Assembly (NCBI RefSeq): GCF_022846255.1
Contig: NZ_AP025682.1
Reading direction: 5' to 3' (one strand)
Length of the DNA: 64,000 bases
From: Escherichia coli
GTDB taxonomy: Bacteria > Pseudomonadota > Gammaproteobacteria > Enterobacterales > Enterobacteriaceae
The notes below the pieces were generated by a model, which did no database searches, had not been told where the DNA came from, and worked only from the letters and a program-made list of their open reading frames with translations. Both the position numbers and the translations under genes were made by a program. Positions 1 through 64,000 of the stretch are shown piece by piece; position 1 is the stretch's first letter; every line of letters begins with the position of its first letter.

Positions 1-3000
1 ATTGCCAAAGGCCAGCATATACATCATTTACAGAATTTAATGATAATACTAAGCAGTATAATAATGCCTTTTGTCTCGGATTGAATAATACGTATGAGAA
101 ACAATCAAGCATCTGATGTAAGTTTGCCTTGCCAGTAGATTTACAAATAAAATCAAAAGGTAAAGAAAAACACATACCTGAATGTTCAAGTAACAGATTC
201 TGTGAGCTATAGCAGTAAGAACGTACTGCGTTCATGTGACTTATTTCTGGCGGATAAATAGCACTAATTAGTGTACGTTCCCCCGATTGAGCCAACATGG
301 CTCTGATAGCTAAGCGATAATAATCTGTTACCTTCTTCGGTTCATCTTCAGCCAGTTCAGTCCATGTAACGCATGGAGTACGTTTGGCATACTCCTGTGC
401 ATCACATGCCGGAATATAGTTAGTGCGCGGCAGATAGTCATCAGGCAGAGTTAGCAAGTCGAGGTTATCGTATGCTTTATTCGTGTCGCAGATCTCTTTG
501 GGTGTGTTATAGAAAGGATTGCCGACAAAGAAATGTGGACCAGATACAACCCATTGTGAAGGATTTTTTGGAAACTGTGTTTTTCGCAAAATTGTGCCGT
601 CATTTTGTGCATTAACTTCATTCCAATGCTGGGTTGCATAATAGCTGTTTGTAAAATCATTTAATCTCTTAGGTTGACGAGCAAACTTCTCAAGCACCGC
701 TACCAATTGTTTAGAATGTAATGCAGGAAGACGAGCTTGTAGGGCCGGCGTGTCGTCAGAATCATAGAGACGAGCAAATAGTCCTAATTTTATAAAATCA
801 ATAGTCACAATTCGATCTAAATGTCCCTGAAAATTCCATTTAGCTTTGGCCTTTCCATCAATCTCAGCTTCTTCTTTAATGCCTGGAACGTTACCATCAC
901 CTTTATGTTCGAAACATGCATCAATTGTTTGAGGAATAAACAAATTTACTATGTTCGAAAATACTGGCATTTGAGAAAATGGACCATAGATATTGATGCT
1001 GAATCTAGTGTGATTATCCACCTCAGCAAATAGTTTTATTTCATTCGCAAACTGAAAATGAGCCCTCAACCTCGGATAAACTGATGCACGCATCTGCCCA
1101 CCAGTAGGATCATCATAAATCCCTTCCGGGTGCAGGAGTCCTGTCACACCTCTTTCCGCCCCCAAACGCCACGCCTGCGGCAGGAAGCATTTATACAAAT
1201 TCGCTTTTTGACCTGCTAGTACCGGGTAGTTCTGCTGCGCATTGAGGAAGTTTTGCATCCCTTCACAGCCTTCATACTCGCTGCGCCAGGCCGCTTCCAG
1301 CGCCGGGATCTGGTTAAAGGTATCAATACGCAACGTGGCCAGCTTCGATGCACTCAGCTTACGCAGCACAAATTCCGGCTCGTAATCACCCAGCACGCCC
1401 GCTTCCTGCCATTCCACTTTCAGCCACGGCGGGTTTCCGAGCATCAGGTCAAAACCGCCGCGCTCGGCAAACAAGTCGCAGAACTCCAGATCCCAGTGGA
1501 AGAAACGGTACTGCTTTCTCAGGGCATCGACAATCGCCAGACGCGGCAAATGACGGAACAACACCTCGGTTTTCAGACGACCTGCGCCGGAAAACAGTGA
1601 AGACTCTTCTCGCAGCAGACCTTCTTCGGCAAACAGATCGCCGGTGGTGTGCTCCGCAACTTCAGTGACTTTTTCCGTGATTACAATCCCGTCGAGCAGG
1701 GTTTCAATCTCAAACAACCAGGTGCCGCGATCCGGTAGCTCATCGGCTTTGTCGATCGGCCAGAACCACAGCGCGCACCAGTAGTCCATTACCCAACGCA
1801 GCTTCTGGTAGGCACTGTTATCTTCAAGACGACCACTGAAGGTTTCATCTTTACTGCTCAGCGAAGAACGCGTCTGCTCGCTGTTTTCTGCCGGCCACAC
1901 CGGGTAGCTGTCGGCGGTTTTCAGACGTTCTGCTTTAAGTTGCTGGCGATAGGTGTTCCACAGAGCTTCCACCTTTTCGCTGATACGCTGCACATCAGCA
2001 ATCTCATGCCCGGCAAAGCTTTTAATAAACTCTTTGCGCCAGCTGTCCAGGGCTTTGAAGTCATCCGGATAACGCTGCTTAACAGTTTTATCGCTGTAGT
2101 TAGCCATACCGCCGTCGGGCAGCAGGAAGTGAAAAATCTGCGTCTCTTCACGCGGCGTGTTCATCGCCAGTTCAACCGGCTCGCTGTTAAGCCAGCTCGG
2201 ATCTTTGGCTTTTTTGTAGGTCAGTTCACTCTTGTTAAATACCTGACGGCGCGCGCCCACCAGCGAGTTACCGCAGTGCAGCTGGTAACCAAACCACGGT
2301 ACAAACGCATCGCCACTAATGGCGTTCAGCCACAGTGACACTTCCGCCAGTTCCACCGCCACCGGGTTTAAGTCCACGCCGAAAACGTTGTTGTCGGCAA
2401 TGTACATTTTCACCCGCTGTAACTCCTGGGTGTAACGATCCTGCGGAATACGGCGACCTTCCGCCTGCTGCTTATGGAACAGATACGCTTCCGCCAGCTG
2501 GTTGATGGCTTCGTTAAGGAACGCCGCGCTGCCCATCGCCGGTTCGCACACGGTGAGGTTTAAGATGGCATCAGCTTTGGCGTGCGGATCGGTAATCGGA
2601 TCAATTTGCTCTTTAAACAGCTCTTTCAGGGCATATTTAACCAAGGAGCGGGTCAGCACTTCCGGGGTGTAATAAGAGGCAGATTTCTCACGGTCGCGCC
2701 CGGCCATACGGTAGATAAAACTGCCTTTGCGGTGAATGCGCAGACTGCCGTCTTTCTCGTAGACCTTCTCGTCTTCGTGGTATTTGCCAATCTCATCCTT
2801 ACTGACGAAGTAACCCGTCTCCAGCTCGTTAAACTCTTCCCCGGCTTTCTTCACCTCGTAGAGATCTTCACTGGCGAAGAATCCGCGATAGGAAAGCAGC
2901 GCCTCATACACCGCACCTAACTGGTTGATACCCAACTGGCGATAAGAAATACGTCCGCGGCGGTTAAAGCGCCCTTTGCCCGGGCGGCTTAACGACATCG

Positions 3001-4345
3001 CCTGGATAATCTGTTGCAGGGTTTCGTTACGGAATACCACGCGGTTAAGAATGCGGGTGTTGTTGGCATCGAAAAGATGACTTTCCAGACGCGGGACGCT
3101 GAACTGATGACTATGGATGGTGATCCGGTCGCCGCTCTCCAGGTCACTCTGTATTTTCACGCCGCCGTTGTAGCCTTCGCGCACCAGTTTAAACAGCATA
3201 TTCAGACTGTCGTGGAAGTAGCGCCCGTTGCGATCTTCTTCGCTGGTCAGCGGGATCATCTCCAGATCGCGCAACGTTTCCAGGCTGTAACCTTGCAGAT
3301 AGGTTTTGGCGGTCATTGGCGCATAACCCAGCTCCGGGCGCGCTTCAATGTAGAACAGGAACAGCAGGCGGTACATGTAACGCAGACATTCGCGGCTCAG
3401 TTCATCCGGGTCCACCGCACGGTTACCGGTATAGTTTGCCAGGCCACGGTCGATCAGATAATGCATCGCTTCGTTGCCCAACAACTCTATGCTTTCGCGC
3501 AGGGCATATTTCAGATCTTCCGAAACACCAAACGCATGTTTGTGCGAATTGTCATCCAGCGAGTCAAGATATGGTGCCCCACTGCCCGGCAGCAGCGAAT
3601 CTTTATGTAGCAACACTGCCGTCGCTTTCAGCGTATCCGTTTCACGACGACTTAAAATCTCTTCAAAATCAAAACGTAGCAGACGGTTTTGCGCCCACTT
3701 AGTACGGTCCAACAACAATAGCTGACGGTTACCGAGCAGCAGCACAAAACGCGGCGGTTCATTTTGGGTGAAGACCGCCGTAGAGAGCAGATCCTGCCAG
3801 CTGCGATATTCACCGTTGGCTTTTTTGCGCAGGCTGTCGCGCTTATGTTTGTCGGTATCCGCCGGGAATTGCGCGGTCAGTAAGGAGAGCGCCAGCGGAT
3901 CCAGCGTTCCTTCTTCCTGATCGTGTGCTTCAACAATCCACAGCCACGGGCTACCGTCAGTGCTGTTGTAACGCGCCAGTACCGGCAGTGGTGTATCGTC
4001 ATCCAGCATTTGGATCTGCGGCGTAATTTCGTAGCCCAGCGCCTTTAACAATGGCTGCCAGCGATTACGTTGATCGGCCAGACGCTGCGGGATCTGACGC
4101 TGTTTTTCGTGCTCGGCAAGTTTGCGGAAAAACTCAGTCGCCAGACTGTTAAACTGGTTCCACGGAGCGCGGTATCCCGGCTCTACGTCTTTGCCCTGTT
4201 CACGAGCGGCACGCTCCGCTTCACGCGCGGCATTTTCCTGGGCTATCCAGGGTTCCAGCACATCGCGGATATCACTGGTGAAAACCTCACCCAAATAATG
4301 GTTAGAGTAAAATTCATTTTCGTTATTAATACCGACCAGCGCCAT
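1..4345 (-). CDS. Large N6-adenine DNA methyltransferase, PglX/DrmMI-like (partial: 3-prime end lies beyond window start)
   Basis: Minus-strand frame opens with ATG at 4345-4343 and has no stop before position 1, so it is absent from the ORF track (which lists only closed ORFs). In-frame motif I-like EPAMGSAAF (approx 2519-2545) and motif IV NPPW (1424-1435). Start lies 2 nt after the stop of the SNF2 gene. Plus-strand ORFs across this span are short and overlapping. Confidence 0.7.
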   Translation of the reverse strand, partial: MALVGINNENEFYSNHYLGEVFTSDIRDVLEPWIAQENAAREAERAAREQGKDVEPGYRAPWNQFNSLATEFFRKLAEHEKQRQIPQRLADQRNRWQPLLKALGYEITPQIQMLDDDTPLPVLARYNSTDGSPWLWIVEAHDQEEGTLDPLALSLLTAQFPADTDKHKRDSLRKKANGEYRSWQDLLSTAVFTQNEPPRFVLLLGNRQLLLLDRTKWAQNRLLRFDFEEILSRRETDTLKATAVLLHKDSLLPGSGAPYLDSLDDNSHKHAFGVSEDLKYALRESIELLGNEAMHYLIDRGLANYTGNRAVDPDELSRECLRYMYRLLFLFYIEARPELGYAPMTAKTYLQGYSLETLRDLEMIPLTSEEDRNGRYFHDSLNMLFKLVREGYNGGVKIQSDLESGDRITIHSHQFSVPRLESHLFDANNTRILNRVVFRNETLQQIIQAMSLSRPGKGRFNRRGRISYRQLGINQLGAVYEALLSYRGFFASEDLYEVKKAGEEFNELETGYFVSKDEIGKYHEDEKVYEKDGSLRIHRKGSFIYRMAGRDREKSASYYTPEVLTRSLVKYALKELFKEQIDPITDPHAKADAILNLTVCEPAMGSAAFLNEAINQLAEAYLFHKQQAEGRRIPQDRYTQELQRVKMYIADNNVFGVDLNPVAVELAEVSLWLNAISGDAFVPWFGYQLHCGNSLVGARRQVFNKSELTYKKAKDPSWLNSEPVELAMNTPREETQIFHFLLPDGGMANYSDKTVKQRYPDDFKALDSWRKEFIKSFAGHEIADVQRISEKVEALWNTYRQQLKAERLKTADSYPVWPAENSEQTRSSLSSKDETFSGRLEDNSAYQKLRWVMDYWCALWFWPIDKADELPDRGTWLFEIETLLDGIVITEKVTEVAEHTTGDLFAEEGLLREESSLFSGAGRLKTEVLFRHLPRLAIVDALRKQYRFFHWDLEFCDLFAERGGFDLMLGNPPWLKVEWQEAGVLGDYEPEFVLRKLSASKLATLRIDTFNQIPALEAAWRSEYEGCEGMQNFLNAQQNYPVLAGQKANLYKCFLPQAWRLGAERGVTGLLHPEGIYDDPTGGQMRASVYPRLRAHFQFANEIKLFAEVDNHTRFSINIYGPFSQMPVFSNIVNLFIPQTIDACFEHKGDGNVPGIKEEAEIDGKAKAKWNFQGHLDRIVTIDFIKLGLFARLYDSDDTPALQARLPALHSKQLVAVLEKFARQPKRLNDFTNSYYATQHWNEVNAQNDGTILRKTQFPKNPSQWVVSGPHFFVGNPFYNTPKEICDTNKAYDNLDLLTLPDDYLPRTNYIPACDAQEYAKRTPCVTWTELAEDEPKKVTDYYRLAIRAMLAQSGERTLISAIYPPEISHMNAVRSYCYSSQNLLLEHSGMCFSLPFDFICKSTGKANLHQMLDCFSYVLFNPRQKALLYCLVLSLNSVNDVYAGLWQ

Positions 4346-4347
4346 GA

Positions 4348-7206
4348 TTAACCCTCCGCTCCGGTGATAACAGCAATTACCTGAATGTAGGGTTCTTTTT
4401 CAGTCGTCATGGTGTCCTCAATCCATTCAATATAGCTGTCAAAATTGTGTTCTATTTCGCGTTGTCTCTGCTCTTTACGGCTCTGCTTAACTGACAATTG
4501 CTGTTTGTTATCGGCAAAATCCAGCTCAAGTTGGCTCAACTGCCGCCCACGCAAAACGTCCAGCTTTTGCAGATGCTCATTCAGTTGCTGGTTAATGTGC
4601 GTTTCAAACGCATTCCGATCATGGATGAATACCTCCCGGGCATGAGCAATAGCCGCTTCCAGTAAATCCTGCTGGCGCTGGTGATTACGATCTTTACCGC
4701 CGCTGTTAGTCAGCTTGTTACTCAACTGCGGATGACGTTGTAAAAACTCAGCAAATGGCTGACTGCCGATTAGCGATTCACGGTTAAAGCTCACCACTAT
4801 CCACGGGTTAACCATCGGATGTGATTTACGGTTCGGGAATAACCCGGAAAGAATGAAGTGATCTTCATCGGGTTCAAGCAAGTATGGCAGACGGATAACC
4901 GGTGCCTGATGACGACCAAAAGCCGAAGAGATTTTATCGTCCAGCCACTGCACTACCGGGTTGATTTGCCAGAGATACTGCACATCGGGCCAGGCATGTT
5001 GCTCACCGCGAGCGCGTGCAATCGCGTCGGTGATGACGGTTTTATCCTGACTTAAATAGAGCTGCCAGTTCTCCGGCGCGATTTCAGGCGGTAGCTGGTT
5101 GAAGCGGCGGCGTAACTCCTCCGGTGCCACCAGCGACAAGGTATTATCAGGCAAGGTTTCATACTGGATAGTTTGACCACTGGCTTTCAGGTAACCCAAT
5201 GCTCTTTCACAGTACGCCTGTTCGCTGGCAAACAAGCTGGTGTCTGTTTCGGTAACCATTGAGGCATCGCTGGAAACCGCACTGCATATTTCGCCAAACA
5301 GATCATGTTCGGCGCTTTCCGAGACGTTGCTGTTCAGCAGTTGATCAAACAGGCTGGCACCATCATCCTGCATCATGAACTCTGCAACCTGCTCTTCTTC
5401 CTCTTCCTGGGTAAATTTGCCGGTAAACTCCGAACTGTCCCCAATGTTCTTCTGCGCCTGTTCGTCTTTGTTGATCAACACTTCCAGTACGCGCATATCG
5501 CCATTGATCTGTGGTTCGCTGGCCTCGGTAAGCAGATAGCGGATTTGAGGCTGATGTTTTTGCCCATAGCGGTCAATACGCCCGTTACGTTGCTGGAATA
5601 CCATCAACGACCACGGAATATCAAAGTGAATCATTTTGTGGCTAAGGTGATGCAAGTTGATCCCTTCAGATGCCACATCCGAACAAACCAGAAGACGCAA
5701 CGGAGACTGCGTTTTACCAAAGGCTTCTACGGTTTCCATCAACACCGTATCGCCCTGATCGCCGCGCAGCGTGGCGATCTGGTCATCTTTCAATTTCAGA
5801 TCCGCTCGCAGTTGCTGTTCGAGGAACTCCAGCGTTTTAATGCTTTCGGTGAAGATCACCAGGCGATCTTCCGTGTTATTGGCTTTCCAGGCGAGGTCTT
5901 TTCGGATGGTGTCGAGCAGCAACTGGTATTTGCTAAACTGGCTGGCATCAATGTTATTCAGCGCCAACAGCAATGACTCCAGTTCGTTGATCTGGCTCTG
6001 GCTATTATGATCTTTACGGCTCTCAAGACGCTTCAGACGATTCGCCACTACGCTGGCACACGCCATCGGGCTGGAAAATAGCGCTTTTTCGAGGGTTATC
6101 TTGAACAGACGACCTTTGTTAGACTGGGCCTGTTCATCGTCATCATCACGGAACTGACTCTCAACCAGGCGACGGTATGCTTCTTCTTCGGCACCGGATG
6201 CCAGGCGAGTCAGTTTGACAATATTGCGCTCGGGGAACTCGCCAGACATCTGATCTTTCACGTCTTTTTTGAAGCGACGGACAACCAGATTTTTATCGGC
6301 AAAGTCGGCGTATTCATACTCTTTCGGGTTGGCGATCGCCGTCGGGTCAAGCATGTTCATCAGGCTGGCAAAACTTTCAGCTTTACCATCATGCGGCGTT
6401 GCTGAAAGCATAATCAGCGTATCGCTGCGCCCGGCGAGCAGCTTTGCCAGTTTACTGCGTAACGAACTGGTTCCACGTTCTGCGACGTTATGGGCCTCAT
6501 CAATGACAATAATATCCCACCAGGCATTTTCCAGATGGTGACGATATTCAATGTCTTGTTTCAGCGTATCGATGGAGATAATGGTCTTGTCAAAATAGTG
6601 AAACGGGTTGTGGTTGGTAGGGATGCGGTTACGCACCTTTTGTAAACCAGCAGAATCCAGGCGGGTCAATGGGATCGCAAAACGGCTCCAGAACTCCTTC
6701 TGGAATTGTGTCAGCATCGATTTAACCGCCAGAACCAGAATACGTTTTCCGCGCCCACGACGGATCAGTTCCGAAACCAGAATACCGGCTTCCAGCGTTT
6801 TACCCAGACCGACAGCGTCGGCAATGAGTATCCGCTGGCGCGGCTGTGCCAGCGCCATCCGCGTAGGGTCGAGCTGAAACGGCATGGAATCCATCGCCGC
6901 CAGATGACCAAAATGGACTTTACTGTCTGTCGGTACGCGTTGGCGTAACTGACTTTCGATATACAACTGCGCCGCCTGATAATTGGCGGATTCATCTTCC
7001 ACCAAATGCGTTTTTGCGGGATCCAGGATCTCTACTTTTTGTTCCAGTTTGGTCAGAAATAACCCTTCTTTACCGCGCACAAGCTCTGAAATACCATCGC
7101 AGGTCAGCAAATACCCACCATCACCACTGTCATCCGCCCGGCGAATACGCCATTCGGCATCACGAATAACCACCCGCATACCAGGTGCATAATTTTGCTT
7201 ATTCAT
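4348..7206 (-). CDS. SNF2/Rad54-family helicase-like ATPase (BrxHII/DrmD-like)
   Basis: 952-aa ORF; Walker A (ADAVGLGKT), DEAH box (VIDEAH), C-terminal helicase lobe motifs; tightly coupled to downstream methyltransferase. Confidence 0.8.
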   Translation of the reverse strand: MNKQNYAPGMRVVIRDAEWRIRRADDSGDGGYLLTCDGISELVRGKEGLFLTKLEQKVEILDPAKTHLVEDESANYQAAQLYIESQLRQRVPTDSKVHFGHLAAMDSMPFQLDPTRMALAQPRQRILIADAVGLGKTLEAGILVSELIRRGRGKRILVLAVKSMLTQFQKEFWSRFAIPLTRLDSAGLQKVRNRIPTNHNPFHYFDKTIISIDTLKQDIEYRHHLENAWWDIIVIDEAHNVAERGTSSLRSKLAKLLAGRSDTLIMLSATPHDGKAESFASLMNMLDPTAIANPKEYEYADFADKNLVVRRFKKDVKDQMSGEFPERNIVKLTRLASGAEEEAYRRLVESQFRDDDDEQAQSNKGRLFKITLEKALFSSPMACASVVANRLKRLESRKDHNSQSQINELESLLLALNNIDASQFSKYQLLLDTIRKDLAWKANNTEDRLVIFTESIKTLEFLEQQLRADLKLKDDQIATLRGDQGDTVLMETVEAFGKTQSPLRLLVCSDVASEGINLHHLSHKMIHFDIPWSLMVFQQRNGRIDRYGQKHQPQIRYLLTEASEPQINGDMRVLEVLINKDEQAQKNIGDSSEFTGKFTQEEEEEQVAEFMMQDDGASLFDQLLNSNVSESAEHDLFGEICSAVSSDASMVTETDTSLFASEQAYCERALGYLKASGQTIQYETLPDNTLSLVAPEELRRRFNQLPPEIAPENWQLYLSQDKTVITDAIARARGEQHAWPDVQYLWQINPVVQWLDDKISSAFGRHQAPVIRLPYLLEPDEDHFILSGLFPNRKSHPMVNPWIVVSFNRESLIGSQPFAEFLQRHPQLSNKLTNSGGKDRNHQRQQDLLEAAIAHAREVFIHDRNAFETHINQQLNEHLQKLDVLRGRQLSQLELDFADNKQQLSVKQSRKEQRQREIEHNFDSYIEWIEDTMTTEKEPYIQVIAVITGAEG

Positions 7207-7429
7207 CGGTTTTTCTGTCTATTTGGGGCAGTGGCGGTAACGTCATCCTGAAAAATGTGGCGCGGCACACTGCGATAAAAAAGAGGGCCTTAAAGATATC
7301 ATGAAGGCCCCCGGCAAAGTGACAAAATGGGAGGGAATGCGCATAATTTGCGCATGATTTTCAAACAAAAATTATTAAAAAGTGAGCTGGGTCAACTCCC
7401 CTGGAAGATATCCCCAGGGGAGCAATTAT

Positions 7430-10400
7430 TTATCCAGCGATAATATAACTCCTAAGGTCATTACCCGGGGCAACAGCTCGCGCTCGCGTGTTTGCCAGCA
7501 GTTCAACTTGCTGCGGTACTCGCAGGGAAAAATCAAAGAAGGTATCTTCAATACAGCGCCAGTAGCTAAGCCCCATGTCGAGCAGGACATAATGCTGACT
7601 GCCATCGCTGAAGGTGACTGTCAGTTCTCGTCCATGCTCCGTACTCTGGTTATCCCCCGTTAACCAGCTAATTGCTCCCGGCCACGCTGGCCCCAGATAT
7701 CCTTCTTCAAGTAAAGTGGTCACAACCTGCTGACGATCTTCCTCATTAAGCCACGCGTTATAGAGAGCGTCGTGTTGGCGAGAGTTGTAATCCAATTTTT
7801 TGACGCAAACAGTGAGGCTGGCGCGTTCCGCCATTCCCTGTCCAACCAGCTCGGTTAAGATTTCACCTAACAAACGCGCCGTGAATGGGCTATTAAGATA
7901 ACGATCGCTGTACTCAACATGCGTTATCTCTTTGTGGCGGGTAAATGCCTGCTTCCAGCCAGCGTGCTGTTGCGTGACTAACGACCAGAAACGCGAACCA
8001 AAACCTTCCAGCGGCCCGTCCAGTTGCTCGCAGAGGTTGATGCGCACCGCCCCGGTGGGTAAGGCGGGCAGTAAATCTTCTGCACTTAAGGTCTGACCCG
8101 AGAAGGTTTTTCCGGACGTTCCTTTAAGTGTCACTACTGGTGAGGACGCACTTTGTCCCCATAATTCACCAGGTGCAACGGTAGCGCTGTCGTCTGCGGC
8201 CCACTGTTGGCTTTGCCCTTCGCGAGTCACCTGCGCAAGCCAGCGTCCCTTTCCTTGCATGAGTTGCGCAGTGGCAATGGATTTCACTTGTAAGCGTCCT
8301 CCCGGCATCGCCGCCAACGCGGAAAGCTGATGTCTGGAGCTATCTGTTAAGTTTGCCAACGGCGTGGCCACCAGCAACTCAACATGCCCACCGGAGGAGG
8401 CAAACTGGAGCAACTCTTTAAATAATGGCCATTGGGCAAAATCCCACTGTTCCTGCGGCCCCGCAAGAACCAGCGAGCAGGAGTCATAAATCTCGCTGTT
8501 CAGGCATTGCGCAATACGTAAACTCAGCGGGTTAGTTTCAACCCGGCTACCATCGCCGAAGTACTGATATTCTGGCGCGAGGTTAAGTCGCTGCAACCGT
8601 ACATTGGTAAGCAGGGTTAATGCATGGTGACGATCTAATCTGTTGACATAATGCTGACTGTCGTAGCTGAGCAAGCAGTGGTGACAGAATTTATCGCAAC
8701 TGCAATCGAGCAATTTTCTGGCGTAATTAAAGACATCAGCCCAATGGTCGATCAATTGCACTGCATAACCTGCACCACCCGCATTATTGTCGTAAATGAA
8801 GATGGAATATCCGGTATAGCCATTGATATCGCGCGCTTGCTGCGTCGTCACGCCCAGCTCAGTATTTTCGATACCCAATTTATGCGCTAACCCTTCACGC
8901 AAAGCGACCGCAAGGGATCGCGCGGCAACCTCATCACGGATCAACAGGCCATTATCATCATTGAGTTGCAGCTCAACCATATCTGTACGACTGCTATACC
9001 CCAACCAAAGATCTTTATGCACATGACCGTGGCACAATTTATTGCTCCCCTGACGATCGTTACTGCCCCCTCGCAACAGGTAATGCGTATTTTCCCTCTC
9101 TGGGTTCTTAAGATTTTCAGGGGTACGCTGGGGTTGATTTTGAGATTCTGCCCGACCACATGAGAGGCAAATTGCGTAGCCGTGCCCAAATTCCCCTTCA
9201 CTGAAGTGGAACAATTCCCCACTATGGCTAAAACGGTAACGTCCTAACCCAGCATCGGGTAAAGAAACCCACACCGAAGACGGTACAAGAACACGTGGAT
9301 CTTTCCAGGGAAGTTGTGCAGGCATGGATACATCATTATGCGCCTGATAACGGATATCTGTCGCAAAACCAACAGGCTGTAAATAACGCTTCACATCAAG
9401 TTGCTGTATATCCGCTTTGCAGTGACTACATTCGACAGGACGGGTAGTACTGGTTGCCCCCGCACCACATTTACGACAATGCCAGAACCACGGAATATGA
9501 TGATCGCCTGACAGCTCCTGCCCGCTGGCAAGTACCTTGCCAAGCATAATGCCCGAGGAACGATATACTTTTCCGCCCAATACCACATCTGCACCTGGAG
9601 CATACTCGCGTAATGCTGTAGGCAAATCACGGCTGGGCAATTTTTCAATACGACGAGAAAAGCTTTCTCCCCCTTCATTAGGGTCAGCCTGAGTAGCTTT
9701 TATTGCGCGACGTTTTTCCAGCTCATCTGCCGTCAGATAATTGAAATTGACGACGCCAACCGGGAAACCATGCCCCGGCAGGAACGCTTCACTAATGAGT
9801 TTAGAAAACAGATATGCACCGCGATAATCACGAAGCTGATAAGCGATGGCTTTACCTGCTGGCGTTTCTTCCCACGCGCTGTTATCCGCCTTCAACGCTT
9901 CGATATTTTCCAACAGTATCGCAAGTTGGCTTCTCCAGCGGATATCAACCTGCTGCATCATTGCTTGTGTGCGGGTCAAGAGCTGGGTTGCCGTCAATGA
10001 CATCAGGACGGTTCCCTGAGTAAGGCGTTTAAGTTTATCCGCCAGCTGATCGGCCTGGTTATTTAACCAATGGAGAAAACGAAGACACTGGCTCTCATCA
10101 CCTTCAAAGAACCATTTGCAACTCAGTTTTGTCGCATCAGGAACTTCAGCTCGTAAAAACAGACCTAAAACCAGGGCATTAACATGTCGTTGAACAATAC
10201 TGCTGCTCCCAAAACGAACCCGTGGCGCACTGGCAGTAGTGTTGAACGCCCAGAGGGGGGCTTTGAATACCTCCATTCCATGCGCCGTGTTTTTACATAA
10301 CGTAATGGCAGCAGATGCACTCTCTCCACGTCGACCCGCGCGGCCTGCACGCTGCAAATAATTTGCCGGAGCTGGAGGAACGTTGTTCATTGCCACCAAA

Positions 10401-13400
10401 CTCATACCACCAATGTCCACCCCCATCTCCATGGTCGTGGAGCAGTTCAGCACATTAACTTTGCCTGACTTAAATTGTTTTTCATTAAACTGGTTCTGCT
10501 CAGGCGTTCTCTGCGCAGAGTGTTCCTCCAGACGATACCAGCTATCTTTCAGGGCCAGTCGGTCGCTGCGAGTAGACCATAATCCTTCCTCGCGGGCATG
10601 TTGAATCAGCGCATTACTTTCCAGCCACTCCAGACGTTCTTCTCGGGCGATTTCTCCACCACCAGACAAACGCCAGTGACGTACAGGAAGCTCAGGCATT
10701 TCAATCAACACTGCTTTTTCAGGTGCAATTTCTTTGCTACCCGGCAAATACGGAGAGTATCCCAGTAACGTGACGTCTAACGCACGTCGAGTATAGGGGC
10801 AACGCCACACTTGCTTTGGACTGTAAAATTCAGCTTGTTGTTTAATATCCAGCTGATAACCCGACTCAAACTGACGTAAGCAGGGTCGAATTGCATCCCA
10901 GACCTCAATCATTAAGTGGTTAACTAACGATTTCCAGTGAGCCTGCTCAGGTTGTATTGCCGGAAAGACTGCAATTAATAGCTTAATGACCCGGTTATAA
11001 TGGCGATCGCGTATTTGTGGCCAAAGTTGATCACGTTTCTGCCCTTTGTTTTTTTTATCTGGACCCTGGAGCATTTTTACCGGGAAACGAGCCCCCATCC
11101 AGCGAGGGTATTGCTCGTTTTCGTAAAAAACGGCACTGTTTTCACGTATAAAGAAATCAAGAGTAATCTTCAATAAATTACGCCATTCCGCTAATTGCTT
11201 ATCGGGATCGGGTAATAATGTCTTCCAGTCCTGCGGGCAGGTTGTAACTTTATCAATAAATGGATAGTGAATGGCTACCAGACCCAGACTTTCGAGGGTC
11301 CAGGCATTTTTAGGGCGGCGACCAAACTCACTGTATAAACAAAAATCTGCAAACTGTTGTTTAGTAAGATCAAGCCCAGACAATTCTTTAAAACTGCCTC
11401 TCATTCTATCGGCAAGGTCCACACTGCCAACCAGCTGTTCAGACAGTGTTTGCCATGACATGGTTTTCTTCTGCTGATTGCCAGAGTTAGCCTGGAGTAT
11501 TTGCATCGCTTCAGCATGATCCGGGCTTAAGGAACTCACCATCGGCTCGATAATTTTAAGTGCCTGAATGTCCGCCGGGCTAAGCTCTTCATTAGCAACC
11601 ATCGCTTTTTTCAGCGCGTCAATAGAGTTTTTTAAAGGAAGGATAGAAAACTGGGTAATAAAACTCTCTAACAATGCGCAGTGTGCCGGGCTGAGCTTTG
11701 CTGATGGCTCATTAATATTGGCCAACTCCTGGTAACAAAGAGCTCGCAACGTCGCTTTATCGGCATCCTGCTGTAAGCGGGCAGAAATGCGGGCAGTGCC
11801 CTGACGTGAATCCGTAAAGGTGAGCAGACGTCGACCATTAAACGGTCCTAACTGCTCTTCTCTTGTCTGCGGTAATGGTGAAAACTCCAGCAGAGTAGGA
11901 ATAATTTCATTTAAAAAAAAGGGCGCGCCAAGTCGAAGCGGACGGAATAAAGGATTATTTTTTCGTTGGGTGTCACCACAGCAAACACAAGCAAAGGAAT
12001 TATTACGTCCCTCACCTCGAGATTCCGGTCTTAACAGGTTTATTTCATAGTGCTTTTGCGCTTCACTATCAATTTTCCCCGCCGTCGTTTCTTCCAGAGA
12101 AATGATATATTTTTCACCATCGATCGCAATCAGACGATCAAATTGAGAGTTATTGTCTAATTCGTCGTTGTCTTCATCTTCAGAATAAACATCTACATCA
12201 AGAGCAAATTCATCCACTTCGGCAGCGGCGGGTTGCGCTACCAACCAGTTCGTTCCATCACCGCGCACCTCCTCTTTGGCAGACAAATAAGCTGAACCAC
12301 ACCCGGAGCAACGTAAAACTTCAAATACCGGCGCACCACAGTCACAATATTGGCGCTGCTCAAACCATACCTGACCAAATGGCCAGTCACTCTGATTTAA
12401 TTCATGCGCTTTATGTGAGCATTGTTTGTTTGAACATGCCCATAGACCCGCCAGTGTTCTGATAAACCCATGCATACGTAATGGCGTAAAAGCCAGTTCA
12501 CCTTCTCGCGATCTCGCCATTAGGTCGAGGAGTTGCAGTAACTCACGGTGATTAATATCTGGCCAGGTTCTTCTGGCAACATTGAGCAACTCACTCAAAC
12601 GTACTGCCTGCCGTCCGGGATGAGTTAACGCCTGACGCAATTGCTGGGCCACACGGTAATGACAAAGCTGTTGGTAAAGATCCTGAGGGCTCAAAGATTT
12701 AAGAGAAGTTAAAGATGTGGGATATTCATGACGAATCAGCGACTCCGATACCCGCGGTATTTGTCGATAGCCGCGAACCACTTTGACATCACGTTCTGTA
12801 ACGCCCGCAAGATCAGCGACAAATTTAGCAAGCTCCTTATTACCTTCAGGAGAGTCTTCACCAATAGTGGCAGAGGTCGCGATAATCTGCACAGGTTTAT
12901 CTGTGCCAGGTCCAACATTGAAAGCCTGCATAACACGACGTAAAAGCAGCGCTAACTCAGCAGCCTGAGAACCAATATAACTATGGGCTTCATCCAGGAC
13001 GATATACTTTAACATCCCCTGAGACTTTTCGATGATTGGGGCATCTTTACGACGAATCAGCATATATTCCAGCATGGTGGTATTCGTCACCATGATGGAA
13101 GGTGGTGCTTCGTAAATGGCTTCCCGACTCAAAGCTTGTTCAGGTACTTTCAACTGATCTTCCTGAACTTCGTATTTGGTATGCCGGGTTTCGCCATTAT
13201 ATAGCGCGAAGCGTATTTTCCCCTTAAATCCGCGCGTCCATTCGCGAAGCCGCTCCTGTTGGCTGTTAATTAATGCATTTAACGGATACAAGAAAATAGC
13301 TTGTGTCCCTGTTAGTGACTGACGGGTCGATTTTTGCTGACGAATAAGATCTTCCAGAACCGGTACCATAAAGCATTCTGTTTTCCCGGATCCCGTACCG

Positions 13401-13753
13401 CTGCTCACTAACAAGGATTTTTTGTCTTCCAGAATCGTTCGCCACGCCGTAAGTTGATGACGAAATGGCACCGGCGCTTTGCTCAATGCATCAACCAGCG
13501 GGCTGGAAATTAGCTTGTCCCGCAAATCCTCCATTGTTTCATCCGCAGGCATCCAGCCGAACGTGCTTTCGAATACCGGGTCTGCAAGCAGTGACCCCTC
13601 CTGACCGGGAGGCTGGAAATATTGTGATTCCAGATAATGAGTCAACGACTTGCTCCGCAATGCCAACTGACTTACCACCGACCTCACCGCGCGCTGATGA
13701 AGCTGATTTAGAAGTGGCGCATAATGCAGTTGCTGAACGTCCATCAATGACAT
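7430..13753 (-). CDS. druE: Giant DEAH-box helicase with multiple Cys4 zinc-ribbon clusters (DUF1998-like); DruE-like
   Basis: 2107-aa ORF; Walker A SSGTGSGKTE, DEAH box (VLDEAH), helicase motif VI QRAGRAGRRG about 1000 residues downstream; CxxC...CxxC clusters (CSNKQC...CDCG...CSGCG; HCRKCG...CSHCK; CLSCG; CSCDKFCHHC). Size and domain content match the hallmark Druantia helicase; DrmA/DrmB-type fusion not excluded. Confidence 0.55.
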   Translation of the reverse strand: MSLMDVQQLHYAPLLNQLHQRAVRSVVSQLALRSKSLTHYLESQYFQPPGQEGSLLADPVFESTFGWMPADETMEDLRDKLISSPLVDALSKAPVPFRHQLTAWRTILEDKKSLLVSSGTGSGKTECFMVPVLEDLIRQQKSTRQSLTGTQAIFLYPLNALINSQQERLREWTRGFKGKIRFALYNGETRHTKYEVQEDQLKVPEQALSREAIYEAPPSIMVTNTTMLEYMLIRRKDAPIIEKSQGMLKYIVLDEAHSYIGSQAAELALLLRRVMQAFNVGPGTDKPVQIIATSATIGEDSPEGNKELAKFVADLAGVTERDVKVVRGYRQIPRVSESLIRHEYPTSLTSLKSLSPQDLYQQLCHYRVAQQLRQALTHPGRQAVRLSELLNVARRTWPDINHRELLQLLDLMARSREGELAFTPLRMHGFIRTLAGLWACSNKQCSHKAHELNQSDWPFGQVWFEQRQYCDCGAPVFEVLRCSGCGSAYLSAKEEVRGDGTNWLVAQPAAAEVDEFALDVDVYSEDEDNDELDNNSQFDRLIAIDGEKYIISLEETTAGKIDSEAQKHYEINLLRPESRGEGRNNSFACVCCGDTQRKNNPLFRPLRLGAPFFLNEIIPTLLEFSPLPQTREEQLGPFNGRRLLTFTDSRQGTARISARLQQDADKATLRALCYQELANINEPSAKLSPAHCALLESFITQFSILPLKNSIDALKKAMVANEELSPADIQALKIIEPMVSSLSPDHAEAMQILQANSGNQQKKTMSWQTLSEQLVGSVDLADRMRGSFKELSGLDLTKQQFADFCLYSEFGRRPKNAWTLESLGLVAIHYPFIDKVTTCPQDWKTLLPDPDKQLAEWRNLLKITLDFFIRENSAVFYENEQYPRWMGARFPVKMLQGPDKKNKGQKRDQLWPQIRDRHYNRVIKLLIAVFPAIQPEQAHWKSLVNHLMIEVWDAIRPCLRQFESGYQLDIKQQAEFYSPKQVWRCPYTRRALDVTLLGYSPYLPGSKEIAPEKAVLIEMPELPVRHWRLSGGGEIAREERLEWLESNALIQHAREEGLWSTRSDRLALKDSWYRLEEHSAQRTPEQNQFNEKQFKSGKVNVLNCSTTMEMGVDIGGMSLVAMNNVPPAPANYLQRAGRAGRRGESASAAITLCKNTAHGMEVFKAPLWAFNTTASAPRVRFGSSSIVQRHVNALVLGLFLRAEVPDATKLSCKWFFEGDESQCLRFLHWLNNQADQLADKLKRLTQGTVLMSLTATQLLTRTQAMMQQVDIRWRSQLAILLENIEALKADNSAWEETPAGKAIAYQLRDYRGAYLFSKLISEAFLPGHGFPVGVVNFNYLTADELEKRRAIKATQADPNEGGESFSRRIEKLPSRDLPTALREYAPGADVVLGGKVYRSSGIMLGKVLASGQELSGDHHIPWFWHCRKCGAGATSTTRPVECSHCKADIQQLDVKRYLQPVGFATDIRYQAHNDVSMPAQLPWKDPRVLVPSSVWVSLPDAGLGRYRFSHSGELFHFSEGEFGHGYAICLSCGRAESQNQPQRTPENLKNPERENTHYLLRGGSNDRQGSNKLCHGHVHKDLWLGYSSRTDMVELQLNDDNGLLIRDEVAARSLAVALREGLAHKLGIENTELGVTTQQARDINGYTGYSIFIYDNNAGGAGYAVQLIDHWADVFNYARKLLDCSCDKFCHHCLLSYDSQHYVNRLDRHHALTLLTNVRLQRLNLAPEYQYFGDGSRVETNPLSLRIAQCLNSEIYDSCSLVLAGPQEQWDFAQWPLFKELLQFASSGGHVELLVATPLANLTDSSRHQLSALAAMPGGRLQVKSIATAQLMQGKGRWLAQVTREGQSQQWAADDSATVAPGELWGQSASSPVVTLKGTSGKTFSGQTLSAEDLLPALPTGAVRINLCEQLDGPLEGFGSRFWSLVTQQHAGWKQAFTRHKEITHVEYSDRYLNSPFTARLLGEILTELVGQGMAERASLTVCVKKLDYNSRQHDALYNAWLNEEDRQQVVTTLLEEGYLGPAWPGAISWLTGDNQSTEHGRELTVTFSDGSQHYVLLDMGLSYWRCIEDTFFDFSLRVPQQVELLANTRARAVAPGNDLRSYIIAG

Positions 13754-16700
13754 ACTCCTGCTTGTTCAAAATAATATTGATAGATTACCCCTAATTGCTG
13801 CGGGGCTTGCTGATAGTGGAATTCAAAAAGCGCAGACAGTTGATGTATCAAGTTATTATCTTTTTGGGTTAACAGCGCTGCGACTAACATCAAATTAAAA
13901 CGTTTTTCAAGCCGTGAGTGATATTTATCTTCAATCCAAAGCTTATTAAAAACAGATTTTAACTCTGGAGTAATAGCACTAGACCAAAGTTCTTTAGGGA
14001 AGATACTGATACGCCCAAAGCTGTCGGGGTTCCTTAATAGCATCTGTTTAGCTTCATTAAACTGCTCACGACTAACAGTTGGCAAGACATTACAACCGGC
14101 TGGTAGGAGTTCGCCATATGTAAGTAACATATTCGCAATGGGAGCCAGACGACGATCGATATGTGCACGATGGTTCATAAAAGCAATAAAGGGTTGCAAT
14201 ATATGTAATGCTAATGTTTTATCGTTAATCTGTTTTTCCAGATAAGCCCAACACTTTTGAAAAACATCTTTCCAGATTGAAACGGGAATCCATCCCCATG
14301 AAAAGGGTAATTCTTCCTGTATATCATAAATCGTATCGCTATCACCAGAAAGACATGATGATATTAACAACTGAACAACTACGCGGTAATTACTCGAAAT
14401 ACCTCTGAACAAATCCAGATCCAGCAAGGATAAGCCATTATTCATTTTGTATTTCTTAATATACTCCGTTAATAAACAGCAATAATTTTGCAAAGGATTG
14501 TTATCTATTTCAAAAATTAGCTCATTAAAATATTTTTTTCGCTGTTCGGAATCCGCTTCGCATAGAGCATTAAGTAATAAATCATTTGTCTGTAATACAG
14601 GTAGCCCCCATTTAATTACTGGTGCAATGCGAGCTGTACCATCAAGTTTCCCCACAATTAACCATGGGCTATCCTGAACATTCAGAGCTGAAAGATCATA
14701 AGCAAATTCATCTTTTTTTAGCAACGATATGTGTAAGCCAGGATCCTTAAGAGAAATAGCATCAACAACCAGCTCGTCTATTCTATTTGCAGGAAAAACA
14801 ACAGAATTTTTTATATCAACCAGTAACCCTTGATCGTGTTCAATAAAACTACCATCGTAGCGTTTAATACTGAGTGTTGCTTTATCCTTTCCAAATCTGT
14901 CAGAGTAAAAATCAACACATAATGTACTATTGCTGTTCCATGCACATGCCAGCATAGCATTTAGCAAATTATAGTTCTCATAAAGTGAAATTTGTTTTAA
15001 TTTGTCATTGCATCCTGATAAAAGAGGAAGGTCGGCATGTAAATAACGGAATTTTTCAGCTACTGGATTTTCATCCAACAACTCGATATTAAGATATCCT
15101 CTTCCAGCACAAGATATGGTTAACAACTCAGCATCTATTCCATGCAAATGCGCTATAGATGCCACACCATCAAAATGAACAGAACCATCATGAGTTACAA
15201 ATCGGCCACCGCTAACCGGCTTAGGTAATAATAGTTTAAGATTAGAACCATCTTTCCAGGAGACCCGTAAATCAACGGTATTTTCCAGCATCTCCGATGA
15301 ATTATAATAAATAGCACACTCGTTTTGTGAATAATCGGACTTAAGTGTTACTTTTTCATTATTTGAATATTTGTCAATTCTAGTATCCGTTATACCAGAA
15401 AGCATTATGATGCCTTGCTGAGCACTCTCAGGTATAATATTAATATCGAAGTCTGTTGGTAAAACTACAACTTTACCGCTAAATAAAACCTCATCATTAA
15501 CTATTCGTCTGACTTCTATCTGTCCTTTTGGCATTTCTGATGCGACAGAATACCAGGCATTGTTACCTGAACGAATGGAACGCCAAAAAAGTTCTTTCTC
15601 CGGTACAATGCCATATTGCAGATCCTTTTTCCAACCGATCTTCGGCCAGGCTCGATGGACAGGATAATCCGATTTAACCAGTTCAACTTCTGTCGATTTA
15701 ATATAATATTCAATCGCAGAATCATAAAGTTGCTGGGTGCGAATTGTACAAACTGCACCATCATGTAAAACAACGCTAAATACTCCACTTATTTTAGTTA
15801 AGCTGCGTTCACTGTTTTTCAGCAACCTTGGGATATCAAACTCACCTTCTCCACTAATATCTAAATGGCTATTTTTCGGTAGCGAAATAAACAGAGCATT
15901 TAGCCTGGAACTCACAGACCCCATACCGACAAGTTTTAGCTGCGATTCACTCTCATTCATCGCTTCAAAAACCCAGGGGAGTTCTTCAGTAAGTTCATAA
16001 CCGCCTTTTGGAATTGTGTGGCCTAACAGAATTGGACCTTCATGAAGCGACAACGAGATTTCGGCCATTGCATCTGCACCAGAGAGCTTTTGCATCGCAA
16101 TAGGTAATAACTCGACCCGCCAATCTTGCTGCTCATAACGGCTTAGCATTGCCAACCTTGCCCCGCCATTTCTCCATTTTCCTGAAATGATGAGTCGGGT
16201 CTGCTCCGGCTGAATATTGCATTCAAACAAAGAGGTTAACTGTTCTGTACGCATTATGGCCGGGAATCGGAACCGGGCATCACAATACCAACTGTCATCA
16301 ACATCGACCCAGATTCTTTCAACCTGAAGACTACTTGCACTGCGTATTTCAGAAGATTGAGAAAGTAATCGCCTTACAATCTCTGCAGCATTCGCTTCGG
16401 GGAGAACGAGTGGAAGTTGAAGATGCCAGTCTGGAGAGAGCTTACGTAATGCAGAAACGGGATCACTGCTTTGAGGTGGATGCTCACTAAGTAATCGGCA
16501 GAGAGTCTCGCAGAATTCACCGGCTATTTCATAGACCAGTTCGTTTTGCATTGTGACAGGAATCGTATCGCCTAATTCTTGTGCAATTTTAGCGGCAGGA
16601 TATTGAGATGCTTGCCCACGAAGCGCCTGATATATCCTTCTGAAATAGGTAATCAAATAACCGCTCTCATTTTCAATCATGCGGATAGGTAAACCACCTT

Positions 16701-17103
16701 CACAAGCCAGTGTATGCAGATAACCCGAAGCTTGCCCCAGGTTTCTTATCTTTCTTTTCCAGTAGCGAATGCCATCATTAACCAGCTTCTGTTGATGAAC
16801 ATACGGAACTTTCCAGTCAATAGAATCTAAAATTGTGTCCCATTTAGGGTGTCCGACCGTATGAGTCCGGCGGATAAACTCTGCGGCATATATGCTAAAT
16901 AGAACATCGCTATAGGAAATGAATATCGTTCTTGGATAACTACGGGGGGCATATGTACGCAGTAGTTCTGCCAAACTTTCGTACTCTGTATCAGTACAAC
17001 GGTAAGCATATAACGCCCGTCCATCAGCTCCGGATAATGAACGGCGACTAAAAAACATGTTAAGCCATTGCAAAAGTGGGTTAACTGGAGTTTTCACAAG
17101 CAA
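13744..17103 (-). CDS. druH: 1119-aa protein without recognisable motifs, translationally coupled to the giant helicase (DruH-like position)
   Basis: Long uninterrupted ORF; stop overlaps helicase start by 10 nt; no catalytic motif recognised by eye; position and size fit the DruH partner of type III Druantia, but the assignment is by context only. Confidence 0.45.
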   Translation of the reverse strand: MLVKTPVNPLLQWLNMFFSRRSLSGADGRALYAYRCTDTEYESLAELLRTYAPRSYPRTIFISYSDVLFSIYAAEFIRRTHTVGHPKWDTILDSIDWKVPYVHQQKLVNDGIRYWKRKIRNLGQASGYLHTLACEGGLPIRMIENESGYLITYFRRIYQALRGQASQYPAAKIAQELGDTIPVTMQNELVYEIAGEFCETLCRLLSEHPPQSSDPVSALRKLSPDWHLQLPLVLPEANAAEIVRRLLSQSSEIRSASSLQVERIWVDVDDSWYCDARFRFPAIMRTEQLTSLFECNIQPEQTRLIISGKWRNGGARLAMLSRYEQQDWRVELLPIAMQKLSGADAMAEISLSLHEGPILLGHTIPKGGYELTEELPWVFEAMNESESQLKLVGMGSVSSRLNALFISLPKNSHLDISGEGEFDIPRLLKNSERSLTKISGVFSVVLHDGAVCTIRTQQLYDSAIEYYIKSTEVELVKSDYPVHRAWPKIGWKKDLQYGIVPEKELFWRSIRSGNNAWYSVASEMPKGQIEVRRIVNDEVLFSGKVVVLPTDFDINIIPESAQQGIIMLSGITDTRIDKYSNNEKVTLKSDYSQNECAIYYNSSEMLENTVDLRVSWKDGSNLKLLLPKPVSGGRFVTHDGSVHFDGVASIAHLHGIDAELLTISCAGRGYLNIELLDENPVAEKFRYLHADLPLLSGCNDKLKQISLYENYNLLNAMLACAWNSNSTLCVDFYSDRFGKDKATLSIKRYDGSFIEHDQGLLVDIKNSVVFPANRIDELVVDAISLKDPGLHISLLKKDEFAYDLSALNVQDSPWLIVGKLDGTARIAPVIKWGLPVLQTNDLLLNALCEADSEQRKKYFNELIFEIDNNPLQNYCCLLTEYIKKYKMNNGLSLLDLDLFRGISSNYRVVVQLLISSCLSGDSDTIYDIQEELPFSWGWIPVSIWKDVFQKCWAYLEKQINDKTLALHILQPFIAFMNHRAHIDRRLAPIANMLLTYGELLPAGCNVLPTVSREQFNEAKQMLLRNPDSFGRISIFPKELWSSAITPELKSVFNKLWIEDKYHSRLEKRFNLMLVAALLTQKDNNLIHQLSALFEFHYQQAPQQLGVIYQYYFEQAGVCH

Positions 17104-17314
17104 CCTGCCTTCCTTTGATACAATTCGTAACAGGTTACTATCATCATAAAAAAGCTCAACCCGATGAACTCGCTAAAAATGAGACAAATCATTTATATCT
17201 CGAAAAAACTTGTTACAATCATGAGCGCTACACCGAACTTAACCATATAAATTATGTGTGTTTTGTTTATTTTTTAAACAATTACAACTATCCATTATTT
17301 ACACAGGTATCAAA

Positions 17315-18967
17315 ATGTTAGCGCAGCTTTTTGAGCAGTTGTTTCAATCGATAGACTCTACACTGATCACCAATATTTTCATCTGGGCTGTTATATTCGT
17401 ATTTTTATCAGCGTGGTGGTGTGACAAAAAAAATATACATAGTAAGTTTAGAGAATATGCTCCAACCTTAATGGGGGCATTAGGTATTCTGGGTACTTTC
17501 ATTGGTATTATTATTGGGTTACTCAATTTTAATACTGAAAGTATTGATACCAGCATCCCCGTATTATTAGGCGGCCTAAAAACAGCATTCATTACAAGCA
17601 TTGTAGGTATGTTTTTTGCCATTTTATTTAATGGAATGGATGCTTTCTTTTTTGCCAATAAACGAAGTGCGTTAGCAGAAAATAACCCTGAATCTGTTAC
17701 ACCTGAACATATCTATCATGAATTAAAAGAGCAGAACCAGACTCTGACTAAATTAGTCTCGGGTATTAACGGTGATAGTGAAGGTTCTCTTATTGCTCAA
17801 ATAAAATTACTACGTACTGAGATTAGCGATTCCTCGCAGGCACAATTAGCTAATCACACTCATTTCAGTAATAAGCTTTGGGAACAACTTGAACAATTTG
17901 CAGATCTAATGGCAAAAGGTGCTACAGAACAAATTATTGATGCTTTACGACAAGTCATTATTGATTTTAATGAAAATTTAACTGAACAGTTTGGTGAAAA
18001 CTTTAAAGCACTTGATGCCTCTGTAAAAAAACTTGTTGAGTGGCAGGAAAATTATAAAACGCAAGTTGAGCTGATGTCAGAACAATATCAACAAAGTGTC
18101 GAGTCTCTGGTTGAAACAAAAACTGCGGTTGCCGGGATTTGGGAAGAATGTAAAGAAATTCCTCTGGCTATGTCTGAACTGCGTGAAGTGCTTCAGGTGA
18201 ACCAACATCAAATCAGCGAACTCTCCCGCCATTTAGAAACCTTTGTCGCCATCCGCGATAAAGCTACAACCGTATTACCTGAAATACAGAACAAAATGGC
18301 TGAAGTGGGTGAACTGCTGAAATCCGGAGCTGCAAATGTTAGTGCATCTCTTGAGCAAACCAGCCAGCAAATACTTCTTAATGCAGATTCAATGCGCGTG
18401 GCCCTGGATGAAGGTACCGAAGGATTCAGACAATCGGTTACCCAAACACAACAAGCATTTGCCTCGATGGCACATGATGTCAGCAATTCCTCCGAAACTC
18501 TAACCAGCACGTTAGGTGAAACAATTACTGAAATGAAACAAAGTGGTGAAGAATTCCTGAAGTCACTAGAGTCGCACTCGAAAGAATTGCATAGAAATAT
18601 GGAACAAAATACGACTAATGTAATTGATATGTTCAGTAAGACTGGTGAAAAGATTAACCATCAACTATCCAGTAATGCCGATAATATGTTTGATTCAATC
18701 CAGACATCATTTGATAAGGCAAGTGCAGGGCTGACTTCTCAAGTCAGAGAATCAATTGAAAAATTTGCTCTATCCATCAACGAGCAGTTACATGCTTTTG
18801 AGCAAGCAACTGAACGTGAGATGAACCGTGAAATGCAATCATTAGGTAATGCTCTGCTTTCAATCAGCAAAGGTTTTGTCGGTAACTATGAAAAACTTAT
18901 TAAAGATTACCAAATAATTATGGGGCAGTTACAAGCATTAATTTCTGCTAATAAACATCGAGGGTAA
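17315..18967 (+). CDS. zorA: ZorA-like MotA/TolQ/ExbB-family membrane protein with long coiled-coil tail
   Basis: Hydrophobic N-terminal helices (LITNIFIWAVIFVFLSAWW; LMGALGILGTFIGIIIGL; FITSIVGMFFAILF) followed by ~350 aa of heptad-rich sequence. Likely start at ATG 17315 (ORF track starts at 17258); first gene of a three-gene operon. Confidence 0.7.
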   Translation: MLAQLFEQLFQSIDSTLITNIFIWAVIFVFLSAWWCDKKNIHSKFREYAPTLMGALGILGTFIGIIIGLLNFNTESIDTSIPVLLGGLKTAFITSIVGMFFAILFNGMDAFFFANKRSALAENNPESVTPEHIYHELKEQNQTLTKLVSGINGDSEGSLIAQIKLLRTEISDSSQAQLANHTHFSNKLWEQLEQFADLMAKGATEQIIDALRQVIIDFNENLTEQFGENFKALDASVKKLVEWQENYKTQVELMSEQYQQSVESLVETKTAVAGIWEECKEIPLAMSELREVLQVNQHQISELSRHLETFVAIRDKATTVLPEIQNKMAEVGELLKSGAANVSASLEQTSQQILLNADSMRVALDEGTEGFRQSVTQTQQAFASMAHDVSNSSETLTSTLGETITEMKQSGEEFLKSLESHSKELHRNMEQNTTNVIDMFSKTGEKINHQLSSNADNMFDSIQTSFDKASAGLTSQVRESIEKFALSINEQLHAFEQATEREMNREMQSLGNALLSISKGFVGNYEKLIKDYQIIMGQLQALISANKHRG

Positions 18968-18973
18968 TCGATC

Positions 18974-19681
18974 ATGGATAAGATTATAGGGAAACAATTA
19001 CCTAAAAAAGATCAAGATAATGAACACTGGGTATCCATGTCAGACCTAATGGCAGGGCTGATGATGGTTTTTATGTTCATATCTATTGCTTATATGCACT
19101 ACGTACGTATTGAAAAAGAAAAAATTAAAGAAGTTGCCGTAGCCTACGAGAATGCTCAGTTACAGCTTTATAATGCTCTGGATATTGAGTTTGCAAAGGA
19201 TTTGCAAGACTGGGATGCAGAGATCGATAAGCAGACTCTGGAGGTTCGATTTAAATCACCGGATGTTTTATTTGGCTTAGGAAGCATAGAGCTTAAACCA
19301 AAGTTTAAACTCATTCTTGACGACTTCTTTCCTCGCTACCTAAAAGTTCTTGATAATTATCAAGAACATATTACTGAAGTCCGCATTGAAGGTCACACAA
19401 GTACTGACTGGACTGGAACAACGAATCCTGATATTGCTTATTTTAATAATATGGCACTATCACAAGGTCGTACACGTGCAGTATTACAATACGTTTATGA
19501 TATAAAAAATATCGCGACACACCAACAATGGGTTAAAAGTAAATTTGCCGCAGTAGGTTATTCATCTGCACATCCCATTCTTGATAAAACCGGCAAGGAG
19601 GATCCTAATCGCTCTCGTCGTGTCACCTTCAAAGTTGTAACAAATGCCGAGTTGCAGATTAGAAAGATTATTCAGGAGTAA
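18974..19681 (+). CDS. zorB: ZorB-like MotB/OmpA-family protein (single TM plus peptidoglycan-binding domain)
   Basis: N-terminal TM helix (LMAGLMMVFMFISIAYM) and OmpA_C-like motifs (IEGHTSTD, NMALSQGRTRAVLQY, NRSRRVTFKV); 7-nt gap after zorA. Confidence 0.7.
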   Translation: MDKIIGKQLPKKDQDNEHWVSMSDLMAGLMMVFMFISIAYMHYVRIEKEKIKEVAVAYENAQLQLYNALDIEFAKDLQDWDAEIDKQTLEVRFKSPDVLFGLGSIELKPKFKLILDDFFPRYLKVLDNYQEHITEVRIEGHTSTDWTGTTNPDIAYFNNMALSQGRTRAVLQYVYDIKNIATHQQWVKSKFAAVGYSSAHPILDKTGKEDPNRSRRVTFKVVTNAELQIRKIIQE

Positions 19682-19684
19682 GAG

Positions 19685-20788
19685 ATGAAATTATCTATCG
19701 ACATTTCAGAACTTATTCAATTAGGGAAGAAAATGTTACCAGAAGGAGTCGATTTTTTTCTGGATGAATCCCCTATTGACTTTGATCCTATAGATATTGA
19801 GTTATCCACGGGTAAAGAAGTTAGTATCGAAGATCTTGACCCTGGTAGCGGGCTTATCTCTTATCATGGCCGCCAGGTTCTTTTATATATTAGGGACCAT
19901 TCAGGGCGTTATGATGCGGCTATCATCGATGGCGAAAAAGGAAAACGTTTTCATATTGCCTGGTGCAGAACTCTTGATGAAATGCGCCATAAAAATCGAT
20001 TTGAAAGGTATCATGCAACTAACCGCATAGATGGTTTATTCGAAATTGATGATGGTTCAGGTCGGAGCCAGGATGTTGATTTACGGGTATGTATGAATTG
20101 TCTGGAACGACTTAATTACAAAGGAAGTATTGATAAACAAAGGAAAAGAGAGATTTTTAAATCATTCTCATTAAATGAGTTTTTTTCAGATTATAGTACC
20201 TGTTTTCGTCATATGCCTAAGGGTATCTATGACAAAACAAATAGTGGGTATGTCGAAAACTGGAAAGATATATCAAAATCAATACGAGAAAAGGCCAAGT
20301 ATACTTGTAATGATTGTGGTGTGAATTTATCAACCGCCAAAAACTTGTGCCATGTCCATCATAAAAATGGCATCAAATATGATAATCACCATGAAAACCT
20401 TCTTGTTCTGTGTAAGGATTGCCATCGTAAACAGCCCCTCCATGAAGGTATATTCGTTACCCAAGCTGAGATGGCTATCATTCAACGTTTACGTTCCCAA
20501 CAAGGGTTATTAAAAGCCGAATCCTGGAATGAAATATATGACCTGACTGATCCATCAGTACATGGTGATATTAATATGATGCAACATAAAGGCTTTCAAC
20601 CTCCTGTTCCTGGGTTAGATCTTCAAAACTCAGAACATGAAATTATTGCAACCGTAGAAGCAGCATGGCCAGGCCTTAAAATTGCAGTTAACCTTACTCC
20701 CGCCGAAGTCGAAGGATGGAGAATATATACCGTGGGTGAGCTGGTTAAAGAAATACAAACAGGAGCCTTTACGTCAGCAACGTTGTAA
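19685..20788 (+). CDS. zorE: ZorE-like HNH endonuclease
   Basis: HNH motif CNDCG...CHVHHKNG...NHHENLLVLCKDCH; immediately follows zorB (4-nt gap); MotA/MotB/HNH trio matches Zorya type II gene content. Confidence 0.7.
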   Translation: MKLSIDISELIQLGKKMLPEGVDFFLDESPIDFDPIDIELSTGKEVSIEDLDPGSGLISYHGRQVLLYIRDHSGRYDAAIIDGEKGKRFHIAWCRTLDEMRHKNRFERYHATNRIDGLFEIDDGSGRSQDVDLRVCMNCLERLNYKGSIDKQRKREIFKSFSLNEFFSDYSTCFRHMPKGIYDKTNSGYVENWKDISKSIREKAKYTCNDCGVNLSTAKNLCHVHHKNGIKYDNHHENLLVLCKDCHRKQPLHEGIFVTQAEMAIIQRLRSQQGLLKAESWNEIYDLTDPSVHGDINMMQHKGFQPPVPGLDLQNSEHEIIATVEAAWPGLKIAVNLTPAEVEGWRIYTVGELVKEIQTGAFTSATL

Positions 20789-20798
20789 ATTCCGAAAC

Positions 20799-20824
20799 TC
20801 CGTGAAAGTTAAGGCTTTCACGGA
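20799..20824 (+). terminator. Hairpin downstream of zorE (candidate intrinsic terminator)
   Basis: Perfect 10-bp inverted repeat tccgtgaaag / ctttcacgga with 6-nt loop, 11 nt after the zorE stop; T-run not immediately adjacent. Confidence 0.4.
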
Positions 20825-20998
20825 AGATAAATATAATTTTCCTGATTTGTGACTCAAATTACAAAAGTCGTTTATGGCATAACTTGTCTGTTTTTTTTGG
20901 TGTAATAGGTATAAAGGCATATGCTATGGTTAGCCTTATATTTAAAACTTTCCTCATACGGGTGAAGGTTAAAGATTGGTAGATAGGTTACAGTCACA

Positions 20999-21496
20999 AT
21001 GAATAAAGCAATAACGGTGCTTGCTATAATGATGGCTTCATTTTCCGTAAATGCGTATGTATTACCGGAAACGCCTGTGCCATTTAAAAGTGGTACCGGA
21101 GCAATTGATAACAACACTGTCTACATTGGTTTAGGTAGCGCAGGTACGGCATGGTACAAGCTGGAGAAACAGACCAAAGATAAAAAATGGACAGCGTTAG
21201 CTGCATTTCCTGGTGGACCGAGAGATCAAGCAACTTCTGCATTTATTGATGGCAATCTGTATGTGTTTGACGGCATTGGCAAAAACAGTGAGGGCTTGAC
21301 TCAGGTATTTAATGACGTTCACAAATACAACCTCAAAACCAATAGCTGGGTTAAATTGATGTCGCACGCGCCGATGGGCATGGCGGGTCATGTGACATTT
21401 GTACACAACGGCAAGGCTTATGTTACTGGCGGTGTTAACCAGAATATCTTCAATGGCTATTTTGAAGATCTTAACGAAGCTGGAAAAGATTCAACA
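20999..21496 (+). pseudogene. nanM: nanM (yjhT) N-acetylneuraminate mutarotase, 3-prime truncated (first ~166 codons only)
   Basis: Translation matches my recollection of E. coli NanM from the signal peptide through ...EDLNEAGKDST, then diverges into an unrelated 36-codon tail before a stop at 21607; full-length NanM is about twice this length. Confidence 0.8.
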
Positions 21497-21614
21497 TACC
21501 GAACGCCGGAGAACTGGACGACGACACCACGAAGCAGTCATTTCAGTCGGGGGATGATTGTAGACAAATTTGTTGACGCTATTTTGCGGTTTTGGCGTGA
21601 AGGGTGAGCATTCA

Positions 21615-22193
21615 TTAATTTGATTTATTTGCATCCATCAACGCTTTTAACTGCTCCGGCGAAAACGGTGGTTTGCGTCGGTGCAACATCGCATGGCAAT
21701 TAGGGCACACAGGAAGCAAATCATTAACTGGATCCAGCTGGTAATTCTCTTTAATGGCTGAAAGCGGCACCAGGTGATGCACATGGATAAAGCCTTCAGC
21801 GATATCACCATAGATCTTCACCAGATCAACGCCGCATACGTTGCACTGGCATCCATGATGTTCGACCGCTTTATCTCGGGCCTTTTTATCGCGTTCATAG
21901 CGGTTTACTGTCACCTTTATCGCCGCACTTTCAACGTATGTCTCCTGCGACGGCAACTCATCCGGGAACAGAACGTCGGCTATGGGAGCCGCAGCGGCTT
22001 TATCCAGATGAATATGAAATCCCTGCTCTATGAGTAGCTTGAGACATTTAGATTTTATTCCGCCGGTGAAATCCGCAGGGGTAAATTGCGTCCCCGTCAT
22101 CAATGTCGCTGCGATGCCAGCAATCGCCTTCGAGGGGTAACGTCGGCCATGAATACAACCGCGCAGGCTGGAACTGATGAGTTTCTCCCGCAT
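21615..22193 (-). CDS. HNH endonuclease (192 aa)
   Basis: C-terminal HNH signature HHGCQCNVCG...HVHHLVPLS...NDLLPVCPNCH; N-terminal ~100 aa unassigned. Confidence 0.65.
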   Translation of the reverse strand: MREKLISSSLRGCIHGRRYPSKAIAGIAATLMTGTQFTPADFTGGIKSKCLKLLIEQGFHIHLDKAAAAPIADVLFPDELPSQETYVESAAIKVTVNRYERDKKARDKAVEHHGCQCNVCGVDLVKIYGDIAEGFIHVHHLVPLSAIKENYQLDPVNDLLPVCPNCHAMLHRRKPPFSPEQLKALMDANKSN

Positions 22194-22333
22194 CCCATAA
22201 ATGGATAGCTTCGATGATATACCGCCGCGGAAGATGATCGGGGAGTTTATTCATGGAGAATGTCCTTATACGTTCTCAGAACAGGCAGCAAAAAAACAAA
22301 TGAGATCAAGGTAATATATCTTCACTTGCAGGC

Positions 22334-23263
22334 TTGAACAGCAGAAAATTTGCGAGCATGATCGCAATTATTTCACTGCCAGGGATATCAATGGCTTCCA
22401 GTAAATCGCTACAGCAGGCAATTGCCAATATAAAAATCTGGCACAAGGGTGAACAGCGCGCGCCGCATAAGCCATTGTTATTGCTATATATATTAGCGGG
22501 ATACCTGAATGGACATCCGCGCCTTTTCGATTATGGCTCGGAAATCTACGAACCTCTGCACAGTTTACTGGAACGTTTTGGGCCACAGCGTTCACAGTAC
22601 CGACCTGATATGCCGTTCTGGCGATTACAAGGCGACGGATTCTGGCAATTACACAATGCCGAGCTTTGCTCAACAGCAGGGAGCAGCCGACAACCACCAG
22701 TGAAGGAACTGACTGAATACCACGTTGCAGGCGGTTTCGATGAACAGCACTACGCCCTGGTAACTGGCAATAAAAAACTCATCAATACTCTGGCGCAACA
22801 GATACTCGAAGCGCACTTCACCGAGAGTATTCAGGAAGAAATTGCTGACGAGCTGGGTTTTGATCTCCAGCAAATCCGTAAACAGCGCGACCCGTTATTT
22901 CGCAAAAATGTATTACGCGCTTATAACTACCAGTGCGCGATATGTGGCTTTAATATGCGCCACGACGACACCACCGTCGCGCTGGAAGCGGCGCATATAA
23001 AATGGAAACAGCACGGCGGTCCTTGTGAAATTCCTAATGGCCTGGCGCTTTGCGCAATTCACCATAAAGCCTTTGATAAAGGATCGATTGGCCTGGATGA
23101 AAATATGCGGGTACTGGTATCAGATGCGGTAAACGGCGGAGGGATCGTTGAGAAACTATTCTGGGATTTTGACGGGAAAACTATTGCTTTGCCGCAGGTA
23201 CGTAAAAATTACCCTTATGAGGGATTTGTGGAGTGGCATCGAAAAGAGGTTTTTAGGGGGTGA
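22334..23263 (+). CDS. Two-domain HNH endonuclease (309 aa), N-terminal putative DNA-recognition domain; candidate modification-dependent restriction enzyme
   Basis: C-terminal HNH signature YQCAICGF...AAHIKWKQHGG...NGLALCAIHHKAFD; ~200-aa N-terminal domain (HKPLLLLYILAGY...) unassigned; divergent from the 192-aa HNH gene. Confidence 0.6.
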   Translation: MNSRKFASMIAIISLPGISMASSKSLQQAIANIKIWHKGEQRAPHKPLLLLYILAGYLNGHPRLFDYGSEIYEPLHSLLERFGPQRSQYRPDMPFWRLQGDGFWQLHNAELCSTAGSSRQPPVKELTEYHVAGGFDEQHYALVTGNKKLINTLAQQILEAHFTESIQEEIADELGFDLQQIRKQRDPLFRKNVLRAYNYQCAICGFNMRHDDTTVALEAAHIKWKQHGGPCEIPNGLALCAIHHKAFDKGSIGLDENMRVLVSDAVNGGGIVEKLFWDFDGKTIALPQVRKNYPYEGFVEWHRKEVFRG

Positions 23264-23373
23264 GGTTGATAATACCGCGCCCCTATAATCTTGCCATCTC
23301 GTGCATTGAGATGTTAAAAGCTACAAATGTTCTCCCTATTTTTCAATGTAGACATTTATAGCAATATCAAAAT

Positions 23374-24372
23374 TTATTGTTCAGCTTTTTCAACAACAAA
23401 ACCATTTTGCCGTACAAACTCAATCAAGAGTTCAATATTAACAATGCCCCATTGATTAGAAATAGCAACAATTTCACCAGAGGGAAGTGTAATCAACGCA
23501 TCTTCATTAATATGATAGCGACTTTTTTGCTTCTCTGGTATCTGATCGATAAGCATAACCGTACGTTTTTTAAAGTCATCACTTAATCCATTTATTAAAT
23601 CATTATAACTTGCAGGATTAAATTGTCTTATCCAATCACGTAATAATTCAAGCGCTAATTTACGTTTATTAAGTTCTTTATCTTTATATATATACCACGT
23701 ATAGTCCTTCTCTTTTTTCTGACTGCTAATTAGCTGTTCATCACGTTTTTCACGAAATTTAACTTGATATTCTTCCAATTCAGGAACCGGTATGATTTGC
23801 TCTGCATTGATTAGAACATCATCATTAAATCTATAAGGCGTCAGACGAACACATCGAATGTCTACCCCCTTATCTCTTAACCAAATCGCAGTGGTAGTCA
23901 GTTCCTTGCTAAAATCCGATGATGCCAAAACAATTCTGATATCTTTTCCGAAATCAACAAGCTCAGTTTCATCCAATTCAACAAATTCAAGTATTTTTTC
24001 TTTCGCATCGGCATCGCAGTTTTGTTTTTTCAAATACGTCTGGAAATATTCACATGCTTTCGCAAAACTCATTGTGGAAATCATCGCCGCATATCGTAGT
24101 GCCTGTAACTCCATATGCGCCCCCGTTTCATCACGTTTTAATTCGATAACCACTAAATTTGCCTGTTTATCGATTGCCAATAAATCAATTCGCCGACGGC
24201 TATCTTCCCAGTCAGAAAACTCTTCGGAAATCACCAGACAATCAGGAGCAATAATATCTATATTTTTTTTGATTGCTTCCTGTAAATCATAACGTTCCTG
24301 TAATCCTTCCAGAGTAAATGTCGTTTTTTCTAAAGCATGTAGTTCTTTATTTGCGATATTGTACAGCGCCAC
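23374..24372 (-). CDS. PD-(D/E)xK nuclease, NucS/DUF91-like N-terminal domain plus unassigned C-terminal domain
   Basis: Motif RIDLLAIDKQANLVVIELKRDE (D...ExK with the typical DUF91 spacing) near residue 60-80; monocistronic-looking gene between the HNH pair and jetD. Confidence 0.5.
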   Translation of the reverse strand: MALYNIANKELHALEKTTFTLEGLQERYDLQEAIKKNIDIIAPDCLVISEEFSDWEDSRRRIDLLAIDKQANLVVIELKRDETGAHMELQALRYAAMISTMSFAKACEYFQTYLKKQNCDADAKEKILEFVELDETELVDFGKDIRIVLASSDFSKELTTTAIWLRDKGVDIRCVRLTPYRFNDDVLINAEQIIPVPELEEYQVKFREKRDEQLISSQKKEKDYTWYIYKDKELNKRKLALELLRDWIRQFNPASYNDLINGLSDDFKKRTVMLIDQIPEKQKSRYHINEDALITLPSGEIVAISNQWGIVNIELLIEFVRQNGFVVEKAEQ

Positions 24373-24498
24373 GTTTATCTTCCTTTTTTAACTGATTTTA
24401 CAGGGACTTTAACACAGTAAAAATTTTATTTCCTGAGCTGTAATCGATTAAGCTGATGCATTCAATGGGAATGATATCACCTAAAAAGCACATTATGA

Positions 24499-25554
24499 CT
24501 ATATAAATAAACCTAAAGAAGCCACACCTTCTTGGGGTAGACGCTGGTGGATCGCCAGAAGAGTCTTCATTTCTCGTAAAACAAACTTTGGCATCCAGCC
24601 ACACTGTAACTCGAAATCAAACCGTTCGTTGTTGGCGTTCCCTTCCGCTGTCATCAGGCCATTTAAGATCAGTTTATTATAAAGCCATTCATCTAAATGC
24701 AAGCTGATACCGTAATCATTAAGCAACTTACAACGCAACTGATGAGCGATTTTTAAGCCCGCAACATCCAGATCGCCAAAATAAAGTAGTTGTTCTACCT
24801 GTTCGACCTCAAGGAGTTGTGACACGCACTCCGCCTGACCGGAAACTTTGTTACCTGCGCCATAAATGACCAGTGACCAGCGAGTCTGTGCTCGATTAAG
24901 TTGGCATAGCCGATAATACACATCGGAGTTTTCAACAATGATAGCCGGAAGATCATGGCAACGAGATGACTCATACGGTAAAGGCGGCGCACGTCGAAAC
25001 GCGCCCATATCAGCCAAAGTCAGAGTGACATGCTTCCAGCCATCAGGTGGCAAGGAGTCCAGAGCTTTTTCGTCACCAAATATAAGCAGAGACCGCTCAC
25101 GATGTCCAAGCAAGCCCGGGAATAGCGACTTGTCGCCCCCGGTTTGGCGAAAAAGATATGTATTCAGCTGTTGTAAGCGTGCCTTGATTGGCTGGGTAAG
25201 TTGTCCTGTAATACGTCGGGCCAACCAGGGATGCCAGGCTATTTCTGATGTTGTCTTCGTAGGAACGATGGCACCTTCGTAAACAAAAGTACTTGGCAGG
25301 CTCATACCCCGCCAGTAACGCTGCCAACTCGCTTTGTGCTTAGGTTGAGCCCGCCAGTCCCTTTCAAGCAGTTGCGTAACAGCCTGACTCAGCAAATCAG
25401 GCACCTCCTGGCTCAAGGCCTCTTGATTGTGTGCGCGTAATACCTCATCCAGCACCGCATTAGCTTTCACTGTACGCACGGCCTTACCAGCGGCAAGACG
25501 ATGTTTATTGGCTGTCGACTCCAGTCGGGATAGCCAGATCATTACGCTACTCAT
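24499..25554 (-). CDS. jetD: JetD-like Toprim-domain protein (Wadjet)
   Basis: C-terminal Toprim-like acidic motifs (AIIVENSDVYY; LYFGDLDVAGLKIA); last gene of a four-gene minus-strand operon following an SMC-like ATPase. Confidence 0.65.
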   Translation of the reverse strand: MSSVMIWLSRLESTANKHRLAAGKAVRTVKANAVLDEVLRAHNQEALSQEVPDLLSQAVTQLLERDWRAQPKHKASWQRYWRGMSLPSTFVYEGAIVPTKTTSEIAWHPWLARRITGQLTQPIKARLQQLNTYLFRQTGGDKSLFPGLLGHRERSLLIFGDEKALDSLPPDGWKHVTLTLADMGAFRRAPPLPYESSRCHDLPAIIVENSDVYYRLCQLNRAQTRWSLVIYGAGNKVSGQAECVSQLLEVEQVEQLLYFGDLDVAGLKIAHQLRCKLLNDYGISLHLDEWLYNKLILNGLMTAEGNANNERFDFELQCGWMPKFVLREMKTLLAIHQRLPQEGVASLGLFI

Positions 25555-25566
25555 CTCATATCAACC

Positions 25567-28500
25567 TTAAATGACTGGATCGAACTGTGGCTTAGCAGCC
25601 AGAGAAGCCGCCCACAGGGCATGGCGTTCTTTATCAACGGTTACCAAATCGCGCCGCCTCAGTTTTTGAACTTTATTCAGGAAGAGATGGTTATCAAACA
25701 TTGATTGGGCGTTTTCATCCGAAATACCAGTCAGGTAGATGAGCTGGATTTTATAGGCTTTGGCCATTTGGGTTTGAATGCGCATTAGATCATTGGCATT
25801 CGATTTACCCAGCGGGTTATCGGCTAACAAGAATCCTGCACTTGAAATACCCGTATCGTACTCTCGTACTTTACCAACCGTCACAAACAGTAAAAAGGCA
25901 GATGTAAGGCGCTGTCCACCCGAACCTTCAAGTCGGGTGACAGGAGTCCATTGTGGACGGCTGGCATTCGTCTTCAGCAAACGCACCTCCAGTTCCCCTT
26001 CGCCAAATACCGACTGAACCAAATCAGCTGTCAAGGCGTCCCGATTGGGCGCTCGGGGTATCTGTCCCCTGGCTATCCACTGCTGCAAGCGGCTGCTGGC
26101 AAAACCCCTGATATCAGCGGCAACATCATTCAACCGGTCGGTCATTTTAATAATGGGCCGACCAGGCAGTACGGGGCAATCCTCAGGAATTTTGACCGAC
26201 ATCGCGCGCCTGAGAAGCTTAATCGCCCCTTCCAGATGAGCAGTCAGATGGGTGACAGTCAGATCAATCGAACGTTGGAATTGCTCGAGGCTGTCCTGCA
26301 CAGCTTCGAATACCTGCGAGATCCCTGTACCGACCCTCTCCAAATCGCCCAGCACTTCATGATAAGTTGCGATTGAGTCCAACGGCCGTAAGTATTCCTG
26401 ACTGGCTCGGGCGTCTGGATCCTTGGCCAACTCTTCTTCGATGCGTTTGCGGAATTTTCCCCAGACCGTAGAGACGCGCATATTTTGCTGTTTTAGCGTT
26501 TCATTTAAACCGGCATACACTTGGCATTGTGCAGCCAGATCGTCAGCATATTCTGTGATGCTCAGGATCCTACCAGGTAGACCTGCGGCAGAGCTCGGCG
26601 TAATGGGCTGGATCATCGCTTGAGCTGTTTTGGCGTTCTGTAGCCGCTCTTTCACATTTTCAATCTTTCTCAACAGCAGTGTCTTTTGTTCCAGTAGGAA
26701 CTTGATCTGGTGTTCAATCGCATAAAGGTTATTGACGATTTCAGCCAGAGACGTTTGGATTGCCTCTATCTCAATGGGCTTCTCTTCCCAGACAAAATCC
26801 TCGTCAAGTGCTTTACTAGCCTCCTCACAGCTTTGGGAAAATTTTTGCAGAGTTACCTGAGAGCTAATTAGATTTTGCGTGAATTGCTTTTGCTGTTCTT
26901 TGAGGCGTACGATGCTGTTATTAATTACCGTTAGCTCATTGATGGCCGCAGCTTTTACCTCATCCGGATATGTATTGTAGGTGGGTTGAGCGGTCAAACG
27001 ATCAGAGGCGTAACGTTGTGCCTGTTCAGCATCTTTCAGTTGTTGCTTGAGAACGGTCACTTGATCACCGTTGGCTGCTTCGAGCAATTTTTTGTGCGCC
27101 TGAGCAGCCATCTCATGGGCATATTCAGGGCTTCGTCCTTCCATACCTTCAGTCGCCGTAATCTCTGAATAGAACGGTTCGTTACACAGATTACTCCAGC
27201 TACCTATCTGGATAATTAAAAGGGTTTTCTCGGAGCGTTTGTTCTTCTCGAGCTCGCTCAGCCGTTCCAGCCTCTCTCTCTGGGTGTAAAGAGTGTTCTT
27301 GCTTCGCTGAATCTGTGCAGCTAACTGCTCCAGTTTCATTATCGCCGTTTCACGCTTCGCCCATTCTTTTTCTACAAAAAGACTCACTTTATCATGTGCT
27401 TTTTCTGCCTGAATTTTCTGCTGTTGGGCGTTGTTTAAACGCACCTGGACATCTCTCTTCTCGTCACGCAGTGTTTGCTCATCATGCTCAGCTTGCTTAA
27501 GTGCTGCATCAGCATTTTCCAGTATTAATAGAGCCAGCTCCCGTTGGTCAAGCAGTCCCGCCCAATGCTTACCATACTGTTCGTAATGCCGACTCCAGTC
27601 ATTCCTGAAAGATTCCAGTACTTTAAGGGCGCTCTCCGCAGCCTTCACACTGACTTCCTGCGACGCTACGGTATTCTCCAGGTCTTGCAGCCGGGTTTCG
27701 TAAGCGGCCTGGCTATATCCGTGCTTATCGGGGTTTGAGAGGACAACCTGTACTAATTCAGACGTTTCTCGGCGGAGATCTTGTGCTTCATCCAGCAAGT
27801 AAATAGCAATAGGTGCCTTCTTCCAGGGTAGGATCTCACTAATTTTATGGACCTGTTCAAACGTTACATTGTCGAGTGCGACCAGGCTCAGGTAGCGGCC
27901 AGGGTTCTGATCGATCACCGCTGCAATCTTTTGTGCATCATCGTTGTGAGCAGAGGCCAAATAGTGTGGAAATGTCCATAGCTTATCCCGTGCAATGCCC
28001 GCAGCATAAAACGCTTCAAGTGCCTCATTGACCTGCTTAGCAACCAGTTCATGTCCCGTCACCCTCAACTCGTCCAGTTCGTGCCGGGCTTGCAGTAAAC
28101 GCTCTTTCATTCCATTCAGCGTTTGAGCGTTCGCATTCAATACTTTGTCGAGCTGCAATCCACACAGCTCGCTGTGCCAACTCGTGTCTTCAATATCCAG
28201 ATCATGTCGCGTTGACGATGGCAGTTTTTGATAGGTTTTTGCTAAAAGTAAGGCACTATCCACAGCTGACTGGTGTTTTTGTTTAGCCAGAATGAGTTTT
28301 TGCTGGGCCTCACTTTTCTCAATTGATGCCTCCCGCACAACATTCAGCTGTGCTTCCAGCGCCTGCTCTTTCTGATGAAGAATTGTATTAGCCAGTTCTT
28401 CACTCTGCTTTGCATCGCGTAAGGTTAATTCCAGTCGGTATTGGGCTGCTACTGGTGTTTCATCCTTCTGGATCAACCCAGCTTCACATAATTCATTCCG

Positions 28501-30003
28501 TTGCGATTCGCCCTGAAATTTGTCTCTTTTATATCCGTCACGCTCCGTTTCCAGACCACCCAACGTCTTTTGTAGTTTATCGTATGACTGTCTGAGGACA
28601 TGGCTTTCCCTGTCCATCTGCCCTAATTCTTCCTCAAGCGTAGCCTCCTGCTGGCGATGTCTGTCGATTGCCCACTCTAATGTGCCCAAGGCTTCGCCAG
28701 CAGTACGCTCGAAAATCACCTGTAGCGGCCTTTCCGTTTCACTTTGGAATACCTTCAGATCTTCATCTGCCTGGCGGTACTCATTCAGGGCCTTAGCATA
28801 GGCTTTGTAGTCTATAGCAGCGTGAGTAATCTCAATCTGGTGCTGATTGGTATCGGCTTCGTCTTGAAGCGCATCGACTATCGCTTTTTGTTTGTCGAAC
28901 TGATGCTGCACGAGATCATATTCAAGCAGTGCTCTGCGCTTACCTAACTGCTCACGCAGAGACATCGCCTGGCCAATATGTGTTTGCAAACTATCCATGT
29001 TATCTTCAAGCTGCGTCTGTTCAACCTGAGCATCCCCGACAAAGGCTGCGAGATCGCGCATTGCTTCTCGGAAGCCATCATCCAGCAGTTGCTGCTGTGC
29101 CTGGATGCTTTCCAGCTGTTTAGCCGGATCAAGAAACGCCAGCCAGTTAGCCAGCACATCCTTCAGGAAGGACTCGTTACGACGAATCCCCTCTAACTCT
29201 CCCTGACGCTCAACTTCATGCGCTACCAGTTCCCGCAGCCGCTCAGCCGCATCTTTAGACATGGTGCAGGCGAAGAACGCGCCAAGGAAATCATGTTCAG
29301 TTTTGTATTCGATAAAACGGGTCAGGCCACCTTCTTCGGAGTTGAAGGTCACCATTGTTTTGATAAGATCAACGTTAATTTGTTGTTCCAGTAAAAATGC
29401 GCGCCACTCGTTCTGTCTGGTGGTTTTACGCCAATGCATACCGCCTTCACTACCGGCCTTGAGATTAAGCCAGCTATCAAAACTGCGCAGGCTATTGGCA
29501 TAGGGGCGCAGCTCAGAATTGCGTTCCGCGCGGGAATAAGAAGGGACTTCATCAAACGGCGCGCCCATCAGGGAGTCGGGCGCATCACAAATAAACAGTG
29601 TCCGGTCAACATCATCTCCATTACGCTGATGAGCATGTCCTAGTAATAACGTTTGTCCTGATTCATTGACCATCTCAACCAAAACAACAGAGAGTTCTTT
29701 ATAGAAGTAATTGCGGTAGTGGTATTCACTCTGGCGATGATTTGCCAGATATTGGGTGAAGTCACTAACGGACGGCTCAAAAATCGATAACAGCAGCGCG
29801 ATGTAGGTCGACTTACCACCCCCATTCACAAGCTGCTGATAAGTACTGGTCACCACCTTCGCATTCCTGACGGGCGAGCGCAGACCTTCAACAACAGGGC
29901 TACTGACCGCTTGAGACAGGCCAATATAGTCCAGTGTGAGGTCCTTGTAGAAAGCTTCTTCATGGCCTGCACCATCCATATAAACCCGTTTAATCAGCCA
30001 CAT
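25567..30003 (-). CDS. jetC: JetC-like SMC/MukB-family ATPase (Wadjet)
   Basis: 1478 aa; N-terminal P-loop (VNGGGKSTY), very long coiled-coil middle, C-terminal signature/Walker B region (LLADNPLGKSNANDL...IQLIYLTGISDE). Confidence 0.7.
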   Translation of the reverse strand: MWLIKRVYMDGAGHEEAFYKDLTLDYIGLSQAVSSPVVEGLRSPVRNAKVVTSTYQQLVNGGGKSTYIALLLSIFEPSVSDFTQYLANHRQSEYHYRNYFYKELSVVLVEMVNESGQTLLLGHAHQRNGDDVDRTLFICDAPDSLMGAPFDEVPSYSRAERNSELRPYANSLRSFDSWLNLKAGSEGGMHWRKTTRQNEWRAFLLEQQINVDLIKTMVTFNSEEGGLTRFIEYKTEHDFLGAFFACTMSKDAAERLRELVAHEVERQGELEGIRRNESFLKDVLANWLAFLDPAKQLESIQAQQQLLDDGFREAMRDLAAFVGDAQVEQTQLEDNMDSLQTHIGQAMSLREQLGKRRALLEYDLVQHQFDKQKAIVDALQDEADTNQHQIEITHAAIDYKAYAKALNEYRQADEDLKVFQSETERPLQVIFERTAGEALGTLEWAIDRHRQQEATLEEELGQMDRESHVLRQSYDKLQKTLGGLETERDGYKRDKFQGESQRNELCEAGLIQKDETPVAAQYRLELTLRDAKQSEELANTILHQKEQALEAQLNVVREASIEKSEAQQKLILAKQKHQSAVDSALLLAKTYQKLPSSTRHDLDIEDTSWHSELCGLQLDKVLNANAQTLNGMKERLLQARHELDELRVTGHELVAKQVNEALEAFYAAGIARDKLWTFPHYLASAHNDDAQKIAAVIDQNPGRYLSLVALDNVTFEQVHKISEILPWKKAPIAIYLLDEAQDLRRETSELVQVVLSNPDKHGYSQAAYETRLQDLENTVASQEVSVKAAESALKVLESFRNDWSRHYEQYGKHWAGLLDQRELALLILENADAALKQAEHDEQTLRDEKRDVQVRLNNAQQQKIQAEKAHDKVSLFVEKEWAKRETAIMKLEQLAAQIQRSKNTLYTQRERLERLSELEKNKRSEKTLLIIQIGSWSNLCNEPFYSEITATEGMEGRSPEYAHEMAAQAHKKLLEAANGDQVTVLKQQLKDAEQAQRYASDRLTAQPTYNTYPDEVKAAAINELTVINNSIVRLKEQQKQFTQNLISSQVTLQKFSQSCEEASKALDEDFVWEEKPIEIEAIQTSLAEIVNNLYAIEHQIKFLLEQKTLLLRKIENVKERLQNAKTAQAMIQPITPSSAAGLPGRILSITEYADDLAAQCQVYAGLNETLKQQNMRVSTVWGKFRKRIEEELAKDPDARASQEYLRPLDSIATYHEVLGDLERVGTGISQVFEAVQDSLEQFQRSIDLTVTHLTAHLEGAIKLLRRAMSVKIPEDCPVLPGRPIIKMTDRLNDVAADIRGFASSRLQQWIARGQIPRAPNRDALTADLVQSVFGEGELEVRLLKTNASRPQWTPVTRLEGSGGQRLTSAFLLFVTVGKVREYDTGISSAGFLLADNPLGKSNANDLMRIQTQMAKAYKIQLIYLTGISDENAQSMFDNHLFLNKVQKLRRRDLVTVDKERHALWAASLAAKPQFDPVI

Positions 30004-30005
30004 AC

Positions 30006-30902
30006 TTAAATCTCCGTCAAGCGTTGCGTTTCTGTGGTTCCAGTTGTAACTGGACGTTCATTGAGCGAAGGAAACTCCAGGGTATCTGCTAATGCTGCAA
30101 GATCGCTTTCAGCTAAATCGGACGACCGTTCTTCTACGGCTGGACTGATGCTCATGACAAAGCGCACCGTCTCTTCGATGCCAGTATGGCGCAGATAATG
30201 TTTGAGTTTTTGGGTCGGATACCAGTCGGACTCTCCCGACAAACTGCTGTCTTCGGCCAGAAAGCCTTCCTCCTGCAGCAGTTGTATCCAGCGCGTTGCC
30301 ATTTCTGTTTGCGAGCGAATACTTGAGACACGCCCTACCTTTTCGTCGTGAATACGGGGAATACGTTCTTCCTGCACAAACCTGGCCGCCATAAGTAGGC
30401 CATCTACGGTATCGTCACCCTCGGCCTTGCGCTGGGCAATCACCTGGTCGGCAACATTATTGAGCCTGGCTACCACCGAGGCTGCATTAATGGCGTTACT
30501 CTGACCGAACTCGACACGAACGGTGTCTGGAGTTGGAAACAAATCAGCCAGCAACGCAATCAGAGTTAAGCCTGCAAACAGGCGCTGTTCTTTCCGTTCC
30601 TTACCCTGTTGCTCAGCCATTGTTTCAGGTAGCAAGCGTTTGTTCAGCCAACCCAAAGATGGGGAAAACGGACCTCGGCCATCTGCAGCCAGTAATACCC
30701 CGTAGGTCTCATGAATCCCGAGATACCGCAATTTCATACCTGTCGCGACGCCACGGATAATCTCTGTGAACAGGGCATCACCTTGCAGATCAAGAGCACG
30801 TTGAATCAGCTCATCCCCCATTTTATATCCCAGTGAATTCATAATTGCCTGCGTGGCAATCTCGGCGTAGCGTTTAGTTTGTTGATGCGCGTTGTCGTAC
30901 AT
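30006..30902 (-). CDS. jetB: JetB-like (MksE-like) subunit (Wadjet)
   Basis: 298-aa ORF translationally coupled between jetA (4-nt overlap) and jetC (3-nt gap); assignment by size and operon position. Confidence 0.55.
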   Translation of the reverse strand: MYDNAHQQTKRYAEIATQAIMNSLGYKMGDELIQRALDLQGDALFTEIIRGVATGMKLRYLGIHETYGVLLAADGRGPFSPSLGWLNKRLLPETMAEQQGKERKEQRLFAGLTLIALLADLFPTPDTVRVEFGQSNAINAASVVARLNNVADQVIAQRKAEGDDTVDGLLMAARFVQEERIPRIHDEKVGRVSSIRSQTEMATRWIQLLQEEGFLAEDSSLSGESDWYPTQKLKHYLRHTGIEETVRFVMSISPAVEERSSDLAESDLAALADTLEFPSLNERPVTTGTTETQRLTEI

Positions 30903-30904
30903 AA

Positions 30905-32371
30905 CTACTCCTCAAAGGGGTATAAGGGAGCAACCGTTAACAGTTTGATATTGTTAGCCCGCCAGAGCGTTGTTTCGATAGCGCCGTCTATCTCCACTTC
31001 TATTGCGGGATCGCTGTTAGCTGCCAGGCTGCCAATATGGAGTAAACAAACCTGTTGCTCTTGTTCGGATAATTCTTCGCCCTCATAGGCGTCAAAAACA
31101 TCTCTAAAGCTCACATGCCCCCAATTCTTCAATCGGTCACTAACCCAATCGCTGCATTTTTTAATGACAGATTCAGGGATACCTCGCAGGTTGGTTTCAA
31201 TAGCTACAGGCTGATCGGTGAGGTCCTGTATCTCATGTGGAAGCGCCTGTTCAAATCTATCGAGATAAAGGTTCAGCAGCGCCTCAAGGTCAAACAGAAT
31301 GTGCCGATCATCATCCTGTCTTCGGGGAGCCAACAGGCGTGCGGTGAGATCATCGATTTCCTTTTCGACAGTGTCGGGGGAATGAGACAGCAAGGGCTTG
31401 AGTGCACCTTTTTCCAGTGTTTCCCGAAAGAGGGTATTATCTCTGGGAATAATGAGTTTCAGACGAGCTCGCTCAAAATCTTTATTCACATCCAGTAAGC
31501 AGTCTTGATAGCGCTGCGTAAAAGCGCAGACCTCAGCAAAAATCTCCTGTGCTCTACGTAGCTTATTTAATTTGTCGGGATTTAATTTCGAAATTCCTTC
31601 AACCAGCATTTCGGTAATGGCCGACATTGAGTTCTGGATATGTTCCAAAACCTCTCGGGTTTTATCAAAGGAATCATTGAGTACGGGACGGATATCGTGT
31701 GCATAAGATGCACTCAAATCACCAGACTGGGCGGCACGCACTTTCATCCGCATTCCAATCAGATATTGCTCCAGTTGCCGCTGTGTTGATTGGATTTGGT
31801 GTACTGCCTTGTCGATCTCTCCGCGACGGATCGTTTTAAGCGTGCGCCAGGCCAGAATCGCAGCGCGTTCTATCGGCGTTTCATCCAAGCGCAGGGTATA
31901 GAACAACATTCCTTCATCAGTCAGCGACCAGAGAATATCATCTGAGCCGGATAGCTGGTCATAGCGTACCAGACGGACTATCTGCTCTTCGGAATGCGTT
32001 CGTTGCGAGAAATCATAATAACGGAGGCGGAAAGGATCTTTGATCGCCACAAAAATCTTGCTGGCCACTTGTGCGTAGTCGGGTTCTTCTTGTCCCGGAT
32101 AGGCTTCATTGAGGTGCCCAACCAGACATAACTCCGCTTCCTTACGCGTCATTCCAGGCCGGCGCTCGCGGTCAGCATAATAAAGCATGGCGTCAAAGAG
32201 ATACATGATTGCCGCCAGCGCATCAAGCTCAACACCATCGAACGGATTTCGCTGAAGGGCGCTATATATTGAATCCAGCGTCCGCACGACCAGCAAGGCG
32301 TGAGACTGAATAGACAGCTCACGACGTGCCATTGATTCATTACGAGCCTGCTCCAAAAACCCTAGCGACAT
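30905..32371 (-). CDS. jetA: JetA-like (MksF/kleisin-like) subunit (Wadjet)
   Basis: 488-aa ORF, first gene of the operon; assignment by size and position upstream of JetB/JetC/JetD. Confidence 0.55.
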   Translation of the reverse strand: MSLGFLEQARNESMARRELSIQSHALLVVRTLDSIYSALQRNPFDGVELDALAAIMYLFDAMLYYADRERRPGMTRKEAELCLVGHLNEAYPGQEEPDYAQVASKIFVAIKDPFRLRYYDFSQRTHSEEQIVRLVRYDQLSGSDDILWSLTDEGMLFYTLRLDETPIERAAILAWRTLKTIRRGEIDKAVHQIQSTQRQLEQYLIGMRMKVRAAQSGDLSASYAHDIRPVLNDSFDKTREVLEHIQNSMSAITEMLVEGISKLNPDKLNKLRRAQEIFAEVCAFTQRYQDCLLDVNKDFERARLKLIIPRDNTLFRETLEKGALKPLLSHSPDTVEKEIDDLTARLLAPRRQDDDRHILFDLEALLNLYLDRFEQALPHEIQDLTDQPVAIETNLRGIPESVIKKCSDWVSDRLKNWGHVSFRDVFDAYEGEELSEQEQQVCLLHIGSLAANSDPAIEVEIDGAIETTLWRANNIKLLTVAPLYPFEE

Positions 32372-32417
32372 AACATTCTCCCTCTGAGACGGAAGCCACT
32401 ATAGTACTCCCCTGCCA

Positions 32418-32440
32418 ATTAAGCAAAGAAACTTTGCTTA
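32418..32440. promoter_or_regulatory. Perfect palindrome in the jetA/regulator divergent promoter region (candidate operator)
   Basis: ttaagcaaag-aaa-ctttgcttaa (10-bp arms, 3-bp spacer) followed by a T9 run; lies 47 bp upstream of jetA and ~105 bp upstream of the divergent regulator gene. Confidence 0.4.
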
Positions 32441-32546
32441 ATTTTTTTTTATAGCAATGTTATTTGTTTTGATGTCATTCGCCTTCTATACTCAGTCGGT
32501 ATATCAAACCGCAATTGATTAACCTGCAAATAAGAATAAAACTGAT

Positions 32547-33440
32547 ATGTACTACTCAAAGTTTCTTGAGAAACACAAATCCCCCCTCAGCCACGCACAA
32601 TGGTTGCGCTTGCGCTATATTGAGCGCCAGCTACTGTGGGAACGAAAAGTCACTTCGCGCATGATTGCTGAAGAGTTTGGCGTCTCGGCGCAACAAGCTC
32701 GTACTGATGTAAGAACCTATATGGAGGTCGCTCCAGGCAATGCTATTGAGAAGGGGGCCGGCCGAAAAGGGTATTTCCCCAGTACGACGTTTACGCCTGT
32801 TTTGCTGGGAGACAACGATCTGGTCTGGCGTGCGACGGTAGAATTTCAACCGCCGCAAGCGGCCCACGCGCAGGAAATCCCGCTCATCCATCGCGCCGTG
32901 CATAGCCGCACGCTGGCAATTTTTTTGTCAGCAATCGAACAGAAAGGACAAGTAAAAGTGACTTATGCGTCAATGGAAAACCCGGAAGGCATATCTCGTA
33001 CACTAAGCCCTACGGTAATTATCACCGTTAACGGGCGTCAGCATGTGCGAGCCTATGACTGGGGAAGTTCGGCGTTTAAGGACTTTGTTTTGGCGCGATT
33101 TCTGGACTCGCCGGAACTGATTGTTCCTGCACCCGCCCCGCCACGCAAAGATACCGCGTGGGAGGTCATAATCCCCGTGCGTTTTATCGCAAATCCAACA
33201 CTAAACAAAGCGCAACAAGAGGTAATTAAGCGGGACTATTTACTTGAACCCTCTGAATTCAACATTCGTGCACCAATGATTTTTTATTTATGCCCTGAAA
33301 ACAATCTGCCTAAAACAGATGATGAATATGCACAAGCTACTGACGCCAGCAGCCACGGCCCCTTTATCTACCCTGTTCTAGCTGTGCACGCCCAAACAGG
33401 GGAGCCTATTCATAAGTACCGCCATGCAGGTGAGAGATAG
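32547..33440 (+). CDS. HTH transcriptional regulator with WYL-like domain (BrxR/CapW-like)
   Basis: HTH segment (SRMIAEEFGVSAQQARTDVRTYM) followed by WYL-like core (VRAYDWGSSAFKDFVLARF); divergent from jetA. Confidence 0.45.
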   Translation: MYYSKFLEKHKSPLSHAQWLRLRYIERQLLWERKVTSRMIAEEFGVSAQQARTDVRTYMEVAPGNAIEKGAGRKGYFPSTTFTPVLLGDNDLVWRATVEFQPPQAAHAQEIPLIHRAVHSRTLAIFLSAIEQKGQVKVTYASMENPEGISRTLSPTVIITVNGRQHVRAYDWGSSAFKDFVLARFLDSPELIVPAPAPPRKDTAWEVIIPVRFIANPTLNKAQQEVIKRDYLLEPSEFNIRAPMIFYLCPENNLPKTDDEYAQATDASSHGPFIYPVLAVHAQTGEPIHKYRHAGER

Positions 33441-33559
33441 ACATTCTGTTTACTAATAATTTATAGCCATTTTCTGCTCCTGCATCAGAGATATGATGCA
33501 GGAATATTAAATACCAGCCACCTATAAATTATGATTTATTAATTTCTGATTCAGTTAAA

Positions 33560-33850
33560 TCCCTCTGAAAATAGACCCGTTTTAGTTCCATGCATCTTTA
33601 GAAATTCCGACCAAATAATGGGGTCGGCAAACATCTATTTGAGACGTTGGTTCTCATCCTCAAGATCCTTGATTATTTTAATATCAGAAGATTCCATACC
33701 GCCGTATCTGGACTTGCAGTTGTAGTAAGTGGCTTAAGATAAGCCGGCCTCCCGGCAGACATCTTTAACAGTTTGCCCGTATTCAAGCGATTTAATCACG
33801 GCGATAATCTGATTCTCAGTAAAAGGGACTTTACGCATAGCGATCTCCTT
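33560..33850 (-). mobile_element. Degenerate IS3-family transposase OrfA fragment
   Basis: Minus-strand ATG at 33838 with AGGAG RBS encodes MRKVPFTENQIIAVIKSLEYGQTVKDVCREAGLS then a stop; a shifted frame continues with a leucine-zipper-like ...KDLEDENQRLK...; no OrfB follows. Confidence 0.4.
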
Positions 33851-33948
33851 CATTGGCAGATTGATTATGCCGGAGGATCTCTAAATGTTAATGGCACGAT
33901 TATGCGGGATATTTACAATACCAGTCCAACCCTCAGCTTACTGCAATG

Positions 33949-34818
33949 TCAATCAAGAGGGATGGTCCACATTGACGTATCAAAATCGATCTCTGACCAG
34001 CGAGCAAAACGTAGCTCACTGGAGCGAATAAAGATAAGCAGAGTGAGTTCCGTTGCCCAGCGGGTTAGCGGCCTGCCGGTATAGCCGTCTATTTTCTCAA
34101 GTAACTCAGGGATGCGCTTTAACTCCAGCGCCGGACGATGCTGTCGATTACTGGAAGCAACCGCCCCCGCCATCTCTTGTGCCGGGTTATAATCAATTAA
34201 TCCACTTTGCACTGCATAACGCATGATGGCCGTGGTGCGCTGTTGAAGGCGGGAAGCCACTTCAAAACGTCCAGATTTCTCCACGGCTTTAATGGGAATT
34301 AACAGATCGCGGGTGCCCAGTTCAGCAATATTGCGAGCAACAATTGTTGGGAAGATATTGTCCTCCAGGCTCTTTTTTCCACGATTAGCATGATCTTCCG
34401 ACCATTTTTGGTTGGTTACGAGCCACTCTCTGGCAACCTTCTCGAAAGTAATAATCTCTTTCGCCTGCTCTTCTTTCACAGCACGTTTATGCTCACGAGG
34501 ATCGATACCAGCAGCGACCAGCTTTCTGGCCTCTTCCCTTTTCTTCCGCGCATCCGCCAGCGAAACATCCGGGTAAACGCCGAACGCCATCAAATGTTGT
34601 TTACCACCAAAACGGAAACGAAATCGCCAATACTTTGAACCGCCAGGTTTTACAAGTAAAGACATGCCGTCGCCGTCAACAAGTGAATACTCTTTCTCCT
34701 CAGGTTTTGCAGGACGAACTTTAGTATACGTTAGGGCTATAGTGGTCTTCCTTCCATTGGTATCTCGTGAGTATACAAGCAATATCGAATCGGCAAATAT
34801 ACTTATAAGTATACTCAC
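33949..34818 (-). pseudogene. P4-type tyrosine integrase, C-terminally truncated (intB-like remnant)
   Basis: Residues align with the N-terminal two thirds of the intact integrase at 51593-52840 (GSKYWRFRFRFGGKQ..., RLQQRTTAIMRYAVQSGLIDYNPAQ, LTLLIFIRSSELRFARWSEIDF) but end at ...WTIPLD before the catalytic region. Confidence 0.75.
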
Positions 34819-34903
34819 AAGCCTGTTGATGTGGGTTGAGTCAGGTTGACTTCAGTTGAGGAGAAAAGCTGGAAAAGCCTTGCGTAGCGCGGATTTCAGG
34901 CAT

Positions 34904-34927
34904 AAAAAAAGACCTCAGTTGAGGTCT
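34904..34927 (-). terminator. Intrinsic terminator (ancestral leuX terminator relic)
   Basis: Hairpin agacctca-gt-tgaggtct flanked by A7 on the plus strand, i.e. stem plus T7 on the minus strand; lies just downstream (minus sense) of the partial tRNA copy. Confidence 0.6.
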
Positions 34928-34940
34928 ATTTACATACTTT

Positions 34941-34963
34941 TGGTGCGAAGGCCGGACTCGAAC
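34941..34963 (-). repeat. 23-bp direct repeat of the leuX 3-prime end (att site / island junction)
   Basis: tggtgcgaaggccggactcgaac matches the 3-prime end of the tRNA at 53030-53054 except for one deleted base. Confidence 0.8.
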
Positions 34964-35685
34964 ATATTAATTATCCCGTTGTATTTAAGGCTATTTTATC
35001 AAAATCATTATTGAAGTACCATCATTAATACCATCATAGGTATTGTTCTCCTTTGGCAACAGTTCTTTGATATCGAAATACTTTAACGAACTTTTTATGA
35101 CATCATACTTTGAAGAAAAAATCACATACTGATTTTCATCCAGTACATCTTGCAAGACAAGGTATAAAACAGGGACTACGATTAAAAATAGCAAAGTCAT
35201 TCACTAAATGAATTCAAAATCAGTGATGTTCTTATCTGCAAGAATATAATATATTTAAAAGATTATAAGCAATATATAAATAATAATATAGCTTTAAAAA
35301 AACACACATGAATTAGAAGTTAAATACATTAATTAAAGAAACAAATAAGTAAGAATTTTGTTTTTAAATAACTCATGCAAACGCATCGTTTATTTATATT
35401 AAAGGAAAATGATGAAATCCAATCTAAATTTAAATAGCTACATTACAAACGAATAGAAAAAGAAGCATTTTCCATGTTAAACTACTATCTTGGTGAAGAC
35501 AGGGGGTATAGCCTTCTGCGGTAGCCTACGCTCTTCGAATGCAAAGCAAGAAAATAACCTTTATAATCAAATTGTTATGCAATGCGCTTGTAGAGCAAAG
35601 GTATCTTAAACGAATAGGTTTAACAGTTAAAGCCTCTTTACATAGGCTGAACAAGGGCAGTACTTGAAAATGATAAAATTGGGGT

Positions 35686-37371
35686 ATGTTTAAAATTATG
35701 AATGCCCATAGTTTAGAGATGAGAAAAGAGTTAGGAGCATATTATACTCCAAGTGCTCTTAGTCAAGTGATGTCAGATTGGGCAATTAGAAGACCAACTG
35801 ATAAAATACTTGAGCCAAGTTTTGGAGGCTGTGGCTTTTTAGAAAGCTGTGAAAAGAGCCTCATGGAGATAGGCTGCATAAACCCAATGGAAAATTTATT
35901 TGGGGTTGATGTAGACCAAAAAGCCTTTGATACTCTCAAAAAAAAATATGGGCATTTATTAATAAAAAAACATTTCATTTTAAGTGATTTCATTAACGTA
36001 TTTCCAAAAGATTTTGGCATTGAAGATTTTGAGGTTATCATTGGGAACCCTCCTTATATCTCTATGCATAATATGAGTTATGAACAAAGGAAGTCCTGTG
36101 AAAAAGTTTTTGCTGACTCACCTTTTAAAACAAAAACATTAGGACGCAATGCAAGTCTTTGGGGGTTTTTCTTACTCCATGCATTAAGCTTCATTCGAGA
36201 AAATGGACGAATAGCGTGGGTATTACCGAGTAGTTTTTTAAATGCCTATTATGCGAAAGAGCTTATAAGAATTTACAAAAATCATTTTAACCATCTAAAA
36301 ATAATAAAGATAAATGAAAGACTTTTCAAAAATGAAGGTGCCGATGAAATGTCAGTACTTTTTTTATGCGATGAGTTTCACAGGACACCTATCAATAATG
36401 GATACGTTTCAATTGGATTTGCTGACACATTAAATGAACTAACCAGCATAATGACTGGAACTAAAGAAAACAAATTAAATAGCTCTGAAAATTACAAATA
36501 TAATATATTAGATATTGACACATTAAATGTGATATCGTCTATAACAGAACATAAGTACAGTTTAAAAATACAGGATATTGCTGATATAAAGATTGGGATG
36601 GTAACCGGCATGAACAACTTCTTTATATTGGATCAAAATCAAATTTTAAAACATAATTTAGACAATAAACATTTTAGACCAGTTATTTCACGATTTTCAC
36701 ATTTGAAGGGAATTCACCACACATTAAAAAGACATACGAAGTTAATTGCAGACAATAAAAAAGGATTGCTATTACACGTCAGTCCAGATGATTTATATGA
36801 AAAACATAGTCCGTTGAGAAAATATTTATCACAAGTTGATAGAAAAGAACGAGTCAAAAACCGCACATTCAAAAAACGAAAAAAGTGGTTTCAACCAGAT
36901 GATGGTATTTACCCAGACGCATTTTTTTCATATATGGTTCATGAGTTTCCCAGAATGATATTAAATAAAGGGAAAGTTAACTGCACTAACTCAATACATC
37001 GTATCTTTTTCAAAGATATAGCATCTAATAAATTAAAAAAAGCATGTTGCATATCTCTTTTATCAACATTTTCACAACTTTCTGCCGAACTTGAAGGTCG
37101 GTCATATGGCTCAGGTGTGCTAAAAATAGAGCCTACCGCAGGAAAGAACATATCATTCTTAATTAAAGATGATTTAATACACGAGTTAAGCAACTTAAGT
37201 AAAGAAATAGATCAATTGCTTTTAAATAATGAAACAAGCAATGCCACTGCTTTAGTTGATAAGTTTTTTGTTGATAAGGGACTAATTAGCTTAGATGAAT
37301 TGAAAAGTCTTAAAAAAGGGTTATTCAGATTAAGAAAAGATCGATATAAAGGGGTCAAAAATTATGAGTGA
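35686..37371 (+). CDS. N6-adenine DNA methyltransferase (Eco57I-like gamma-class) with C-terminal extension
   Basis: Motifs GAYYTP, ILEPSFGGCGFL (motif I-like) and IIGNPPYIS (motif IV, approx 36044-36060); 561 aa; first gene of a tightly overlapping four-gene operon. Confidence 0.8.
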   Translation: MFKIMNAHSLEMRKELGAYYTPSALSQVMSDWAIRRPTDKILEPSFGGCGFLESCEKSLMEIGCINPMENLFGVDVDQKAFDTLKKKYGHLLIKKHFILSDFINVFPKDFGIEDFEVIIGNPPYISMHNMSYEQRKSCEKVFADSPFKTKTLGRNASLWGFFLLHALSFIRENGRIAWVLPSSFLNAYYAKELIRIYKNHFNHLKIIKINERLFKNEGADEMSVLFLCDEFHRTPINNGYVSIGFADTLNELTSIMTGTKENKLNSSENYKYNILDIDTLNVISSITEHKYSLKIQDIADIKIGMVTGMNNFFILDQNQILKHNLDNKHFRPVISRFSHLKGIHHTLKRHTKLIADNKKGLLLHVSPDDLYEKHSPLRKYLSQVDRKERVKNRTFKKRKKWFQPDDGIYPDAFFSYMVHEFPRMILNKGKVNCTNSIHRIFFKDIASNKLKKACCISLLSTFSQLSAELEGRSYGSGVLKIEPTAGKNISFLIKDDLIHELSNLSKEIDQLLLNNETSNATALVDKFFVDKGLISLDELKSLKKGLFRLRKDRYKGVKNYE

Positions 37372-39673
37372 AGATATTCTTTTTTTGAAGGATAAGATGA
37401 AAGCCCTCCTGGATAATGAGGCTCTCGATTATGATAAAGTATTAGAAACAGCAGTAAAAATCACCGAAAAAGACAACAACAATATTAGATTTTCTGTAGA
37501 TGCGAATTTAGTTAGAAGATTAGGTGAGCAGTTAGTCGCTAAAAAAACTACTGCTGTCAGTGAATTGGTGAAAAATGCTTATGACGCAGATTCGACATTA
37601 GTAAATGTATATTTCGAATTGAACGAAGCAAATCCTCGAATAGTCATATTCGATGACGGCACAGGTATGTCAAAGGAAGATATTATCAATGGATTCATGC
37701 GAATAAGCACAAGTGAAAAAGAAGATAACTCTGTTTCAGAACGATATCAGAGACTAAGAGCAGGTAGAAAAGGTATTGGGCGTTTTTCTACACAGCGATT
37801 AGGAAATTATTTAAAAATAATTACCAAGCAAGAAAATGAAGAGTTAGGATATTTAATAGAAATTAACTGGCAGCAGTTTTCAAAAAAGAAAAATATATCC
37901 TTCATTGCTAACACTATCTCAAAAATCGATGTGGATTTCATTCATGGAACAAAAATAATAATAGAAGATCTGAATGATAAAGATTGGTCTGATGGGAACA
38001 TAAAAACGGCTTATAAATATATTAAGAGCATTATAAATATTGCCCCAAGCGAGACAGATCCAGGTTTCCAAGTAAAGTTCTATTATAAAAATGCCAATGG
38101 CTATGAATTAGTTGCAGATGAGAAAACTGAAATTTTTTCTGATAGTGATGCTCATATTACAGCAACACTTGAAAATGGAAATGCTGTAGTGAGAGTTAGC
38201 AGTGAAACCCTTGGCATAAAAAATGAAAGCATAGATGTATGGTATGATGAAAAAAATAACATACGAAAATTCTCACATATAAACTCTCCAGTAAAGCTTG
38301 ATGCATACTATTTCTCATTAGCAACAGTTAACTCCAGAAAACAAGCGGCATATTTACGTGAAAATGGCGGAATAAAAATCTATCGAAATGGATTCAAGGT
38401 TTCTCCTTATGGAGAGCAGTATGATGACTGGACGGCTCTTGATGACTCGGTTCGAAGGAGAAAGATATTACCCCCTCATGGTAATCAAAACTTCTTTGGA
38501 CACGTCAAAGTTGAAGACCTAAATGGAATAGACTTTGAAGAAACGTCCTCAAGGGAAGGTCTGATTCATACCGATGCCTTTCAAGAACTTCGCCTCTTTG
38601 TATATAAAGCACTGACGGCTGCGGTAATAAGAATTAGTGAAGCCAGAAATATAAAAATAAATCCAAATGACCGTAGCTATGTTAAAGAAACTAAACCAAC
38701 AATATCAGTCAAAGATAAATTAAATATTGTATCTGAAACGATAAGCTCGGTTAGTAAATTGGTAGATGCAGCAACATCTGTTGATGACGTTTCAAGTGAT
38801 GGTGTCATTAATAACATTGAAGATAAAAGTATAAGAAACAAAATTATTGAAGATCTCCATGAAGCCGCAGATGAGCTAAAACAAGCGAGTGTGATATCTC
38901 AATCTTTAATCGATGAAATTGAGCTTCTTAGAGTGCTTGGCGCTATGGGCCTTGCTATTGGTGAGTTTACACACGAAATAAATTTATCAATAACAAGTTT
39001 GAGTATTAACGTTCAAAACCTTAAACAGTCTAAATTATTAGAGGAAGATAGAGACTCTGCTCTAAATAGCCTTGAAAATAATATTGCAACATTAAAATCA
39101 TTTACTAAATTTTTTGACAGTACTATACGTGAGAATGTAAACAGAAATAAGAAAGTTATTGAGATAAGAGACTCTATTGAGCCATTTTATGAATCGATGA
39201 AACCAATAATAGAACGCAAAGGAATTCAGTTTGCAATACATTATGAAGGTTATGAACTTTTTACGAAGCCGATTCATGTTTCAGAGCTATATTCTGTATT
39301 TATAAATCTCTTTACGAATGCATATAAAGCAATACTTCGTTCTGGAACAAATCCACGAAAAATGTCTTTAACTGCGAAAAAAGATAGTGAAGATATAATT
39401 ATCCGATTCGAAGATAGCGGTGATGGAATTGAACCTGCAAATAGAGAAAGAGTTTTTGAGCCTTTCTATACAACAAGTACACCATCAGGACCTTTTGAAA
39501 GTGATGATTTATCATTAAAAGGAATGGGATTGGGGTTATCAATCGTACGTGATCTCGTTGAATCCATGTCTGCAGAAATATCTATAGTTGATGCATCCGA
39601 TGGTTTTACAACGTGCTTTGAGTTGAGAATTCCAAAAGCTGATGATAAGGAAATACCAGATGACATCTATTAA
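37364..39673 (+). CDS. Dual Bergerat-fold ATPase: N-terminal MutL/HSP90/MORC-like GHKL module plus C-terminal histidine-kinase core (HisKA-like H-box + HATPase_c)
   Basis: N-terminal motifs ELVKNAYDAD (approx 37562-37591), DDGTGMS, GRKGIGRF; C-terminal H-box GEFTHEINLSITSL (approx 38961-39000), N-box LFTNAYKAIL, G1 EDSGDGIE, F-box FEPFYTT, G2 GMGLGLSIV; no obvious TM segment; start overlaps MTase stop by 8 nt. Confidence 0.7.
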   Translation: MSEDILFLKDKMKALLDNEALDYDKVLETAVKITEKDNNNIRFSVDANLVRRLGEQLVAKKTTAVSELVKNAYDADSTLVNVYFELNEANPRIVIFDDGTGMSKEDIINGFMRISTSEKEDNSVSERYQRLRAGRKGIGRFSTQRLGNYLKIITKQENEELGYLIEINWQQFSKKKNISFIANTISKIDVDFIHGTKIIIEDLNDKDWSDGNIKTAYKYIKSIINIAPSETDPGFQVKFYYKNANGYELVADEKTEIFSDSDAHITATLENGNAVVRVSSETLGIKNESIDVWYDEKNNIRKFSHINSPVKLDAYYFSLATVNSRKQAAYLRENGGIKIYRNGFKVSPYGEQYDDWTALDDSVRRRKILPPHGNQNFFGHVKVEDLNGIDFEETSSREGLIHTDAFQELRLFVYKALTAAVIRISEARNIKINPNDRSYVKETKPTISVKDKLNIVSETISSVSKLVDAATSVDDVSSDGVINNIEDKSIRNKIIEDLHEAADELKQASVISQSLIDEIELLRVLGAMGLAIGEFTHEINLSITSLSINVQNLKQSKLLEEDRDSALNSLENNIATLKSFTKFFDSTIRENVNRNKKVIEIRDSIEPFYESMKPIIERKGIQFAIHYEGYELFTKPIHVSELYSVFINLFTNAYKAILRSGTNPRKMSLTAKKDSEDIIIRFEDSGDGIEPANRERVFEPFYTTSTPSGPFESDDLSLKGMGLGLSIVRDLVESMSAEISIVDASDGFTTCFELRIPKADDKEIPDDIY

Positions 39674-40763
39674 CCTACTTTATATCGATGATGATCAGCC
39701 TCAGCAAGTAAAGGGTTTAATTGAAGCAATAATCAGTAAAGCGAGTTTTGATTTAAATATAACTCATAAACCGCCGACGAAAATGAGTGAAATAGCCATA
39801 GAGTTGAGACAAGGTTATGATGGTATCATCATAGATCAAAAACTTGACAGCTTTGTTGAGGGAGTAGAACCAGTTGATTACTTTGGTGCCGCGTTAGCAC
39901 AAAATTTGCGAACACTCATGGCGGGTAAGTCAGATAATATATCTTATAAGCCAATAATTTTACTCTCTCTCGAAAGCTTATTAATTGAATATTATAATCC
40001 CGATTCAAGCTCGCATGATCTATTTGATTTAGTTTTGAGTAAAAGCATATTAGAACAACCAGAATTGTTAGAAAAAAAAGTTCACTTAATAAAATCTATT
40101 GTGAATGCTTACAAACGTGCACATTCGGAAGACTCGTTATATCAATTGCTTTCTCTGAGCAGTAATTATTCATTGCTTGATAAAAGATTTGAAATATATA
40201 TTTCTCAGTATGATAAAGATATACATAAGCTCGTCACATCCATACACTCCACACTTCTGAGAAGTAGTGGCATGTTAGTTTCTGAGATAACTTTGGCAAC
40301 CAGACTGGGTATTAATATTGAAGAATCGCCAGACTGGCACCAAGTAATTGGGCACCTTGAGGAATATAAATACAATGGCATATTCTCTGATTATTATAAA
40401 AGATGGTGGTGGGCAGATGTAGAGTTGTGGATAAATAAAAAGCTTAACTGCCCAATAATTAAAGGATTAACCTCAGAAAAAAGAGTGGAGATCATCAAAG
40501 AAAAACTTGGCTTAGAACGATTGATGCCAATTCATAGCGTACATCCAGGCCAAAGCACCAAGTTTTGGGTTAATTGTATCATCAGTAAAGAACCTCTTGA
40601 TACAATAGATGCTCTTCGTGCATCATCTATGGAATTAAAACCTTGGGAAGATGATAAATACCTTTCAATTAAAACAGTGTTAGAGAGACGGGCCGAAAAA
40701 TATAAAGTACATCCAGAAGATAGAACAAAATTGGATCGAATTCGGGCGAGGTTTAAATTATAA
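39642..40763 (+). CDS. Receiver (REC)-like domain protein with unassigned ~250-aa C-terminal domain
   Basis: CheY-like pattern: LLYIDDD (beta1, acidic pocket), GIIIDQKL (candidate phospho-acceptor Asp), KPIILLSLES (beta4 Ser); divergent REC, so call is tentative; overlaps kinase gene stop. Confidence 0.5.
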   Translation: MIRKYQMTSINLLYIDDDQPQQVKGLIEAIISKASFDLNITHKPPTKMSEIAIELRQGYDGIIIDQKLDSFVEGVEPVDYFGAALAQNLRTLMAGKSDNISYKPIILLSLESLLIEYYNPDSSSHDLFDLVLSKSILEQPELLEKKVHLIKSIVNAYKRAHSEDSLYQLLSLSSNYSLLDKRFEIYISQYDKDIHKLVTSIHSTLLRSSGMLVSEITLATRLGINIEESPDWHQVIGHLEEYKYNGIFSDYYKRWWWADVELWINKKLNCPIIKGLTSEKRVEIIKEKLGLERLMPIHSVHPGQSTKFWVNCIISKEPLDTIDALRASSMELKPWEDDKYLSIKTVLERRAEKYKVHPEDRTKLDRIRARFKL

Positions 40764-41506
40764 TGAACAATAATACAACTTTGTTAGACGATATGTGTAG
40801 GCTCAGGGACTTTTTATATGATAGCCGCATATGCCCAGATATTAATCCTCTCAACCGTTTAATCAGTAAACTTAATGCAAATCTCCACTCCGAAACAGGG
40901 GAGGACTTTGAATACTCTTTAGACGATTTAGTATTTTATCTTAGCGAAAAATCTGGAACAATTTGTCCGACCCAAATTACACCCAAAGAAAACCCTATTG
41001 AAATACATTTGGAACTTATATTAAAAAGTGAAGGCCCTTATGAATTTTCGAAGATTAAAGAACTTTCAGGGCAATTACGACTTAAAGCTGAGTGGATCAA
41101 TGACACAACAGAAAAAATTGAGATAAAAACATCACATAGTGCTTGGCATTTTGATTATCATGTTCCTCAAATGGGGGATGGCGTAAATTCATTTACTCAT
41201 CCTCAATTCCATTTACAAAATGGAGGAAACAGGCTGACTGATAATTTAAATGACTATGGAGAGTTAATGATTCTTGATGCTCCAAGACTACCTTTACCTC
41301 CTATGGATGTGATATTAGCCATTGACTTTATTATTTCAAATTTCTTTGGTTCTATTTGGCAACAAGCATTATGTGATTCAGAATACATTGATGTAGTTAA
41401 AAGAGCACAAAAAGCATGGTGGAAACCTTATTATGAAGGTATAAGTCAACACTGGTCTGGCAATGGCTCAGGAATATCCAATATCCTAATTCCAAACCTT
41501 CTGTAG
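40763..41506 (+). CDS. Hypothetical protein (247 aa), fourth gene of the operon; possible effector
   Basis: ATG overlaps preceding stop (ATAATG); His-rich segment HFDYHVPQMGDGVNSFTHPQFH; no confident motif. Confidence 0.6.
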   Translation: MNNNTTLLDDMCRLRDFLYDSRICPDINPLNRLISKLNANLHSETGEDFEYSLDDLVFYLSEKSGTICPTQITPKENPIEIHLELILKSEGPYEFSKIKELSGQLRLKAEWINDTTEKIEIKTSHSAWHFDYHVPQMGDGVNSFTHPQFHLQNGGNRLTDNLNDYGELMILDAPRLPLPPMDVILAIDFIISNFFGSIWQQALCDSEYIDVVKRAQKAWWKPYYEGISQHWSGNGSGISNILIPNLL

Positions 41507-41771
41507 TGTATCAAAATCTGTTAACCATCTCCAATTACGAATAGCAATATTTATATAAAACTAATTTTTTATTTTAAACAACTTCAGCAAGGGCTAACTC
41601 TCAGCATCTCCTTCGGTGATACTTTGAGTTGCTCCTTGTTTTTTCGCCCTTTGGTTGAAAAAATTAAAAGCAAAACCAACCCTATACATTGACTTTTTCA
41701 GCATCTATCATATAAATAAAATAAGCATAATGGACATGCTTATTTTACTTTACTATATGAAAGGAGTTCAT

Positions 41772-42185
41772 ATGAATGATAGGAATCATACTTTTAATAA
41801 GTTCGAGCCATTCAGAAGTTGTAGCTATGAAAATTTTACTTCTGCTAAAACACTCTCCCAGCAGACACGTTCTCATTGTATTAGTATCAGATTAAATGAT
41901 GCCGAGTTATCTTACGTTGATGGCTTACGAGAAGATCTCAACCGTGCTGTTTGGATACGTATGTCAGCATTGAATCGTCTCCCTTCCAAAATTCCTGAAA
42001 TAAATCTAATTGTCTGGAAAGACCTTGCCAAAGCATCTCAGAATCTGAATAACCTCGTTCAGCATCTCAACACTAAATCACACGATAGTCCTTTTACTAT
42101 CACCGAAATTTATACGGTACAAAAAAGAATAAAAGCACTAAGAGATGCCCTTCTGTCAGCAAATCGATCTGTCAGTGATAAATAA
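41772..42185 (+). CDS. MobC-like mobilization accessory protein
   Basis: Strong RBS aaggag 5 nt upstream of ATG 41772; small basic protein with ribbon-helix-helix-like segment (CISIRLNDAELSYVDGLRED); stop overlaps relaxase start (TAATG). Confidence 0.55.
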   Translation: MNDRNHTFNKFEPFRSCSYENFTSAKTLSQQTRSHCISIRLNDAELSYVDGLREDLNRAVWIRMSALNRLPSKIPEINLIVWKDLAKASQNLNNLVQHLNTKSHDSPFTITEIYTVQKRIKALRDALLSANRSVSDK

Positions 42186-43372
42186 TGAAAGGGATGCAAA
42201 AAATCCGCAGAGGAAAGAGTTTTGCTGGTGTCGTCCTCTATGCGTTAAAGCCCGGTTCTCATCATAAAAAAGACCCTATCGTGATCGGTGGAAATATAAC
42301 GATAGTTGGCAATGCCGCTAAAGATCTGATCGCTGAATTTGATAGCACCAAACAGCTTCGCCCTGACGTGCAAAAGGCTGTTTGGCACAACTCGCTTCGC
42401 TTACCTAAAGGTGAATCACTAACGGCTAAACAGTGGTCTGAAATAGCAGATGATTACATGTCCCGCATGGGCTTCTCTGAAACGCATCTCAGATGCTACG
42501 TCCTACATGACGACGAAGATGGCCAGCACATCCATATCATCGCCAGCAGAGTGTCTCTTGATGCCGGAAAGCTCTACCTCGGCAGGAATGAGAACCTGGC
42601 AAGCACGAGAATAATTCAGCAACTTGAAAGAAATTACAATCTGACAAGAACCAAAGGGCCAGGAGCTAAAGCATCTACATCTTCTCTTTCCTCTAAACCG
42701 AAACATAAAAAATCACGTAATGAGGCTATGTTAGAGGAGAGAACTGGTGAACCATGCCCTAAATCCATCATCCAAAGGGCTATAGATTCGATAACATTAA
42801 ATCCTATAGCAATTGATGACTTCGTTGAAAAGCTGAATAGCATAGGGATTACGGCGAAAAGCAATATTTCTTCAACTGGCAAGATGAATGGATTTTCCTT
42901 TGAATGCAAAGGTGTTGTGTTCAAAGCTTCCCAGCTTGGCAAGAAGTATAGTTGGAAGAACCTGGAATCAATGATTTCAATGAATTACAACTCACACATT
43001 GGTGATGAAAAACCTGTCATCCCTGAACCTGCTGCCCATCGCAGCAACGAAGCTGTCATACCTATAGTGGAAGACTATTCTGATGAAAAGATTTACCCTG
43101 AGATAAGGGTACCCTTACCAAGACCTGACACAGCGCCCACAAAACCTACAAGCATGACAATGCGTTGGATCGCAACCATACCTTATCTTGTGAGTGTTAT
43201 TAGCGCACTTAAAACGATGCGTATCCCCTTTCTAAAGGCGTTCAATGGCCCAAGGAAGTTCTTTTCCGTGTCCATGATTCACCTGTCCTCTGTAAGCCTG
43301 AAACAGACCAAAACGAATAATTTCAAACCAAAAAGTTCCCACCAAAAGGCCCACAAGCCCCTTCTCCCCTGA
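42185..43372 (+). CDS. Mobilization relaxase (MobA/VirD2-like)
   Basis: Relaxase histidine triad region HDDEDGQHIHIIASRV (HxH motif), N-terminal nickase-like domain; coupled to the MobC-like gene. Confidence 0.65.
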   Translation: MKGMQKIRRGKSFAGVVLYALKPGSHHKKDPIVIGGNITIVGNAAKDLIAEFDSTKQLRPDVQKAVWHNSLRLPKGESLTAKQWSEIADDYMSRMGFSETHLRCYVLHDDEDGQHIHIIASRVSLDAGKLYLGRNENLASTRIIQQLERNYNLTRTKGPGAKASTSSLSSKPKHKKSRNEAMLEERTGEPCPKSIIQRAIDSITLNPIAIDDFVEKLNSIGITAKSNISSTGKMNGFSFECKGVVFKASQLGKKYSWKNLESMISMNYNSHIGDEKPVIPEPAAHRSNEAVIPIVEDYSDEKIYPEIRVPLPRPDTAPTKPTSMTMRWIATIPYLVSVISALKTMRIPFLKAFNGPRKFFSVSMIHLSSVSLKQTKTNNFKPKSSHQKAHKPLLP

Positions 43373-43580
43373 TTTCTCCACAGATAAACGATCGTTATAA
43401 TCGATCGATTTATTTATATTGATAGTCAATAACAATCAATAGGTAAATAATCGATCGGTACAAGCAATTTGCTATGTCCTTAGAAGTGTTCAAAATGTAC
43501 TTTCATGCATAAATCGGATAATAGGTTGATTTTACTAGCCTATTTTTCTATCCACGTATCGAACATGCAGGGACTGAAGT

Positions 43581-44171
43581 ATGAGATATCTCATGATGAA
43601 GCGTGTAATGTTAGCAATCCTTCTTCCGTTTATTGTTGGATGTTTATTTGGTGCTAAAGCATTATCAGAGTATTGGGTTGTGTGGTTTTTTGTTTGTGCA
43701 ATGTTGATGATCACAGCCTGGGGCGTGTGGTTAAAAAATAAAAACAGAGGTTCCAGCTTCAGCTACCTGAATGATAATGAAGATGGTGTATTTATCTACA
43801 AATTTCATAATCAAGAGATGCGTTTAGATAAAGCCAAAAAAGAGCTTTATTTAAAAGATGGGTTAAACGAAAAAACCTACACTTTTTCCGATGTTGAAAG
43901 CTGGGAATATAAAATTAGCACAGGTGGTCAGATCCTCACTTCAGGTCTTAACCCTACAACTAACTTGATTAACAATAAGATTCTTGGTGAAAACATTAAT
44001 GACACCGGCTTCTTTATCAAAGTTAAAGACATCAGAAACCCTGAGTGGCATATTCGATTCTTCCCTCAAGAAGGATCTTATAAAGATCAGAGGGGATTAA
44101 TTAGCTTAAAAAAACAGATGATGCAGTGGATGACCGTTTTTGACTTAATCGTAAATGCTGATACAAAGTAA
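43581..44171 (+). CDS. Hypothetical inner-membrane protein (two predicted TM helices)
   Basis: N-terminal hydrophobic segments (VMLAILLPFIVGCLFGA; WVVWFFVCAMLMITAWGVWL) then soluble domain; function unknown. Confidence 0.6.
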   Translation: MRYLMMKRVMLAILLPFIVGCLFGAKALSEYWVVWFFVCAMLMITAWGVWLKNKNRGSSFSYLNDNEDGVFIYKFHNQEMRLDKAKKELYLKDGLNEKTYTFSDVESWEYKISTGGQILTSGLNPTTNLINNKILGENINDTGFFIKVKDIRNPEWHIRFFPQEGSYKDQRGLISLKKQMMQWMTVFDLIVNADTK

Positions 44172-44182
44172 GGAAAACAAGA

Positions 44183-44473
44183 ATGAAAAAAACCATGCTA
44201 CTATTATTAGCTTCAATGTCGCTGACAGGTTGCAACAGTGAACCATCCGATGCAGATATTTCAAAAGCCATGCAGAGCTTTATGAGTGAGATGCATGGTA
44301 CCCTGAACTCGTCTAAAAAACTTGCGTGTAAAGATATAGAGAGTGATGGCAGTTATCTCTGCTCTGTAGAGTTCGATGCTAAACTTCCAATCGTGGGCCA
44401 TAGAGAATCGACGCTAGAATTAAAGTTTATTAAATCCGATGACTCCTGGAAAGCAATGGCTCCATCTAAATAA
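44183..44473 (+). CDS. Small lipoprotein (96 aa)
   Basis: Signal peptide with lipobox (LLLASMSLTGC); 11 nt downstream of the membrane protein gene. Confidence 0.6.
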   Translation: MKKTMLLLLASMSLTGCNSEPSDADISKAMQSFMSEMHGTLNSSKKLACKDIESDGSYLCSVEFDAKLPIVGHRESTLELKFIKSDDSWKAMAPSK

Positions 44474-44566
44474 ACTTAATTATATTTGACAATAGAAAAA
44501 TAGTACGTCATAGATAGTAAATTGATAACAACCAGTGGGTTGAGCCACTGGCTGTTATCCCAATGG

Positions 44567-44644
44567 TTAATACACGGATGTACTAACCACCATTAAAAGG
44601 ATAAACAACATCACCTTTAATGCACGGGAGCGTTTTTTAGACAT
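44567..44644 (-). CDS. Unannotated 25-aa hydrophobic peptide (MSKKRSRALKVMLFILLMVVSTSVY); type I toxin-like small ORF
   Basis: Minus-strand ATG with GGAG 6 nt upstream; basic N-terminus then a single hydrophobic helix; a 14-bp imperfect hairpin (approx 44524-44558) lies just downstream. Below the ORF-track length cutoff. Confidence 0.3.
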   Translation of the reverse strand: MSKKRSRALKVMLFILLMVVSTSVY

Positions 44645-44730
44645 ACGCCACTCCTTCTTTTTCATCATCAACCTTATTGTTGGTGATGTTGCCTCTTTGG
44701 GCTGATGCAGATTATCATTTTAGAATACTA

Positions 44731-44756
44731 AAAGCATCCTTTCGGATGCTTTTTTT
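44731..44756. terminator. Bidirectional intrinsic terminator
   Basis: aaagcatcc-tttc-ggatgcttt hairpin flanked by an A-run upstream and T-run downstream, between convergent/adjacent transcription units. Confidence 0.6.
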
Positions 44757-44850
44757 CGCCTTGAAAATATTAGCAAGATAATAATCCATAAAGGATAATA
44801 TAAAAACCAAAATAATATGCTACGGTAGTTGTTATAAAAATCACATAAAA

Positions 44851-45273
44851 CTACAGTCCATATTTTTTCCTTTTATCCTTCATCAATAATTCTCTTTTTA
44901 GGGTAGAAGCCTCATGTTTCCTTCTCTCATTAATATAGACTTTTTCGGTTCTACTACCATTGCTCACAATGAAATTGATAAGTGAAGAGCATACGTTTTT
45001 CATACGCTCTTTATCGAGCATGTCATTTTCAATATTATTGATATTGCAGTAATAAGAAAGTAGTAAAAAATTCAACACTACTTCCCTGTTTGAGAACGTT
45101 AGTTTTTCTATTTCAGGCTGGTATTTAATGTAGAACCCGGCACAAAACAGGTATGATTGTTCGATAATTTGTTGCTCTGAGAAGTCTGATTCAGAGAGTT
45201 TATCAACGAATCGATCAAGTAGAAGAAGATACCTTTCCATCAAATGAATATTTATTTTTTCCATAACATGCAT
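44851..45273 (-). CDS. Hypothetical protein (140 aa)
   Basis: ORF in AT-rich island cargo downstream of the recombinase operon; no motif recognised. Confidence 0.5.
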   Translation of the reverse strand: MHVMEKINIHLMERYLLLLDRFVDKLSESDFSEQQIIEQSYLFCAGFYIKYQPEIEKLTFSNREVVLNFLLLSYYCNINNIENDMLDKERMKNVCSSLINFIVSNGSRTEKVYINERRKHEASTLKRELLMKDKRKKYGL

Positions 45274-45357
45274 CCTTGCAATTTATTTTGCCATCCTGAC
45301 AATTAAATAAATACCATAATTATTAATCACGTCAATAGTTAAAACCTATCTATTTTA

Positions 45358-45756
45358 TTAAAGGTATTTTGCAGGTAACGGATTATTAAGTTCTTCAATC
45401 GTTATTTGTTTAAGGTGAGCATTATAAAGCCATACTTTGAACTGCTCTAAATAGCGTTCATTTAATGCCTTCAAAGCCTCATTTTCTGCTTCAAGTCTTC
45501 TAATTCGTTGAGAAGCCACTTTTAAATTAGCAGGTTTTACAGTATGTATTGCACCAGATTTGATAGTGGCCTTTTTCACACTGAAGCTTTCTGCAATCCT
45601 TACATGACTACTTAAGGATTGTCTTGATGGTCTTTTCCCAATAATCCTTACTAACCTGTCGCACAAAGCATCCCAGGTTAGTTTTTCATCTATAGACCAT
45701 GTGTTAATAACATCTACAATCTTCTTCTCATGATAACCATTTATATGCTTAGCCAT
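45358..45756 (-). CDS. Small basic coiled-coil protein (132 aa), accessory gene of the recombinase operon
   Basis: Starts 1 nt after the stop of the 543-aa recombinase; heptad segment RIRRLEAENEALKALNERYLEQ. Confidence 0.55.
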   Translation of the reverse strand: MAKHINGYHEKKIVDVINTWSIDEKLTWDALCDRLVRIIGKRPSRQSLSSHVRIAESFSVKKATIKSGAIHTVKPANLKVASQRIRRLEAENEALKALNERYLEQFKVWLYNAHLKQITIEELNNPLPAKYL

Positions 45757-47388
45757 TTATTCTCCTTTTTTTATTCTCTTATGGAATTCATACCATCTAT
45801 CAGCATTTATGTTCCCATCATTTTTATCATACAGTGTTCTTTTTGAAATTTTATCGTGAATTTTTGAAATCGTTTCGTTATCTAAACCAGAATTCTCAAT
45901 CGGATAATGTTCACACGGCTTAAACGCATATGAGTGCTTGCAGTAGCCATGTTTTGATACCAGTACTGCACCACTACTAAGTGAATCAAACTCATTAAGA
46001 ACCACCACTGGAATATCCTTTATTCTGTGCTCATTAACACACACTGATAACTTTTGTTCTCTTATTGCTTTAGACATTTGAAGATGCGATCTGTGGTCAT
46101 AAGAAAAATTTTGAGAAATAAGCTTACGTCCAGACCAGCGAGCAATACTAAACTCATCCATACCATTTATTTGAGCAAAAGTGTTGAGAAGATGCCTCAG
46201 TTGATGTGTTCTTAGCAAATATGGGCTACCATCATCATTTATATAACCATGTCTTTTAAATACATTTAAATATCCTTTTATATAATCAGAATCAACGATA
46301 TCAGTTTTAAAAAAATTCGTTGTAGGTCTGAATAACTTATCTAACATTTCCTTTTTATTTTGATTTAACTGTCCTTCAGTTAACAAGCAAAGCGCATTAG
46401 AATATTTGATTTTCTTCTCTCTATCATACCAAAAGAGATCTGGAGGTATATTTTCTTTAAGGGTTCCCATCGTTGAATTAGAGTAATTCTTTTGAATTTC
46501 AGCAGCCAATAATCTCGCTTGACTTGATAATTCTTTTAATCTGCTAATAGCCTTTTTTGCTACAGGTATCATTAAAGTTGGAATCCATTTTATATTGCCT
46601 TCATACCCTTTTGCTGAAAAAAATCTTAAACCGTATCTTTGAATGCCCTTTCCATCACATTCTGTAATTTCACAATCCACTGGCAAAGCTAAAATTTCCG
46701 ATATCCTACTCGGTGCACACATAAGTAAAGCAAGCACAGATGTAGTAAATATATCTCTTGACGATAATTGTTCATCCCGCTTTGAAAAAATCTCAGCAAT
46801 CGCAATAACTGATTTGATATCAGGCAATCTAGAATGGCCTTCCAGTGAAGAATCATAACCAGTCCAAGACTGAGTAATCCTATACCTAATTGGACTTATC
46901 CAAAATAAATAAGATGAGTTAGTCATCCTATTATCATTTAAAAATGAACTCAATTTCTCAAGTTCTTTCCCAATAGCAAATGCATGTGCTTTAGAATACT
47001 TTTCAGAGGCTATCCTTATGCATTCATCAAAGATTGAATTGTTGCAATAGTTTACATTAGCTTCCATATTGATTTTAAGTAAAACGAATTCGACAATCTT
47101 CAACATTGATAATGTTGAGTGTTTCGTCTTAGATTTATTGAATGAATGCACATGCAACATATATGCTTTAGCAAAATTAATAAAGCTATCATCTAAGCAT
47201 TCTTTGCTGTTTAGGTTGTTTTTTGAGTTAAACTTAGTAAACCTATATAAACCTTTCCATTTATTGCTTTCCCAAGAAGTTGTTAAATTATTATTAGAAA
47301 TAGTACTCTTACAAAACTCGATGAACTTAATAACATTATCGTGAGGGTTGTTTTTATTGCTTGGTTCAAAAATAAATATATTGTTCAT
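45757..47388 (-). CDS. Tyrosine recombinase (543 aa), third of three tandem recombinases
   Basis: Catalytic-region motifs PSRISEIL (box I Arg), HQLRHLLNT (HxxR), downstream Tyr region; 4-nt overlap with the upstream recombinase gene. Confidence 0.65.
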   Translation of the reverse strand: MNNIFIFEPSNKNNPHDNVIKFIEFCKSTISNNNLTTSWESNKWKGLYRFTKFNSKNNLNSKECLDDSFINFAKAYMLHVHSFNKSKTKHSTLSMLKIVEFVLLKINMEANVNYCNNSIFDECIRIASEKYSKAHAFAIGKELEKLSSFLNDNRMTNSSYLFWISPIRYRITQSWTGYDSSLEGHSRLPDIKSVIAIAEIFSKRDEQLSSRDIFTTSVLALLMCAPSRISEILALPVDCEITECDGKGIQRYGLRFFSAKGYEGNIKWIPTLMIPVAKKAISRLKELSSQARLLAAEIQKNYSNSTMGTLKENIPPDLFWYDREKKIKYSNALCLLTEGQLNQNKKEMLDKLFRPTTNFFKTDIVDSDYIKGYLNVFKRHGYINDDGSPYLLRTHQLRHLLNTFAQINGMDEFSIARWSGRKLISQNFSYDHRSHLQMSKAIREQKLSVCVNEHRIKDIPVVVLNEFDSLSSGAVLVSKHGYCKHSYAFKPCEHYPIENSGLDNETISKIHDKISKRTLYDKNDGNINADRWYEFHKRIKKGE

Positions 47389-48710
47389 AATGCTCTCCAG
47401 GGATTGAATTTTTTACACGTTAAGCATTTCAAATCCTCTTTCGTATCTTCTAATAAGAAAAATGCATCTGAAACATACTTGATAAAAAAGTTCTTGTTTT
47501 CTTCAATCTCTATGCCCATAAGTATATTAGATAAGGGGTTAAAAAACGCACTTAGTCTCTTATCGATGTCATAAACGTTGTCAGGATTGTTTTTTATATA
47601 TATCATAGAAGAGTTTACTGATTTATGATCTAAGGCTTTAGCAATCACCTCAATTGAGGCTCCTTCGTTAGCCAGTCGACTTCCTAACGTATATCTGAAT
47701 CTTCTAGCATTAAGTTCTATATAGCTGTTAGTCCTTTCTGACCTAACATCGAATTTTGACGGAAAGTGTTTTAATAGTTTTGACATAACTGAATTTTTCA
47801 TATGGAAAAAATCTGTTGTTAAATCAGATAAAAAATCCTCAATCCTTTTTGTTTCCGTAATCTTATCTAAATTCATGAAGATTGGTAATTCGCCTCTATA
47901 GTTATTAATCCCAACACTGAATTTATCTTCAACAAACGCCTGATTTTGATTAATTAGCATTGATAAACTGTCATATAAGAACGGTTCTATCATTACCATA
48001 TTAAATTCTTTTCTGAAACATTTTCTTTGTTTTACTTTTGGTACATTCAAAAAGCACCCTCTCTCATTTTTAATGAGATCTTTAGCTTTTAGAGATATCA
48101 ATTGTAATGGCCTTCTTCCTGTTATTGCCAGCAAAAGGATATAACAATACAAAAAGCATTGAATTTTCTTCTCATGATAAAATTTTCCAACGGCGTTAAT
48201 AATGTTATTGAATTCCGTTTCAGTTAAAGGTCCTTTATTTGGATCTCGTCTTTTAACTGCATCTCCTGTTTGGTTTGGAATGATTTTTATTTTCTCCAGC
48301 ATTCTAATGGCAGTCGCATCTACCCCAGGGTAATTGAGATTTTTCCATTTAGTGATGAAAGCCTTAATTGAGTTTAGTTTGTAGTTTCTTTCTGAACCTA
48401 AATAAACATTCAATTGATATATTGCTTTGTCATCAATAGTATCGATGGTCATTGCACCAAACCACTTATAAAATAGATTGTTAATATTTTGTATATAAAA
48501 AGAACTATATTCAGACGCATAGTAAGCTAATGTTTTTAAGTAGCTAAGTTTCATTTTTGTAGGCATTCTATCTACAACTTTATGAGGGTATACGCAGTTT
48601 TCTTTATCAAGTTGCCATTTCTTATCTGACAGTTTGAAACTATATCTATTCATCTTAGCAAAAAAAATTTGCTCACTTTCAATACATTTTATTTCCACAT
48701 TAAACCCCAC
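47385..48710 (-). CDS. Tyrosine recombinase (441 aa), second of three
   Basis: Motifs ITGRRPLQLISLK (box I Arg), RFRYTLGSRL and LDHKSVNSSMIY (box II); overlaps neighbours at both ends. Confidence 0.65.
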   Translation of the reverse strand: MGFNVEIKCIESEQIFFAKMNRYSFKLSDKKWQLDKENCVYPHKVVDRMPTKMKLSYLKTLAYYASEYSSFYIQNINNLFYKWFGAMTIDTIDDKAIYQLNVYLGSERNYKLNSIKAFITKWKNLNYPGVDATAIRMLEKIKIIPNQTGDAVKRRDPNKGPLTETEFNNIINAVGKFYHEKKIQCFLYCYILLLAITGRRPLQLISLKAKDLIKNERGCFLNVPKVKQRKCFRKEFNMVMIEPFLYDSLSMLINQNQAFVEDKFSVGINNYRGELPIFMNLDKITETKRIEDFLSDLTTDFFHMKNSVMSKLLKHFPSKFDVRSERTNSYIELNARRFRYTLGSRLANEGASIEVIAKALDHKSVNSSMIYIKNNPDNVYDIDKRLSAFFNPLSNILMGIEIEENKNFFIKYVSDAFFLLEDTKEDLKCLTCKKFNPWRAL

Positions 48711-49905
48711 TAATTATTTTACTTACTGATTTATAGACCTTTAGGACGACATCCTTCTCTTGTTGGGATATATATTTAAAATTGTATCTATTACACATGA
48801 TTGACTCCTTTGACCAACCCATTAGATAATTCCTTAAATCTTTCCTTCTACTATATTCTAATTCAGCGCCTTCAATTCCTTTAGAATACATATAATTCCA
48901 AGAGTGCCTTAACCTATGACCTGAAAGATTATATAGCTTTGGACTTGCTCGTTTCAGTGTTGATATCACCTTCTCATAAGCTGAAATGCTTAAGGGTTCT
49001 CCTGCGTTTTTTCCGGTGCAATGAGCCACGAATAAGAAATTATGTTTTTTCCTTTTTGTCATTTTTTCCCTGCTATTGCTTATGTAATCAAAAATTTCAC
49101 TGGCTAACTCATCAGATAACGGAATAACCCTTTCTCCAGTCTTTACTAATGGCTGATAAGCTCTTCCATCTTCTTTTGAATCATGTCTTCTGACTACACT
49201 TAAAGTGTTGTCTCTGAGATCAAAATCATCTATTTTAAGATTGAGCAACTCTCCAGCCCTTAAACCTAAATTTAAGAGCAAGGTAAATATTAGTCTGTTC
49301 CTGACCTGTACTTCCTTATGAAAAGGGTTTTCAATCCCACCAATTTCCAATAGACGGAAAAGCACATTGATCTCTTCTTCATTTAACGATTTTTCAGATA
49401 TTTCATTCATATTCAATGAACTGTTTCTTGGAATATGTGCTCTGATACTTTCAATAAATACTTCTACTTCATACTTTGCATGAATCCCCTTTGACGAATG
49501 AACTAATCCACATAACCACTTAAGGTAGCGTGAAAAAACGTGTACTCTATAACTAAAGGTTCTCTTTGCAATAAACCTATTACTTGCTGATTTTATATTT
49601 ATAATTTTTTGTCTATCGAATCTTTGTTTCGCATATCTTACCAGATCATCTATTTCTGCAACGCTGAGATACTTTTTAAGCTCAATTCTCTCAACTATAT
49701 TAATTTTCCTACTATCTAAGAAATTACTAAAAATTAGTAAGTTAGTTGCAACTATTTCCATAGTTGAGGCGGTTGCGCCTCTATTTCTTATGTCTGTAGT
49801 AAGAAATAGATTTTGATAGTAAGCTGGTAGATTACTATTTTTATCAAGGATCAGGCATCCTCGCTCCCCATTACTCATGATGAATTTCTTTACTTTATAT
49901 CCCAT
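48700..49905 (-). CDS. Tyrosine recombinase (401 aa), first of three
   Basis: Motifs LGLRAGELLNLKIDD (box I Arg), GHRLRHSW (HxxR), LMGWSKESIMCNRY (box II Tyr). Confidence 0.65.
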   Translation of the reverse strand: MGYKVKKFIMSNGERGCLILDKNSNLPAYYQNLFLTTDIRNRGATASTMEIVATNLLIFSNFLDSRKINIVERIELKKYLSVAEIDDLVRYAKQRFDRQKIINIKSASNRFIAKRTFSYRVHVFSRYLKWLCGLVHSSKGIHAKYEVEVFIESIRAHIPRNSSLNMNEISEKSLNEEEINVLFRLLEIGGIENPFHKEVQVRNRLIFTLLLNLGLRAGELLNLKIDDFDLRDNTLSVVRRHDSKEDGRAYQPLVKTGERVIPLSDELASEIFDYISNSREKMTKRKKHNFLFVAHCTGKNAGEPLSISAYEKVISTLKRASPKLYNLSGHRLRHSWNYMYSKGIEGAELEYSRRKDLRNYLMGWSKESIMCNRYNFKYISQQEKDVVLKVYKSVSKIISGV

Positions 49906-50029
49906 TTTGACCTCATTCTTTACAAATTAATATCACTCTCACTTATTAAATATATTCCAATTCAAAATAATTCAAATTTTTTACAATGGCTTTAGTTTAT
50001 TTGGTATATATATTAATGGCTTGAAAAAA

Positions 50030-50049
50030 TTTATTTGACGTCAAATAAA
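50030..50049. repeat. 20-bp perfect palindrome upstream of the recombinase trio
   Basis: tttatttgacgtcaaataaa centred on GACGTC, ~125 bp upstream of the first recombinase start codon. Confidence 0.5.
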
Positions 50050-50287
50050 CAGGTACGGCTAGTATTGAGTATCCATACCCGATATTAAGAAAACCATCTT
50101 CAACCCTTATAGCAAAAGCTCTGCTAGAAAAAAGGTAAAGAATTACGTCAAATATACTTATTTTTCAGATACAAACTTTACAAAGCCTCTTTTTTTTCAA
50201 AGCCACTAAGTAAACTCAAAAGATCTCTAAATTCCTTTTTCTTAATACATTATCAAAAGTTAAAAAATCCATGAAGCAGCATTCCTG

Positions 50288-50491
50288 TTAAGCGACATGC
50301 TTTCTTGAATTTTCGATAATTAATTGAATCCATTCATCGATTTCGCTTTCTACAAAAGCGGTAGCACGAATACCGATCTTTACTGGCTGTGGGAACCGAT
50401 TTTGGCTGATAAGACGATAGATCCACGCTTTACCAAATCCAGTTTTCTTCATGACTTCTGGTAAACGGATGAGACGAGCTTGATTTTCCAT
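50288..50491 (-). CDS. alpA: AlpA-family phage/island transcriptional regulator (excisionase-like HTH)
   Basis: MENQARLIRLPEVMKKTGFGKAWIYRLISQNRFPQPVKIG... typical AlpA HTH; RBS agga 7 nt upstream of ATG 50491 (the ORF-track start at 50575 is probably too long); adjacent to the integrase module. Confidence 0.75.
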   Translation of the reverse strand: MENQARLIRLPEVMKKTGFGKAWIYRLISQNRFPQPVKIGIRATAFVESEIDEWIQLIIENSRKHVA

Positions 50492-50611
50492 ATGTATGTC
50501 CTCTGTTGTGTCTACAGGGCTACAGTACAAATGAATTTCGAATGGATGAAGCGAGATTACGAACATCAGAGCCATCCCTGGCTCGAAACTATGAGTCTCT
50601 GGAGATTCATA

Positions 50612-51523
50612 TCACTCAGAGTCTGAGAGTTTCATAACATCCGAAACCCTCATTTCTTTAACATGCTGATTTTTATTGATAAAAAAGTTAAATTGCCTTA
50701 AAAAATCAATTTCTACAGTTTTCATTGCGAAAGGCCGATCAGCATCTCTTATATGATATCCTTGGCGAATCGCCTTATCATCATCTTCATCCGTGTATAG
50801 CAATCGAGATAATCTGTCGTCTGACAGAAGTAATTTTTTTCTTTCTGACCATGCGAGCAAATCAAGCATAGGGATAATTCGATAGCTAATTAATTTTTTT
50901 ATTGCCCCATAACCAAATCTGACTGCATCAAGTGGTGCAGGTTTAACGCCTTTTACTTTTCGCCATTGTGGTAATGATACTCGCAGGGCCTCAGCTATCT
51001 CATCATCGCTTCCACCCGCAAGATCGATTTCTAACATAATCGTAGTAGGAAACTGTTCAGGAATTTTTTCGGAAATATATTCATTTTCAATAGTGGAATC
51101 AATTTTATATTGTTCTGTATTTGCTCTAATGAATAAAGCCTTTCTCATACAATCAAAACTGATATTTGCTATTCGATCAACAGTAGTAATAAAAAAGTAT
51201 GGGGGTTGATATAATTTATTTTCGGCATCCATATAATTTAAGTGCTTCTCTTTGATAAGAAAAGGATCACCATCCAATATCTGCATATAATTTTTCAATA
51301 CTGTTTTCTGCATTCCTTCTTCTATTACTGGTTTGAAAAAATAGGTTCTCGCCCATATTTCATGGTAAAGCATATTAATAGAAATGTTTTCAAACCCTCG
51401 ATATTTGTCCAAATCAAACCACGTTTTCACTGCTTTGGTGTCTTCTGATGTCCAACTATTCATTTTTACCCAAGATTTCATTAATGCCACTCCGTTGTAA
51501 AAAGTTTTACTTCGTAATAGCAC
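50612..51523 (-). CDS. Hypothetical protein (303 aa) of the integrase-alpA module
   Basis: ORF between integrase and alpA on the same strand; no motif recognised. Confidence 0.55.
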   Translation of the reverse strand: MLLRSKTFYNGVALMKSWVKMNSWTSEDTKAVKTWFDLDKYRGFENISINMLYHEIWARTYFFKPVIEEGMQKTVLKNYMQILDGDPFLIKEKHLNYMDAENKLYQPPYFFITTVDRIANISFDCMRKALFIRANTEQYKIDSTIENEYISEKIPEQFPTTIMLEIDLAGGSDDEIAEALRVSLPQWRKVKGVKPAPLDAVRFGYGAIKKLISYRIIPMLDLLAWSERKKLLLSDDRLSRLLYTDEDDDKAIRQGYHIRDADRPFAMKTVEIDFLRQFNFFINKNQHVKEMRVSDVMKLSDSE

Positions 51524-51592
51524 ATAAATCGCAAATAAAAAAATGGCGTCTCAATTGGTTATTGAATACGCCATTTTACTCATAAAAATCAG

Positions 51593-52840
51593 TTAGTTAT
51601 TAAAATCAAAAGGTGCAATTCTTCTCTTAGTTGTTTCATCAAGATAATCAGCCCACCACTGCAACATCAACCTACGCTCATCCAAATGCTCAGCTTTATG
51701 AATGTATGCGGCACGAACGGAGTTCCGCTCCTGATGGCTCATCTGCCTCTCAACAGCATCTCTCGACCACTTTCCTGACTCGATCAAAGCACTACAAGCC
51801 ATCGCTCTAAAACCATGCCCACATACCTCAACGGTTGTGTCATAACCCATCGCCCTGAGCGCCTTGTTCACTGTGTTTTCGCTCATAGGTTTTCTGAAAT
51901 CATGATCGCCAATGAATACCAGGTCGCATTCGCCGCTGATTTCTCTGATGGCTTTTAGAAGTTCTAAAGCCTGACGACTTAACGGCACGAGGTGTGGGGT
52001 CTTCATTTTTGAACCTCGATGGGAATGTTTGACTCCTGGCAATAGCTCGCGTTCTCCAGGGATAGTCCACATCGCATTTTCAAAGTCGATCTCCGACCAT
52101 CTTGCGAATCGGAGTTCAATGGAACGGATAAAAATGAGCAATGTCAGCTTCACAGCTAATTTAGTAAGTTTCCTACCTTTAAAGCTTTCAATGCGCTCTA
52201 AAAGCTCTGAGAACCTATCAAATGGTAAGGCTGGTCTGTGGGTTCGTTTCGCAACTGTAATTGCCCCAGACATATCTTGTGCTGGATTGTAGTCAATTAA
52301 GCCATTCTGGACGGCATATCGCATTACTGCCGTAGTCCTTTGCTGTAGTCGGGAAGCAACTTCCAGTCGTCCAGAAGCTTCAACGGCCTTGATAGGGGCG
52401 ATAAGATCTCTGGTATTAAGCTCGGATATTTTTCTTTTACCAATAGCAGTAAAGAGACCATCCTCCATGCTTTTTAGAACTCTTTCGCTGTGAGAATCTG
52501 ACCATTTCCTTTTACAGGCAGTATGCCAGTCCCTTGCAACAGCTTCGAATGTCAGGGCTTCGCTTTGCTCAATCTTATCTGCTTTTTTCTTTTCAGAAGG
52601 ATCGATACCATCAGATACCAACTTTTTGGCTTCATCTCGCTTCCTGCGGGCTTCACCAAGAGAGACCATTGGATAAACACCCAATGCTAAAACTTTCTGT
52701 TTGCCCCCGAAACGGTATTGGAGTCGCCAGTACTTTGAACCATTGGGGTTGATCAGCAGGTGCATACCCTGCCCATCTGTGAGTTTGAAAGGTTTATCGG
52801 AGGGCTTTGTTGTTCGAACTTTGATATCAGTGAGTGCCAT
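51593..52840 (-). CDS. P4-type tyrosine integrase (intact)
   Basis: 415 aa; N-terminal GSKYWRLQYRFGGKQ and C-terminal catalytic region (HGFRAMACSAL, conserved Tyr region AAYIHKAE); starts 190 bp from the tRNA 3-prime end. Confidence 0.85.
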   Translation of the reverse strand: MALTDIKVRTTKPSDKPFKLTDGQGMHLLINPNGSKYWRLQYRFGGKQKVLALGVYPMVSLGEARRKRDEAKKLVSDGIDPSEKKKADKIEQSEALTFEAVARDWHTACKRKWSDSHSERVLKSMEDGLFTAIGKRKISELNTRDLIAPIKAVEASGRLEVASRLQQRTTAVMRYAVQNGLIDYNPAQDMSGAITVAKRTHRPALPFDRFSELLERIESFKGRKLTKLAVKLTLLIFIRSIELRFARWSEIDFENAMWTIPGERELLPGVKHSHRGSKMKTPHLVPLSRQALELLKAIREISGECDLVFIGDHDFRKPMSENTVNKALRAMGYDTTVEVCGHGFRAMACSALIESGKWSRDAVERQMSHQERNSVRAAYIHKAEHLDERRLMLQWWADYLDETTKRRIAPFDFNN

Positions 52841-53029
52841 CAGTTGATACCTCCATTGTTGGTACCAAAATCAATCGAACCGAGAATACCATCAGTTATA
52901 CCATCATCGGTTGGTATATGTTCAAGGAATTGAGTAGACGTGAACAGACTAAGCCAAGTCAGAAACTCGCTTAACTTACTGTTTTTTTGGACTAAAGTAG
53001 ACGTTAGTAGACTTGAAAAAAGCTTTGTA

Positions 53030-53114
53030 TGGTGCCGAAGGCCGGACTCGAACCGGCACGTATTTCTACGGTTGATTTTGAATCAACTGCGTCTACCGAT
53101 TTCGCCACTTCGGC
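53030..53114 (-). tRNA. leuX: tRNA-Leu (leuX-like, 85 nt with long variable arm)
   Basis: Acceptor stem GCCGAAG/CUUCGGC, T-arm GGTTCGAGTCC and 3-prime CCA read on the minus strand; sits between ahr and a P4-type integrase as at the K-12 leuX locus. Confidence 0.9.
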
Positions 53115-53309
53115 ACTGAAGAGGTATGCGGAAAACGTTGTGAATTATACCTGTCACGCGCCACCATGCAAGCGCCAGCTTGCTCGCACCTCGCTAAGTG
53201 CTGAAATTTTCAGCATTGCATACCGCGATGTGTAACCTTTGTCACACTCCAGGCACCCCGCCCTGCCATGCTCTACACTTCCCAGACCACACCAGAGAAG
53301 GACCAAAAA

Positions 53310-54329
53310 ATGTCGATGATAAAAAGCTATGCCGCAAAAGAAGCGGGTGGCGAACTGGAAGTTTATGAGTACGATCCCGGTGAACTGAAGCCACAAGATG
53401 TTGAAGTGCAGGTGGATTACTGCGGGATCTGTCATTCCGATCTGTCAATGATCGATAATGAATGGGGATTTTCACAATATCCACTGGTTGCCGGGCATGA
53501 GGTGATTGGTCGCGTAGTGGCGCTCGGGAGTGCCGCGCAGGATAAAGGTTTGCAGGTCGGTCAGCGTGTCGGGATTGGCTGGACGGCGCGTAGCTGCGGG
53601 CATTGCGATGCCTGTATTAGCGGTAATCAGATCAACTGCGAGCAAGGTGCGGTGCCAACAATTATGAATCGCGGCGGTTTTGCCGAGAAGTTGCGTGCAG
53701 ACTGGCAATGGGTGATCCCACTGCCGGAAAATATCGATATCGAGTCCGCCGGGCCGCTGCTGTGTGGTGGTATCACGGTCTTTAAACCGCTGTTGATGCA
53801 CCATATCACTGCCACCAGCCGCGTTGGGGTAATTGGTATTGGCGGGCTGGGGCATATAGCTATAAAACTTCTGCACGCAATGGGATGCGAGGTGACAGCC
53901 TTTAGTTCTAATCCGGCGAAAGAGCAGGAAGTGCTGGCGATGGGTGCCGATAAAGTGGTGAATAGCCGCGATCCACAGGCACTGAAAGCACTGGCGGGGC
54001 AGTTTGATCTCATTATCAACACCGTCAACGTCAGCCTCGACTGGCAGCCCTATTTTGAGGCGCTGACCTATGGCGGTAATTTCCATACGGTCGGTGCGGT
54101 CCTCACGCCGCTGTCTGTTCCGGCCTTTACGTTAATTGCGGGCGACCGCAGCGTCTCTGGTTCAGCAACCGGTACACCTTATGAGTTGCGTAAGCTGATG
54201 CGCTTTGCCGCCCGCAGCAAGGTTGTGCCGACTACCGAACTGTTCCCGATGTCGAAAATTAACGACGCCATCCAGCATGTGCGCGATGGTAAAGCGCGCT
54301 ACCGCGTGGTGTTGAAAGCAGATTTTTGA
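53310..54329 (+). CDS. ahr: NADPH-dependent aldehyde reductase Ahr (YjgB), zinc-type alcohol dehydrogenase
   Basis: Translation [26 protein letters not shown]... with zinc-ADH motifs ([15 protein letters not shown]); RBS upstream of ATG 53310. Confidence 0.9.
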
Positions 54330-54332
54330 AAA

Positions 54333-54896
54333 TCATTCGCAGCGCTGATCTGAGGCGCTGCCCTCTTTCGCACATATTCTGTTTTGTCTTATCGCCAGCA
54401 CAGCCTGCCGACATTGTTCGGTGACATTGGCAATATCATGGTTGATATCAATGCGCACAATATCCTGCTCATCTTCTTGTGGACGCTCCAGTGCCTCAAA
54501 CTGACTTTTTAGTAACGCTACCGGCATAAAATGCCCAGCCCGACGCTGCATTCGCGCGAGAATAGTTTCATAGTCGCCATCTAACCAGAGGAAATGAACA
54601 TGGGGGCTACCCTTGCGTAAAATATCACGATACTGTTTTTTTAATGATGAACAGACAATAAATCCTGTTTCATTCTTTTTATAAAGACTGTATGAAGCAT
54701 CATTTAAGCGTTCCAGCCAGGGAAGTCGATCTTCATCAGATAATGGAATACCCTGCGACATTTTATCTATATTTTTGGCTGGATGAAGATCGTCACCATC
54801 AATAAATTTAGCAGATAATAACGCGGCAACCTTGCTACCAATTAATGTTTTACCACTCCCTGAAACACCCATCAAAATAAAGCTTTCACCCGCCAT
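54333..54896 (-). CDS. idnK: Gluconokinase (thermosensitive, IdnK)
   Basis: 187 aa with P-loop GVSGSGKT; divergent from idnD as in the E. coli idn locus. Confidence 0.9.
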   Translation of the reverse strand: MAGESFILMGVSGSGKTLIGSKVAALLSAKFIDGDDLHPAKNIDKMSQGIPLSDEDRLPWLERLNDASYSLYKKNETGFIVCSSLKKQYRDILRKGSPHVHFLWLDGDYETILARMQRRAGHFMPVALLKSQFEALERPQEDEQDIVRIDINHDIANVTEQCRQAVLAIRQNRICAKEGSASDQRCE

Positions 54897-55112
54897 TTAA
54901 AATCTCCTGAATCATCTTACCTGCGGCGATACTACGCCTGGTGGCATAATAATTTCACGTTTTTTTATTTCTGCTGATAAGAATTACAAGGCACATCACG
55001 TTATGCGTAACATAGTAATGTAACAATTTTCTGACGTGATCTTCATCACAAATAATGACAATTAAAACCGCTTAAATGCTTCCGAGGTGTCTACCTGACC
55101 AGTGAGGAATTT
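54897..55112. promoter_or_regulatory. Divergent idnK/idnD promoter region
   Basis: 216-bp AT-rich intergenic region between divergently oriented idnK and idnDOTR; operator positions not mapped here. Confidence 0.4.
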
Positions 55113-56144
55113 ATGCAAGTGAAAACACAGTCCTGCGTTGTTGCGGGCAAGAAAACTGTTGCCGTTACCGAGCAGACGATAGATTGGAATAATAATGGAA
55201 CATTAGTACAAATAACCCGAGGTGGAATTTGCGGTTCCGATTTACATTATTATCAGGAAGGAAAAGTAGGTAATTTCATGATAAAGGCACCGATGGTGTT
55301 AGGTCATGAAGTTATCGGTAAAGTTATTCATAGCGACTCATCAGAATTACATGAAGGGCAAACGGTAGCCATTAATCCGTCTAAACCGTGCGGTCACTGC
55401 AAATACTGCATTGAACATAACGAGAATCAGTGTACAGAGATGCGTTTTTTTGGCAGTGCCATGTATTTCCCTCATGTTGATGGTGGCTTTACCCGTTATA
55501 AAATGGTCGAAACGTCGCAATGTGTCCCTTATCCGGCCAAAGCTGACGAAAAGGTTATAGCTTTTGCCGAACCTTTAGCCGTCGCGATTCATGCCGCACA
55601 TCAGGCCGGCGAGTTACAGGGCAAGCGAGTATTTATTTCTGGTGTTGGGCCCATTGGCTGCCTGATTGTCAGTGCAGTGAAAACACTGGGGGCCGCGGAA
55701 ATTGTCTGTGCCGATGTGAGTCCCCGTTCCCTTTCGCTGGGCAAAGAGATGGGGGCGGATGTGCTCGTAAACCCACAAAACGACGACATGGATCACTGGA
55801 AAGCGGAAAAAGGCTATTTCGATGTCAGCTTTGAAGTGTCCGGTCATCCTTCATCAGTGAATACCTGTCTGGAGGTCACTCGTGCACGCGGCGTAATGGT
55901 GCAGGTAGGTATGGGAGGCGCGATGGCAGAATTCCCAATGATGACATTGATTGGTAAGGAGATTTCACTCAAAGGCTCTTTCCGTTTTACCAGCGAATTT
56001 AATACCGCAGTGTCATGGCTGGCGAATGGCGTTATTAATCCACTGCCTTTACTGAGTGCTGAATATCCCTTCACTGACCTGGAAGAGGCGCTACGTTTCG
56101 CCGGTGATAAAACCCAGGCAGCAAAAGTCCAGCTTGTTTTCTAA
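55113..56144 (+). CDS. idnD: L-idonate 5-dehydrogenase
   Basis: 343 aa zinc-ADH family (GICGSDLHY, GHEVIGKV); first gene of idnDOTR. Confidence 0.9.
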   Translation: MQVKTQSCVVAGKKTVAVTEQTIDWNNNGTLVQITRGGICGSDLHYYQEGKVGNFMIKAPMVLGHEVIGKVIHSDSSELHEGQTVAINPSKPCGHCKYCIEHNENQCTEMRFFGSAMYFPHVDGGFTRYKMVETSQCVPYPAKADEKVIAFAEPLAVAIHAAHQAGELQGKRVFISGVGPIGCLIVSAVKTLGAAEIVCADVSPRSLSLGKEMGADVLVNPQNDDMDHWKAEKGYFDVSFEVSGHPSSVNTCLEVTRARGVMVQVGMGGAMAEFPMMTLIGKEISLKGSFRFTSEFNTAVSWLANGVINPLPLLSAEYPFTDLEEALRFAGDKTQAAKVQLVF

Positions 56145-56167
56145 GAGATAAATAAAGGAATAATACA

Positions 56168-56932
56168 ATGAACGATCTATTTTCACTGGCAGGAAAAAAT
56201 ATCTTGATTACCGGTTCAGCACAGGGCATTGGCTTTTTACTGGCAACCGGCCTGGGTAAATATGGCGCACAAATAATTATTAATGATATTACTGCCGAAC
56301 GCGCAGAACTTGCTGTAGAAAAACTCCACCAGGAGGGTATTCAGGCCGTTGCCGCACCTTTTAATGTTACTCATAAACATGAAATTGATGCCGCCGTTGA
56401 ACATATCGAAAAGGACATCGGCCCCATTGATGTGCTGGTGAATAACGCCGGTATCCAGCGCCGTCATCCTTTTACTGAGTTCCCTGAACAAGAGTGGAAT
56501 GATGTGATCGCAGTAAACCAGACCGCCGTGTTCCTGGTGTCGCAAGCGGTAACTCGTCACATGGTTGAACGCAAGGCAGGTAAAGTTATTAATATTTGCT
56601 CGATGCAAAGCGAACTGGGACGTGACACCATCACCCCTTATGCCGCATCGAAAGGGGCGGTAAAAATGCTCACCCGCGGCATGTGCGTCGAGCTGGCGCG
56701 CCACAATATTCAGGTCAACGGTATTGCGCCGGGCTATTTCAAAACAGAAATGACTAAAGCACTGGTTGAGGACGAAGCCTTCACCGCCTGGTTGTGCAAA
56801 CGGACCCCCGCCGCACGCTGGGGAGATCCGCAGGAACTGATTGGTGCTGCGGTGTTCCTTTCTTCAAAAGCCTCTGATTTCGTAAACGGCCACCTGTTGT
56901 TTGTTGATGGCGGCATGTTAGTGGCTGTTTAA
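56168..56932 (+). CDS. idnO: 5-keto-D-gluconate 5-reductase (short-chain dehydrogenase)
   Basis: 254 aa SDR with TGSAQGIG Rossmann motif and YAASKGAV active-site region. Confidence 0.9.
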   Translation: MNDLFSLAGKNILITGSAQGIGFLLATGLGKYGAQIIINDITAERAELAVEKLHQEGIQAVAAPFNVTHKHEIDAAVEHIEKDIGPIDVLVNNAGIQRRHPFTEFPEQEWNDVIAVNQTAVFLVSQAVTRHMVERKAGKVINICSMQSELGRDTITPYAASKGAVKMLTRGMCVELARHNIQVNGIAPGYFKTEMTKALVEDEAFTAWLCKRTPAARWGDPQELIGAAVFLSSKASDFVNGHLLFVDGGMLVAV

Positions 56933-56996
56933 CAGCTACTACCCTACGTGCAGCGCGAAAGCGCTGCTTTTCTGGCACTAATAAGAGATAAAGACT

Positions 56997-58316
56997 ATGC
57001 CATTAATCATTATTGCGGCAGGCGTCGCGCTGCTTCTTATCCTGATGATCGGCTTTAAAGTTAACGGCTTTATTGCCCTCGTTCTGGTCGCTGCCGTCGT
57101 CGGATTTGCCGAAGGGATGGATGCACAGGCCGTCCTGCACTCTATACAAAATGGTATCGGCAGCACACTCGGCGGGCTGGCAATGATCCTCGGTTTCGGG
57201 GCCATGTTAGGCAAGCTGATTTCTGATACGGGCGCGGCACAACGTATCGCCACTACGCTGATTGCTACTTTTGGTAAAAAACGCGTGCAATGGGCGCTAG
57301 TGATCACCGGTCTGGTTGTGGGCCTCGCCATGTTTTTTGAAGTGGGTTTTGTCCTGCTGTTGCCGTTGGTATTTACCATCGTGGCATCATCTGGATTACC
57401 CCTGTTGTATGTTGGCGTACCGATGGTAGCAGCGCTCTCTGTAACCCACTGTTTTCTGCCGCCACATCCAGGGCCTACTGCCATCGCGACTATCTTTGAG
57501 GCTAATCTCGGAACGACTTTACTGTATGGATTTATCATTACCATTCCGACAGTTATTGTCGCAGGACCGCTGTTTTCTAAACTGCTAACTCGCTTTGAGA
57601 AAGCACCACCGGAAGGCTTATTTAATCCTCATCTGTTTAGCGAAGAGGAGATGCCCTCCTTCTGGAACAGTATTTTTGCTGCAGTGATCCCGGTCATCCT
57701 GATGGCTATCGCCGCCGTTTGTGAAATTACGTTACCGAAAACTAACACCGTGCGCCTCTTCTTTGAATTTGTCGGTAACCCTGCCGTTGCGCTGTTTATT
57801 GCCATTGTTATTGCGATTTTCACACTGGGCCGACGTAATGGACGCACCATCGAGCAAATCATGGATATCATTGGGGATTCTATAGGCGCTATCGCGATGA
57901 TTGTGTTTATTATCGCTGGCGGCGGCGCGTTTAAGCAGGTATTAGTAGATAGCGGTGTCGGGCAGTATATTTCACACTTAATGACCGGAACTACGCTTTC
58001 GCCGTTATTGATGTGCTGGACTGTCGCGGCGCTGTTGCGTATCGCTCTGGGCTCTGCCACCGTCGCGGCCATTACCACCGCGGGTGTGGTGTTGCCGATT
58101 ATCAACGTTACCCATGCCGATCCCGCTTTAATGGTACTGGCAACTGGTGCGGGCAGCGTGATCGCGTCACACGTAAACGACCCTGGCTTCTGGCTATTTA
58201 AAGGGTATTTTAATCTGACGGTTGGTGAAACGTTGCGTACCTGGACGGTGATGGAAACCCTTATTTCTATTATGGGTTTGCTGGGCGTGTTAGCCATTAA
58301 CGCCGTATTGCACTGA
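56997..58316 (+). CDS. idnT: L-idonate/5-ketogluconate/gluconate transporter (GntP family)
   Basis: 439 aa polytopic membrane protein; position in idn operon. Confidence 0.9.
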   Translation: MPLIIIAAGVALLLILMIGFKVNGFIALVLVAAVVGFAEGMDAQAVLHSIQNGIGSTLGGLAMILGFGAMLGKLISDTGAAQRIATTLIATFGKKRVQWALVITGLVVGLAMFFEVGFVLLLPLVFTIVASSGLPLLYVGVPMVAALSVTHCFLPPHPGPTAIATIFEANLGTTLLYGFIITIPTVIVAGPLFSKLLTRFEKAPPEGLFNPHLFSEEEMPSFWNSIFAAVIPVILMAIAAVCEITLPKTNTVRLFFEFVGNPAVALFIAIVIAIFTLGRRNGRTIEQIMDIIGDSIGAIAMIVFIIAGGGAFKQVLVDSGVGQYISHLMTGTTLSPLLMCWTVAALLRIALGSATVAAITTAGVVLPIINVTHADPALMVLATGAGSVIASHVNDPGFWLFKGYFNLTVGETLRTWTVMETLISIMGLLGVLAINAVLH

Positions 58317-58382
58317 AAGAATAAAATATTGTGATGTAGTTTCGGGGGAAGATTGAAGATTCCCCCGACGTTGGGAGAAGTT

Positions 58383-59381
58383 ATGCGCAATCACAGAATT
58401 TCTTTACAGGATATCGCTACGCTGGCTGGCGTAACAAAAATGACCGTGAGTCGTTATATCCGCTCGCCGAAAAAGGTGGCAAAGGAAACAGGCGAGCGCA
58501 TCGCCAAAATTATGGAAGAGATCAATTATATCCCTAATCGCGCTCCCGGCATGTTGTTGAATGCACAAAGTTATACCCTCGGTATCTTGATTCCGTCATT
58601 TCAAAATCAACTCTTCGCTGACATTCTCGCGGGAATAGAATCCGTCACCTCTGTGCATAATTATCAGACCATTATTGCTAATTACAATTACGATCGCGAT
58701 TCCGAAGAAGAGTCGGTGATTAACCTGCTCTCTTATAACATTGACGGGATTATTCTTTCGGAAAAATATCACACCATCAGGACGGTGAAATTTCTGCGTT
58801 CAGCCACCATTCCGGTCGTGGAATTGATGGATGTACAGGGAGAACGGCTGGATATGGAGGTCGGTTTTGATAATCGGCAGGCTGCTTTTGACATGGTGTG
58901 TACCATGCTGGATAAGCGAGTCAGGCGCAAAATTCTGTATCTCGGTTCCAAAGATGACACCCGCGATGAACAGCGTTATCAGGGGTATTGCGATGCGATG
59001 ATGCTGCATAATCTTTCCCCATTACGCATGAATCCACGCGCCATCTCATCCATTCATTTAGGAATGCAGTTAATGCGTGATGCCCTTAGCGCAAACCCGG
59101 ATTTAGACGGTGTATTTTGCACCAATGACGATATTGCGATGGGTGCGCTTCTGCTGTGCCGCGAGCGAAACCTCGCCGTGCCAGAACAAATTTCCATTGC
59201 GGGTTTTCATGGGCTGGAGATTGGCAGGCAAATGATCCCAAGCCTCGCCAGCGTAATTACTCCCCGTTTTGATATTGGTCGGATGGCCGCCCAAATGTTG
59301 CTGAGCAAAATTAAGAATAACGATCACAACCACAACACTGTTGACCTCGGGTATCAGATTTATCACGGTAACACGCTTTAG
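58383..59381 (+). CDS. idnR: LacI-family transcriptional regulator IdnR
   Basis: N-terminal HTH ([21 protein letters not shown]) and periplasmic-binding-like domain; likely start at ATG 58383 giving 332 aa (ORF track begins at 58353). Confidence 0.85.
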
Positions 59382-59458
59382 GTTATTTTCTCTGCATTAC
59401 ACATATTCTCTTTGCCGGACGTTGCCTATACTCCAGGCAGGAAACTGGAGGAAATCTC

Positions 59459-60961
59459 ATGAGCGAACCCCTGTTAATTGCCCGCACGCCGGACACAGAA
59501 CTGTTTTTACTGCCGGGAATGGCTAACCGCCATGGGCTGATTACCGGCGCAACGGGGACGGGTAAAACCGTTACGCTGCAAAAACTGGCGGAGTCATTGT
59601 CGGAAATCGGCGTGCCTGTGTTTATGGCTGATGTGAAAGGTGATTTAACGGGAGTTGCGGAGGAAGGTACATCTTCGGAAAAACTGCTCGCAAGGCTTAA
59701 AAATATCGGCGTAAATGACTGGCAACCTCATACTAATCCGGTGGTGGTGTGGGATATCTTTGGCGAGAAAGGCCATCCGGTGCGGGCGACGGTTTCGGAT
59801 CTGGGGCCGCTGTTGCTGGCACGACTGTTGAATCTCAACGATGTGCAATCTGGCGTGCTGAATATCATTTTCCGCATTGCTGACGATCAGGGATTGTTGC
59901 TGCTCGACTTTAAAGATCTGCGGGCAATTACCCAGTACATCGGCGATAACGCCAAATCCTTCCAGAATCAGTACGGTAATATCAGTAGTGCATCGGTTGG
60001 TGCCATCCAGCGCGGGCTGTTGTCGCTGGAACAGCAAGGCGCAGCACACTTCTTTGGTGAGCCGATGCTGGATATCAAAGACTGGATGCGCACCGATGCC
60101 AACGGTAAAGGCGTTATCAATATCCTCAGCGCCGAGAAGCTCTACCAGATGCCGAAACTGTACGCCGCCAGCCTGCTGTGGATGCTTTCAGAGTTGTATG
60201 AACAATTGCCGGAAGCGGGCGATCTGGAGAAACCAAAACTGGTGTTTTTCTTCGACGAAGCGCATCTGCTGTTTAACGATGCACCGCAGGTACTGCTGGA
60301 TAAGATTGAGCAGGTGATAAGGCTTATTCGCTCAAAAGGCGTGGGCGTCTGGTTCGTTTCGCAAAACCCGTCAGATATCCCGGATAACGTGCTCGGGCAG
60401 CTCGGTAATCGCGTTCAACACGCTTTGCGTGCTTTTACGCCTAAAGATCAGAAAGCAGTGAAGGCAGCGGCGCAAACCATGCGGGCCAATCCAACATTTG
60501 ATACCGAAAAGGCAATCCAGGAACTGGGGACGGGCGAAGCGTTAATCTCGTTTCTCGATGCGAAAGGAAGCCCTTCAGTGGTGGAACGGGCGATGGTGAT
60601 TGCCCCCTGTTCACGAATGGGGCCGGTGACGGAAGATGAGCGCAATGGCTTGATTAACCACTCCCCGGTGTATGGCAAGTACGAGGATGACGTGGACCGG
60701 GAATCCGCCTATGAGATGTTGCAAAAAGGCTTTCAGGCCAGTATCGAGCAGCAAAATAATCCTCCCGCGAAAGGGAAAGAGGTGGCGGTGGATGACGGTA
60801 TTCTCGGTGGATTGAAGGATATTTTGTTTGGCACTACCGGACCACGCGGCGGGAAGAAAGATGGTGTGGTGCAAACAATGGCAAAAAGCGCCGCCCGCCA
60901 GGTGACGAATCAGATTGTGCGCGGGATGTTGGGGAGTTTGCTGGGGGGGAGAAGAAGGTAA
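59459..60961 (+). CDS. yjgR: DUF853-family P-loop NTPase YjgR
   Basis: 500 aa with Walker A (GATGTGKT) and Walker B (VFFFDEAH). Confidence 0.85.
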
Positions 60962-60981
60962 GCCAGGTGCGATTTGTCTTT

Positions 60982-61016
60982 GCCTGATGCGACGCTGGCG
61001 CGCCGCATCAGGCCTA
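60982..61016. repeat. REP (repetitive extragenic palindromic) element
   Basis: Imperfect palindrome gcctgatgcgacgctggcgcgccgcatcaggc followed by ctac, typical enterobacterial REP architecture, in the yjgR-lptG intergenic region. Confidence 0.6.
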
Positions 61017-61085
61017 CACTACTGCAATATATTGAATTTTCATGATCTTTCAGGCATGAACGAAACACACTTTGCTAACAATAAT

Positions 61086-61107
61086 AAAGGGAGCTTTCGC
61101 TCCCTTT
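61086..61107. terminator. Bidirectional intrinsic terminator between convergent yjgR and lptG
   Basis: aaagggagc-tttc-gctcccttt hairpin with A-run 5-prime and T-run 3-prime. Confidence 0.7.
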
Positions 61108-61121
61108 ATTCGTTCATTCGG

Positions 61122-62207
61122 TTACGATTTTCTCATTAACAGCCACAGGCTGATTAAGAAGAAGCTGGCACTTGGCAACAGTGCGCCGATGATCGGTGGG
61201 ATGCCGTAAACCAACGTCAGCGGGCCGAAGATCTGGTCCAGTACGTAGAAGACAAAACCGAAGCTAATACCAGTGACCACACGCACGCCCATCGGTACGC
61301 TACGCAGTGGGCCAAAGATGAACGACAGCGCCATCAGCATCATCACCGCCACGGATAGCGGCTGGAAGATTTTGCTCCACATGTTGAGCTGATAACGTCC
61401 GGCATCCTGACCGCTCGACTTCAGATACTTCACATAGTTGTGCAAACCGCTGATAGAGAGTGCATCCGGGTCCAGCGCCACCACGCCCAGTTTGTCTGGC
61501 GTGAGGTTGGTTTTCCAGGTGCCGCTCACCGTCTGCGAACCGGTGATCTGTTTCGGATTGGTCAAATCAGATTCATCAACCTGCGACAGACGCCAGACTT
61601 TATGTTCCGGGTCAAACTTCGCGGTAGCGGCATAGCGTACGGATTGCAGACGACGATTCTCGTTAAAGGCATAAATACTGATGCCACCTAACTCTTCGTC
61701 ACCTTTAACCCGCTCAATGTAGACGAAGTTGTTGCCATCTTTCGCCCATAAACCTTGCTGGGTAGAGAGCAACGAGCCGCCGTACATCGCCTGCGCACGG
61801 TAGTTACGCGCCATCTGCTCGCCCTGCGGCGCGACCCATTCACCAATCGCCATCGTCAGCAAGACCAGCGGAATGGCGGTTTTCATCACCGACAGCGCCA
61901 CCTGCATACGGGTAAAACCAGAAGCCTGCATCACCACCAGTTCGCTGCGCTGCGCCAGCATCCCAAGACCAAGCAACGCCCCAAGCAGAGCCGCCATCGG
62001 GAAGAAGATTTGCACATCTTTCGGCACGCTCAGCAAGGTATACATTCCTGCGCCTAACGCGTCGTAACTCCCCTGCCCGGCTTTTTTCAGCTGATCGACA
62101 AACTTGATAATGCCGGACAGCGACACCAGCATGAACAGCGTCATCATGATGGTGGTGAAAATAGTTTTACCGATATAGCGGTCAAGTACGCCAAAAGGTT
62201 GCATCAC
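61122..62207 (-). CDS. lptG: LPS export ABC transporter permease LptG
   Basis: 361 aa polytopic membrane protein; overlaps lptF stop by 4 nt. Confidence 0.9.
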   Translation of the reverse strand: MMQPFGVLDRYIGKTIFTTIMMTLFMLVSLSGIIKFVDQLKKAGQGSYDALGAGMYTLLSVPKDVQIFFPMAALLGALLGLGMLAQRSELVVMQASGFTRMQVALSVMKTAIPLVLLTMAIGEWVAPQGEQMARNYRAQAMYGGSLLSTQQGLWAKDGNNFVYIERVKGDEELGGISIYAFNENRRLQSVRYAATAKFDPEHKVWRLSQVDESDLTNPKQITGSQTVSGTWKTNLTPDKLGVVALDPDALSISGLHNYVKYLKSSGQDAGRYQLNMWSKIFQPLSVAVMMLMALSFIFGPLRSVPMGVRVVTGISFGFVFYVLDQIFGPLTLVYGIPPIIGALLPSASFFLISLWLLMRKS

Positions 62208-63304
62208 ACCGCTCCTTTACGCGAAAAACTGGCGCGCAGGCGGCGGACCGGCACGGTGTCCCAAAGGTTGAGAACAATCGCCAAAGCCAGATAAATCAGG
62301 TTAACGGTCCACATCCACAGCGTCGGGTCCAGCTTACCTTTACCGCCGTTCGATTTCAGGGAGGTCTGGATCAGGAAGAACAACAGATACAGCAGCATGG
62401 CTGGCAGCATCGACAGTACGCGCCCCTGACGCGGGTTAACCACGCTCAGCGGTACGACCATAAGTGCCATCATAAACACGGTGAACACCAACGTGATACG
62501 CCAGTTCAGTTCTGCGCGAGCACGATCGGTGTCAGTGTTCCACAATGTGCGCATGTCCATCTGGTCGGTATCGTTCGGGTCGAGCGCCACCGCCTGGTGA
62601 CCAATGATCGCCTGATAATCCTGGAAATCCGTAATGCGGAAATCACGTAACAGTGCAGTGCCTTCGAAGCGCGTTCCCTGGTTGAGAGTGACGACCTGGG
62701 AGCCGTCGCGCAGCTGGGTTAAATGTCCGGAATCGGCCACCACCACAGAAGGTCGTGCATTACCTTTTGGTCGAATTTGCGCGAGGAACACATCTTTGAA
62801 ATCGCTGCCGTCAACGCTTTCGATGAACAGCACCGAGCTGCCATTAGTCGCTTGCTGGAATTGCCCTTGCGCCAGCGCCGCCATGCCAGGGTTCGCTTTC
62901 GCTTCTGCTAACACTTCATCCTGATGACGCGATGACCATGGTCCCGCCCACATCACGTTAACCGCCGCGACGATTGCCGTGAACACCGCAAGGATCATTG
63001 CCGCTTTCACCAGCACCGCTTTGCTCAGACCGCAGGCATGCATTACCGTAATTTCACTTTCGGTATACAGTTTGCCCAGCGTCATCAGCAGCCCGAGGAA
63101 CAGGCTTAATGGCAGGATAAGCTGCGCCATTTCCGGCACGCCCAACCCGAGAAGGGAGAGCACCAGGTTCGCCGGAATATCGCCGTCAACCGCTGCGCCG
63201 AGGATCCTCACTAACTTTTGACAGAAGAAGATCAAAAGCAAGATGAAGAGTATCGCCAGCTGGCTTTTGAGCGTCTCCCGCACCAGATATCTTATGATTA
63301 TCAC
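62204..63304 (-). CDS. lptF: LPS export ABC transporter permease LptF
   Basis: 366 aa polytopic membrane protein divergent from pepA. Confidence 0.9.
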   Translation of the reverse strand: MIIIRYLVRETLKSQLAILFILLLIFFCQKLVRILGAAVDGDIPANLVLSLLGLGVPEMAQLILPLSLFLGLLMTLGKLYTESEITVMHACGLSKAVLVKAAMILAVFTAIVAAVNVMWAGPWSSRHQDEVLAEAKANPGMAALAQGQFQQATNGSSVLFIESVDGSDFKDVFLAQIRPKGNARPSVVVADSGHLTQLRDGSQVVTLNQGTRFEGTALLRDFRITDFQDYQAIIGHQAVALDPNDTDQMDMRTLWNTDTDRARAELNWRITLVFTVFMMALMVVPLSVVNPRQGRVLSMLPAMLLYLLFFLIQTSLKSNGGKGKLDPTLWMWTVNLIYLALAIVLNLWDTVPVRRLRASFSRKGAV

Positions 63305-63567
63305 TTTAAATACGCCCGTAAAAACTCGTCTTTTGCAGGATTTTAGCTTGTTTCATGGCTTAAACGTCATTTATTCTCTTGAGTCGTCGAAATCGTCGCT
63401 AAGATAATTATACTCAACGGATTCACCTCTCAGATTTTGTTCTGACGTGCCAATGCCGTAATAACGTTAAGATTAACACGAAGTCATCGCAACAGCGGAC
63501 ATGAGTTACGAAAGCTTGCAATTCTATCTGTAGCCACCGCCGTTGTCTTTAAGATTCAGGAGCGTAG

Positions 63568-64000
<433 letters not shown>

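What the first reader, a model, noticed from the sequence alone, without database searches (positions are those of the whole stretch)
17315..20788. Zorya type II-like operon (MotA-like, MotB-like, HNH nuclease)
Gene content and order (ZorA with long coiled-coil tail, ZorB with OmpA-like domain, ZorE HNH) match the described type II Zorya anti-phage system. It lies on the far side of the nanM remnant from the tRNA islands, divergent from the DruH-like gene, which shows defence systems clustering on both sides of the nanM remnant.
Basis: partly seen in the sequence, partly recalled or inferred. Interest (0 to 1): 0.45.

Follow-up and report, generated by a model that had tools for sequence, protein, structure and literature searches.

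The report
Known type II Zorya defence operon

Summary
The observation and the interpretation both hold. Window 17315-18967, 18974-19681 and 19685-20788 (+ strand) encode ZorA2 (550 aa), ZorB2 (235 aa) and ZorE (367 aa). All three score above NCBI's curated equivalog cut-offs for type II Zorya and match the PADLOC ZorA2/ZorB2/ZorE2 models (E 1e-104 or lower). RefSeq annotates the same coordinates as zorA2/zorB2/zorE. At least 80% of the stretch is present in 529 of 5426 complete E. coli genomes.

ZorA and ZorE are identical to RefSeq proteins. ZorB differs by one residue (T105I). All 31 residues mutated in the published E. coli ATCC 8739 and ECOR19 systems are present at the same numbers, including ZorB D24, the peptidoglycan-binding residues and the ZorE HNH residues.

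The operon is divergent from druH/druE (Druantia III), with part of ARMADA II beyond. This is the arrangement published as O-island 172 of EHEC EDL933, where defence and synergy have been tested.

The likely mechanism comes from the literature. A ZorA5B2 peptidoglycan-anchored ion-driven motor senses infection and recruits the ZorE nickase.

The only mildly fresh point is fold-level evidence that the ZorE C-terminal extension has a Vsr/PD-(D/E)xK-like fold, which a 2026 preprint already suspected.

Verdict: already known, low interest.

The parts
17104..17314 (.). 211-bp divergent intergenic region between druH and zorA; presumed to hold both promoters
   Evidence: Coordinates. It is 99.5% identical to the O157:H7 locus. 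Sigma-70-like matches at 17115-17144 and 17192-17219 (+), but the scan found no more sites than shuffles give, so promoter positions are inferred only.
17315..18967 (+). zorA2: ZorA, 550 aa. Membrane core with three hydrophobic segments (about aa 12-36, 48-74, 81-114; MotA_ExbB Pfam match aa 51-110 = nt 17465-17644) and a long helical cytoplasmic tail (aa 106-550 = nt 17630-18964)
   Evidence: NF041792 1139.3 bits against cut-off 700, full length. PADLOC ZorA2 E 2.6e-302. Pfam MotA_ExbB 1.6e-6 plus apolipoprotein-like helical repeats in the tail. PDB 8VVI ZorA (type II, S. kujiense) E 7e-38. Only 4 Pro in the 435-aa tail, and 8/8 published mutated residues present. Identical to WP_000880882.1.
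18974..19681 (+). zorB2: ZorB, 235 aa. N-terminal transmembrane helix (about aa 20-44) with the ion-conducting Asp24 (codon 19043-19045) and an OmpA-like peptidoglycan-binding domain (Pfam aa 100-213 = nt 19271-19612)
   Evidence: NF041787 443.7 bits against cut-off 400. PADLOC ZorB2 4e-104. Pfam OmpA 1.3e-7. 8VVI ZorB E 3.6e-52. D24, H141, S143, R215, R230 and 6 other published positions all present. One difference (I105 instead of T105) from WP_000357807.1.
19685..20788 (+). zorE: ZorE, 367 aa. N-terminal Zn-binding domain (H90, C94, C136, C139), central HNH nuclease (about aa 185-260 = nt 20237-20464) and a C-terminal restriction-endonuclease-like extension (aa 256-367 = nt 20450-20785)
20800..20823 (+). 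Stable hairpin 12 nt after the zorE stop (CCGTGAAAG-TTAAGG-CTTTCACGG); possible transcript end or stabiliser
   Evidence: The 75-nt stretch containing it folds at -18.2 kcal/mol, z -3.3 against shuffles. No U-tract follows, and the terminator scan did not call it. Its function is inferred only.
13744..17103 (-). druH (Druantia type III), divergent neighbour and published functional partner of Zorya II
   Evidence: PADLOC DruH3 2538 bits, full length. NCBIfam STY4851/ECs_5259 family 970 bits. The druH-zorA junction is present in 506 E. coli genomes.
7430..13753 (-). druE (Druantia type III helicase-nuclease)
   Evidence: PADLOC DruE3 2179 bits, 9-2105 of 2107 aa.
20979..21496 (+). nanM' : 5' 497 nt of an N-acetylneuraminate epimerase gene plus 20 nt upstream; right-hand boundary of the Zorya-containing block
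   Evidence: NCBIfam PRK14131 residues 1-167 to profile 6-177 of 384. 94.6% identity to the intact nanM of strain CLSC36 over 517 nt. Matches native nanC-nanM at 93-95% in about 5000 genomes.

Best explanation
An intact, horizontally acquired type II Zorya anti-phage system. Five ZorA and two ZorB subunits are expected to form an inner-membrane, MotAB-like ion-driven motor. ZorB is anchored to peptidoglycan through its OmpA-like domain. When a phage perturbs the envelope, ion flow past ZorB Asp24 drives rotation or rearrangement of ZorA. The signal passes down the long pentameric helical ZorA tail, which recruits cytoplasmic ZorE to the membrane. The local rise in ZorE concentration allows its Mg2+/Mn2+-dependent HNH domain to nick phage DNA, and also host DNA, which stops the infection. 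In this island it also cooperates with the divergently transcribed Druantia III (DruH/DruE). The published route runs through RecBCD-dependent DNA intermediates that ZorE can cut. Shown here: the identity, intactness, domain content, key residues and genomic context. Taken from the literature on near-identical proteins: complex stoichiometry, peptidoglycan binding, nicking, recruitment and synergy.
For: Family assignment above curated cut-offs for all three proteins. Same gene boundaries annotated as zorA2/zorB2/zorE in RefSeq genomes. ZorA and ZorE identical to RefSeq proteins, ZorB different by one residue. 5, 1 and 8 residue differences from the ZorA, ZorB and ZorE proteins of an O157:H7 strain. 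31/31 experimentally probed residues conserved at identical numbering (against PMC11890865 and PMC13192584). Solved type II ZorAB structure 8VVI is a clear homologue. HNH fold and motif confirmed. Tight operon spacing. Literature: 5:2 complex, D24N, tail-deletion and peptidoglycan-binding mutants abolish defence; ZorE is a nickase recruited to the membrane on infection (PMC11890865). Druantia III-Zorya II synergy and ZorE mutant classes (PMC13192584). The OI-172 deletion mutants show Zorya II protects against Autographiviridae (10.1101/2025.09.22.677730).
Confidence: 0.95

Rival explanations
1. The operon is a type II Zorya by descent but is non-functional in this strain, either silenced or crippled by the ZorB T105I change or by lack of expression.
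For: ZorB differs at residue 105 from the protein shared by CLSC36 and O157:H7. No promoter could be called above chance. Inactivated copies exist in nature, for example IS2 in zorB2 of strain 201609 (H21).
Against: All three ORFs are full length and match their profiles end to end. All 31 functionally probed residues are intact. Residue 105 is not among the peptidoglycan-binding residues and aligns to Ser in the S. kujiense structure sequence, so the position tolerates variation. The intergenic region is 99.5% identical to that of O157:H7, where the system is active from its native locus (10.1101/2025.09.22.677730).
Confidence: 0.04
2. The first two genes are an ordinary MotAB/ExbBD/TolQR-type stator or energiser for motility or transport, and the HNH gene is an unrelated neighbour.
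For: Pfam sees only generic MotA_ExbB and OmpA domains. Weak matches to MotB/MotS models exist.
Against: Flagellar MotB/MotS/MotD models score 26-39 bits against cut-offs of 264-300, whereas ZorB2 scores 443.7 against 400. ZorA carries a 435-aa tail absent from MotA. The three genes are translationally close-packed. There are no flagellar, Ton or Tol genes nearby; the neighbours are defence genes.
Confidence: 0.005
3. It is a Zorya of another subtype (I or III), or a hybrid, mislabelled as type II.
For: ZorA1/ZorA3 and ZorB1/ZorB3 PADLOC models give weak hits.
Against: ZorA1 models score at most 50 bits and ZorA3 at most 28 bits, against 1001 bits for ZorA2. NCBIfam ZorB1 scores 33.6 against cut-off 400. 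No ZorC, ZorD, ZorF or ZorG gene is present; the flanks are druH and nanM'.
Confidence: 0.005

Closest known systems
Type II Zorya of E. coli (ATCC 8739 system of Doron et al. 2018 and Mariano et al. 2025; ECOR19 system of Wu et al. 2026; zorABE z5894-z5896 on OI-172 of EDL933, Li et al. 2025)
   Same: Same three genes, order, lengths (550/235/367 aa) and residue numbering. 31/31 mutated residues are conserved. The druH neighbour is divergent in the same way. ZorA and ZorE are identical to RefSeq proteins annotated as type II Zorya.
   Different: One ZorB substitution (T105I) relative to the common RefSeq protein. 5, 1 and 8 residue differences from the ZorA, ZorB and ZorE proteins of an O157:H7 strain. 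I could not locate the ATCC 8739 locus to align it directly.
Sulfuricurvum kujiense type II ZorAB (PDB 8VVI, 5:2 complex)
   Same: Clear sequence homologues of both subunits (E 7e-38 and 3.6e-52). [quoted passage not shown]
   Different: S. kujiense ZorA is 378 aa, so the E. coli tail is about 170 aa longer. There is no ZorE structure in the PDB by sequence search.
Type I Zorya (ZorABCD; PDB 8QYD-series and 8VVN)
   Same: Same ZorAB motor principle: peptidoglycan anchoring, a conserved Asp, and a tail that recruits a nuclease (PMC11890865).
   Different: Only weak similarity (ZorA E 4e-5; ZorB1 model 33.6 bits). ZorA is larger. The effectors are ZorC/ZorD (SNF2 helicase with Mrr-like nuclease) instead of the single HNH protein ZorE.
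Flagellar stator MotAB and relatives (ExbBD, TolQR)
   Same: MotA_ExbB channel domain, a single-pass partner with a key Asp, and an OmpA-like peptidoglycan-binding domain.
   Different: No rotor or transport partner. There is a long cytoplasmic tail, the scores are far below the MotB cut-offs, and the output is nuclease recruitment rather than torque on a flagellum.
Vsr-like / PD-(D/E)xK nuclease domains (PvuRts1I, AbaSI, Vsr), for the ZorE C-terminal extension only

Membership tests
Zorya type II (ZorA2-ZorB2-ZorE) | ZorA: MotA/ExbB-type membrane subunit with a long C-terminal helical cytoplasmic tail | tested here: met
   NF041792 equivalog 1139.3 bits (cut-off 700), 1-550/550. PADLOC ZorA2 E 2.6e-302. 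Pfam MotA_ExbB aa 51-110 and helical-repeat hits across aa 171-503. Three hydrophobic segments and a Pro-poor 435-aa tail.
Zorya type II (ZorA2-ZorB2-ZorE) | ZorB: N-terminal transmembrane helix with the conserved ion-conducting Asp, plus a C-terminal OmpA-like peptidoglycan-binding domain | tested here: met
   NF041787 443.7 bits (cut-off 400). PADLOC ZorB2 4e-104. D24 present, hydrophobic segment aa 20-44. Pfam OmpA aa 100-213. H141, S143, R215 and R230 present.
Zorya type II (ZorA2-ZorB2-ZorE) | Third gene is ZorE, an HNH endonuclease | tested here: met
Zorya type II (ZorA2-ZorB2-ZorE) | Co-directional zorA-zorB-zorE operon, with no zorC/zorD (type I) or zorF/zorG (type III) | tested here: met
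   Gaps of 6 and 3 nt on one strand. The flanks are druH and nanM'. No neighbour is assigned to ZorC/D/F/G; only a weak SNF2-domain match of ArmA to ZorD1, 53 bits.
Zorya type II (ZorA2-ZorB2-ZorE) | Confers resistance to phage, dependent on ion flux, peptidoglycan binding, the ZorA tail and the ZorE nuclease | not testable with these tools
   Shown experimentally for the ATCC 8739, ECOR19 and EDL933 systems (PMC11890865; PMC13192584; 10.1101/2025.09.22.677730). Here only the conservation of the 31 probed residues could be checked.
Zorya type II (ZorA2-ZorB2-ZorE) | ZorA5:ZorB2 complex | not testable with these tools
   Solved for the S. kujiense homologue 8VVI (PMC11890865). Homology to both chains is shown.
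OI-172-type defence island (ARMADA II - Druantia III - Zorya II) | armABCD, druHE and divergent zorABE adjacent to one another | tested here: met
   armA 4348-7206 (DrmD-like). armB open from 4399 to the left end of the window. DruE3 and DruH3. armC and armD lie outside the window but are present in the 99.9% identical CLSC36 locus.
Flagellar stator MotAB | Scores above the MotB/MotA family cut-offs; flagellar gene context | tested here: not met
   MotB PRK06667 35.9 bits against 300. MotS 38.9 against 264. MotD 26.4 against 283. No flagellar genes in the neighbourhood.
Zorya type I | ZorA1/ZorB1 profiles and the ZorC/ZorD effectors | tested here: not met
   ZorB1 NF041788 33.6 bits against 400. 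ZorA1 PADLOC models at most 49.9 bits. zorC and zorD are absent.

The most novel reading that the evidence does not exclude
The most novel reading not excluded: the about 110-residue C-terminal extension of this ZorE (aa 256-367), which I find to have a Vsr/PD-(D/E)xK-like restriction-endonuclease fold, is a second functional DNA-cleaving or DNA-structure-recognising module. It would hard-wire Zorya II to the neighbouring Druantia III, for example by recognising DruE/RecBCD-generated intermediates or supplying second-strand cleavage. The OI-172 pair would then be one composite system rather than two independent ones. A 2026 preprint already raises this possibility from sequence conservation, so even if true the novelty here is limited to the fold assignment.
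Probability: 0.2. Interest if true: 0.3.

Novelty: already known. Interest (0 to 1): 0.1.

Why it matters
It matters little as a discovery. The system is named by the standard NCBI annotation pipeline and at least 80% of the stretch is present in about one in ten complete E. coli genomes. It has also been dissected structurally and genetically in near-identical form. Its practical value is descriptive. It marks this strain as carrying the OI-172-type defence block (ARMADA II, Druantia III, Zorya II). In EHEC that block accounts for most resistance to a broad phage panel, with Zorya II adding protection against T7-like podoviruses, which is relevant to phage-therapy host-range prediction. The window also shows how defence islands stack up between leuX and the nan/fim region.

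Tried and rejected
- **Direct alignment to ATCC 8739 proteins.** I looked for the locus in NC_010468.1 around leuX/fim and the hsd 'immigration control' region. It is not there, and the search tool lists only the top rows of 593 hits. I used concordance of residue numbers and identities instead. The Doron 2018 paper is not held under the id I tried.
- **Promoter/terminator scan.** It found no more sites than shuffles give. The hairpin after zorE is stable but lacks a U-tract, so I do not call it a terminator.
- **Rfam on the whole window.** Only the tRNA was found.
- **Repeat search over 16500-22500.** Only short, chance-level repeats were found.
- **ZorE C-terminal domain.** There was no Pfam hit for any of 34 members and no PDB profile hit. 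Only the fold comparison was informative.
- **Alternative GTG start for ZorA at 17258 (569 aa).** Rejected. The NCBIfam profile aligns 1-550/550 from the ATG at 17315, and PGAP uses the same start.
Full report
**1. Observation**

- 17315-18967: 550 aa from the ATG. The mechanical ORF begins at a GTG at 17258, but no evidence supports those 19 extra residues.
- 18974-19681: 235 aa.
- 19685-20788: 367 aa.

The genes are separated by 6 and 3 nt, and each has a purine-rich Shine-Dalgarno-like motif 7-10 nt upstream. G+C across 17-21 kb is 35-40%, against about 50% in the core-like parts of the window, as expected for acquired DNA.

**2. Identity**

- NCBIfam curated equivalog models name the proteins type II Zorya ZorA2 (1139.3 bits, cut-off 700, aligned 1-550 of 550), ZorB2 (443.7 bits, cut-off 400) and ZorE (691.3 bits, cut-off 600).
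- PADLOC gives ZorA2 E 2.6e-302, ZorB2 4e-104 and ZorE2 1.9e-176. Type I and III models score far lower.
- Pfam sees only the generic domains: MotA_ExbB at ZorA 51-110, OmpA at ZorB 100-213, and no significant HNH hit on ZorE.
  - 13 PHROG families annotated as HNH endonuclease match within residues 129-272, mostly about 185-260, with E down to 2.7e-9.
  - The sequence carries C208xxC211, H225-H226, N238 and C243xxC246-H247.
  - An AlphaFold2 model built on 65 homologues has mean pLDDT 90.6.
- The solved type II ZorAB complex of Sulfuricurvum kujiense (8VVI) is a clear homologue of both ZorA (E 7e-38) and ZorB (E 3.6e-52).

**3. How common and how close to tested systems**

The 3.8-kb stretch is found in 593 of 5426 complete E. 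coli genomes, and 529 of them hold at least 80% of it. The stretch is up to 99.9% identical to the best-matching genomes. It is annotated there as zorA2, zorB2 and zorE at the same boundaries.

| Comparison | ZorA | ZorB | ZorE |
|---|---|---|---|
| RefSeq proteins of strain CLSC36 | identical (WP_000880882.1) | T105I (vs WP_000357807.1) | identical (WP_000777273.1) |
| O157:H7 strain TX 376-2 | 5 differences | 1 difference | 8 differences |

Published mutagenesis covers the E. coli ATCC 8739 system (PMC11890865 and its source data) and the ECOR19 system (PMC13192584). Together they name these residues:
- ZorA (8): A210, V237, Q244, I282, T309, L346, E366, E402.
- ZorB (11): D24, E139, H141, T142, S143, D145, K188, Y196, R215, R230, I232.
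- ZorE (12): H90, E99, Y109, Y189, H226, K231, N234, H235, N238, L239, H247, H253.

All 31 are present at the same numbers here. The published deletion end-points (ZorA delta106-550, ZorB delta45-235) imply the same protein lengths. I could not find the ATCC 8739 locus itself for a direct alignment.

**4. Context**

- The operon is divergent, across a 211-bp gap, from druH (13744-17103) and druE (7430-13753). Both are full-length matches to the PADLOC Druantia III models.
- Further left lie a DrmD-like SNF2 helicase (4348-7206) and a reading frame open from 4399 to the left end of the window. In the 99.9% identical strain CLSC36 these correspond to a four-gene cluster: helicase, DNA methyltransferase, large helicase and UvrD-like helicase.
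- This is the arrangement published as the ARMADA II - Druantia III - Zorya II defence island on O-island 172 of EHEC EDL933. [quoted passage not shown]
- The druH-zorA junction occurs in 506 genomes, so nearly all E. coli copies of this Zorya II allele sit next to Druantia III.
- To the right lies a 5' fragment of nanM (20979-21496), followed by:
  - an HNH protein (21615-22193);
  - a phosphorothioated-DNA-binding restriction endonuclease (22334-23263; 437.9 bits, cut-off 180);
  - a PDC-S11 candidate (23374-24372);
  - a type III Wadjet (24499-32371);
  - a WYL protein (32547-33440);
  - a truncated integrase (33949-34818);
  - a second island with a methyltransferase/restriction pair, a relaxase-like gene, recombinases and a P4-type integrase next to tRNA-Leu(CAA) at 53030-53114.
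- One refinement. In CLSC36 an intact nanC-nanM, followed by a truncated nanS, lies about 33 kb to the left, and the fragment here is only 94.6% identical to it. The fragment is a second partial copy that brackets the island. It is not the wreck of the resident gene.

**5. Mechanism**

What is shown here:
- The genes are intact.
- ZorA has three hydrophobic segments and a Pro-poor helical tail of 435 residues.
- ZorB has a single transmembrane segment carrying D24 and an OmpA-like domain with the four residues needed for peptidoglycan binding.
- ZorE has a Zn-site N-terminal domain, an HNH core and a C-terminal extension.

What is taken from the literature on near-identical proteins:
- ZorA and ZorB form a 5:2 MotAB-like complex.
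- D24N, the tail deletion and the peptidoglycan-binding mutants abolish defence.
- ZorE is a monomeric Mg2+/Mn2+-stimulated nickase.
- Under native expression ZorE is cytoplasmic, and ZorAB draws it to the membrane only during infection. Phage and host DNA are then nicked (PMC11890865).
- With Druantia III the defence becomes synergistic in a RecBCD-dependent, phage-specific way (PMC13192584).
- In EDL933, Zorya II chiefly protects against Autographiviridae.

The sensing step (envelope or peptidoglycan perturbation) and the way the tail transmits the signal remain models.

**6. ZorE C-terminal extension**

- The short PADLOC ZorE2 models (267-283 positions) end at about residue 258-275 of this protein. 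The 375-position model covers it fully. This is therefore the long form, with an extra domain of about 100 residues.
- Across 65 long-form homologues at 37-85% identity, R270, W281, P307, W328 and W345 are invariant. D289, A327 and an acidic residue at 325 are nearly so.
- The domain has no Pfam or PDB sequence match.
- The result agrees with the 2026 preprint, which notes that 90% of Druantia-associated ZorE proteins carry a C-terminal 'nuclease-like' region reminiscent of PD-(D/E)xK. I cannot tell whether it is catalytically active.

**7. Regulatory signals**

- The promoter and terminator scans gave no more sites than shuffled sequence.
- A stable hairpin lies 12 nt after the zorE stop (20800-20823). 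The 75-nt stretch containing it folds at -18.2 kcal/mol (z -3.3), but no U-tract follows.
- Rfam finds nothing in the window except the tRNA.
- Repeats around the operon are short and at chance level.

**8. Verdict**

The locus is a member of a known, experimentally characterised and routinely annotated system, in its usual E. coli neighbourhood. Novelty: already known. Interest is low, at 0.1. The residual points of mild interest are the fold of the ZorE C-terminal domain, the private ZorB T105I substitution, and the nan-bracketed, stacked structure of the islands.

Noticed in passing
window 20979-21661; L004 11128-11644 and 13170-13353: The nanM fragment is a second partial copy, 94.6% identical to the intact nanM that lies about 33 kb to the left in the near-identical strain CLSC36. 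The 172 nt following the fragment (21490-21661) are 81% identical to the sequence following the truncated nanS on the left side of the island. The repeated boundary sequence suggests two elements inserted in tandem at the nan locus.
   Followed up: partly
window 20450-20785 (ZorE aa 256-367): [quoted passage not shown] It has no Pfam or PDB sequence match. Conserved residues are R270, W281, D289, P307, E/D325, W328 and W345.
   Followed up: yes
window 19286-19288 (ZorB codon 105): ZorB has Ile at position 105 where the RefSeq protein shared by CLSC36 and O157:H7 (WP_000357807.1) has Thr. It is the only difference in the three Zorya proteins from the closest genome. Its effect is unknown.
   Followed up: no
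window 18974-19048 (ZorB residues 1-25): The NCBIfam ZorB2 equivalog model NF041787 (210 positions) starts at residue 26 of the 235-aa protein. It therefore leaves out the functionally essential Asp24 and part of the transmembrane helix. The PADLOC model covers residues 6-235.
   Followed up: no
window 1-7206: Partial ARMADA II. armA (4348-7206, - strand, DrmD-like SNF2 helicase) is followed by a reading frame open from 4399 to the left end of the window (armB methyltransferase, cut by the window edge). Window 312-4400 is 98.6% identical to CLSC36, but 1-311 has no megablast match, and G+C drops to 39% in 1-1000. This is possibly a variable specificity region of the methyltransferase.
   Followed up: partly
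window 21615-24372: Three further defence-type genes lie just right of nanM'. They are an HNH protein (21615-22193, -), a phosphorothioated-DNA-binding restriction endonuclease (22334-23263, +; NF045808 437.9 bits against 180) and a PADLOC candidate PDC-S11 protein (23374-24372, -; E 9e-114), which RefSeq annotates only as 'membrane protein'.
   Followed up: partly
window 24499-33440: Type III Wadjet: JetD3 24499-25554, JetC3 25567-30003, a presumed JetB 30006-30902 (no PADLOC or NCBIfam hit at E 1e-5) and JetA3 30905-32371, all on the - strand. A divergent WYL-domain protein lies at 32547-33440.
   Followed up: partly
window 33949-53114: Stacked leuX islands. A truncated P4-type integrase lies at 33949-34818 (-). 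A low-G+C block (31-35%) follows, with a type II methyltransferase (35686-37371), a restriction-enzyme-like protein (37364-39673), a relaxase-like protein (42185-43372) and two tyrosine recombinases (47385-49905). A full integrase (51593-52840, -) sits next to tRNA-Leu(CAA) at 53030-53114.
   Followed up: partly
NZ_CP048107.1 4442106-4447233 (hit H21): In E. coli strain 201609 the same operon carries an IS2 insertion that splits zorB2 into two 'OmpA family protein' fragments, a naturally inactivated copy. Seven of the 597 matching places are on plasmids.
   Followed up: no
window 20800-20823: A perfect 9-bp-stem hairpin sits 12 nt after the zorE stop. The predicted fold extends it to 11 pairs. 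The 75-nt stretch containing it folds at -18.2 kcal/mol (z -3.3), with no U-tract following. Its function is unknown.
   Followed up: partly

Follow-up and report, generated by a model that had tools for sequence, protein, structure and literature searches.

A nanM gene that breaks off after codon 166, beside a Zorya operon on an Escherichia coli chromosome, raises two questions. What kind of junction is this break, and is the strain left without a sialic acid mutarotase? We address both in a window of 64,000 nucleotides, the whole stretch of DNA that was analysed. Our answer, to which we would assign a probability of roughly 85%, is that the truncated gene and what follows it are a relic, that is, a redundant and decayed second copy of the nanM-nanS unit, sitting at the distal edge of a ~32-kb defence block of the OI-172 type.

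The open reading frame at 20999..21607 (+ strand) is 202 aa long, and we compared it with the NanM family (profiles NF010730 and TIGR03547, reference structure 2uvk). The N-acetylneuraminate epimerase profile NF010730 matches it with an E-value of 1.6e-75, over residues 1-167 only (profile positions 6-177 of 384); at 254.3 bits the match falls short of the curated cut-off of 416 for a full-length protein. A search of solved structures aligns its residues 21-167 with residues 2-148 (of 357) of YjhT/NanM 2uvk (E-value 3e-93), and those residues are all that is retained of the complete six-bladed Kelch beta-propeller, which has about 350 mature residues. Over relic residues 1-166 there are 11 substitutions relative to K-12 NanM (about 93% identity) and zero indels, and therefore the NanM match ends, with ...GKDST, at residue 166, nt 21494-21496. 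The initial annotation had placed the truncation, after codon ~166, correctly, and chance could not account for a match of this strength. What is left of the gene, nanM' (codons 1-166, 20999..21496, + strand), is homologous to E. coli NanM and consists of the signal peptide and about the first 147 mature residues of the propeller. It is preceded by the 20 bp that lie between nanC and nanM (20979..20998, + strand), which start directly past the nanC stop position, as aligned with K-12 and O157:H7, and in which the nanM ribosome-binding region is still present.

The tail past GKDST (21497..21607, + strand) comes from nanS: it comprises the final 36 codons of that gene, read in the nanM frame up to the native nanS stop; K-12 alignment, the structure 3pt5 and PGAP all identify it as nanS. 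In a PDB search the tail matches NanS 3pt5 residues 287-336 with an E-value of 1.9e-10, and of the full-length NanS/YjhS sialate 9-O-acetylesterase domain the last 36 residues only are present. Its translation, YRTPENWTTTPRSSHFS, a gap of four positions, then RGMIVDKFVDAILRFWREG and the stop, aligns with the K-12 NanS C-terminus, YRSPENWTTALRSSHFSTAARRGIISDRFVEAILQFWRER and the stop, and 12 bp are deleted, in frame, from the nanS tail of the window. In NZ_CP086678, PGAP calls this stretch a sialate O-acetylesterase, partial, missing its N-terminus. The K-12 alignment and 3pt5 together rule out that the tail is unrelated DNA, which is how the initial annotation had described the sequence after GKDST, and also that it is a genuine variant of NanM, the other possibility raised there.

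The two gene fragments meet at a deletion junction at 21490..21497 (+ strand), with nanM ...GATTCAAC on one side, nanS ...GGTTCAGCG on the other and the break ahead of TACCG, and the junction carries the microhomology TTCA(A/G)C. Codon 166 of nanM is joined in frame to codon ~287 of nanS, and ~1531 bp are absent with respect to K-12, namely nanM codons 167-368, a 64-bp spacer and nanS codons 1-286. The identical junction is found in 92 of 5426 complete E. coli genomes, always together with the whole arrangement.

The predicted product starts with a signal peptide, continues with roughly the first 40% of a six-bladed Kelch propeller and finishes with 36 residues of NanS. Such a 202-aa protein cannot build a propeller and would almost certainly lack any function. 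The relic is an ordinary pseudogene, and the truncation itself is known: PGAP and RefSeq already mark it as 'N-acetylneuraminate epimerase, incomplete, missing C-terminus', for example as CA902_RS19780 in NZ_CP042896, and as LMF34_RS06670 and LMF34_RS27010 in NZ_CP086678. These entries have the same sequence as the relic in the window, identical or near-identical, and their annotations are silent on its status as a duplicate and on the fragments being one in-frame fusion. An Rfam scan around the relic matched no RNA family.

To the left of the relic is a type II Zorya operon (17258..20788, + strand), with zorA2 at 17258-18967, zorB2 at 18974-19681 and zorE at 19685-20788, the last one matched by the NCBIfam ZorE equivalog with an E-value of 2e-208. 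The OI-172-type defence block, made up of ARMADA II, Druantia III and Zorya II, fills window 1-20788, and Zorya II closes it on the right. PADLOC calls ZorA2, ZorB2, ZorE2, DruH3, DruE3 and a DrmD-like helicase, and the RefSeq annotation of a 99.5%-identical locus (L001) also supports the gene identities. This block, with the same gene set in the same order, has been published (bioRxiv 10.1101/2025.09.22.677730), in a work that makes no mention of nanM, nanS, leuX or island borders.

The zorE stop is at 20788, and it is followed by a 190-bp Zorya II 3′ flank (20789..20978, + strand) that is conserved together with zorE. Homology to K-12 sets in immediately past the nanC stop codon, at 20979, which puts the junction between accessory and core DNA at 20978/20979; nanC is absent from the relic locus. 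Window 20200-20990 is matched over at least 80% of its length in 565 of the 5426 complete E. coli genomes, and matches of O157:H7 strains to the zorE-flank region extend to window ~20983-20987. In all, about 565 genomes, O157:H7 among them, have this junction. A rearrangement upstream of nanM, which the initial annotation had suspected, is real.

How the relic relates to the ordinary operon is best seen against K-12 nanCMS (nanC b4311, nanM/yjhT b4310, nanS/yjhS b4309), an operon at which the leuX hotspot typically has its distal border (bioRxiv 10.1101/2020.03.26.007484). A first alignment with the relic, of 94.4% identity, opens at the base that follows the nanC stop and runs as far as nanM nt 497; a second, over window 21490-21609 at the DNA level, covers the last ~130 bp of K-12 nanS through the nanS stop. 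Beyond that stop, K-12 DNA downstream of nanS (L002 42503-42626 and 42269-42515) matches window 22226-22350 and 22411-22658. The second of these matches (90.7% identity) is a 5′ remnant, kept by K-12 next to nanS, of the phosphorothioate-DNA-binding (PT) restriction endonuclease gene found complete in the window at 22391..23263 (+ strand; NCBIfam NF045808, E-value 1e-131). Compared to K-12, the relic lacks nanC and has ~1.53 kb deleted, it is a second copy with the ~32-kb defence block between it and the intact operon, and its nanS stop is followed by an HNH endonuclease gene that K-12 does not have.

That HNH gene (21615..22254, - strand) normally comes directly after nanS in E. coli strains without the block. 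As an example, the block-less strain Z1323CEC0005 has the order fimB-nanC-nanM-nanS-HNH-restriction endonuclease remnant, with an HNH region 96-99% identical to that of the window. From this order and this identity it follows that the junction of the relic with the HNH gene is the ordinary nanS-to-HNH junction of E. coli. In the window the HNH gene is frameshifted, relative to CFSAN061771, by an 11-bp deletion near 22152, and is split into ORFs at 21615-22193 and 22048-22254. Among the 30 full-coverage matches listed, the stretch that matches is ~11 bp longer (1611-1612 vs. 1601 bp) in all but one interrupted by IS1, and the copy in the window appears to be the sole frameshifted one among the matches listed.

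Related genomes have another, intact copy on the other side of the block. Window 700-34963 is 99.46% identical to CFSAN061771, which has an intact nanC and a 1107-bp nanM adjoining fimB, ~34 kb to the left of its relic. We inspected eight of the 92 genomes with the deletion junction (CFSAN061771, EC42405, 19SZHZ713Rt, M160133, C4, EFF60, Z1323HEC0462 and T-HYM1), and all eight carry an intact nanC and a 368-aa nanM beside fimB. In 19SZHZ713Rt, the left nanCMS is complete, K-12 homology stops ~5-7 bp past its nanS stop, and then come the block and the relic; both units, the intact nanM-nanS to the left of the block and the relic to its right, lie on the + strand, as a duplicate in direct orientation. 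More broadly, nanM-nanS is contiguous with the left flank of the block in 446 genomes. The order of a block-bearing locus is fimB - nanC - [nanM - nanS] - block - [nanM - nanS] - HNH - PT-restriction endonuclease ... leuX.

The window opens within the block, in the ArmB methyltransferase gene, ~14 kb short of the expected position of the intact nanCM, and because it starts there only the second nanM-nanS unit is visible in it. By extrapolation from the eight relatives, we infer that the source genome probably still has the intact left nanM. The initial annotation had predicted that sialic acid mutarotase is inactive, and that prediction finds no support when every relic-bearing relative inspected has an intact nanC-nanM beside fimB.

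Two side observations concern the left part of these loci. The fimB-proximal nanS of CFSAN061771 (NZ_CP042896.1, L004 22421-23401) and that of several relatives are called partial pseudogenes by PGAP. The one left nanS that we translated, that of CFSAN061771, has an open frame of 981 bp that runs collinear with intact nanS, and we set aside a loss of nanS in that copy despite the truncation call by PGAP; the call looks like an annotation inconsistency. In addition, window 1-311, inside the ArmB methyltransferase gene, does not align to relatives that are otherwise 99.6% identical, and it does align with EC42405. These first ~311 bases look like a local allelic swap within the block.

The relic has decayed independently in other lineages. 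The O157:H7 locus has the same junction between the zorE flank and nanM as the window, and differs in its decay. In the O157:H7 strain we inspected, the left junction and nanM nt 1-16 of the relic are as in the window, nt 17-353 are gone, and nt 354-598 remain, reaching 100 nt past the window breakpoint at nt 497. From there the DNA passes straight into the upstream region of the PT-restriction endonuclease gene, and the nanS tail and the HNH gene are lost. Since O157:H7 keeps nanM sequence beyond the breakpoint seen in the window, the second copy must once have been longer.

The sequence of the relic is also a mosaic. Set against five full-length nanM alleles, the relic segment of 517 bp (20979-21495) has 21 fixed differences (5.9%) from all five in its first ~356 bp and none in its last ~160 bp. 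No full-length nanM in complete genomes is above ~93.6% identity to the 5′ part of the relic, and a protein database search for a full-length NanM with its divergent N-terminal allele gave only partial proteins, at 96% identity or less. Non-synonymous and synonymous differences in the relic, G91D included, stand at about 1:1, a ratio that fits relaxed constraint and would also allow a foreign allele. The nanS tail is a divergent allele as well, ~77-79% identical to the tails of intact E. coli nanS including that of K-12, 93% identical to what is left of nanS in Escherichia whittamii Sa2BVA5, and 89% identical to the tail in Escherichia sp. E1V33. These two came from a scan of species-representative genomes for the tail allele; each has a nanS tail only, and the scan gave no intact donor nanS.

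In both E. whittamii Sa2BVA5 and Escherichia sp. E1V33, nanS is cut down to its last ~194 bp. In the former (L014 1525-1731) that remnant lies ~100 bp beyond an intact nanM, and in the latter (L015 1379-1560) it lies ~100 bp beyond a nanM 3′ end, where the locus stops. These losses of nanS are independent, with the tail spared again.

A recent simple duplication would not be expected to give 5.9% divergence in the 5′ part and ~20% in the nanS tail. This much divergence requires an allele that is foreign or older, or a lengthy neutral decay accompanied by partial gene conversion, or the two combined. One genome shows such an exchange. From ~position 30 to 356, the relic of 19SZHZ713Rt now carries the allele of the resident nanM in place of its own, and its relic-type bases next to the junction remain. 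The two copies in that strain (NZ_CP080070.1, L006 40219-40735 vs. 6126-6642) are 98.1% identical, compared to 94.6% for those in CFSAN061771. We take this replacement as direct evidence for gene conversion between nanM copies 34 kb apart.

How could the second copy have arisen? We propose a single homologous crossover within nanM-nanS, in which a locus without the block recombined with a circular molecule, or with a sister chromosome, that had the unit together with the block; unequal recombination would be an alternative route to the duplication. That the duplication occurred by homologous recombination within nanM-nanS, in a Campbell-type or an unequal exchange, is a proposal to which we would give about even odds. 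The redundant distal unit itself has lost ~1.5 kb by a microhomology-mediated internal deletion that fused nanM to nanS in frame, and distal copies are decaying by deletions and frameshifts and exchange sequence with the intact copy. A crossover of the proposed kind would agree with a mosaic that changes at ~nt 356 of the relic segment, and so would a later gene conversion like that in 19SZHZ713Rt.

It could be instead that the relic is the original chromosomal nanM-nanS, and that the intact unit came with the block horizontally, unit and block being inserted at the nanC stop with no crossover inside the unit. This account agrees with the relic being joined to the HNH gene exactly as nanS is in block-less strains, and with the right junction of the block falling exactly at the nanC stop. 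On the other hand, an original chromosomal copy sits uneasily with a 5′ part that differs from all the full-length E. coli alleles compared, next to 160 typical bp at the 3′ side, a mosaic that is better explained by crossover or gene conversion inside the unit. We consider the insertion of unit plus block rather unlikely. Both it and the crossover produce the same final architecture, and the data separate them incompletely.

Far less probable is the reading in which the codon-166 break is the far junction of a leuX-associated island, and the only nanM of the strain has been inactivated. It is true that nanM is truncated, that it sits among accessory defence genes, and that a 3′ repeat of leuX is present at 34941-34963 (- strand, 23 nt, with one base deleted). 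But what follows the break is nanS, and past the nanS stop comes K-12 synteny; the O157:H7 relic has nanM beyond the breakpoint; and all eight relatives with the same relic have an intact nanM. The break is a deletion internal to nanM-nanS, and its reading as an island edge, put forward by the initial annotation, fails.

The leuX repeat itself, reported in that annotation as a tRNA repeat, does exist. The link made there between it and the nanM break does not hold, as the repeat bounds a separate, independent island of 18 kb (34941-53114) that runs to the full leuX at 53030-53114 (- strand), includes integrases, a relaxase, an N-6 methylase and a sensor kinase, and is present alone at leuX in strain TUM11353 (99.7% identity). 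A search of the window for the 17-nt leuX 3′ core, allowing up to 3 mismatches, finds it only at 34946-34962 and 53036-53052, and not near 20979 or 21496. A leuX att repeat at the nanM junctions, that is, the direct repeat of a tRNA 3′ end that bounds tRNA-associated islands, is therefore ruled out, and with no such repeat at either relic junction the leuX integrases are not implicated.

We add some observations on the DNA that lies between the relic and leuX. The tandem of the 18-kb island and the inner island (across 33500-53200) occurs in none of the 5426 complete E. coli genomes. Further defence genes occupy the stretch from the relic to the inner att repeat: PDC-S11 (23374-24372, - strand), a type III Wadjet JetD (24499-25554, - strand), and three more minus-strand ORFs in 25567-32371 (1478, 298 and 488 aa) that presumably complete the Wadjet operon; in a near-identical record, these three are annotated as one coiled-coil protein and two hypotheticals. 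They are followed by a regulator of the BrxR family (32547-33440) and by a degenerate integrase (33949-34818, - strand).

We also considered whether the nanS tail could be there for a reason. Antisense to it there is a small ORF of 25 codons (21538..21615, - strand), the translation of which, MNAHPSRQNRKIASTNLSTIIPRLK, is homologous to K-12 YthB, MNKLPAHLSRQNCKIASTNLSEIIPRRAAVLK. The ORF has an ATG that shares bases with the stop codon of the HNH gene (TAATG), and in L001 it is annotated as a hypothetical protein. One could argue that the tail is under selection as an antisense gene, encoding a conserved YthB-like micro-protein whose translation is coupled to that of the HNH gene, and that this would explain its persistence in at least three nanS loci that decayed independently; we regard that as highly improbable. 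The broader idea, that the in-frame NanM'-'NanS fusion or the nanS tail is kept for a function, either as a secreted truncated Kelch protein or for the antisense ythB-like ORF coupled to the HNH gene, is the least credible of all: even though the fusion is in frame with signal peptide and ribosome-binding region retained, its frame is open in the window and the 517-bp segment is 100% identical in the nearest relative, the tail survives three different nanS deletions (in the window, E. whittamii and Escherichia sp. E1V33), and the ythB-like frame is open in the window and in E1V33, the relic has further frameshifts in other carriers (PGAP notes), O157:H7 is without the tail and most of nanM', G91D alters the double-glycine (GG) motif of the Kelch repeat, no sigma-70-like promoter site was found on the + strand between zorE and the relic, E. 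whittamii is without the ATG of the small ORF, and a frame of 25 codons may stay open by chance.

Returning to the second-copy reading, anyone with only the window to go by would suppose the mutarotase lost, when the relic is a redundant copy and related strains keep a working nanC-nanM at a distance of ~34 kb. From the duplicated nanM-nanS flanks one can also read off precisely where the OI-172 block begins and ends, at gene boundaries in both cases: on the left, 5-7 bp past the nanS stop, and on the right, at the position of the nanC stop. These flanks suggest that the OI-172 block entered, or moved, by homologous recombination and not by means of a leuX integrase.

What the first reader, a model, noticed from the sequence alone, without database searches (positions are those of the whole stretch)
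24499..32371. Wadjet-like jetABCD operon
Four translationally coupled genes (488, 298, 1478, 351 aa) with an SMC-like ATPase and a Toprim-domain final gene match the Wadjet anti-plasmid system layout. Its presence in a tRNA island that also carries a relaxase suggests pressure from plasmid traffic.
Basis: partly seen in the sequence, partly recalled or inferred. Interest (0 to 1): 0.45.

Follow-up and report, generated by a model that had tools for sequence, protein, structure and literature searches.

The report
Type III Wadjet anti-plasmid operon
This is an intact four-gene Wadjet (JetABCD) plasmid-defence system of the little-studied type III, sitting with its own regulator in an E. coli defence island; it is a known kind of system, but its motor protein lacks the usual ATP-splitting glutamate.

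Summary
Four tightly packed minus-strand ORFs lie exactly at 24499-32371 (488, 298, 1478 and 351 aa).

They form a type III Wadjet operon, jetA-jetB-jetC-jetD, in the E. coli leuX (tRNA-Leu CAA) defence island.
- JetA, JetC and JetD match PADLOC JetA3, JetC3 and JetD3 models over their full length.
- JetD has the Pfam JetD_C Toprim domain, with invariant E208 and D261-x-D263.
- The JetA model's best structural matches are the MukF and JetA kleisins.
- The JetB model has two winged-helix units like KITE proteins, but it matches no JetB HMM or Pfam family.
- All four genes are under purifying selection (dN/dS about 0.1-0.18).
- The same A-B-C-D order recurs in distant metagenomic relatives.
- The operon is in 64 of 5426 complete E. 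coli genomes.

A divergent BrxR-family regulator and a conserved 12-bp inverted repeat over the jetA promoter travel with it in E. coli, Brenneria and Aeromonas.

One feature I did not find described: every JetC relative examined has Asp-Asn instead of the catalytic Asp-Glu in Walker B, including a Clostridium type III JetC. This is a known kind of system and of modest interest.

The parts
30905..32371 (-). jetA (488 aa): MukF/JetA-type kleisin of type III Wadjet
30006..30902 (-). jetB (298 aa): divergent KITE-like subunit with two winged-helix units and a disordered acidic C-terminal tail
25567..30003 (-). jetC (1478 aa): SMC-family ABC ATPase with a long coiled coil; Walker B is Asp-Asn rather than Asp-Glu
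   Evidence: PADLOC JetC3 PDLC00587 matches residues 1-1478, and seven further JetC3 models also match. Invariant residues are Walker A N60-GGGKS65, N221/E224/G225, S1361-G-G, and D1395-N1396-P1397-x-G1399. All 80 full-length relatives carry DNP. hhalign against MukB puts SGGE opposite STGE and LLLDNP opposite LFLDEA. There are no Pfam, NCBIfam or PDB sequence matches.
24499..25554 (-). jetD (351 aa; probable start at 25542 giving 347 aa): Toprim nuclease effector
   Evidence: PADLOC JetD3 PDLC00593 matches residues 5-351 at E=6e-244, with weaker JetD1 and JetD2 hits. Pfam JetD_C PF09983 matches at 5e-9. Invariant residues across six homologues sharing 25-37% identity with the E. coli JetD are E208-N209, G260-D261-x-D263 and Q341-E342. 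PGAP names it 'Wadjet anti-phage system protein JetD domain-containing protein'.
32547..33440 (+). brxR-family wHTH-WYL regulator, divergent from jetA; a linked accessory gene and probable repressor of the operon
   Evidence: PGAP names it 'BrxR family helix-turn-helix transcriptional regulator'. PADLOC WYL matches at 1e-15. Orthologues with WHD_BrxR, WYL and BrxR_CTD domains sit in the same divergent position next to jetA in Aeromonas (L012) and Brenneria (L014). The gene is absent in Cobetia and in most distant loci. The association of BrxR/CapW with Wadjet is reported in PMC11662680.
32417..32443 (.). Perfect 12-bp inverted repeat AATTAAGCAAAG-aaa-CTTTGCTTAATT in the brxR-jetA intergenic region; candidate BrxR operator overlapping the -35 region of the jetA promoter
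   Evidence: The repeat was found and read. The core GCAAAGTTnCTTTGC is invariant in E. coli, Brenneria and Aeromonas while the flanks diverge. E. coli PD23 carries a symmetric double change (TTAAG/CTTAA to TCAAG/CTTGA) that keeps the palindrome. A conserved TATAGT hexamer lies 14 nt downstream on the jetA strand. BrxR proteins bind 10-11 bp inverted repeats with a 5-bp spacer (PMC9122601). Binding here is inferred, not tested.

Best explanation
This is an intact type III Wadjet system (JetABCD) with a linked BrxR-type regulator, carried in the leuX defence island of an E. coli chromosome.

Proposed mechanism, by analogy with the characterised type I and type II systems:
- JetC, an SMC-family ATPase, dimerises through its hinge.
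- JetA, a MukF-like kleisin, closes and dimerises the JetC dimers.
- JetB, a tandem winged-helix KITE subunit, binds the kleisin.
- The resulting JetABC sensor loads on DNA and 'measures' it.
- On small circular DNA the complex reaches a stalled state that recruits or activates the JetD Toprim nuclease, which cuts the plasmid.
- BrxR probably represses jetABCD by binding the conserved palindrome over the promoter.

Shown here: gene content and order, family and fold assignment of all four proteins, intact ATP-binding motifs and Toprim catalytic residues, purifying selection, and mobility of the module.

Inferred only: anti-plasmid activity, loop extrusion, and BrxR control.

One step is doubtful. 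The Walker B catalytic Glu is Asn in every JetC relative examined, including a Clostridium type III JetC. The ATPase cycle must therefore differ from type I, through slow hydrolysis or through another catalytic residue such as the invariant E224 of the NxxEG motif.
For: - ORFs at the stated coordinates.
- PADLOC JetA3, JetC3 and JetD3 full-length matches.
- Pfam JetD_C.
- Invariant Toprim residues E208 and D261-x-D263.
- JetC Walker A, signature and Walker B Asp invariant across relatives down to 14% identity.
- The same A-B-C-D order in five complete distant loci (plus one cut off within jetC) and three close ones.
- dN/dS 0.09-0.18.
- Sporadic island distribution: 64 of 5426 E. coli genomes, with Druantia III and Zorya II as neighbours.
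- BrxR and the conserved palindrome.
- Type I and type II Wadjet cleave circular DNA, and type III is expected to follow the same principle (bioRxiv 10.1101/2025.03.10.642339).
Against: - No experiment exists on this subclade, and the literature found describes type III as largely uncharacterised.
- JetC has no Pfam, NCBIfam or PDB sequence match.
- The Walker B Glu that type I needs for DNA cleavage (JetC EQ is dead; bioRxiv 10.1101/2022.10.04.510915) is Asn here. The type I mechanism cannot be carried over unchanged.
Confidence: 0.8

Rival explanations
1. The locus is a Wadjet-type complex, but JetC works as an ATP-binding DNA clamp or sensor rather than a processive loop-extruding motor. 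Natural loss of the Walker B glutamate would make it an 'EQ-like' SMC, as in Lamassu LmuB. Target recognition and JetD activation would then follow a different logic from type I.
For: D1395-N1396 is invariant in 80 of 80 full-length relatives, and a Clostridium perfringens type III JetC has it too. hhalign places N1396 opposite the Glu that follows the Walker B Asp in MukB (LFLDEA). In type I the E-to-Q mutant abolishes hydrolysis and cleavage. LmuB naturally carries E-to-Q (PMC10586767).
Against: The full SMC-kleisin-KITE set and the very long coiled coil are conserved, which argues for a ring-shaped DNA-entrapping machine. An invariant acidic residue (E224 in NxxEG, also present in Clostridium) could supply the catalytic base. 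The authors of the type II study expect type III to follow the extrusion-cleavage principle. No biochemical data exist.
Confidence: 0.12
2. It is a chromosome-organising MksBEF/MukBEF-like condensin, not a defence system, and the fourth gene is incidental.
For: The SMC-kleisin-KITE composition is shared with MukBEF and MksBEF. A three-gene system containing a DUF3584 protein (the Pfam domain that PADLOC's JetC3 models list) gave cisplatin and motility phenotypes in Shewanella (bioRxiv 10.1101/072470).
Against: JetD, with intact Toprim residues, is present and in fixed position in every complete related locus. The operon is in only about 1.2% of complete E. coli genomes, inside a defence island. 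dS against Brenneria is only about 0.5, which points to horizontal transfer. E. coli already has MukBEF.
Confidence: 0.03
3. It is an inactive relic: an ATPase-dead SMC with an unrecognisable JetB that is no longer functional.
For: The catalytic Glu is missing. JetB is not recognised by any HMM. Some E. coli copies carry IS66 or IS3 insertions. A Salmonella IncFIB plasmid copy is visibly frameshifted and its jetD is truncated.
Against: All four ORFs are full length with family-typical sizes. dN/dS is 0.09-0.18. The Asp-Asn motif is invariant in every relative examined, from Gammaproteobacteria and Actinobacteria to Clostridium, which indicates a selected feature and not decay.
Confidence: 0.05

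Closest known systems
Wadjet type III (JetA3/B3/C3/D3; class defined by Doron et al. 2018, representative from Bacillus thuringiensis)
   Same: It has the same four components. JetA, JetC and JetD give best and full-length matches to PADLOC type III models. JetA and JetB lack Pfam domains. JetD is short (about 350 aa) with a C-terminal Toprim domain. The DNP Walker B and the NxxEG motif are shared with a Clostridium type III JetC.
   Different: The gene order is A-B-C-D, whereas the Clostridium perfringens plasmid example runs D-A-B-C. JetB is not recognised by any of the seven JetB3 HMMs that match the Clostridium JetB (PGAP: DUF6063 family), and Pfam finds no family in the E. coli JetB at all. 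This gammaproteobacterial subclade often carries a BrxR regulator.
Wadjet type I (E. coli GF4-3 and P. aeruginosa PA14 JetABCD; C. glutamicum MksBEFG)
   Same: Overall SMC-kleisin-KITE plus Toprim nuclease architecture. The JetA and JetB models resemble the type I subunits (8q72_E, 8dk1_E). The expected function is restriction of circular plasmids.
   Different: There are no DUF3375 or DUF4194 domains. JetC is about 1478 aa. Walker B is D-N here, whereas in type I the Walker B Glu is required: the JetC E-to-Q mutant is inactive. JetD lacks the long N-terminal DUF3322 region that PADLOC lists for its JetD1 models; only the Toprim core aligns.
MukBEF / MksBEF bacterial condensins
   Same: The JetA model's best structural matches are MukF. 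The JetC C-terminal head aligns in register with MukB from the signature motif to Walker B. The gene order kleisin-KITE-SMC is the same as mukF-mukE-mukB.
   Different: A nuclease partner (JetD) is present. The locus is sporadic, horizontally transferred and located in an island. No sequence-level similarity to MukF or MukE is detectable. Walker B has Asn where MukB has Glu.
Lamassu LmuB (Rad50/SMC-like defence sensor)
   Same: It is an SMC-like defence ATPase in which the Walker B Glu is naturally replaced, by Gln in LmuB (PMC10586767).
   Different: LmuB is about 650 aa with short coiled coils and no kleisin or KITE partners. Its effectors differ and it has no Toprim JetD.

Membership tests
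Wadjet (JetABCD), any type | Operon encoding four components: SMC-like JetC, kleisin JetA, KITE JetB and Toprim JetD | tested here: met
   Four adjacent co-oriented ORFs. The same order recurs in eight other complete loci.
Wadjet (JetABCD), any type | JetC is an SMC-family ABC ATPase: N-terminal Walker A and C-terminal signature plus Walker B, separated by a long coiled coil with a hinge | tested here: met
   Invariant NGGGKS, SGG[Q/E] and hhhhD motifs sit about 1300 residues apart. Eight PADLOC JetC3 models match. The C-terminal head aligns in register with MukB, but weakly (pairwise E=0.033). The coiled coil and hinge are inferred from composition only. No Pfam or PDB sequence match was found.
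Wadjet (JetABCD), any type | Canonical Walker B Asp-Glu (the catalytic glutamate needed for cleavage in type I) | tested here: not met
   D1395 is followed by N1396. DNP is present in 80 of 80 full-length relatives and in a Clostridium type III JetC. The type I requirement is reported.
Wadjet (JetABCD), any type | JetA is a MukF-like kleisin: N-terminal WHD and helical bundle, flexible linker, C-terminal WHD | tested here: met
Wadjet (JetABCD), any type | JetB is a KITE protein (tandem winged-helix domains) | tested here: inconclusive
Wadjet (JetABCD), any type | JetD has a Toprim domain with the catalytic Glu and DxD | tested here: met
   PF09983 JetD_C at 5e-9. E208, D261 and D263 are invariant in six homologues sharing 25-37% identity with the E. 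coli JetD.
Wadjet (JetABCD), any type | Reduces transformation by, or cleaves, circular plasmids | not testable with these tools
   This needs transformation or cleavage assays.
Wadjet type III | JetA, JetC and JetD match type III profiles best | tested here: met
   PDLC00564, PDLC00587 and PDLC00593 match over their full length. Hits to type I and type II JetD models are weak and cover only the Toprim core.
Wadjet type III | JetB matches a JetB3 profile | tested here: not met
   No PADLOC hit at E<=10 for the E. coli JetB, and none at E<=0.001 for its distant relative in L003. The same library's JetB3 models match the Clostridium perfringens JetB (3e-88 for the best of seven).
Wadjet type I | JetA has DUF3375 and JetB has DUF4194 | tested here: not met
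   Pfam scans of JetA and JetB find neither domain.
MukBEF/MksBEF condensin | Three-gene SMC-kleisin-KITE system with no nuclease partner; chromosome maintenance role | tested here: not met
   JetD is present and conserved. The locus is in an island and in only 64 of 5426 E. coli genomes. A role in chromosome maintenance cannot be tested here.
Lamassu | Short (about 650 aa) LmuB plus an LmuA effector, with no kleisin or KITE | tested here: not met
   JetC is 1478 aa, and kleisin-like JetA and a Toprim JetD are present. The PADLOC search of the four proteins returned only Jet models.

The most novel reading that the evidence does not exclude
Type III Wadjet as a whole may run on a non-canonical SMC ATPase cycle. 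The Walker B catalytic glutamate is replaced by an invariant asparagine (hhhhD-N-P-x-G). An invariant NxxEG motif sits in the N-terminal head at about the position where a Q-loop would be expected.

Two readings follow. Catalysis may have moved to another residue. Or JetC3 may be a slow or non-hydrolysing clamp, so that plasmids are recognised without processive loop extrusion. The gammaproteobacterial subclade found here would also carry a previously uncatalogued KITE family.
Probability: 0.25. Interest if true: 0.7.

Novelty: new member of a known kind. Interest (0 to 1): 0.35.

Why it matters
As a locus it is ordinary: a recognised anti-plasmid system in a typical E. coli defence island.

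It matters modestly for three reasons.

1. The literature found here describes type III Wadjet as largely uncharacterised. This copy comes from E. coli, a genetically tractable species, is intact and carries its own regulator, which makes it a convenient model.

2. The invariant Asp-Asn Walker B raises a direct question: does the extrusion-cleavage model built on type I, where the E-to-Q mutant is dead, hold for all Wadjet types?

3. The JetB of this subclade escapes the versions of PADLOC and Pfam used here. Tools that need all four genes would under-call the system, while PGAP labels only JetD.

Carriage of such a system may also affect plasmid acquisition, including resistance plasmids, in the 1-2% of E. 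coli strains that have it.

Tried and rejected
- NCBIfam scan of all four proteins: no hits.
- phmmer of JetC and JetD against PDB sequences: nothing.
- Profile of full-length JetC against the PDB: only coiled-coil noise such as myosin and dynactin.
- Profile of the JetC C-terminal head against the PDB: only spurious designed-PPR hits.
Precomputed Pfam domains for all JetC relatives are empty.
- hhalign of the JetA family against MukF, and of the JetB family against MukE and Clostridium JetB3: no significant alignment. Kleisin and KITE assignments therefore rest on predicted folds and synteny.
- The PDC-S11/PDDEXK gene (23374-24372) as a possible fifth operon member: rejected. No related locus in another genus has it downstream of jetD.
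- The relaxase as part of the same module: rejected. It lies in a separate low-GC integrative element.
- The generic promoter and terminator scan found fewer promoter-like sites than the shuffled controls and only slightly more terminator-like sites, and apart from the palindrome it was not informative.
Full report
**1. Observation**

The window carries four co-oriented minus-strand ORFs at exactly the stated coordinates:
- 30905-32371, 488 aa
- 30006-30902, 298 aa
- 25567-30003, 1478 aa
- 24499-25554, 351 aa

The intergenic gaps are 2, 2 and 12 nt. GAGGAG and GGAG motifs lie in the last codons of jetA and jetB, just upstream of the next start codon. The genes are tightly packed and plausibly coupled, but they do not overlap.

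jetD probably starts at Met5 (25542, 347 aa). PGAP uses that start, the PADLOC profile begins there, and the closest orthologues (Aeromonas, Cobetia, Brenneria) are 345-347 aa.

All four are real genes. Nei-Gojobori dN/dS against Brenneria, Aeromonas and Cobetia orthologues is 0.09-0.18.

**2. Source and context**

The window is E. coli chromosome at the leuX locus. tRNA-Leu(CAA) is at 53030-53114, and core genes (ahr, yjgR, lptFG, idnD) lie beyond it.

The operon is present at 80% coverage or more in 64 of 5426 complete E. coli genomes, always on the chromosome, with a best identity of 99.6%. PGAP labels the genes 'hypothetical', 'hypothetical', 'coiled-coil domain-containing' and 'Wadjet anti-phage system protein JetD domain-containing'.

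It sits in a dense defence island:
- a methyltransferase, an SNF2 helicase, and DruE3/DruH3 (Druantia type III)
- ZorA2/ZorB2/ZorE2 (Zorya type II)
- an HNH endonuclease and a phosphorothioate-binding HNH endonuclease
- a PDC-S11/PDDEXK nuclease

That element carries three tyrosine recombinases and lies directly next to the tRNA.

**3. What the four proteins are**

*JetD.* It matches JetD3 PDLC00593 at 6e-244 and Pfam JetD_C at 5e-9. The Toprim Glu (E208) and DxD (D261, D263) are invariant in six homologues sharing only 25-37% identity with the E. coli JetD.

*JetC.* It matches JetC3 PDLC00587 over residues 1-1478, plus seven other JetC3 models. It has an invariant Walker A (NGGGKS, 60-65). 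An invariant signature motif SGG[Q/E] (1361-1364) and Walker B Asp (D1395) lie about 1300 residues further on. Most of the intervening sequence is poor in Pro and Gly and rich in residues typical of coiled coils, with a compositionally different stretch around 660-780 that I take to be the hinge. This last point is inferred from composition only.

*JetB.* This is the weak point.
- It matches no PADLOC model even at E<=10 and no Pfam family.
- The same library's seven JetB3 models recognise the JetB of a Clostridium perfringens type III system (best 3e-88), but not the E. coli JetB or its distant relative in L003.
- An exhaustive HMMER search of 1.84 billion representative proteins found only 14 relatives.
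- The AF2 model (pLDDT 69.7) contains two helix-helix-helix-hairpin winged-helix units and a disordered acidic tail at 252-298.

Taking this together with its fixed position between kleisin and SMC and its dN/dS of about 0.1, I regard it as a divergent KITE subunit. The membership test by itself is inconclusive.

**4. Conservation of the module**

The most distant JetB relatives (21-41% identity) come from independent metagenomic or genomic contigs. Every such contig long enough to show the whole operon has the same four genes in the same order:
- A, 484-498 aa
- B, 261-291 aa
- C, 1458-1476 aa
- D, 344-357 aa with PF09983

Close relatives in Aeromonas, Cobetia and Brenneria show the same layout.

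dS between the E. coli and Brenneria copies is only about 0.5. To my knowledge this is much lower than expected for vertically inherited genes of those genera, so the module has moved horizontally.

A BrxR-family wHTH-WYL regulator is divergently adjacent to jetA in E. coli, Brenneria and Aeromonas. It lies two genes away in one distant locus and is absent elsewhere. It is a frequent accessory, not a core part.

The brxR-jetA spacer contains a perfect 12-bp inverted repeat at 32417-32443. Its core GCAAAGTTnCTTTGC is invariant across the three genera while the flanks diverge. E. coli PD23 shows a symmetric double substitution that keeps the palindrome. A conserved TATAGT lies 14 nt downstream on the jetA strand.

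BrxR proteins are repressors that bind 10-11-bp inverted repeats (PMC9122601). The association of CapW/BrxR with Wadjet has been noted (PMC11662680). Repression of jetABCD by BrxR at this site is my inference.

**5. The unusual feature**

In ABC and SMC ATPases, the Walker B Asp is followed by the catalytic Glu. Here the motif is FLLAD-N-PLG.

D-N-P-x-G is invariant in the 24-sequence alignment, which spans Gammaproteobacteria, Actinobacteria and metagenomes down to 14% identity. It is present in 80 of 80 full-length relatives retrieved.

A Clostridium perfringens plasmid JetC belongs to a different PADLOC JetC3 cluster (PDLC00583), in an operon with JetA3, JetB3 and JetD hits. It also reads LIMDNPFA.

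hhalign of the C-terminal head profile against E. coli MukB aligns SGGE with STGE and LLLDNP with LFLDEA. This puts N1396 opposite the Glu that follows the Walker B Asp in MukB. The pairwise E-value is only 0.033, but the motifs are in register.

A second invariant motif, N221-x-x-E224-G225 (LNKDEG in Clostridium), lies in the N-terminal head at about the position where a Q-loop would be expected.

In type I Wadjet the Walker B E-to-Q mutant neither hydrolyses ATP nor supports cleavage (bioRxiv 10.1101/2022.10.04.510915). Lamassu LmuB naturally carries E-to-Q (PMC10586767).

I found no paper that mentions this property of type III JetC. The library searched is incomplete, so this does not establish priority.

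One caveat applies. Most relatives were retrieved by searches that could favour the conserved block containing DNP. An unbiased census across all type III calls is still needed.

**6. Mechanism**

The best-supported reading is a type III Wadjet. A JetA-JetB-JetC SMC complex senses DNA and licenses the JetD Toprim nuclease to cut small circular DNA, with expression gated by BrxR.

The composition, folds, catalytic residues and selection are shown here. The activity is inferred from type I and II work and from the literature's statement that type III likely follows the same principle.

Because the catalytic Glu is missing, I give a minority probability that the ATPase cycle, and therefore the way DNA is 'measured', differs materially from type I.

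A condensin role is unlikely given JetD, the island location and the 1.2% prevalence. A dead relic is unlikely given the intact ORFs, the low dN/dS and the invariance of the Asn in every relative examined.

**7. Comparison and novelty**

This is a member of a known kind. PADLOC already holds HMMs built from essentially this family for JetA3, JetC3 and JetD3.

What is not catalogued is the JetB family of this subclade and, as far as I could find, the D-N Walker B.

The literature found here calls type III 'largely uncharacterized'. An intact, regulator-equipped copy from a genetically tractable species such as E. coli is thus a useful experimental handle, but the locus is not a surprise.

Interest is 0.35.

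Noticed in passing
window 1-17103: A Druantia type III module lies upstream: a DNA methyltransferase (cut by the window start), a DrmD/BrxH-like SNF2 helicase (4348-7206, minus strand), DruE3 (7430-13753, minus strand) and DruH3 (13744-17103, minus strand). DruE3 and DruH3 give full-length PADLOC matches.
   Followed up: partly
window 17258-20788: A complete Zorya type II system on the plus strand: ZorA2, ZorB2 and ZorE2.
   Followed up: partly
window 21615-24372: Three single-gene nuclease candidates lie between Zorya and Wadjet: an HNH endonuclease (21615-22193, minus strand), a phosphorothioate-DNA-binding HNH restriction endonuclease (22334-23263, plus strand), and a PDC-S11/PDDEXK nuclease (23374-24372, minus strand). 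The last is 126 nt downstream of jetD on the same strand, but it is not linked to Wadjet in other genera.
   Followed up: partly
window about 34900-53114: A separate low-GC (32-40%) integrative element abuts tRNA-Leu(CAA). It carries an N6 DNA methylase (35686-37371), a 769-aa protein annotated as a sensor histidine kinase with a weak restriction-enzyme hit, two hypothetical proteins, a relaxase (42185-43372), a DNA-binding protein, and three tyrosine recombinases (47385-49905 and 51593-52840). The methylase-kinase-hypothetical cluster may be another defence system; it gave a weak PADLOC 'mad2' hit.
   Followed up: partly
window 33949-34818: A 289-aa minus-strand ORF between brxR and the low-GC element has no PADLOC hit. 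In strain PD23 the equivalent position holds transposase and frameshifted integrase remnants, so this may be the junction between two islands.
   Followed up: no
E. coli hits H1, H4, H5: Several E. coli genomes carry the same operon interrupted by IS66-family or IS3-family insertions. This suggests recurrent inactivation of the system in some lineages.
   Followed up: no
L010 (Salmonella enterica IncFIB plasmid pRM11065-2, 132.6 kb) 3549-11440: A copy with 79% identity lies on a large plasmid and is degraded. The jetA and jetB frames overlap, jetC is split into 978-aa and 506-aa ORFs, and only a 195-aa ORF remains in the jetD position.
   Followed up: partly
L009 (Clostridium perfringens plasmid pJFP838A) 1-7510: A Firmicutes type III Wadjet lies on a 404-kb plasmid with gene order jetD-jetA-jetB(DUF6063)-jetC. 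This differs from the A-B-C-D order in the window, but the JetC has the same DNP Walker B and NxxEG motif.
   Followed up: partly
L005 8900-9421: In one distant relative, two small ORFs (75 and 92 aa) are inserted between jetB and jetC. Their function is unknown.
   Followed up: no
window 30006-30146 (JetB residues 252-298): JetB has a disordered acidic C-terminal tail ending in a conserved ETQ-x-x-x-E-[IV] motif. It is found only in the close subclade; distant homologues are 261-274 aa. By analogy with the type I JetB motif that binds JetD, it may be a docking peptide. This is pure inference.
   Followed up: no
L012 15715-18069 (Aeromonas locus): Next to the Aeromonas Wadjet copy is a cluster with BubE, DUF6791 and Multi_ubiq Pfam hits, which may be a bacterial ubiquitin-like conjugation defence system (inferred from the Pfam family names only). 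This shows that the Wadjet module lands in different defence islands.
   Followed up: no

Follow-up and report, generated by a model that had tools for sequence, protein, structure and literature searches.

The closest described counterparts of the locus analysed here are the operators of the defence-system repressors BrxR and CapW. BrxR of Acinetobacter sp. NEB394 (7T8K) binds a 25-bp 10-5-10 pseudo-palindrome that overlaps a predicted -35 element (PMC9122589); the protein contacts 11 bases per half-site, those at ±6/7 in a base-specific manner, and over the AT-rich centre the minor groove is narrowed, whereas substituting positions ±10 makes a negligible difference (PMC9122589). The BrxR of Escherichia fergusonii pEFER acts in repression at an 11-5-11 repeat of 27 bp in total (R-BOX1/R-BOX2), and the same study catalogued BrxR homologues beside Wadjet systems and reported that 193 of 347 homologues have inverted repeats in the 200 bp upstream (PMC9122601); homologues next to Wadjet were also remarked on in PMC11662680. 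CapW has palindromes of 19-24 bp in the promoter region common to divergent CBASS and capW genes (10.1101/2022.01.04.474952), and it leaves double-stranded DNA when its WYL domain binds single-stranded DNA (PMC11662680). In the literature searched we found no study on Wadjet regulation, on BrxR operators beside Wadjet, or on their effect on Wadjet.

The window, by which we mean the whole 64-kb (64,000-nucleotide) stretch of Escherichia coli DNA that was analysed, is a dense defence island. It encodes a DrmD/BrxH-like SNF2 helicase (4348-7206), Druantia type III (DruE3/DruH3; 7430-17103), Zorya type II (ZorA2/B2/E2; 17258-20788), a phage-integrase fragment (33949-34818), and a type II methyltransferase with a restriction-enzyme-like gene (35686-39673), as well as a type III Wadjet operon on the minus strand, in the order jetA3-B-C3-D3. 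Its first gene, jetA (30905-32371), matches the PADLOC JetA3 model over its full length (1130 bits), jetC3 (25567-30003) and jetD3 (24499-25554) match the JetC3 (3370 bits) and JetD3 (806 bits) models, and jetB (30006-30902; 298 aa), which has no PADLOC model match, was assigned by position only. The genes that follow jetA (24499-30902, minus strand) are presumed to be regulated with it. The stretch is present in 65 of 5426 complete E. coli genomes, always on the chromosome, and in the one relative examined in this respect, strain CFSAN061771, the island adjoins a tRNA-Leu gene and ahr/yjgR.

Divergent from the operon is brxR (32547-33440, plus strand), which by its sequence matches encodes a BrxR/CapW-family protein of 297 aa with wHTH-WYL-WCX architecture. 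A PF13280 WYL domain covers residues 122-187, the PADLOC WYL model matches at 9.9e-16, cluster relatives at 76-97% identity carry PF26109, PF13280 and PF26107 (WHD_BrxR, WYL and BrxR_CTD), and RefSeq annotates the protein as a 'BrxR family helix-turn-helix transcriptional regulator'. Acinetobacter BrxR is its closest solved relative (7T8K, E = 1.5e-28), followed by 7TB5 (2.5e-23), the CapW structures 9C5G (3.2e-17) and 7TB6 (5.2e-17), and the pEFER BrxR, which is a distant relative only (7QFZ, E = 1.7e-13); each of these matches spans roughly residues 10-260. The recognition helix, GVS(A/P/L)QQAR, is nearly invariant among the aligned regulators of the Wadjet-linked clade. The RWHVR motif of the WYL domain, which in the family makes ssDNA contacts and holds the allosteric tryptophan, reads RQHVR (R164-Q-H-V-R168; 33036-33050), with both arginines, the histidine and the valine kept and the tryptophan replaced, by Q in the Wadjet-linked clade and by L in the distant clade; because of the glutamine, the allosteric switch of this BrxR may differ.

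The presumed binding site of this protein, which we refer to as O1, is a 27-bp perfect palindrome at 32417-32443 (no strand assigned), with an AAA centre between 12-nt arms at 32417-32428 (AATTAAGCAAAG) and 32432-32443 (CTTTGCTTAATT) that a repeat search found to be 100% complementary and 3 nt apart. A sequence-only reading had described a perfect 23-bp palindrome and a nine-T tract between jetA and a divergent WYL-type regulator. The JetA3 match and the WYL domain agree with that placement, and the palindrome does exist, but at 27 bp it is larger than described, an outer A:T and T:A pair having been missed; the T9 run is likewise real (32442-32450), its first two T's lying within the right arm. 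The palindrome is non-random: perfect palindromes with arms of at least 12 nt and a loop of at most 8 nt occur three times in the window against a mean of 0.017 in first-order Markov simulations of it, only 1 of 60 of which had any such palindrome. Its centre is AT-rich (AAGAAACTT) and lies 117 bp upstream of the brxR ATG, inside the 200-bp upstream range of BrxR/CapW-type sites. Around the dyad centre at 32430 we define a predicted operator core, GCAAAG-AAA-CTTTGC (32423-32437, no strand assigned), whose half-sites occupy ±2 to ±7.

Conservation of this core was assessed in 15 orthologous jetA-brxR cassettes from at least 12 genera, 14 of which were scanned for the core and for promoters; the loci came from Photorhabdus, Pseudescherichia, Serratia, Brenneria, Pectobacterium, Zobellella, Halomonas, Oceanimonas, Aeromonas, Endozoicomonas, Carnimonas, and three metagenome contigs. 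Wherever the locus is intact, jetC-jetB-jetA lie divergently upstream of brxR, and the identity ranges of the regulators (76-97%) and of the JetA3 homologues (74-96%) match, indicating that the cassette is inherited as a unit. Of 14 loci, 13 have GCAAAG-N3-CTTTGC, with two mismatches at most, between 117 and 127 bp before the brxR ATG, and the Pectobacterium cassette, which was added later, reads ACAAAG-TAA-CTTTGT. Mean column identity is 0.87 in the core, 0.73 in the whole intergenic region, and 0.69 in the outer arms. The core is one of a series of conserved islands, the others being the jetA ribosome-binding site, CACTATAG, GCAATGTTATTTG, TATACT, and parts of the brxR leader, and between them the intergenic sequence drifts. 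Positions ±2 to ±6 of the palindrome are invariant and G:C is kept at ±7 in most loci, with the right half-site more conserved than the left, which overlaps the predicted jetA -35. The presence of the core also tracks the recognition helix: it is kept in the Wadjet-linked clade, and in a second clade of regulators, 36-40% identical and with a different helix, GCAAAG-N3-CTTTGC is absent upstream.

The palindrome stands in a fixed register with promoter-like hexamers. A relaxed sigma-70 scan of the alignment (-10 TANNNT with at least 4/6 matches, -35 with at least 3/6, spacer of 16-18 bp) identified exactly two promoter-like positions common to 14 of 14 orthologues, in the same columns, and the left arm of the palindrome lies on the predicted jetA -35 in all 14, although a strict consensus scan of 31900-33000 returned no promoter sites. 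On the minus strand, the predicted jetA promoter comprises a -35 TTGCTT (32421-32426), a 17-bp spacer, and a -10 TATAGT (32398-32403; mean column identity 0.95), with a predicted start at about 32391, which is 20 nt ahead of the ATG of jetA (32371); we read GGGAG, from 32382 to 32378, as the ribosome-binding site. The predicted brxR promoter, on the plus strand, comprises a -35 TTGTTT (32464-32469), a 17-bp spacer, and a -10 TATACT (32487-32492) in which T1, A2, A4 and T6 are invariant, with a predicted start at about 32499. The invariant letters in both predicted -10 elements are those important for a -10. Relative to the predicted jetA promoter the palindrome extends from about -52 to -26, with its centre at about -39, and relative to the predicted brxR promoter from about -82 to -56, with its centre at about -69. 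It therefore falls outside the predicted brxR core promoter, and autoregulation of brxR would not be explained by the palindrome; since both predicted starts are outside the palindrome as well, neither predicted mRNA contains it.

The brxR side of the region contains the best conserved block of all, GCAATGTTATTTG (32454-32466, no strand assigned), which is non-palindromic, covers -45 to -33 of the predicted brxR promoter, and has a mean column identity of 0.91, the top-ranked 15-bp window among 14-16 orthologues. This block might extend the -35 region, act as a weak second site for BrxR, or bind another factor; read as a second site it gives GCAATG-TT-ATTTGT, with 9/12 half-site matches, which is not significant alone. 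On the minus strand it also reads as a -10-like TAAnnT.

Compared with the described systems, the palindrome shares with the Acinetobacter BREX site dyad symmetry, a length of 25-27 bp, an AT-rich centre, and overlap with a predicted -35. Invariance at ±2 to ±6 and the occurrence of natural variation in E. coli at ±10 accord with the Acinetobacter contact map: G:C at ±6/7, conserved here, corresponds to the base-specific contacts there, and both sites tolerate variation at ±10. The two half-site sequences are unrelated, and the key contact residue differs (SRQQ in Acinetobacter, SAQQ here); the spacing is 12-3-12 rather than 10-5-10, and brxR here is divergent from Wadjet type III, whereas in Acinetobacter it is the first gene of the BREX operon. 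The pEFER site shares the inverted repeat and the total length of 27 bp, and dimer binding and repression of the defence genes are features of pEFER, but its 11-5-11 repeat is imperfect and sits downstream of the -10 as a roadblock. Like CapW, the regulator is divergent from a defence operon, shares with it a promoter region that holds one palindrome, and has the same protein architecture; unlike the site described here, the imperfect palindromes of CapW overlap the -10, not the -35, the system regulated is CBASS, and the RWHVR tryptophan of CapW's conformational switch is a glutamine in our protein. The palindrome sequence did not appear in the portion of the supplement text of PMC9122601 that was searched.

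We consider it likely, judging by sequence and by analogy, that the palindrome is the primary operator of a divergent BrxR-family repressor that holds Wadjet low until a WYL-sensed signal releases it. The sequence-only reading had proposed an operator for the adjacent regulator as one of two possibilities, and as a predicted site this proposal gains from the conserved core, from the overlap with the predicted jetA -35 in 14 of 14 cassettes, and from a geometry like that of proven BrxR/CapW sites. In the model we envisage, the two winged-helix domains of a BrxR homodimer would sit on the half-sites GCAAAG and CTTTGC, with the AT-rich centre between them; the left half-site being the predicted jetA -35 hexamer, bound BrxR would exclude RNA polymerase and jetABCD would be kept low. 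A stress signal at the WYL domain, which by analogy with CapW and BrxR could be single-stranded DNA, would then release the dimer and raise Wadjet expression. Binding, the transcription starts, the direction of regulation, and the inducing signal are what we infer here, and the release of CapW by single-stranded DNA is likely the appropriate model for induction at the Wadjet locus. A BrxR/CapW-type operator for Wadjet type III, as predicted here, would be expected within the known behaviour of this regulator family.

Wadjet is usually treated as a constitutively expressed anti-plasmid system. The locus provides a handle on whether a BrxR-type stress-sensing repressor gates the expression of Wadjet type III, and it offers an operator consensus, GCAAAG-N3-CTTTGC, together with a predicted promoter layout. 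It also comes with natural operator variants, namely T:A versus C:G alleles at ±10 and a G>T allele of the core in E. coli Z226-7. As jetABCD, brxR, and the control region form one cassette in at least 12 genera of Gammaproteobacteria, a result obtained in E. coli should be widely transferable.

An alternative that shares the binding site is that BrxR acts at the palindrome as a class II-like activator of jetA, its ligand-bound state switching Wadjet on. With the dyad centre (32430) about 39 bp ahead of the predicted jetA start, and a -35 (TTGCTT) that agrees with the consensus at only 3/6 positions, the layout would suit an activator; WYL-domain activators also exist (DriD, PafBC), and with the W-to-Q change in RWHVR this clade is not a textbook CapW. 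We nonetheless regard activation as unlikely, because the protein groups by sequence with the wHTH-WYL-WCX repressors BrxR and CapW, every tested member of this group represses (PMC9122601, PMC9122589, 10.1101/2022.01.04.474952, PMC11662680), and dsDNA binding by CapW is abolished on ligand binding.

The palindrome could also be mainly promoter architecture, with back-to-back -35 elements (TTGCTT on each strand) that are contacted by RNA polymerase only. TTGC occurs in both half-sites, the TTG of a -35 is part of the best conserved bases (CTTTGC), and a conserved TTG in each half-site is also expected of a -35, such that part of the conservation could reflect the promoter and not the operator. 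A second plus-strand candidate (TTGCTT, 18 bp, TATTAT/TGTTAT) does occur in some orthologues, but its partner -10 is present in only 5 of 14 loci, with variation (G/A/T) at the critical second position, and the brxR promoter candidate found in 14 of 14 has another -35 (32464-32469). The conserved G/C at ±2, the A-tract at ±3 to ±5, and symmetry that extends to ±13 in several lineages go beyond what a -35 needs, and make an explanation by promoter elements quite unlikely.

Other evidence bears on the perfection of the palindrome itself. Over a 451-bp stretch CFSAN061771 differs from the window at two positions only, 32420 T>C and 32440 A>G (12171 and 12191 in locus L001); these are the mirror positions ±10, and the CFSAN061771 palindrome stays perfect (AATCAAG...CTTGATT). 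This strain and 17 others are the closest relatives, at 99.6% identity, and the base-by-base reading refers to CFSAN061771 only. Its BrxR protein is 100% identical to that of the window, with no substitutions in brxR against 32 in the 7.9-kb operon. Elsewhere, Pseudescherichia is half-converted at ±10 (C on the left, A on the right), Pectobacterium has compensated changes at ±7 and ±8 (TATACAAAG-TAA-CTTTGTATA), and the outer arms of Carnimonas are entirely different yet symmetric (CATCAG...CTGATG). Over 16 sequences, 82% of pair cells were complementary, compared with 28-52% when one arm was slid by 1-3 columns, and double-sided changes were seen in 7 of 12 pairs, counts that can be inflated by related sequences. 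Because the regulator is identical, the E. coli pair at ±10 cannot be put down to co-evolution with the protein, and covariation of the outer arms with an identical regulator runs against the expectation of simple protein readout.

The dyad symmetry is evidently under active maintenance of some kind. Candidate explanations for the E. coli pair are template switching in the palindrome and selection on its symmetry or structure. Replication template switching within palindromes is a known mutational route, and the mundane alternative is that such switching keeps the two arms identical. The other candidate is that perfection is itself functional, in that the element could extrude as a hairpin or cruciform between the divergent promoters and serve, for instance, as a switch that responds to supercoiling or exposes single strands and is read by an ssDNA-sensing BrxR. 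This would explain joint changes in the arms with the regulator unchanged and, if true, would tie the expression of an SMC nuclease that senses topology to the local structure of the DNA, but we give it little credence.

Least probable among these alternatives, and in our judgement very improbable, is that the hairpin and T9 run act as a nucleic-acid structure, either as a Rho-independent terminator or insulator that stops plus-strand transcription, antisense to jetA, ahead of brxR (the sequence-only reading had likewise proposed a terminator, there as insulation of the Wadjet promoter), or as a hairpin or cruciform selected in its own right. A scan for terminator-like elements did flag the site, which combines a 12-pair stem with the T9 run and folds stably as RNA (-11.3 kcal/mol, z = -3.8, 0 of 200 shuffles as good) and as DNA (-9.7 kcal/mol), and the compensatory arm changes despite an identical regulator, like the wholly different but symmetric outer arms of Carnimonas and Pectobacterium, are what a selected structure would predict. 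Only 3 of the 12 stem pairs are G:C, and there is no T tract after the hairpin when it is read on the minus strand. The terminator or insulator is unsupported because neither flanking gene ends here; both start here, and upstream on the plus strand there is only jetA antisense, with no gene or predicted promoter in 31900-33000 that feeds into the hairpin. The predicted mRNA starts also both lie outside the hairpin, and Rfam gave no match in 32000-33700 on both strands with permissive thresholds.

Neither the T tract nor the stable hairpin is retained across lineages. The T-run has a mean column identity of 0.55 in the aligned orthologue intergenic regions and is absent from Photorhabdus, Endozoicomonas, Pseudescherichia and others; it is lost or interrupted in most orthologues and in most of the E. 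coli relatives sampled, seven of which, when read, had T9, T8, T5AT3 or T7AT. A 71-bp query from the window matched 43 E. coli genomes, none of them identical to the window. In a fold test that covered seven orthologue sequences, four of seven were no better than shuffled controls: Endozoicomonas, Oceanimonas, Halomonas, and Zobellella form no stable hairpin (z from -0.7 to +0.6), but the core is still kept in them. Sequence that is kept where structure is not points to a protein-binding site and not an RNA element. The T9 run (32442-32450 on the plus strand; A9 on the minus strand) is probably a lineage-specific A/T tract outside the operator, judging from the alignment, and may at most act as an UP-element-like upstream promoter element or spacer, given that it falls at about -51 to -59 relative to the predicted jetA start and at -57 to -49 relative to the predicted brxR start. 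PurR/LacI-family sites (GCAAAC|GTTTGC), sigma-54 -24/-12 elements, and IHF sites can be set aside, as we take their spacing or conservation pattern to be unlike that of the palindrome.

Additional copies of the operator were considered and rejected. GCAAAG-N3-CTTTGC with two mismatches at most has 7 matches in the window against 4.6 expected, and only the perfect copy is exceptional. Recurrent two-mismatch matches at +104 (in brxR) and -511 (in jetA) fall on conserved codons and were taken as coding conservation. An 8-nt inverted repeat, ATAACATT / AATGTTAT (32370-32377 / 32456-32463), shows no co-variation in orthologues and was judged to be due to chance. Codons 4-7 of brxR (32557-32567; CAAAGTTTCTT) contain an exact 11-nt inverted match to the palindrome centre, and a role of these conserved codons as a second site is inseparable from coding constraint.

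Several individual loci depart from the common arrangement. E. coli Z226-7 (L022) has a G>T change at the equivalent of window position 32436 that turns the right half-site from CTTTGC into CTTTTC, a possible natural operator mutant. JetA3 homologues without brxR were found in two cases only, both rearranged or decaying, which makes them a weak test of co-occurrence. In one of them, Cobetia marina (L029), homology upstream of jetA ends just before the operator position and jetB is fragmented; the locus lacks the operator site as well as brxR, and the same rearrangement could have removed both. In the other, an Enterobacterales contig (L028), a jetA-like gene overlaps the end of tssG, a T6SS gene, and a transposase comes after it. 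Salmonella plasmids (141 records) carry a 5' remnant of jetA with 77.6% identity, and in pSZL31.1, the one record read (L002, 9118-9200), an IS26 end (GGCACTGTTGCAAA) lies 25 bp upstream of the jetA start codon, meaning that the native promoter, the control region and the regulator are gone; these jetA relatives were uninformative. In a metagenome contig (L020, 374-1621), a group II intron reverse transcriptase is encoded immediately past the 5' end of jetA; the intron has probably interrupted the Wadjet operon, with the control region and brxR intact. In Brenneria goodwinii (L012, 3001-6894), brxR not only diverges from Wadjet but also directly precedes brxA, brxB, and brxC, placing a single regulator between two systems of defence; the region before brxA yielded no second operator-like site.

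Other perfect palindromes also occur in the window. One with 10-nt arms, TCCTGCATCA-GAGATA-TGATGCAGGA (33478-33503), lies 38 nt past the brxR stop codon with no T tract, and may be the end of the brxR transcript or another binding site. The two further palindromes with 12-nt arms are at 41717-41747 (TAAAATAAGCAT...ATGCTTATTTTA) and at 61083-61110 (AATAAAGGGAGC-TTTC-GCTCCCTTTATT), the latter resembling a two-way terminator.
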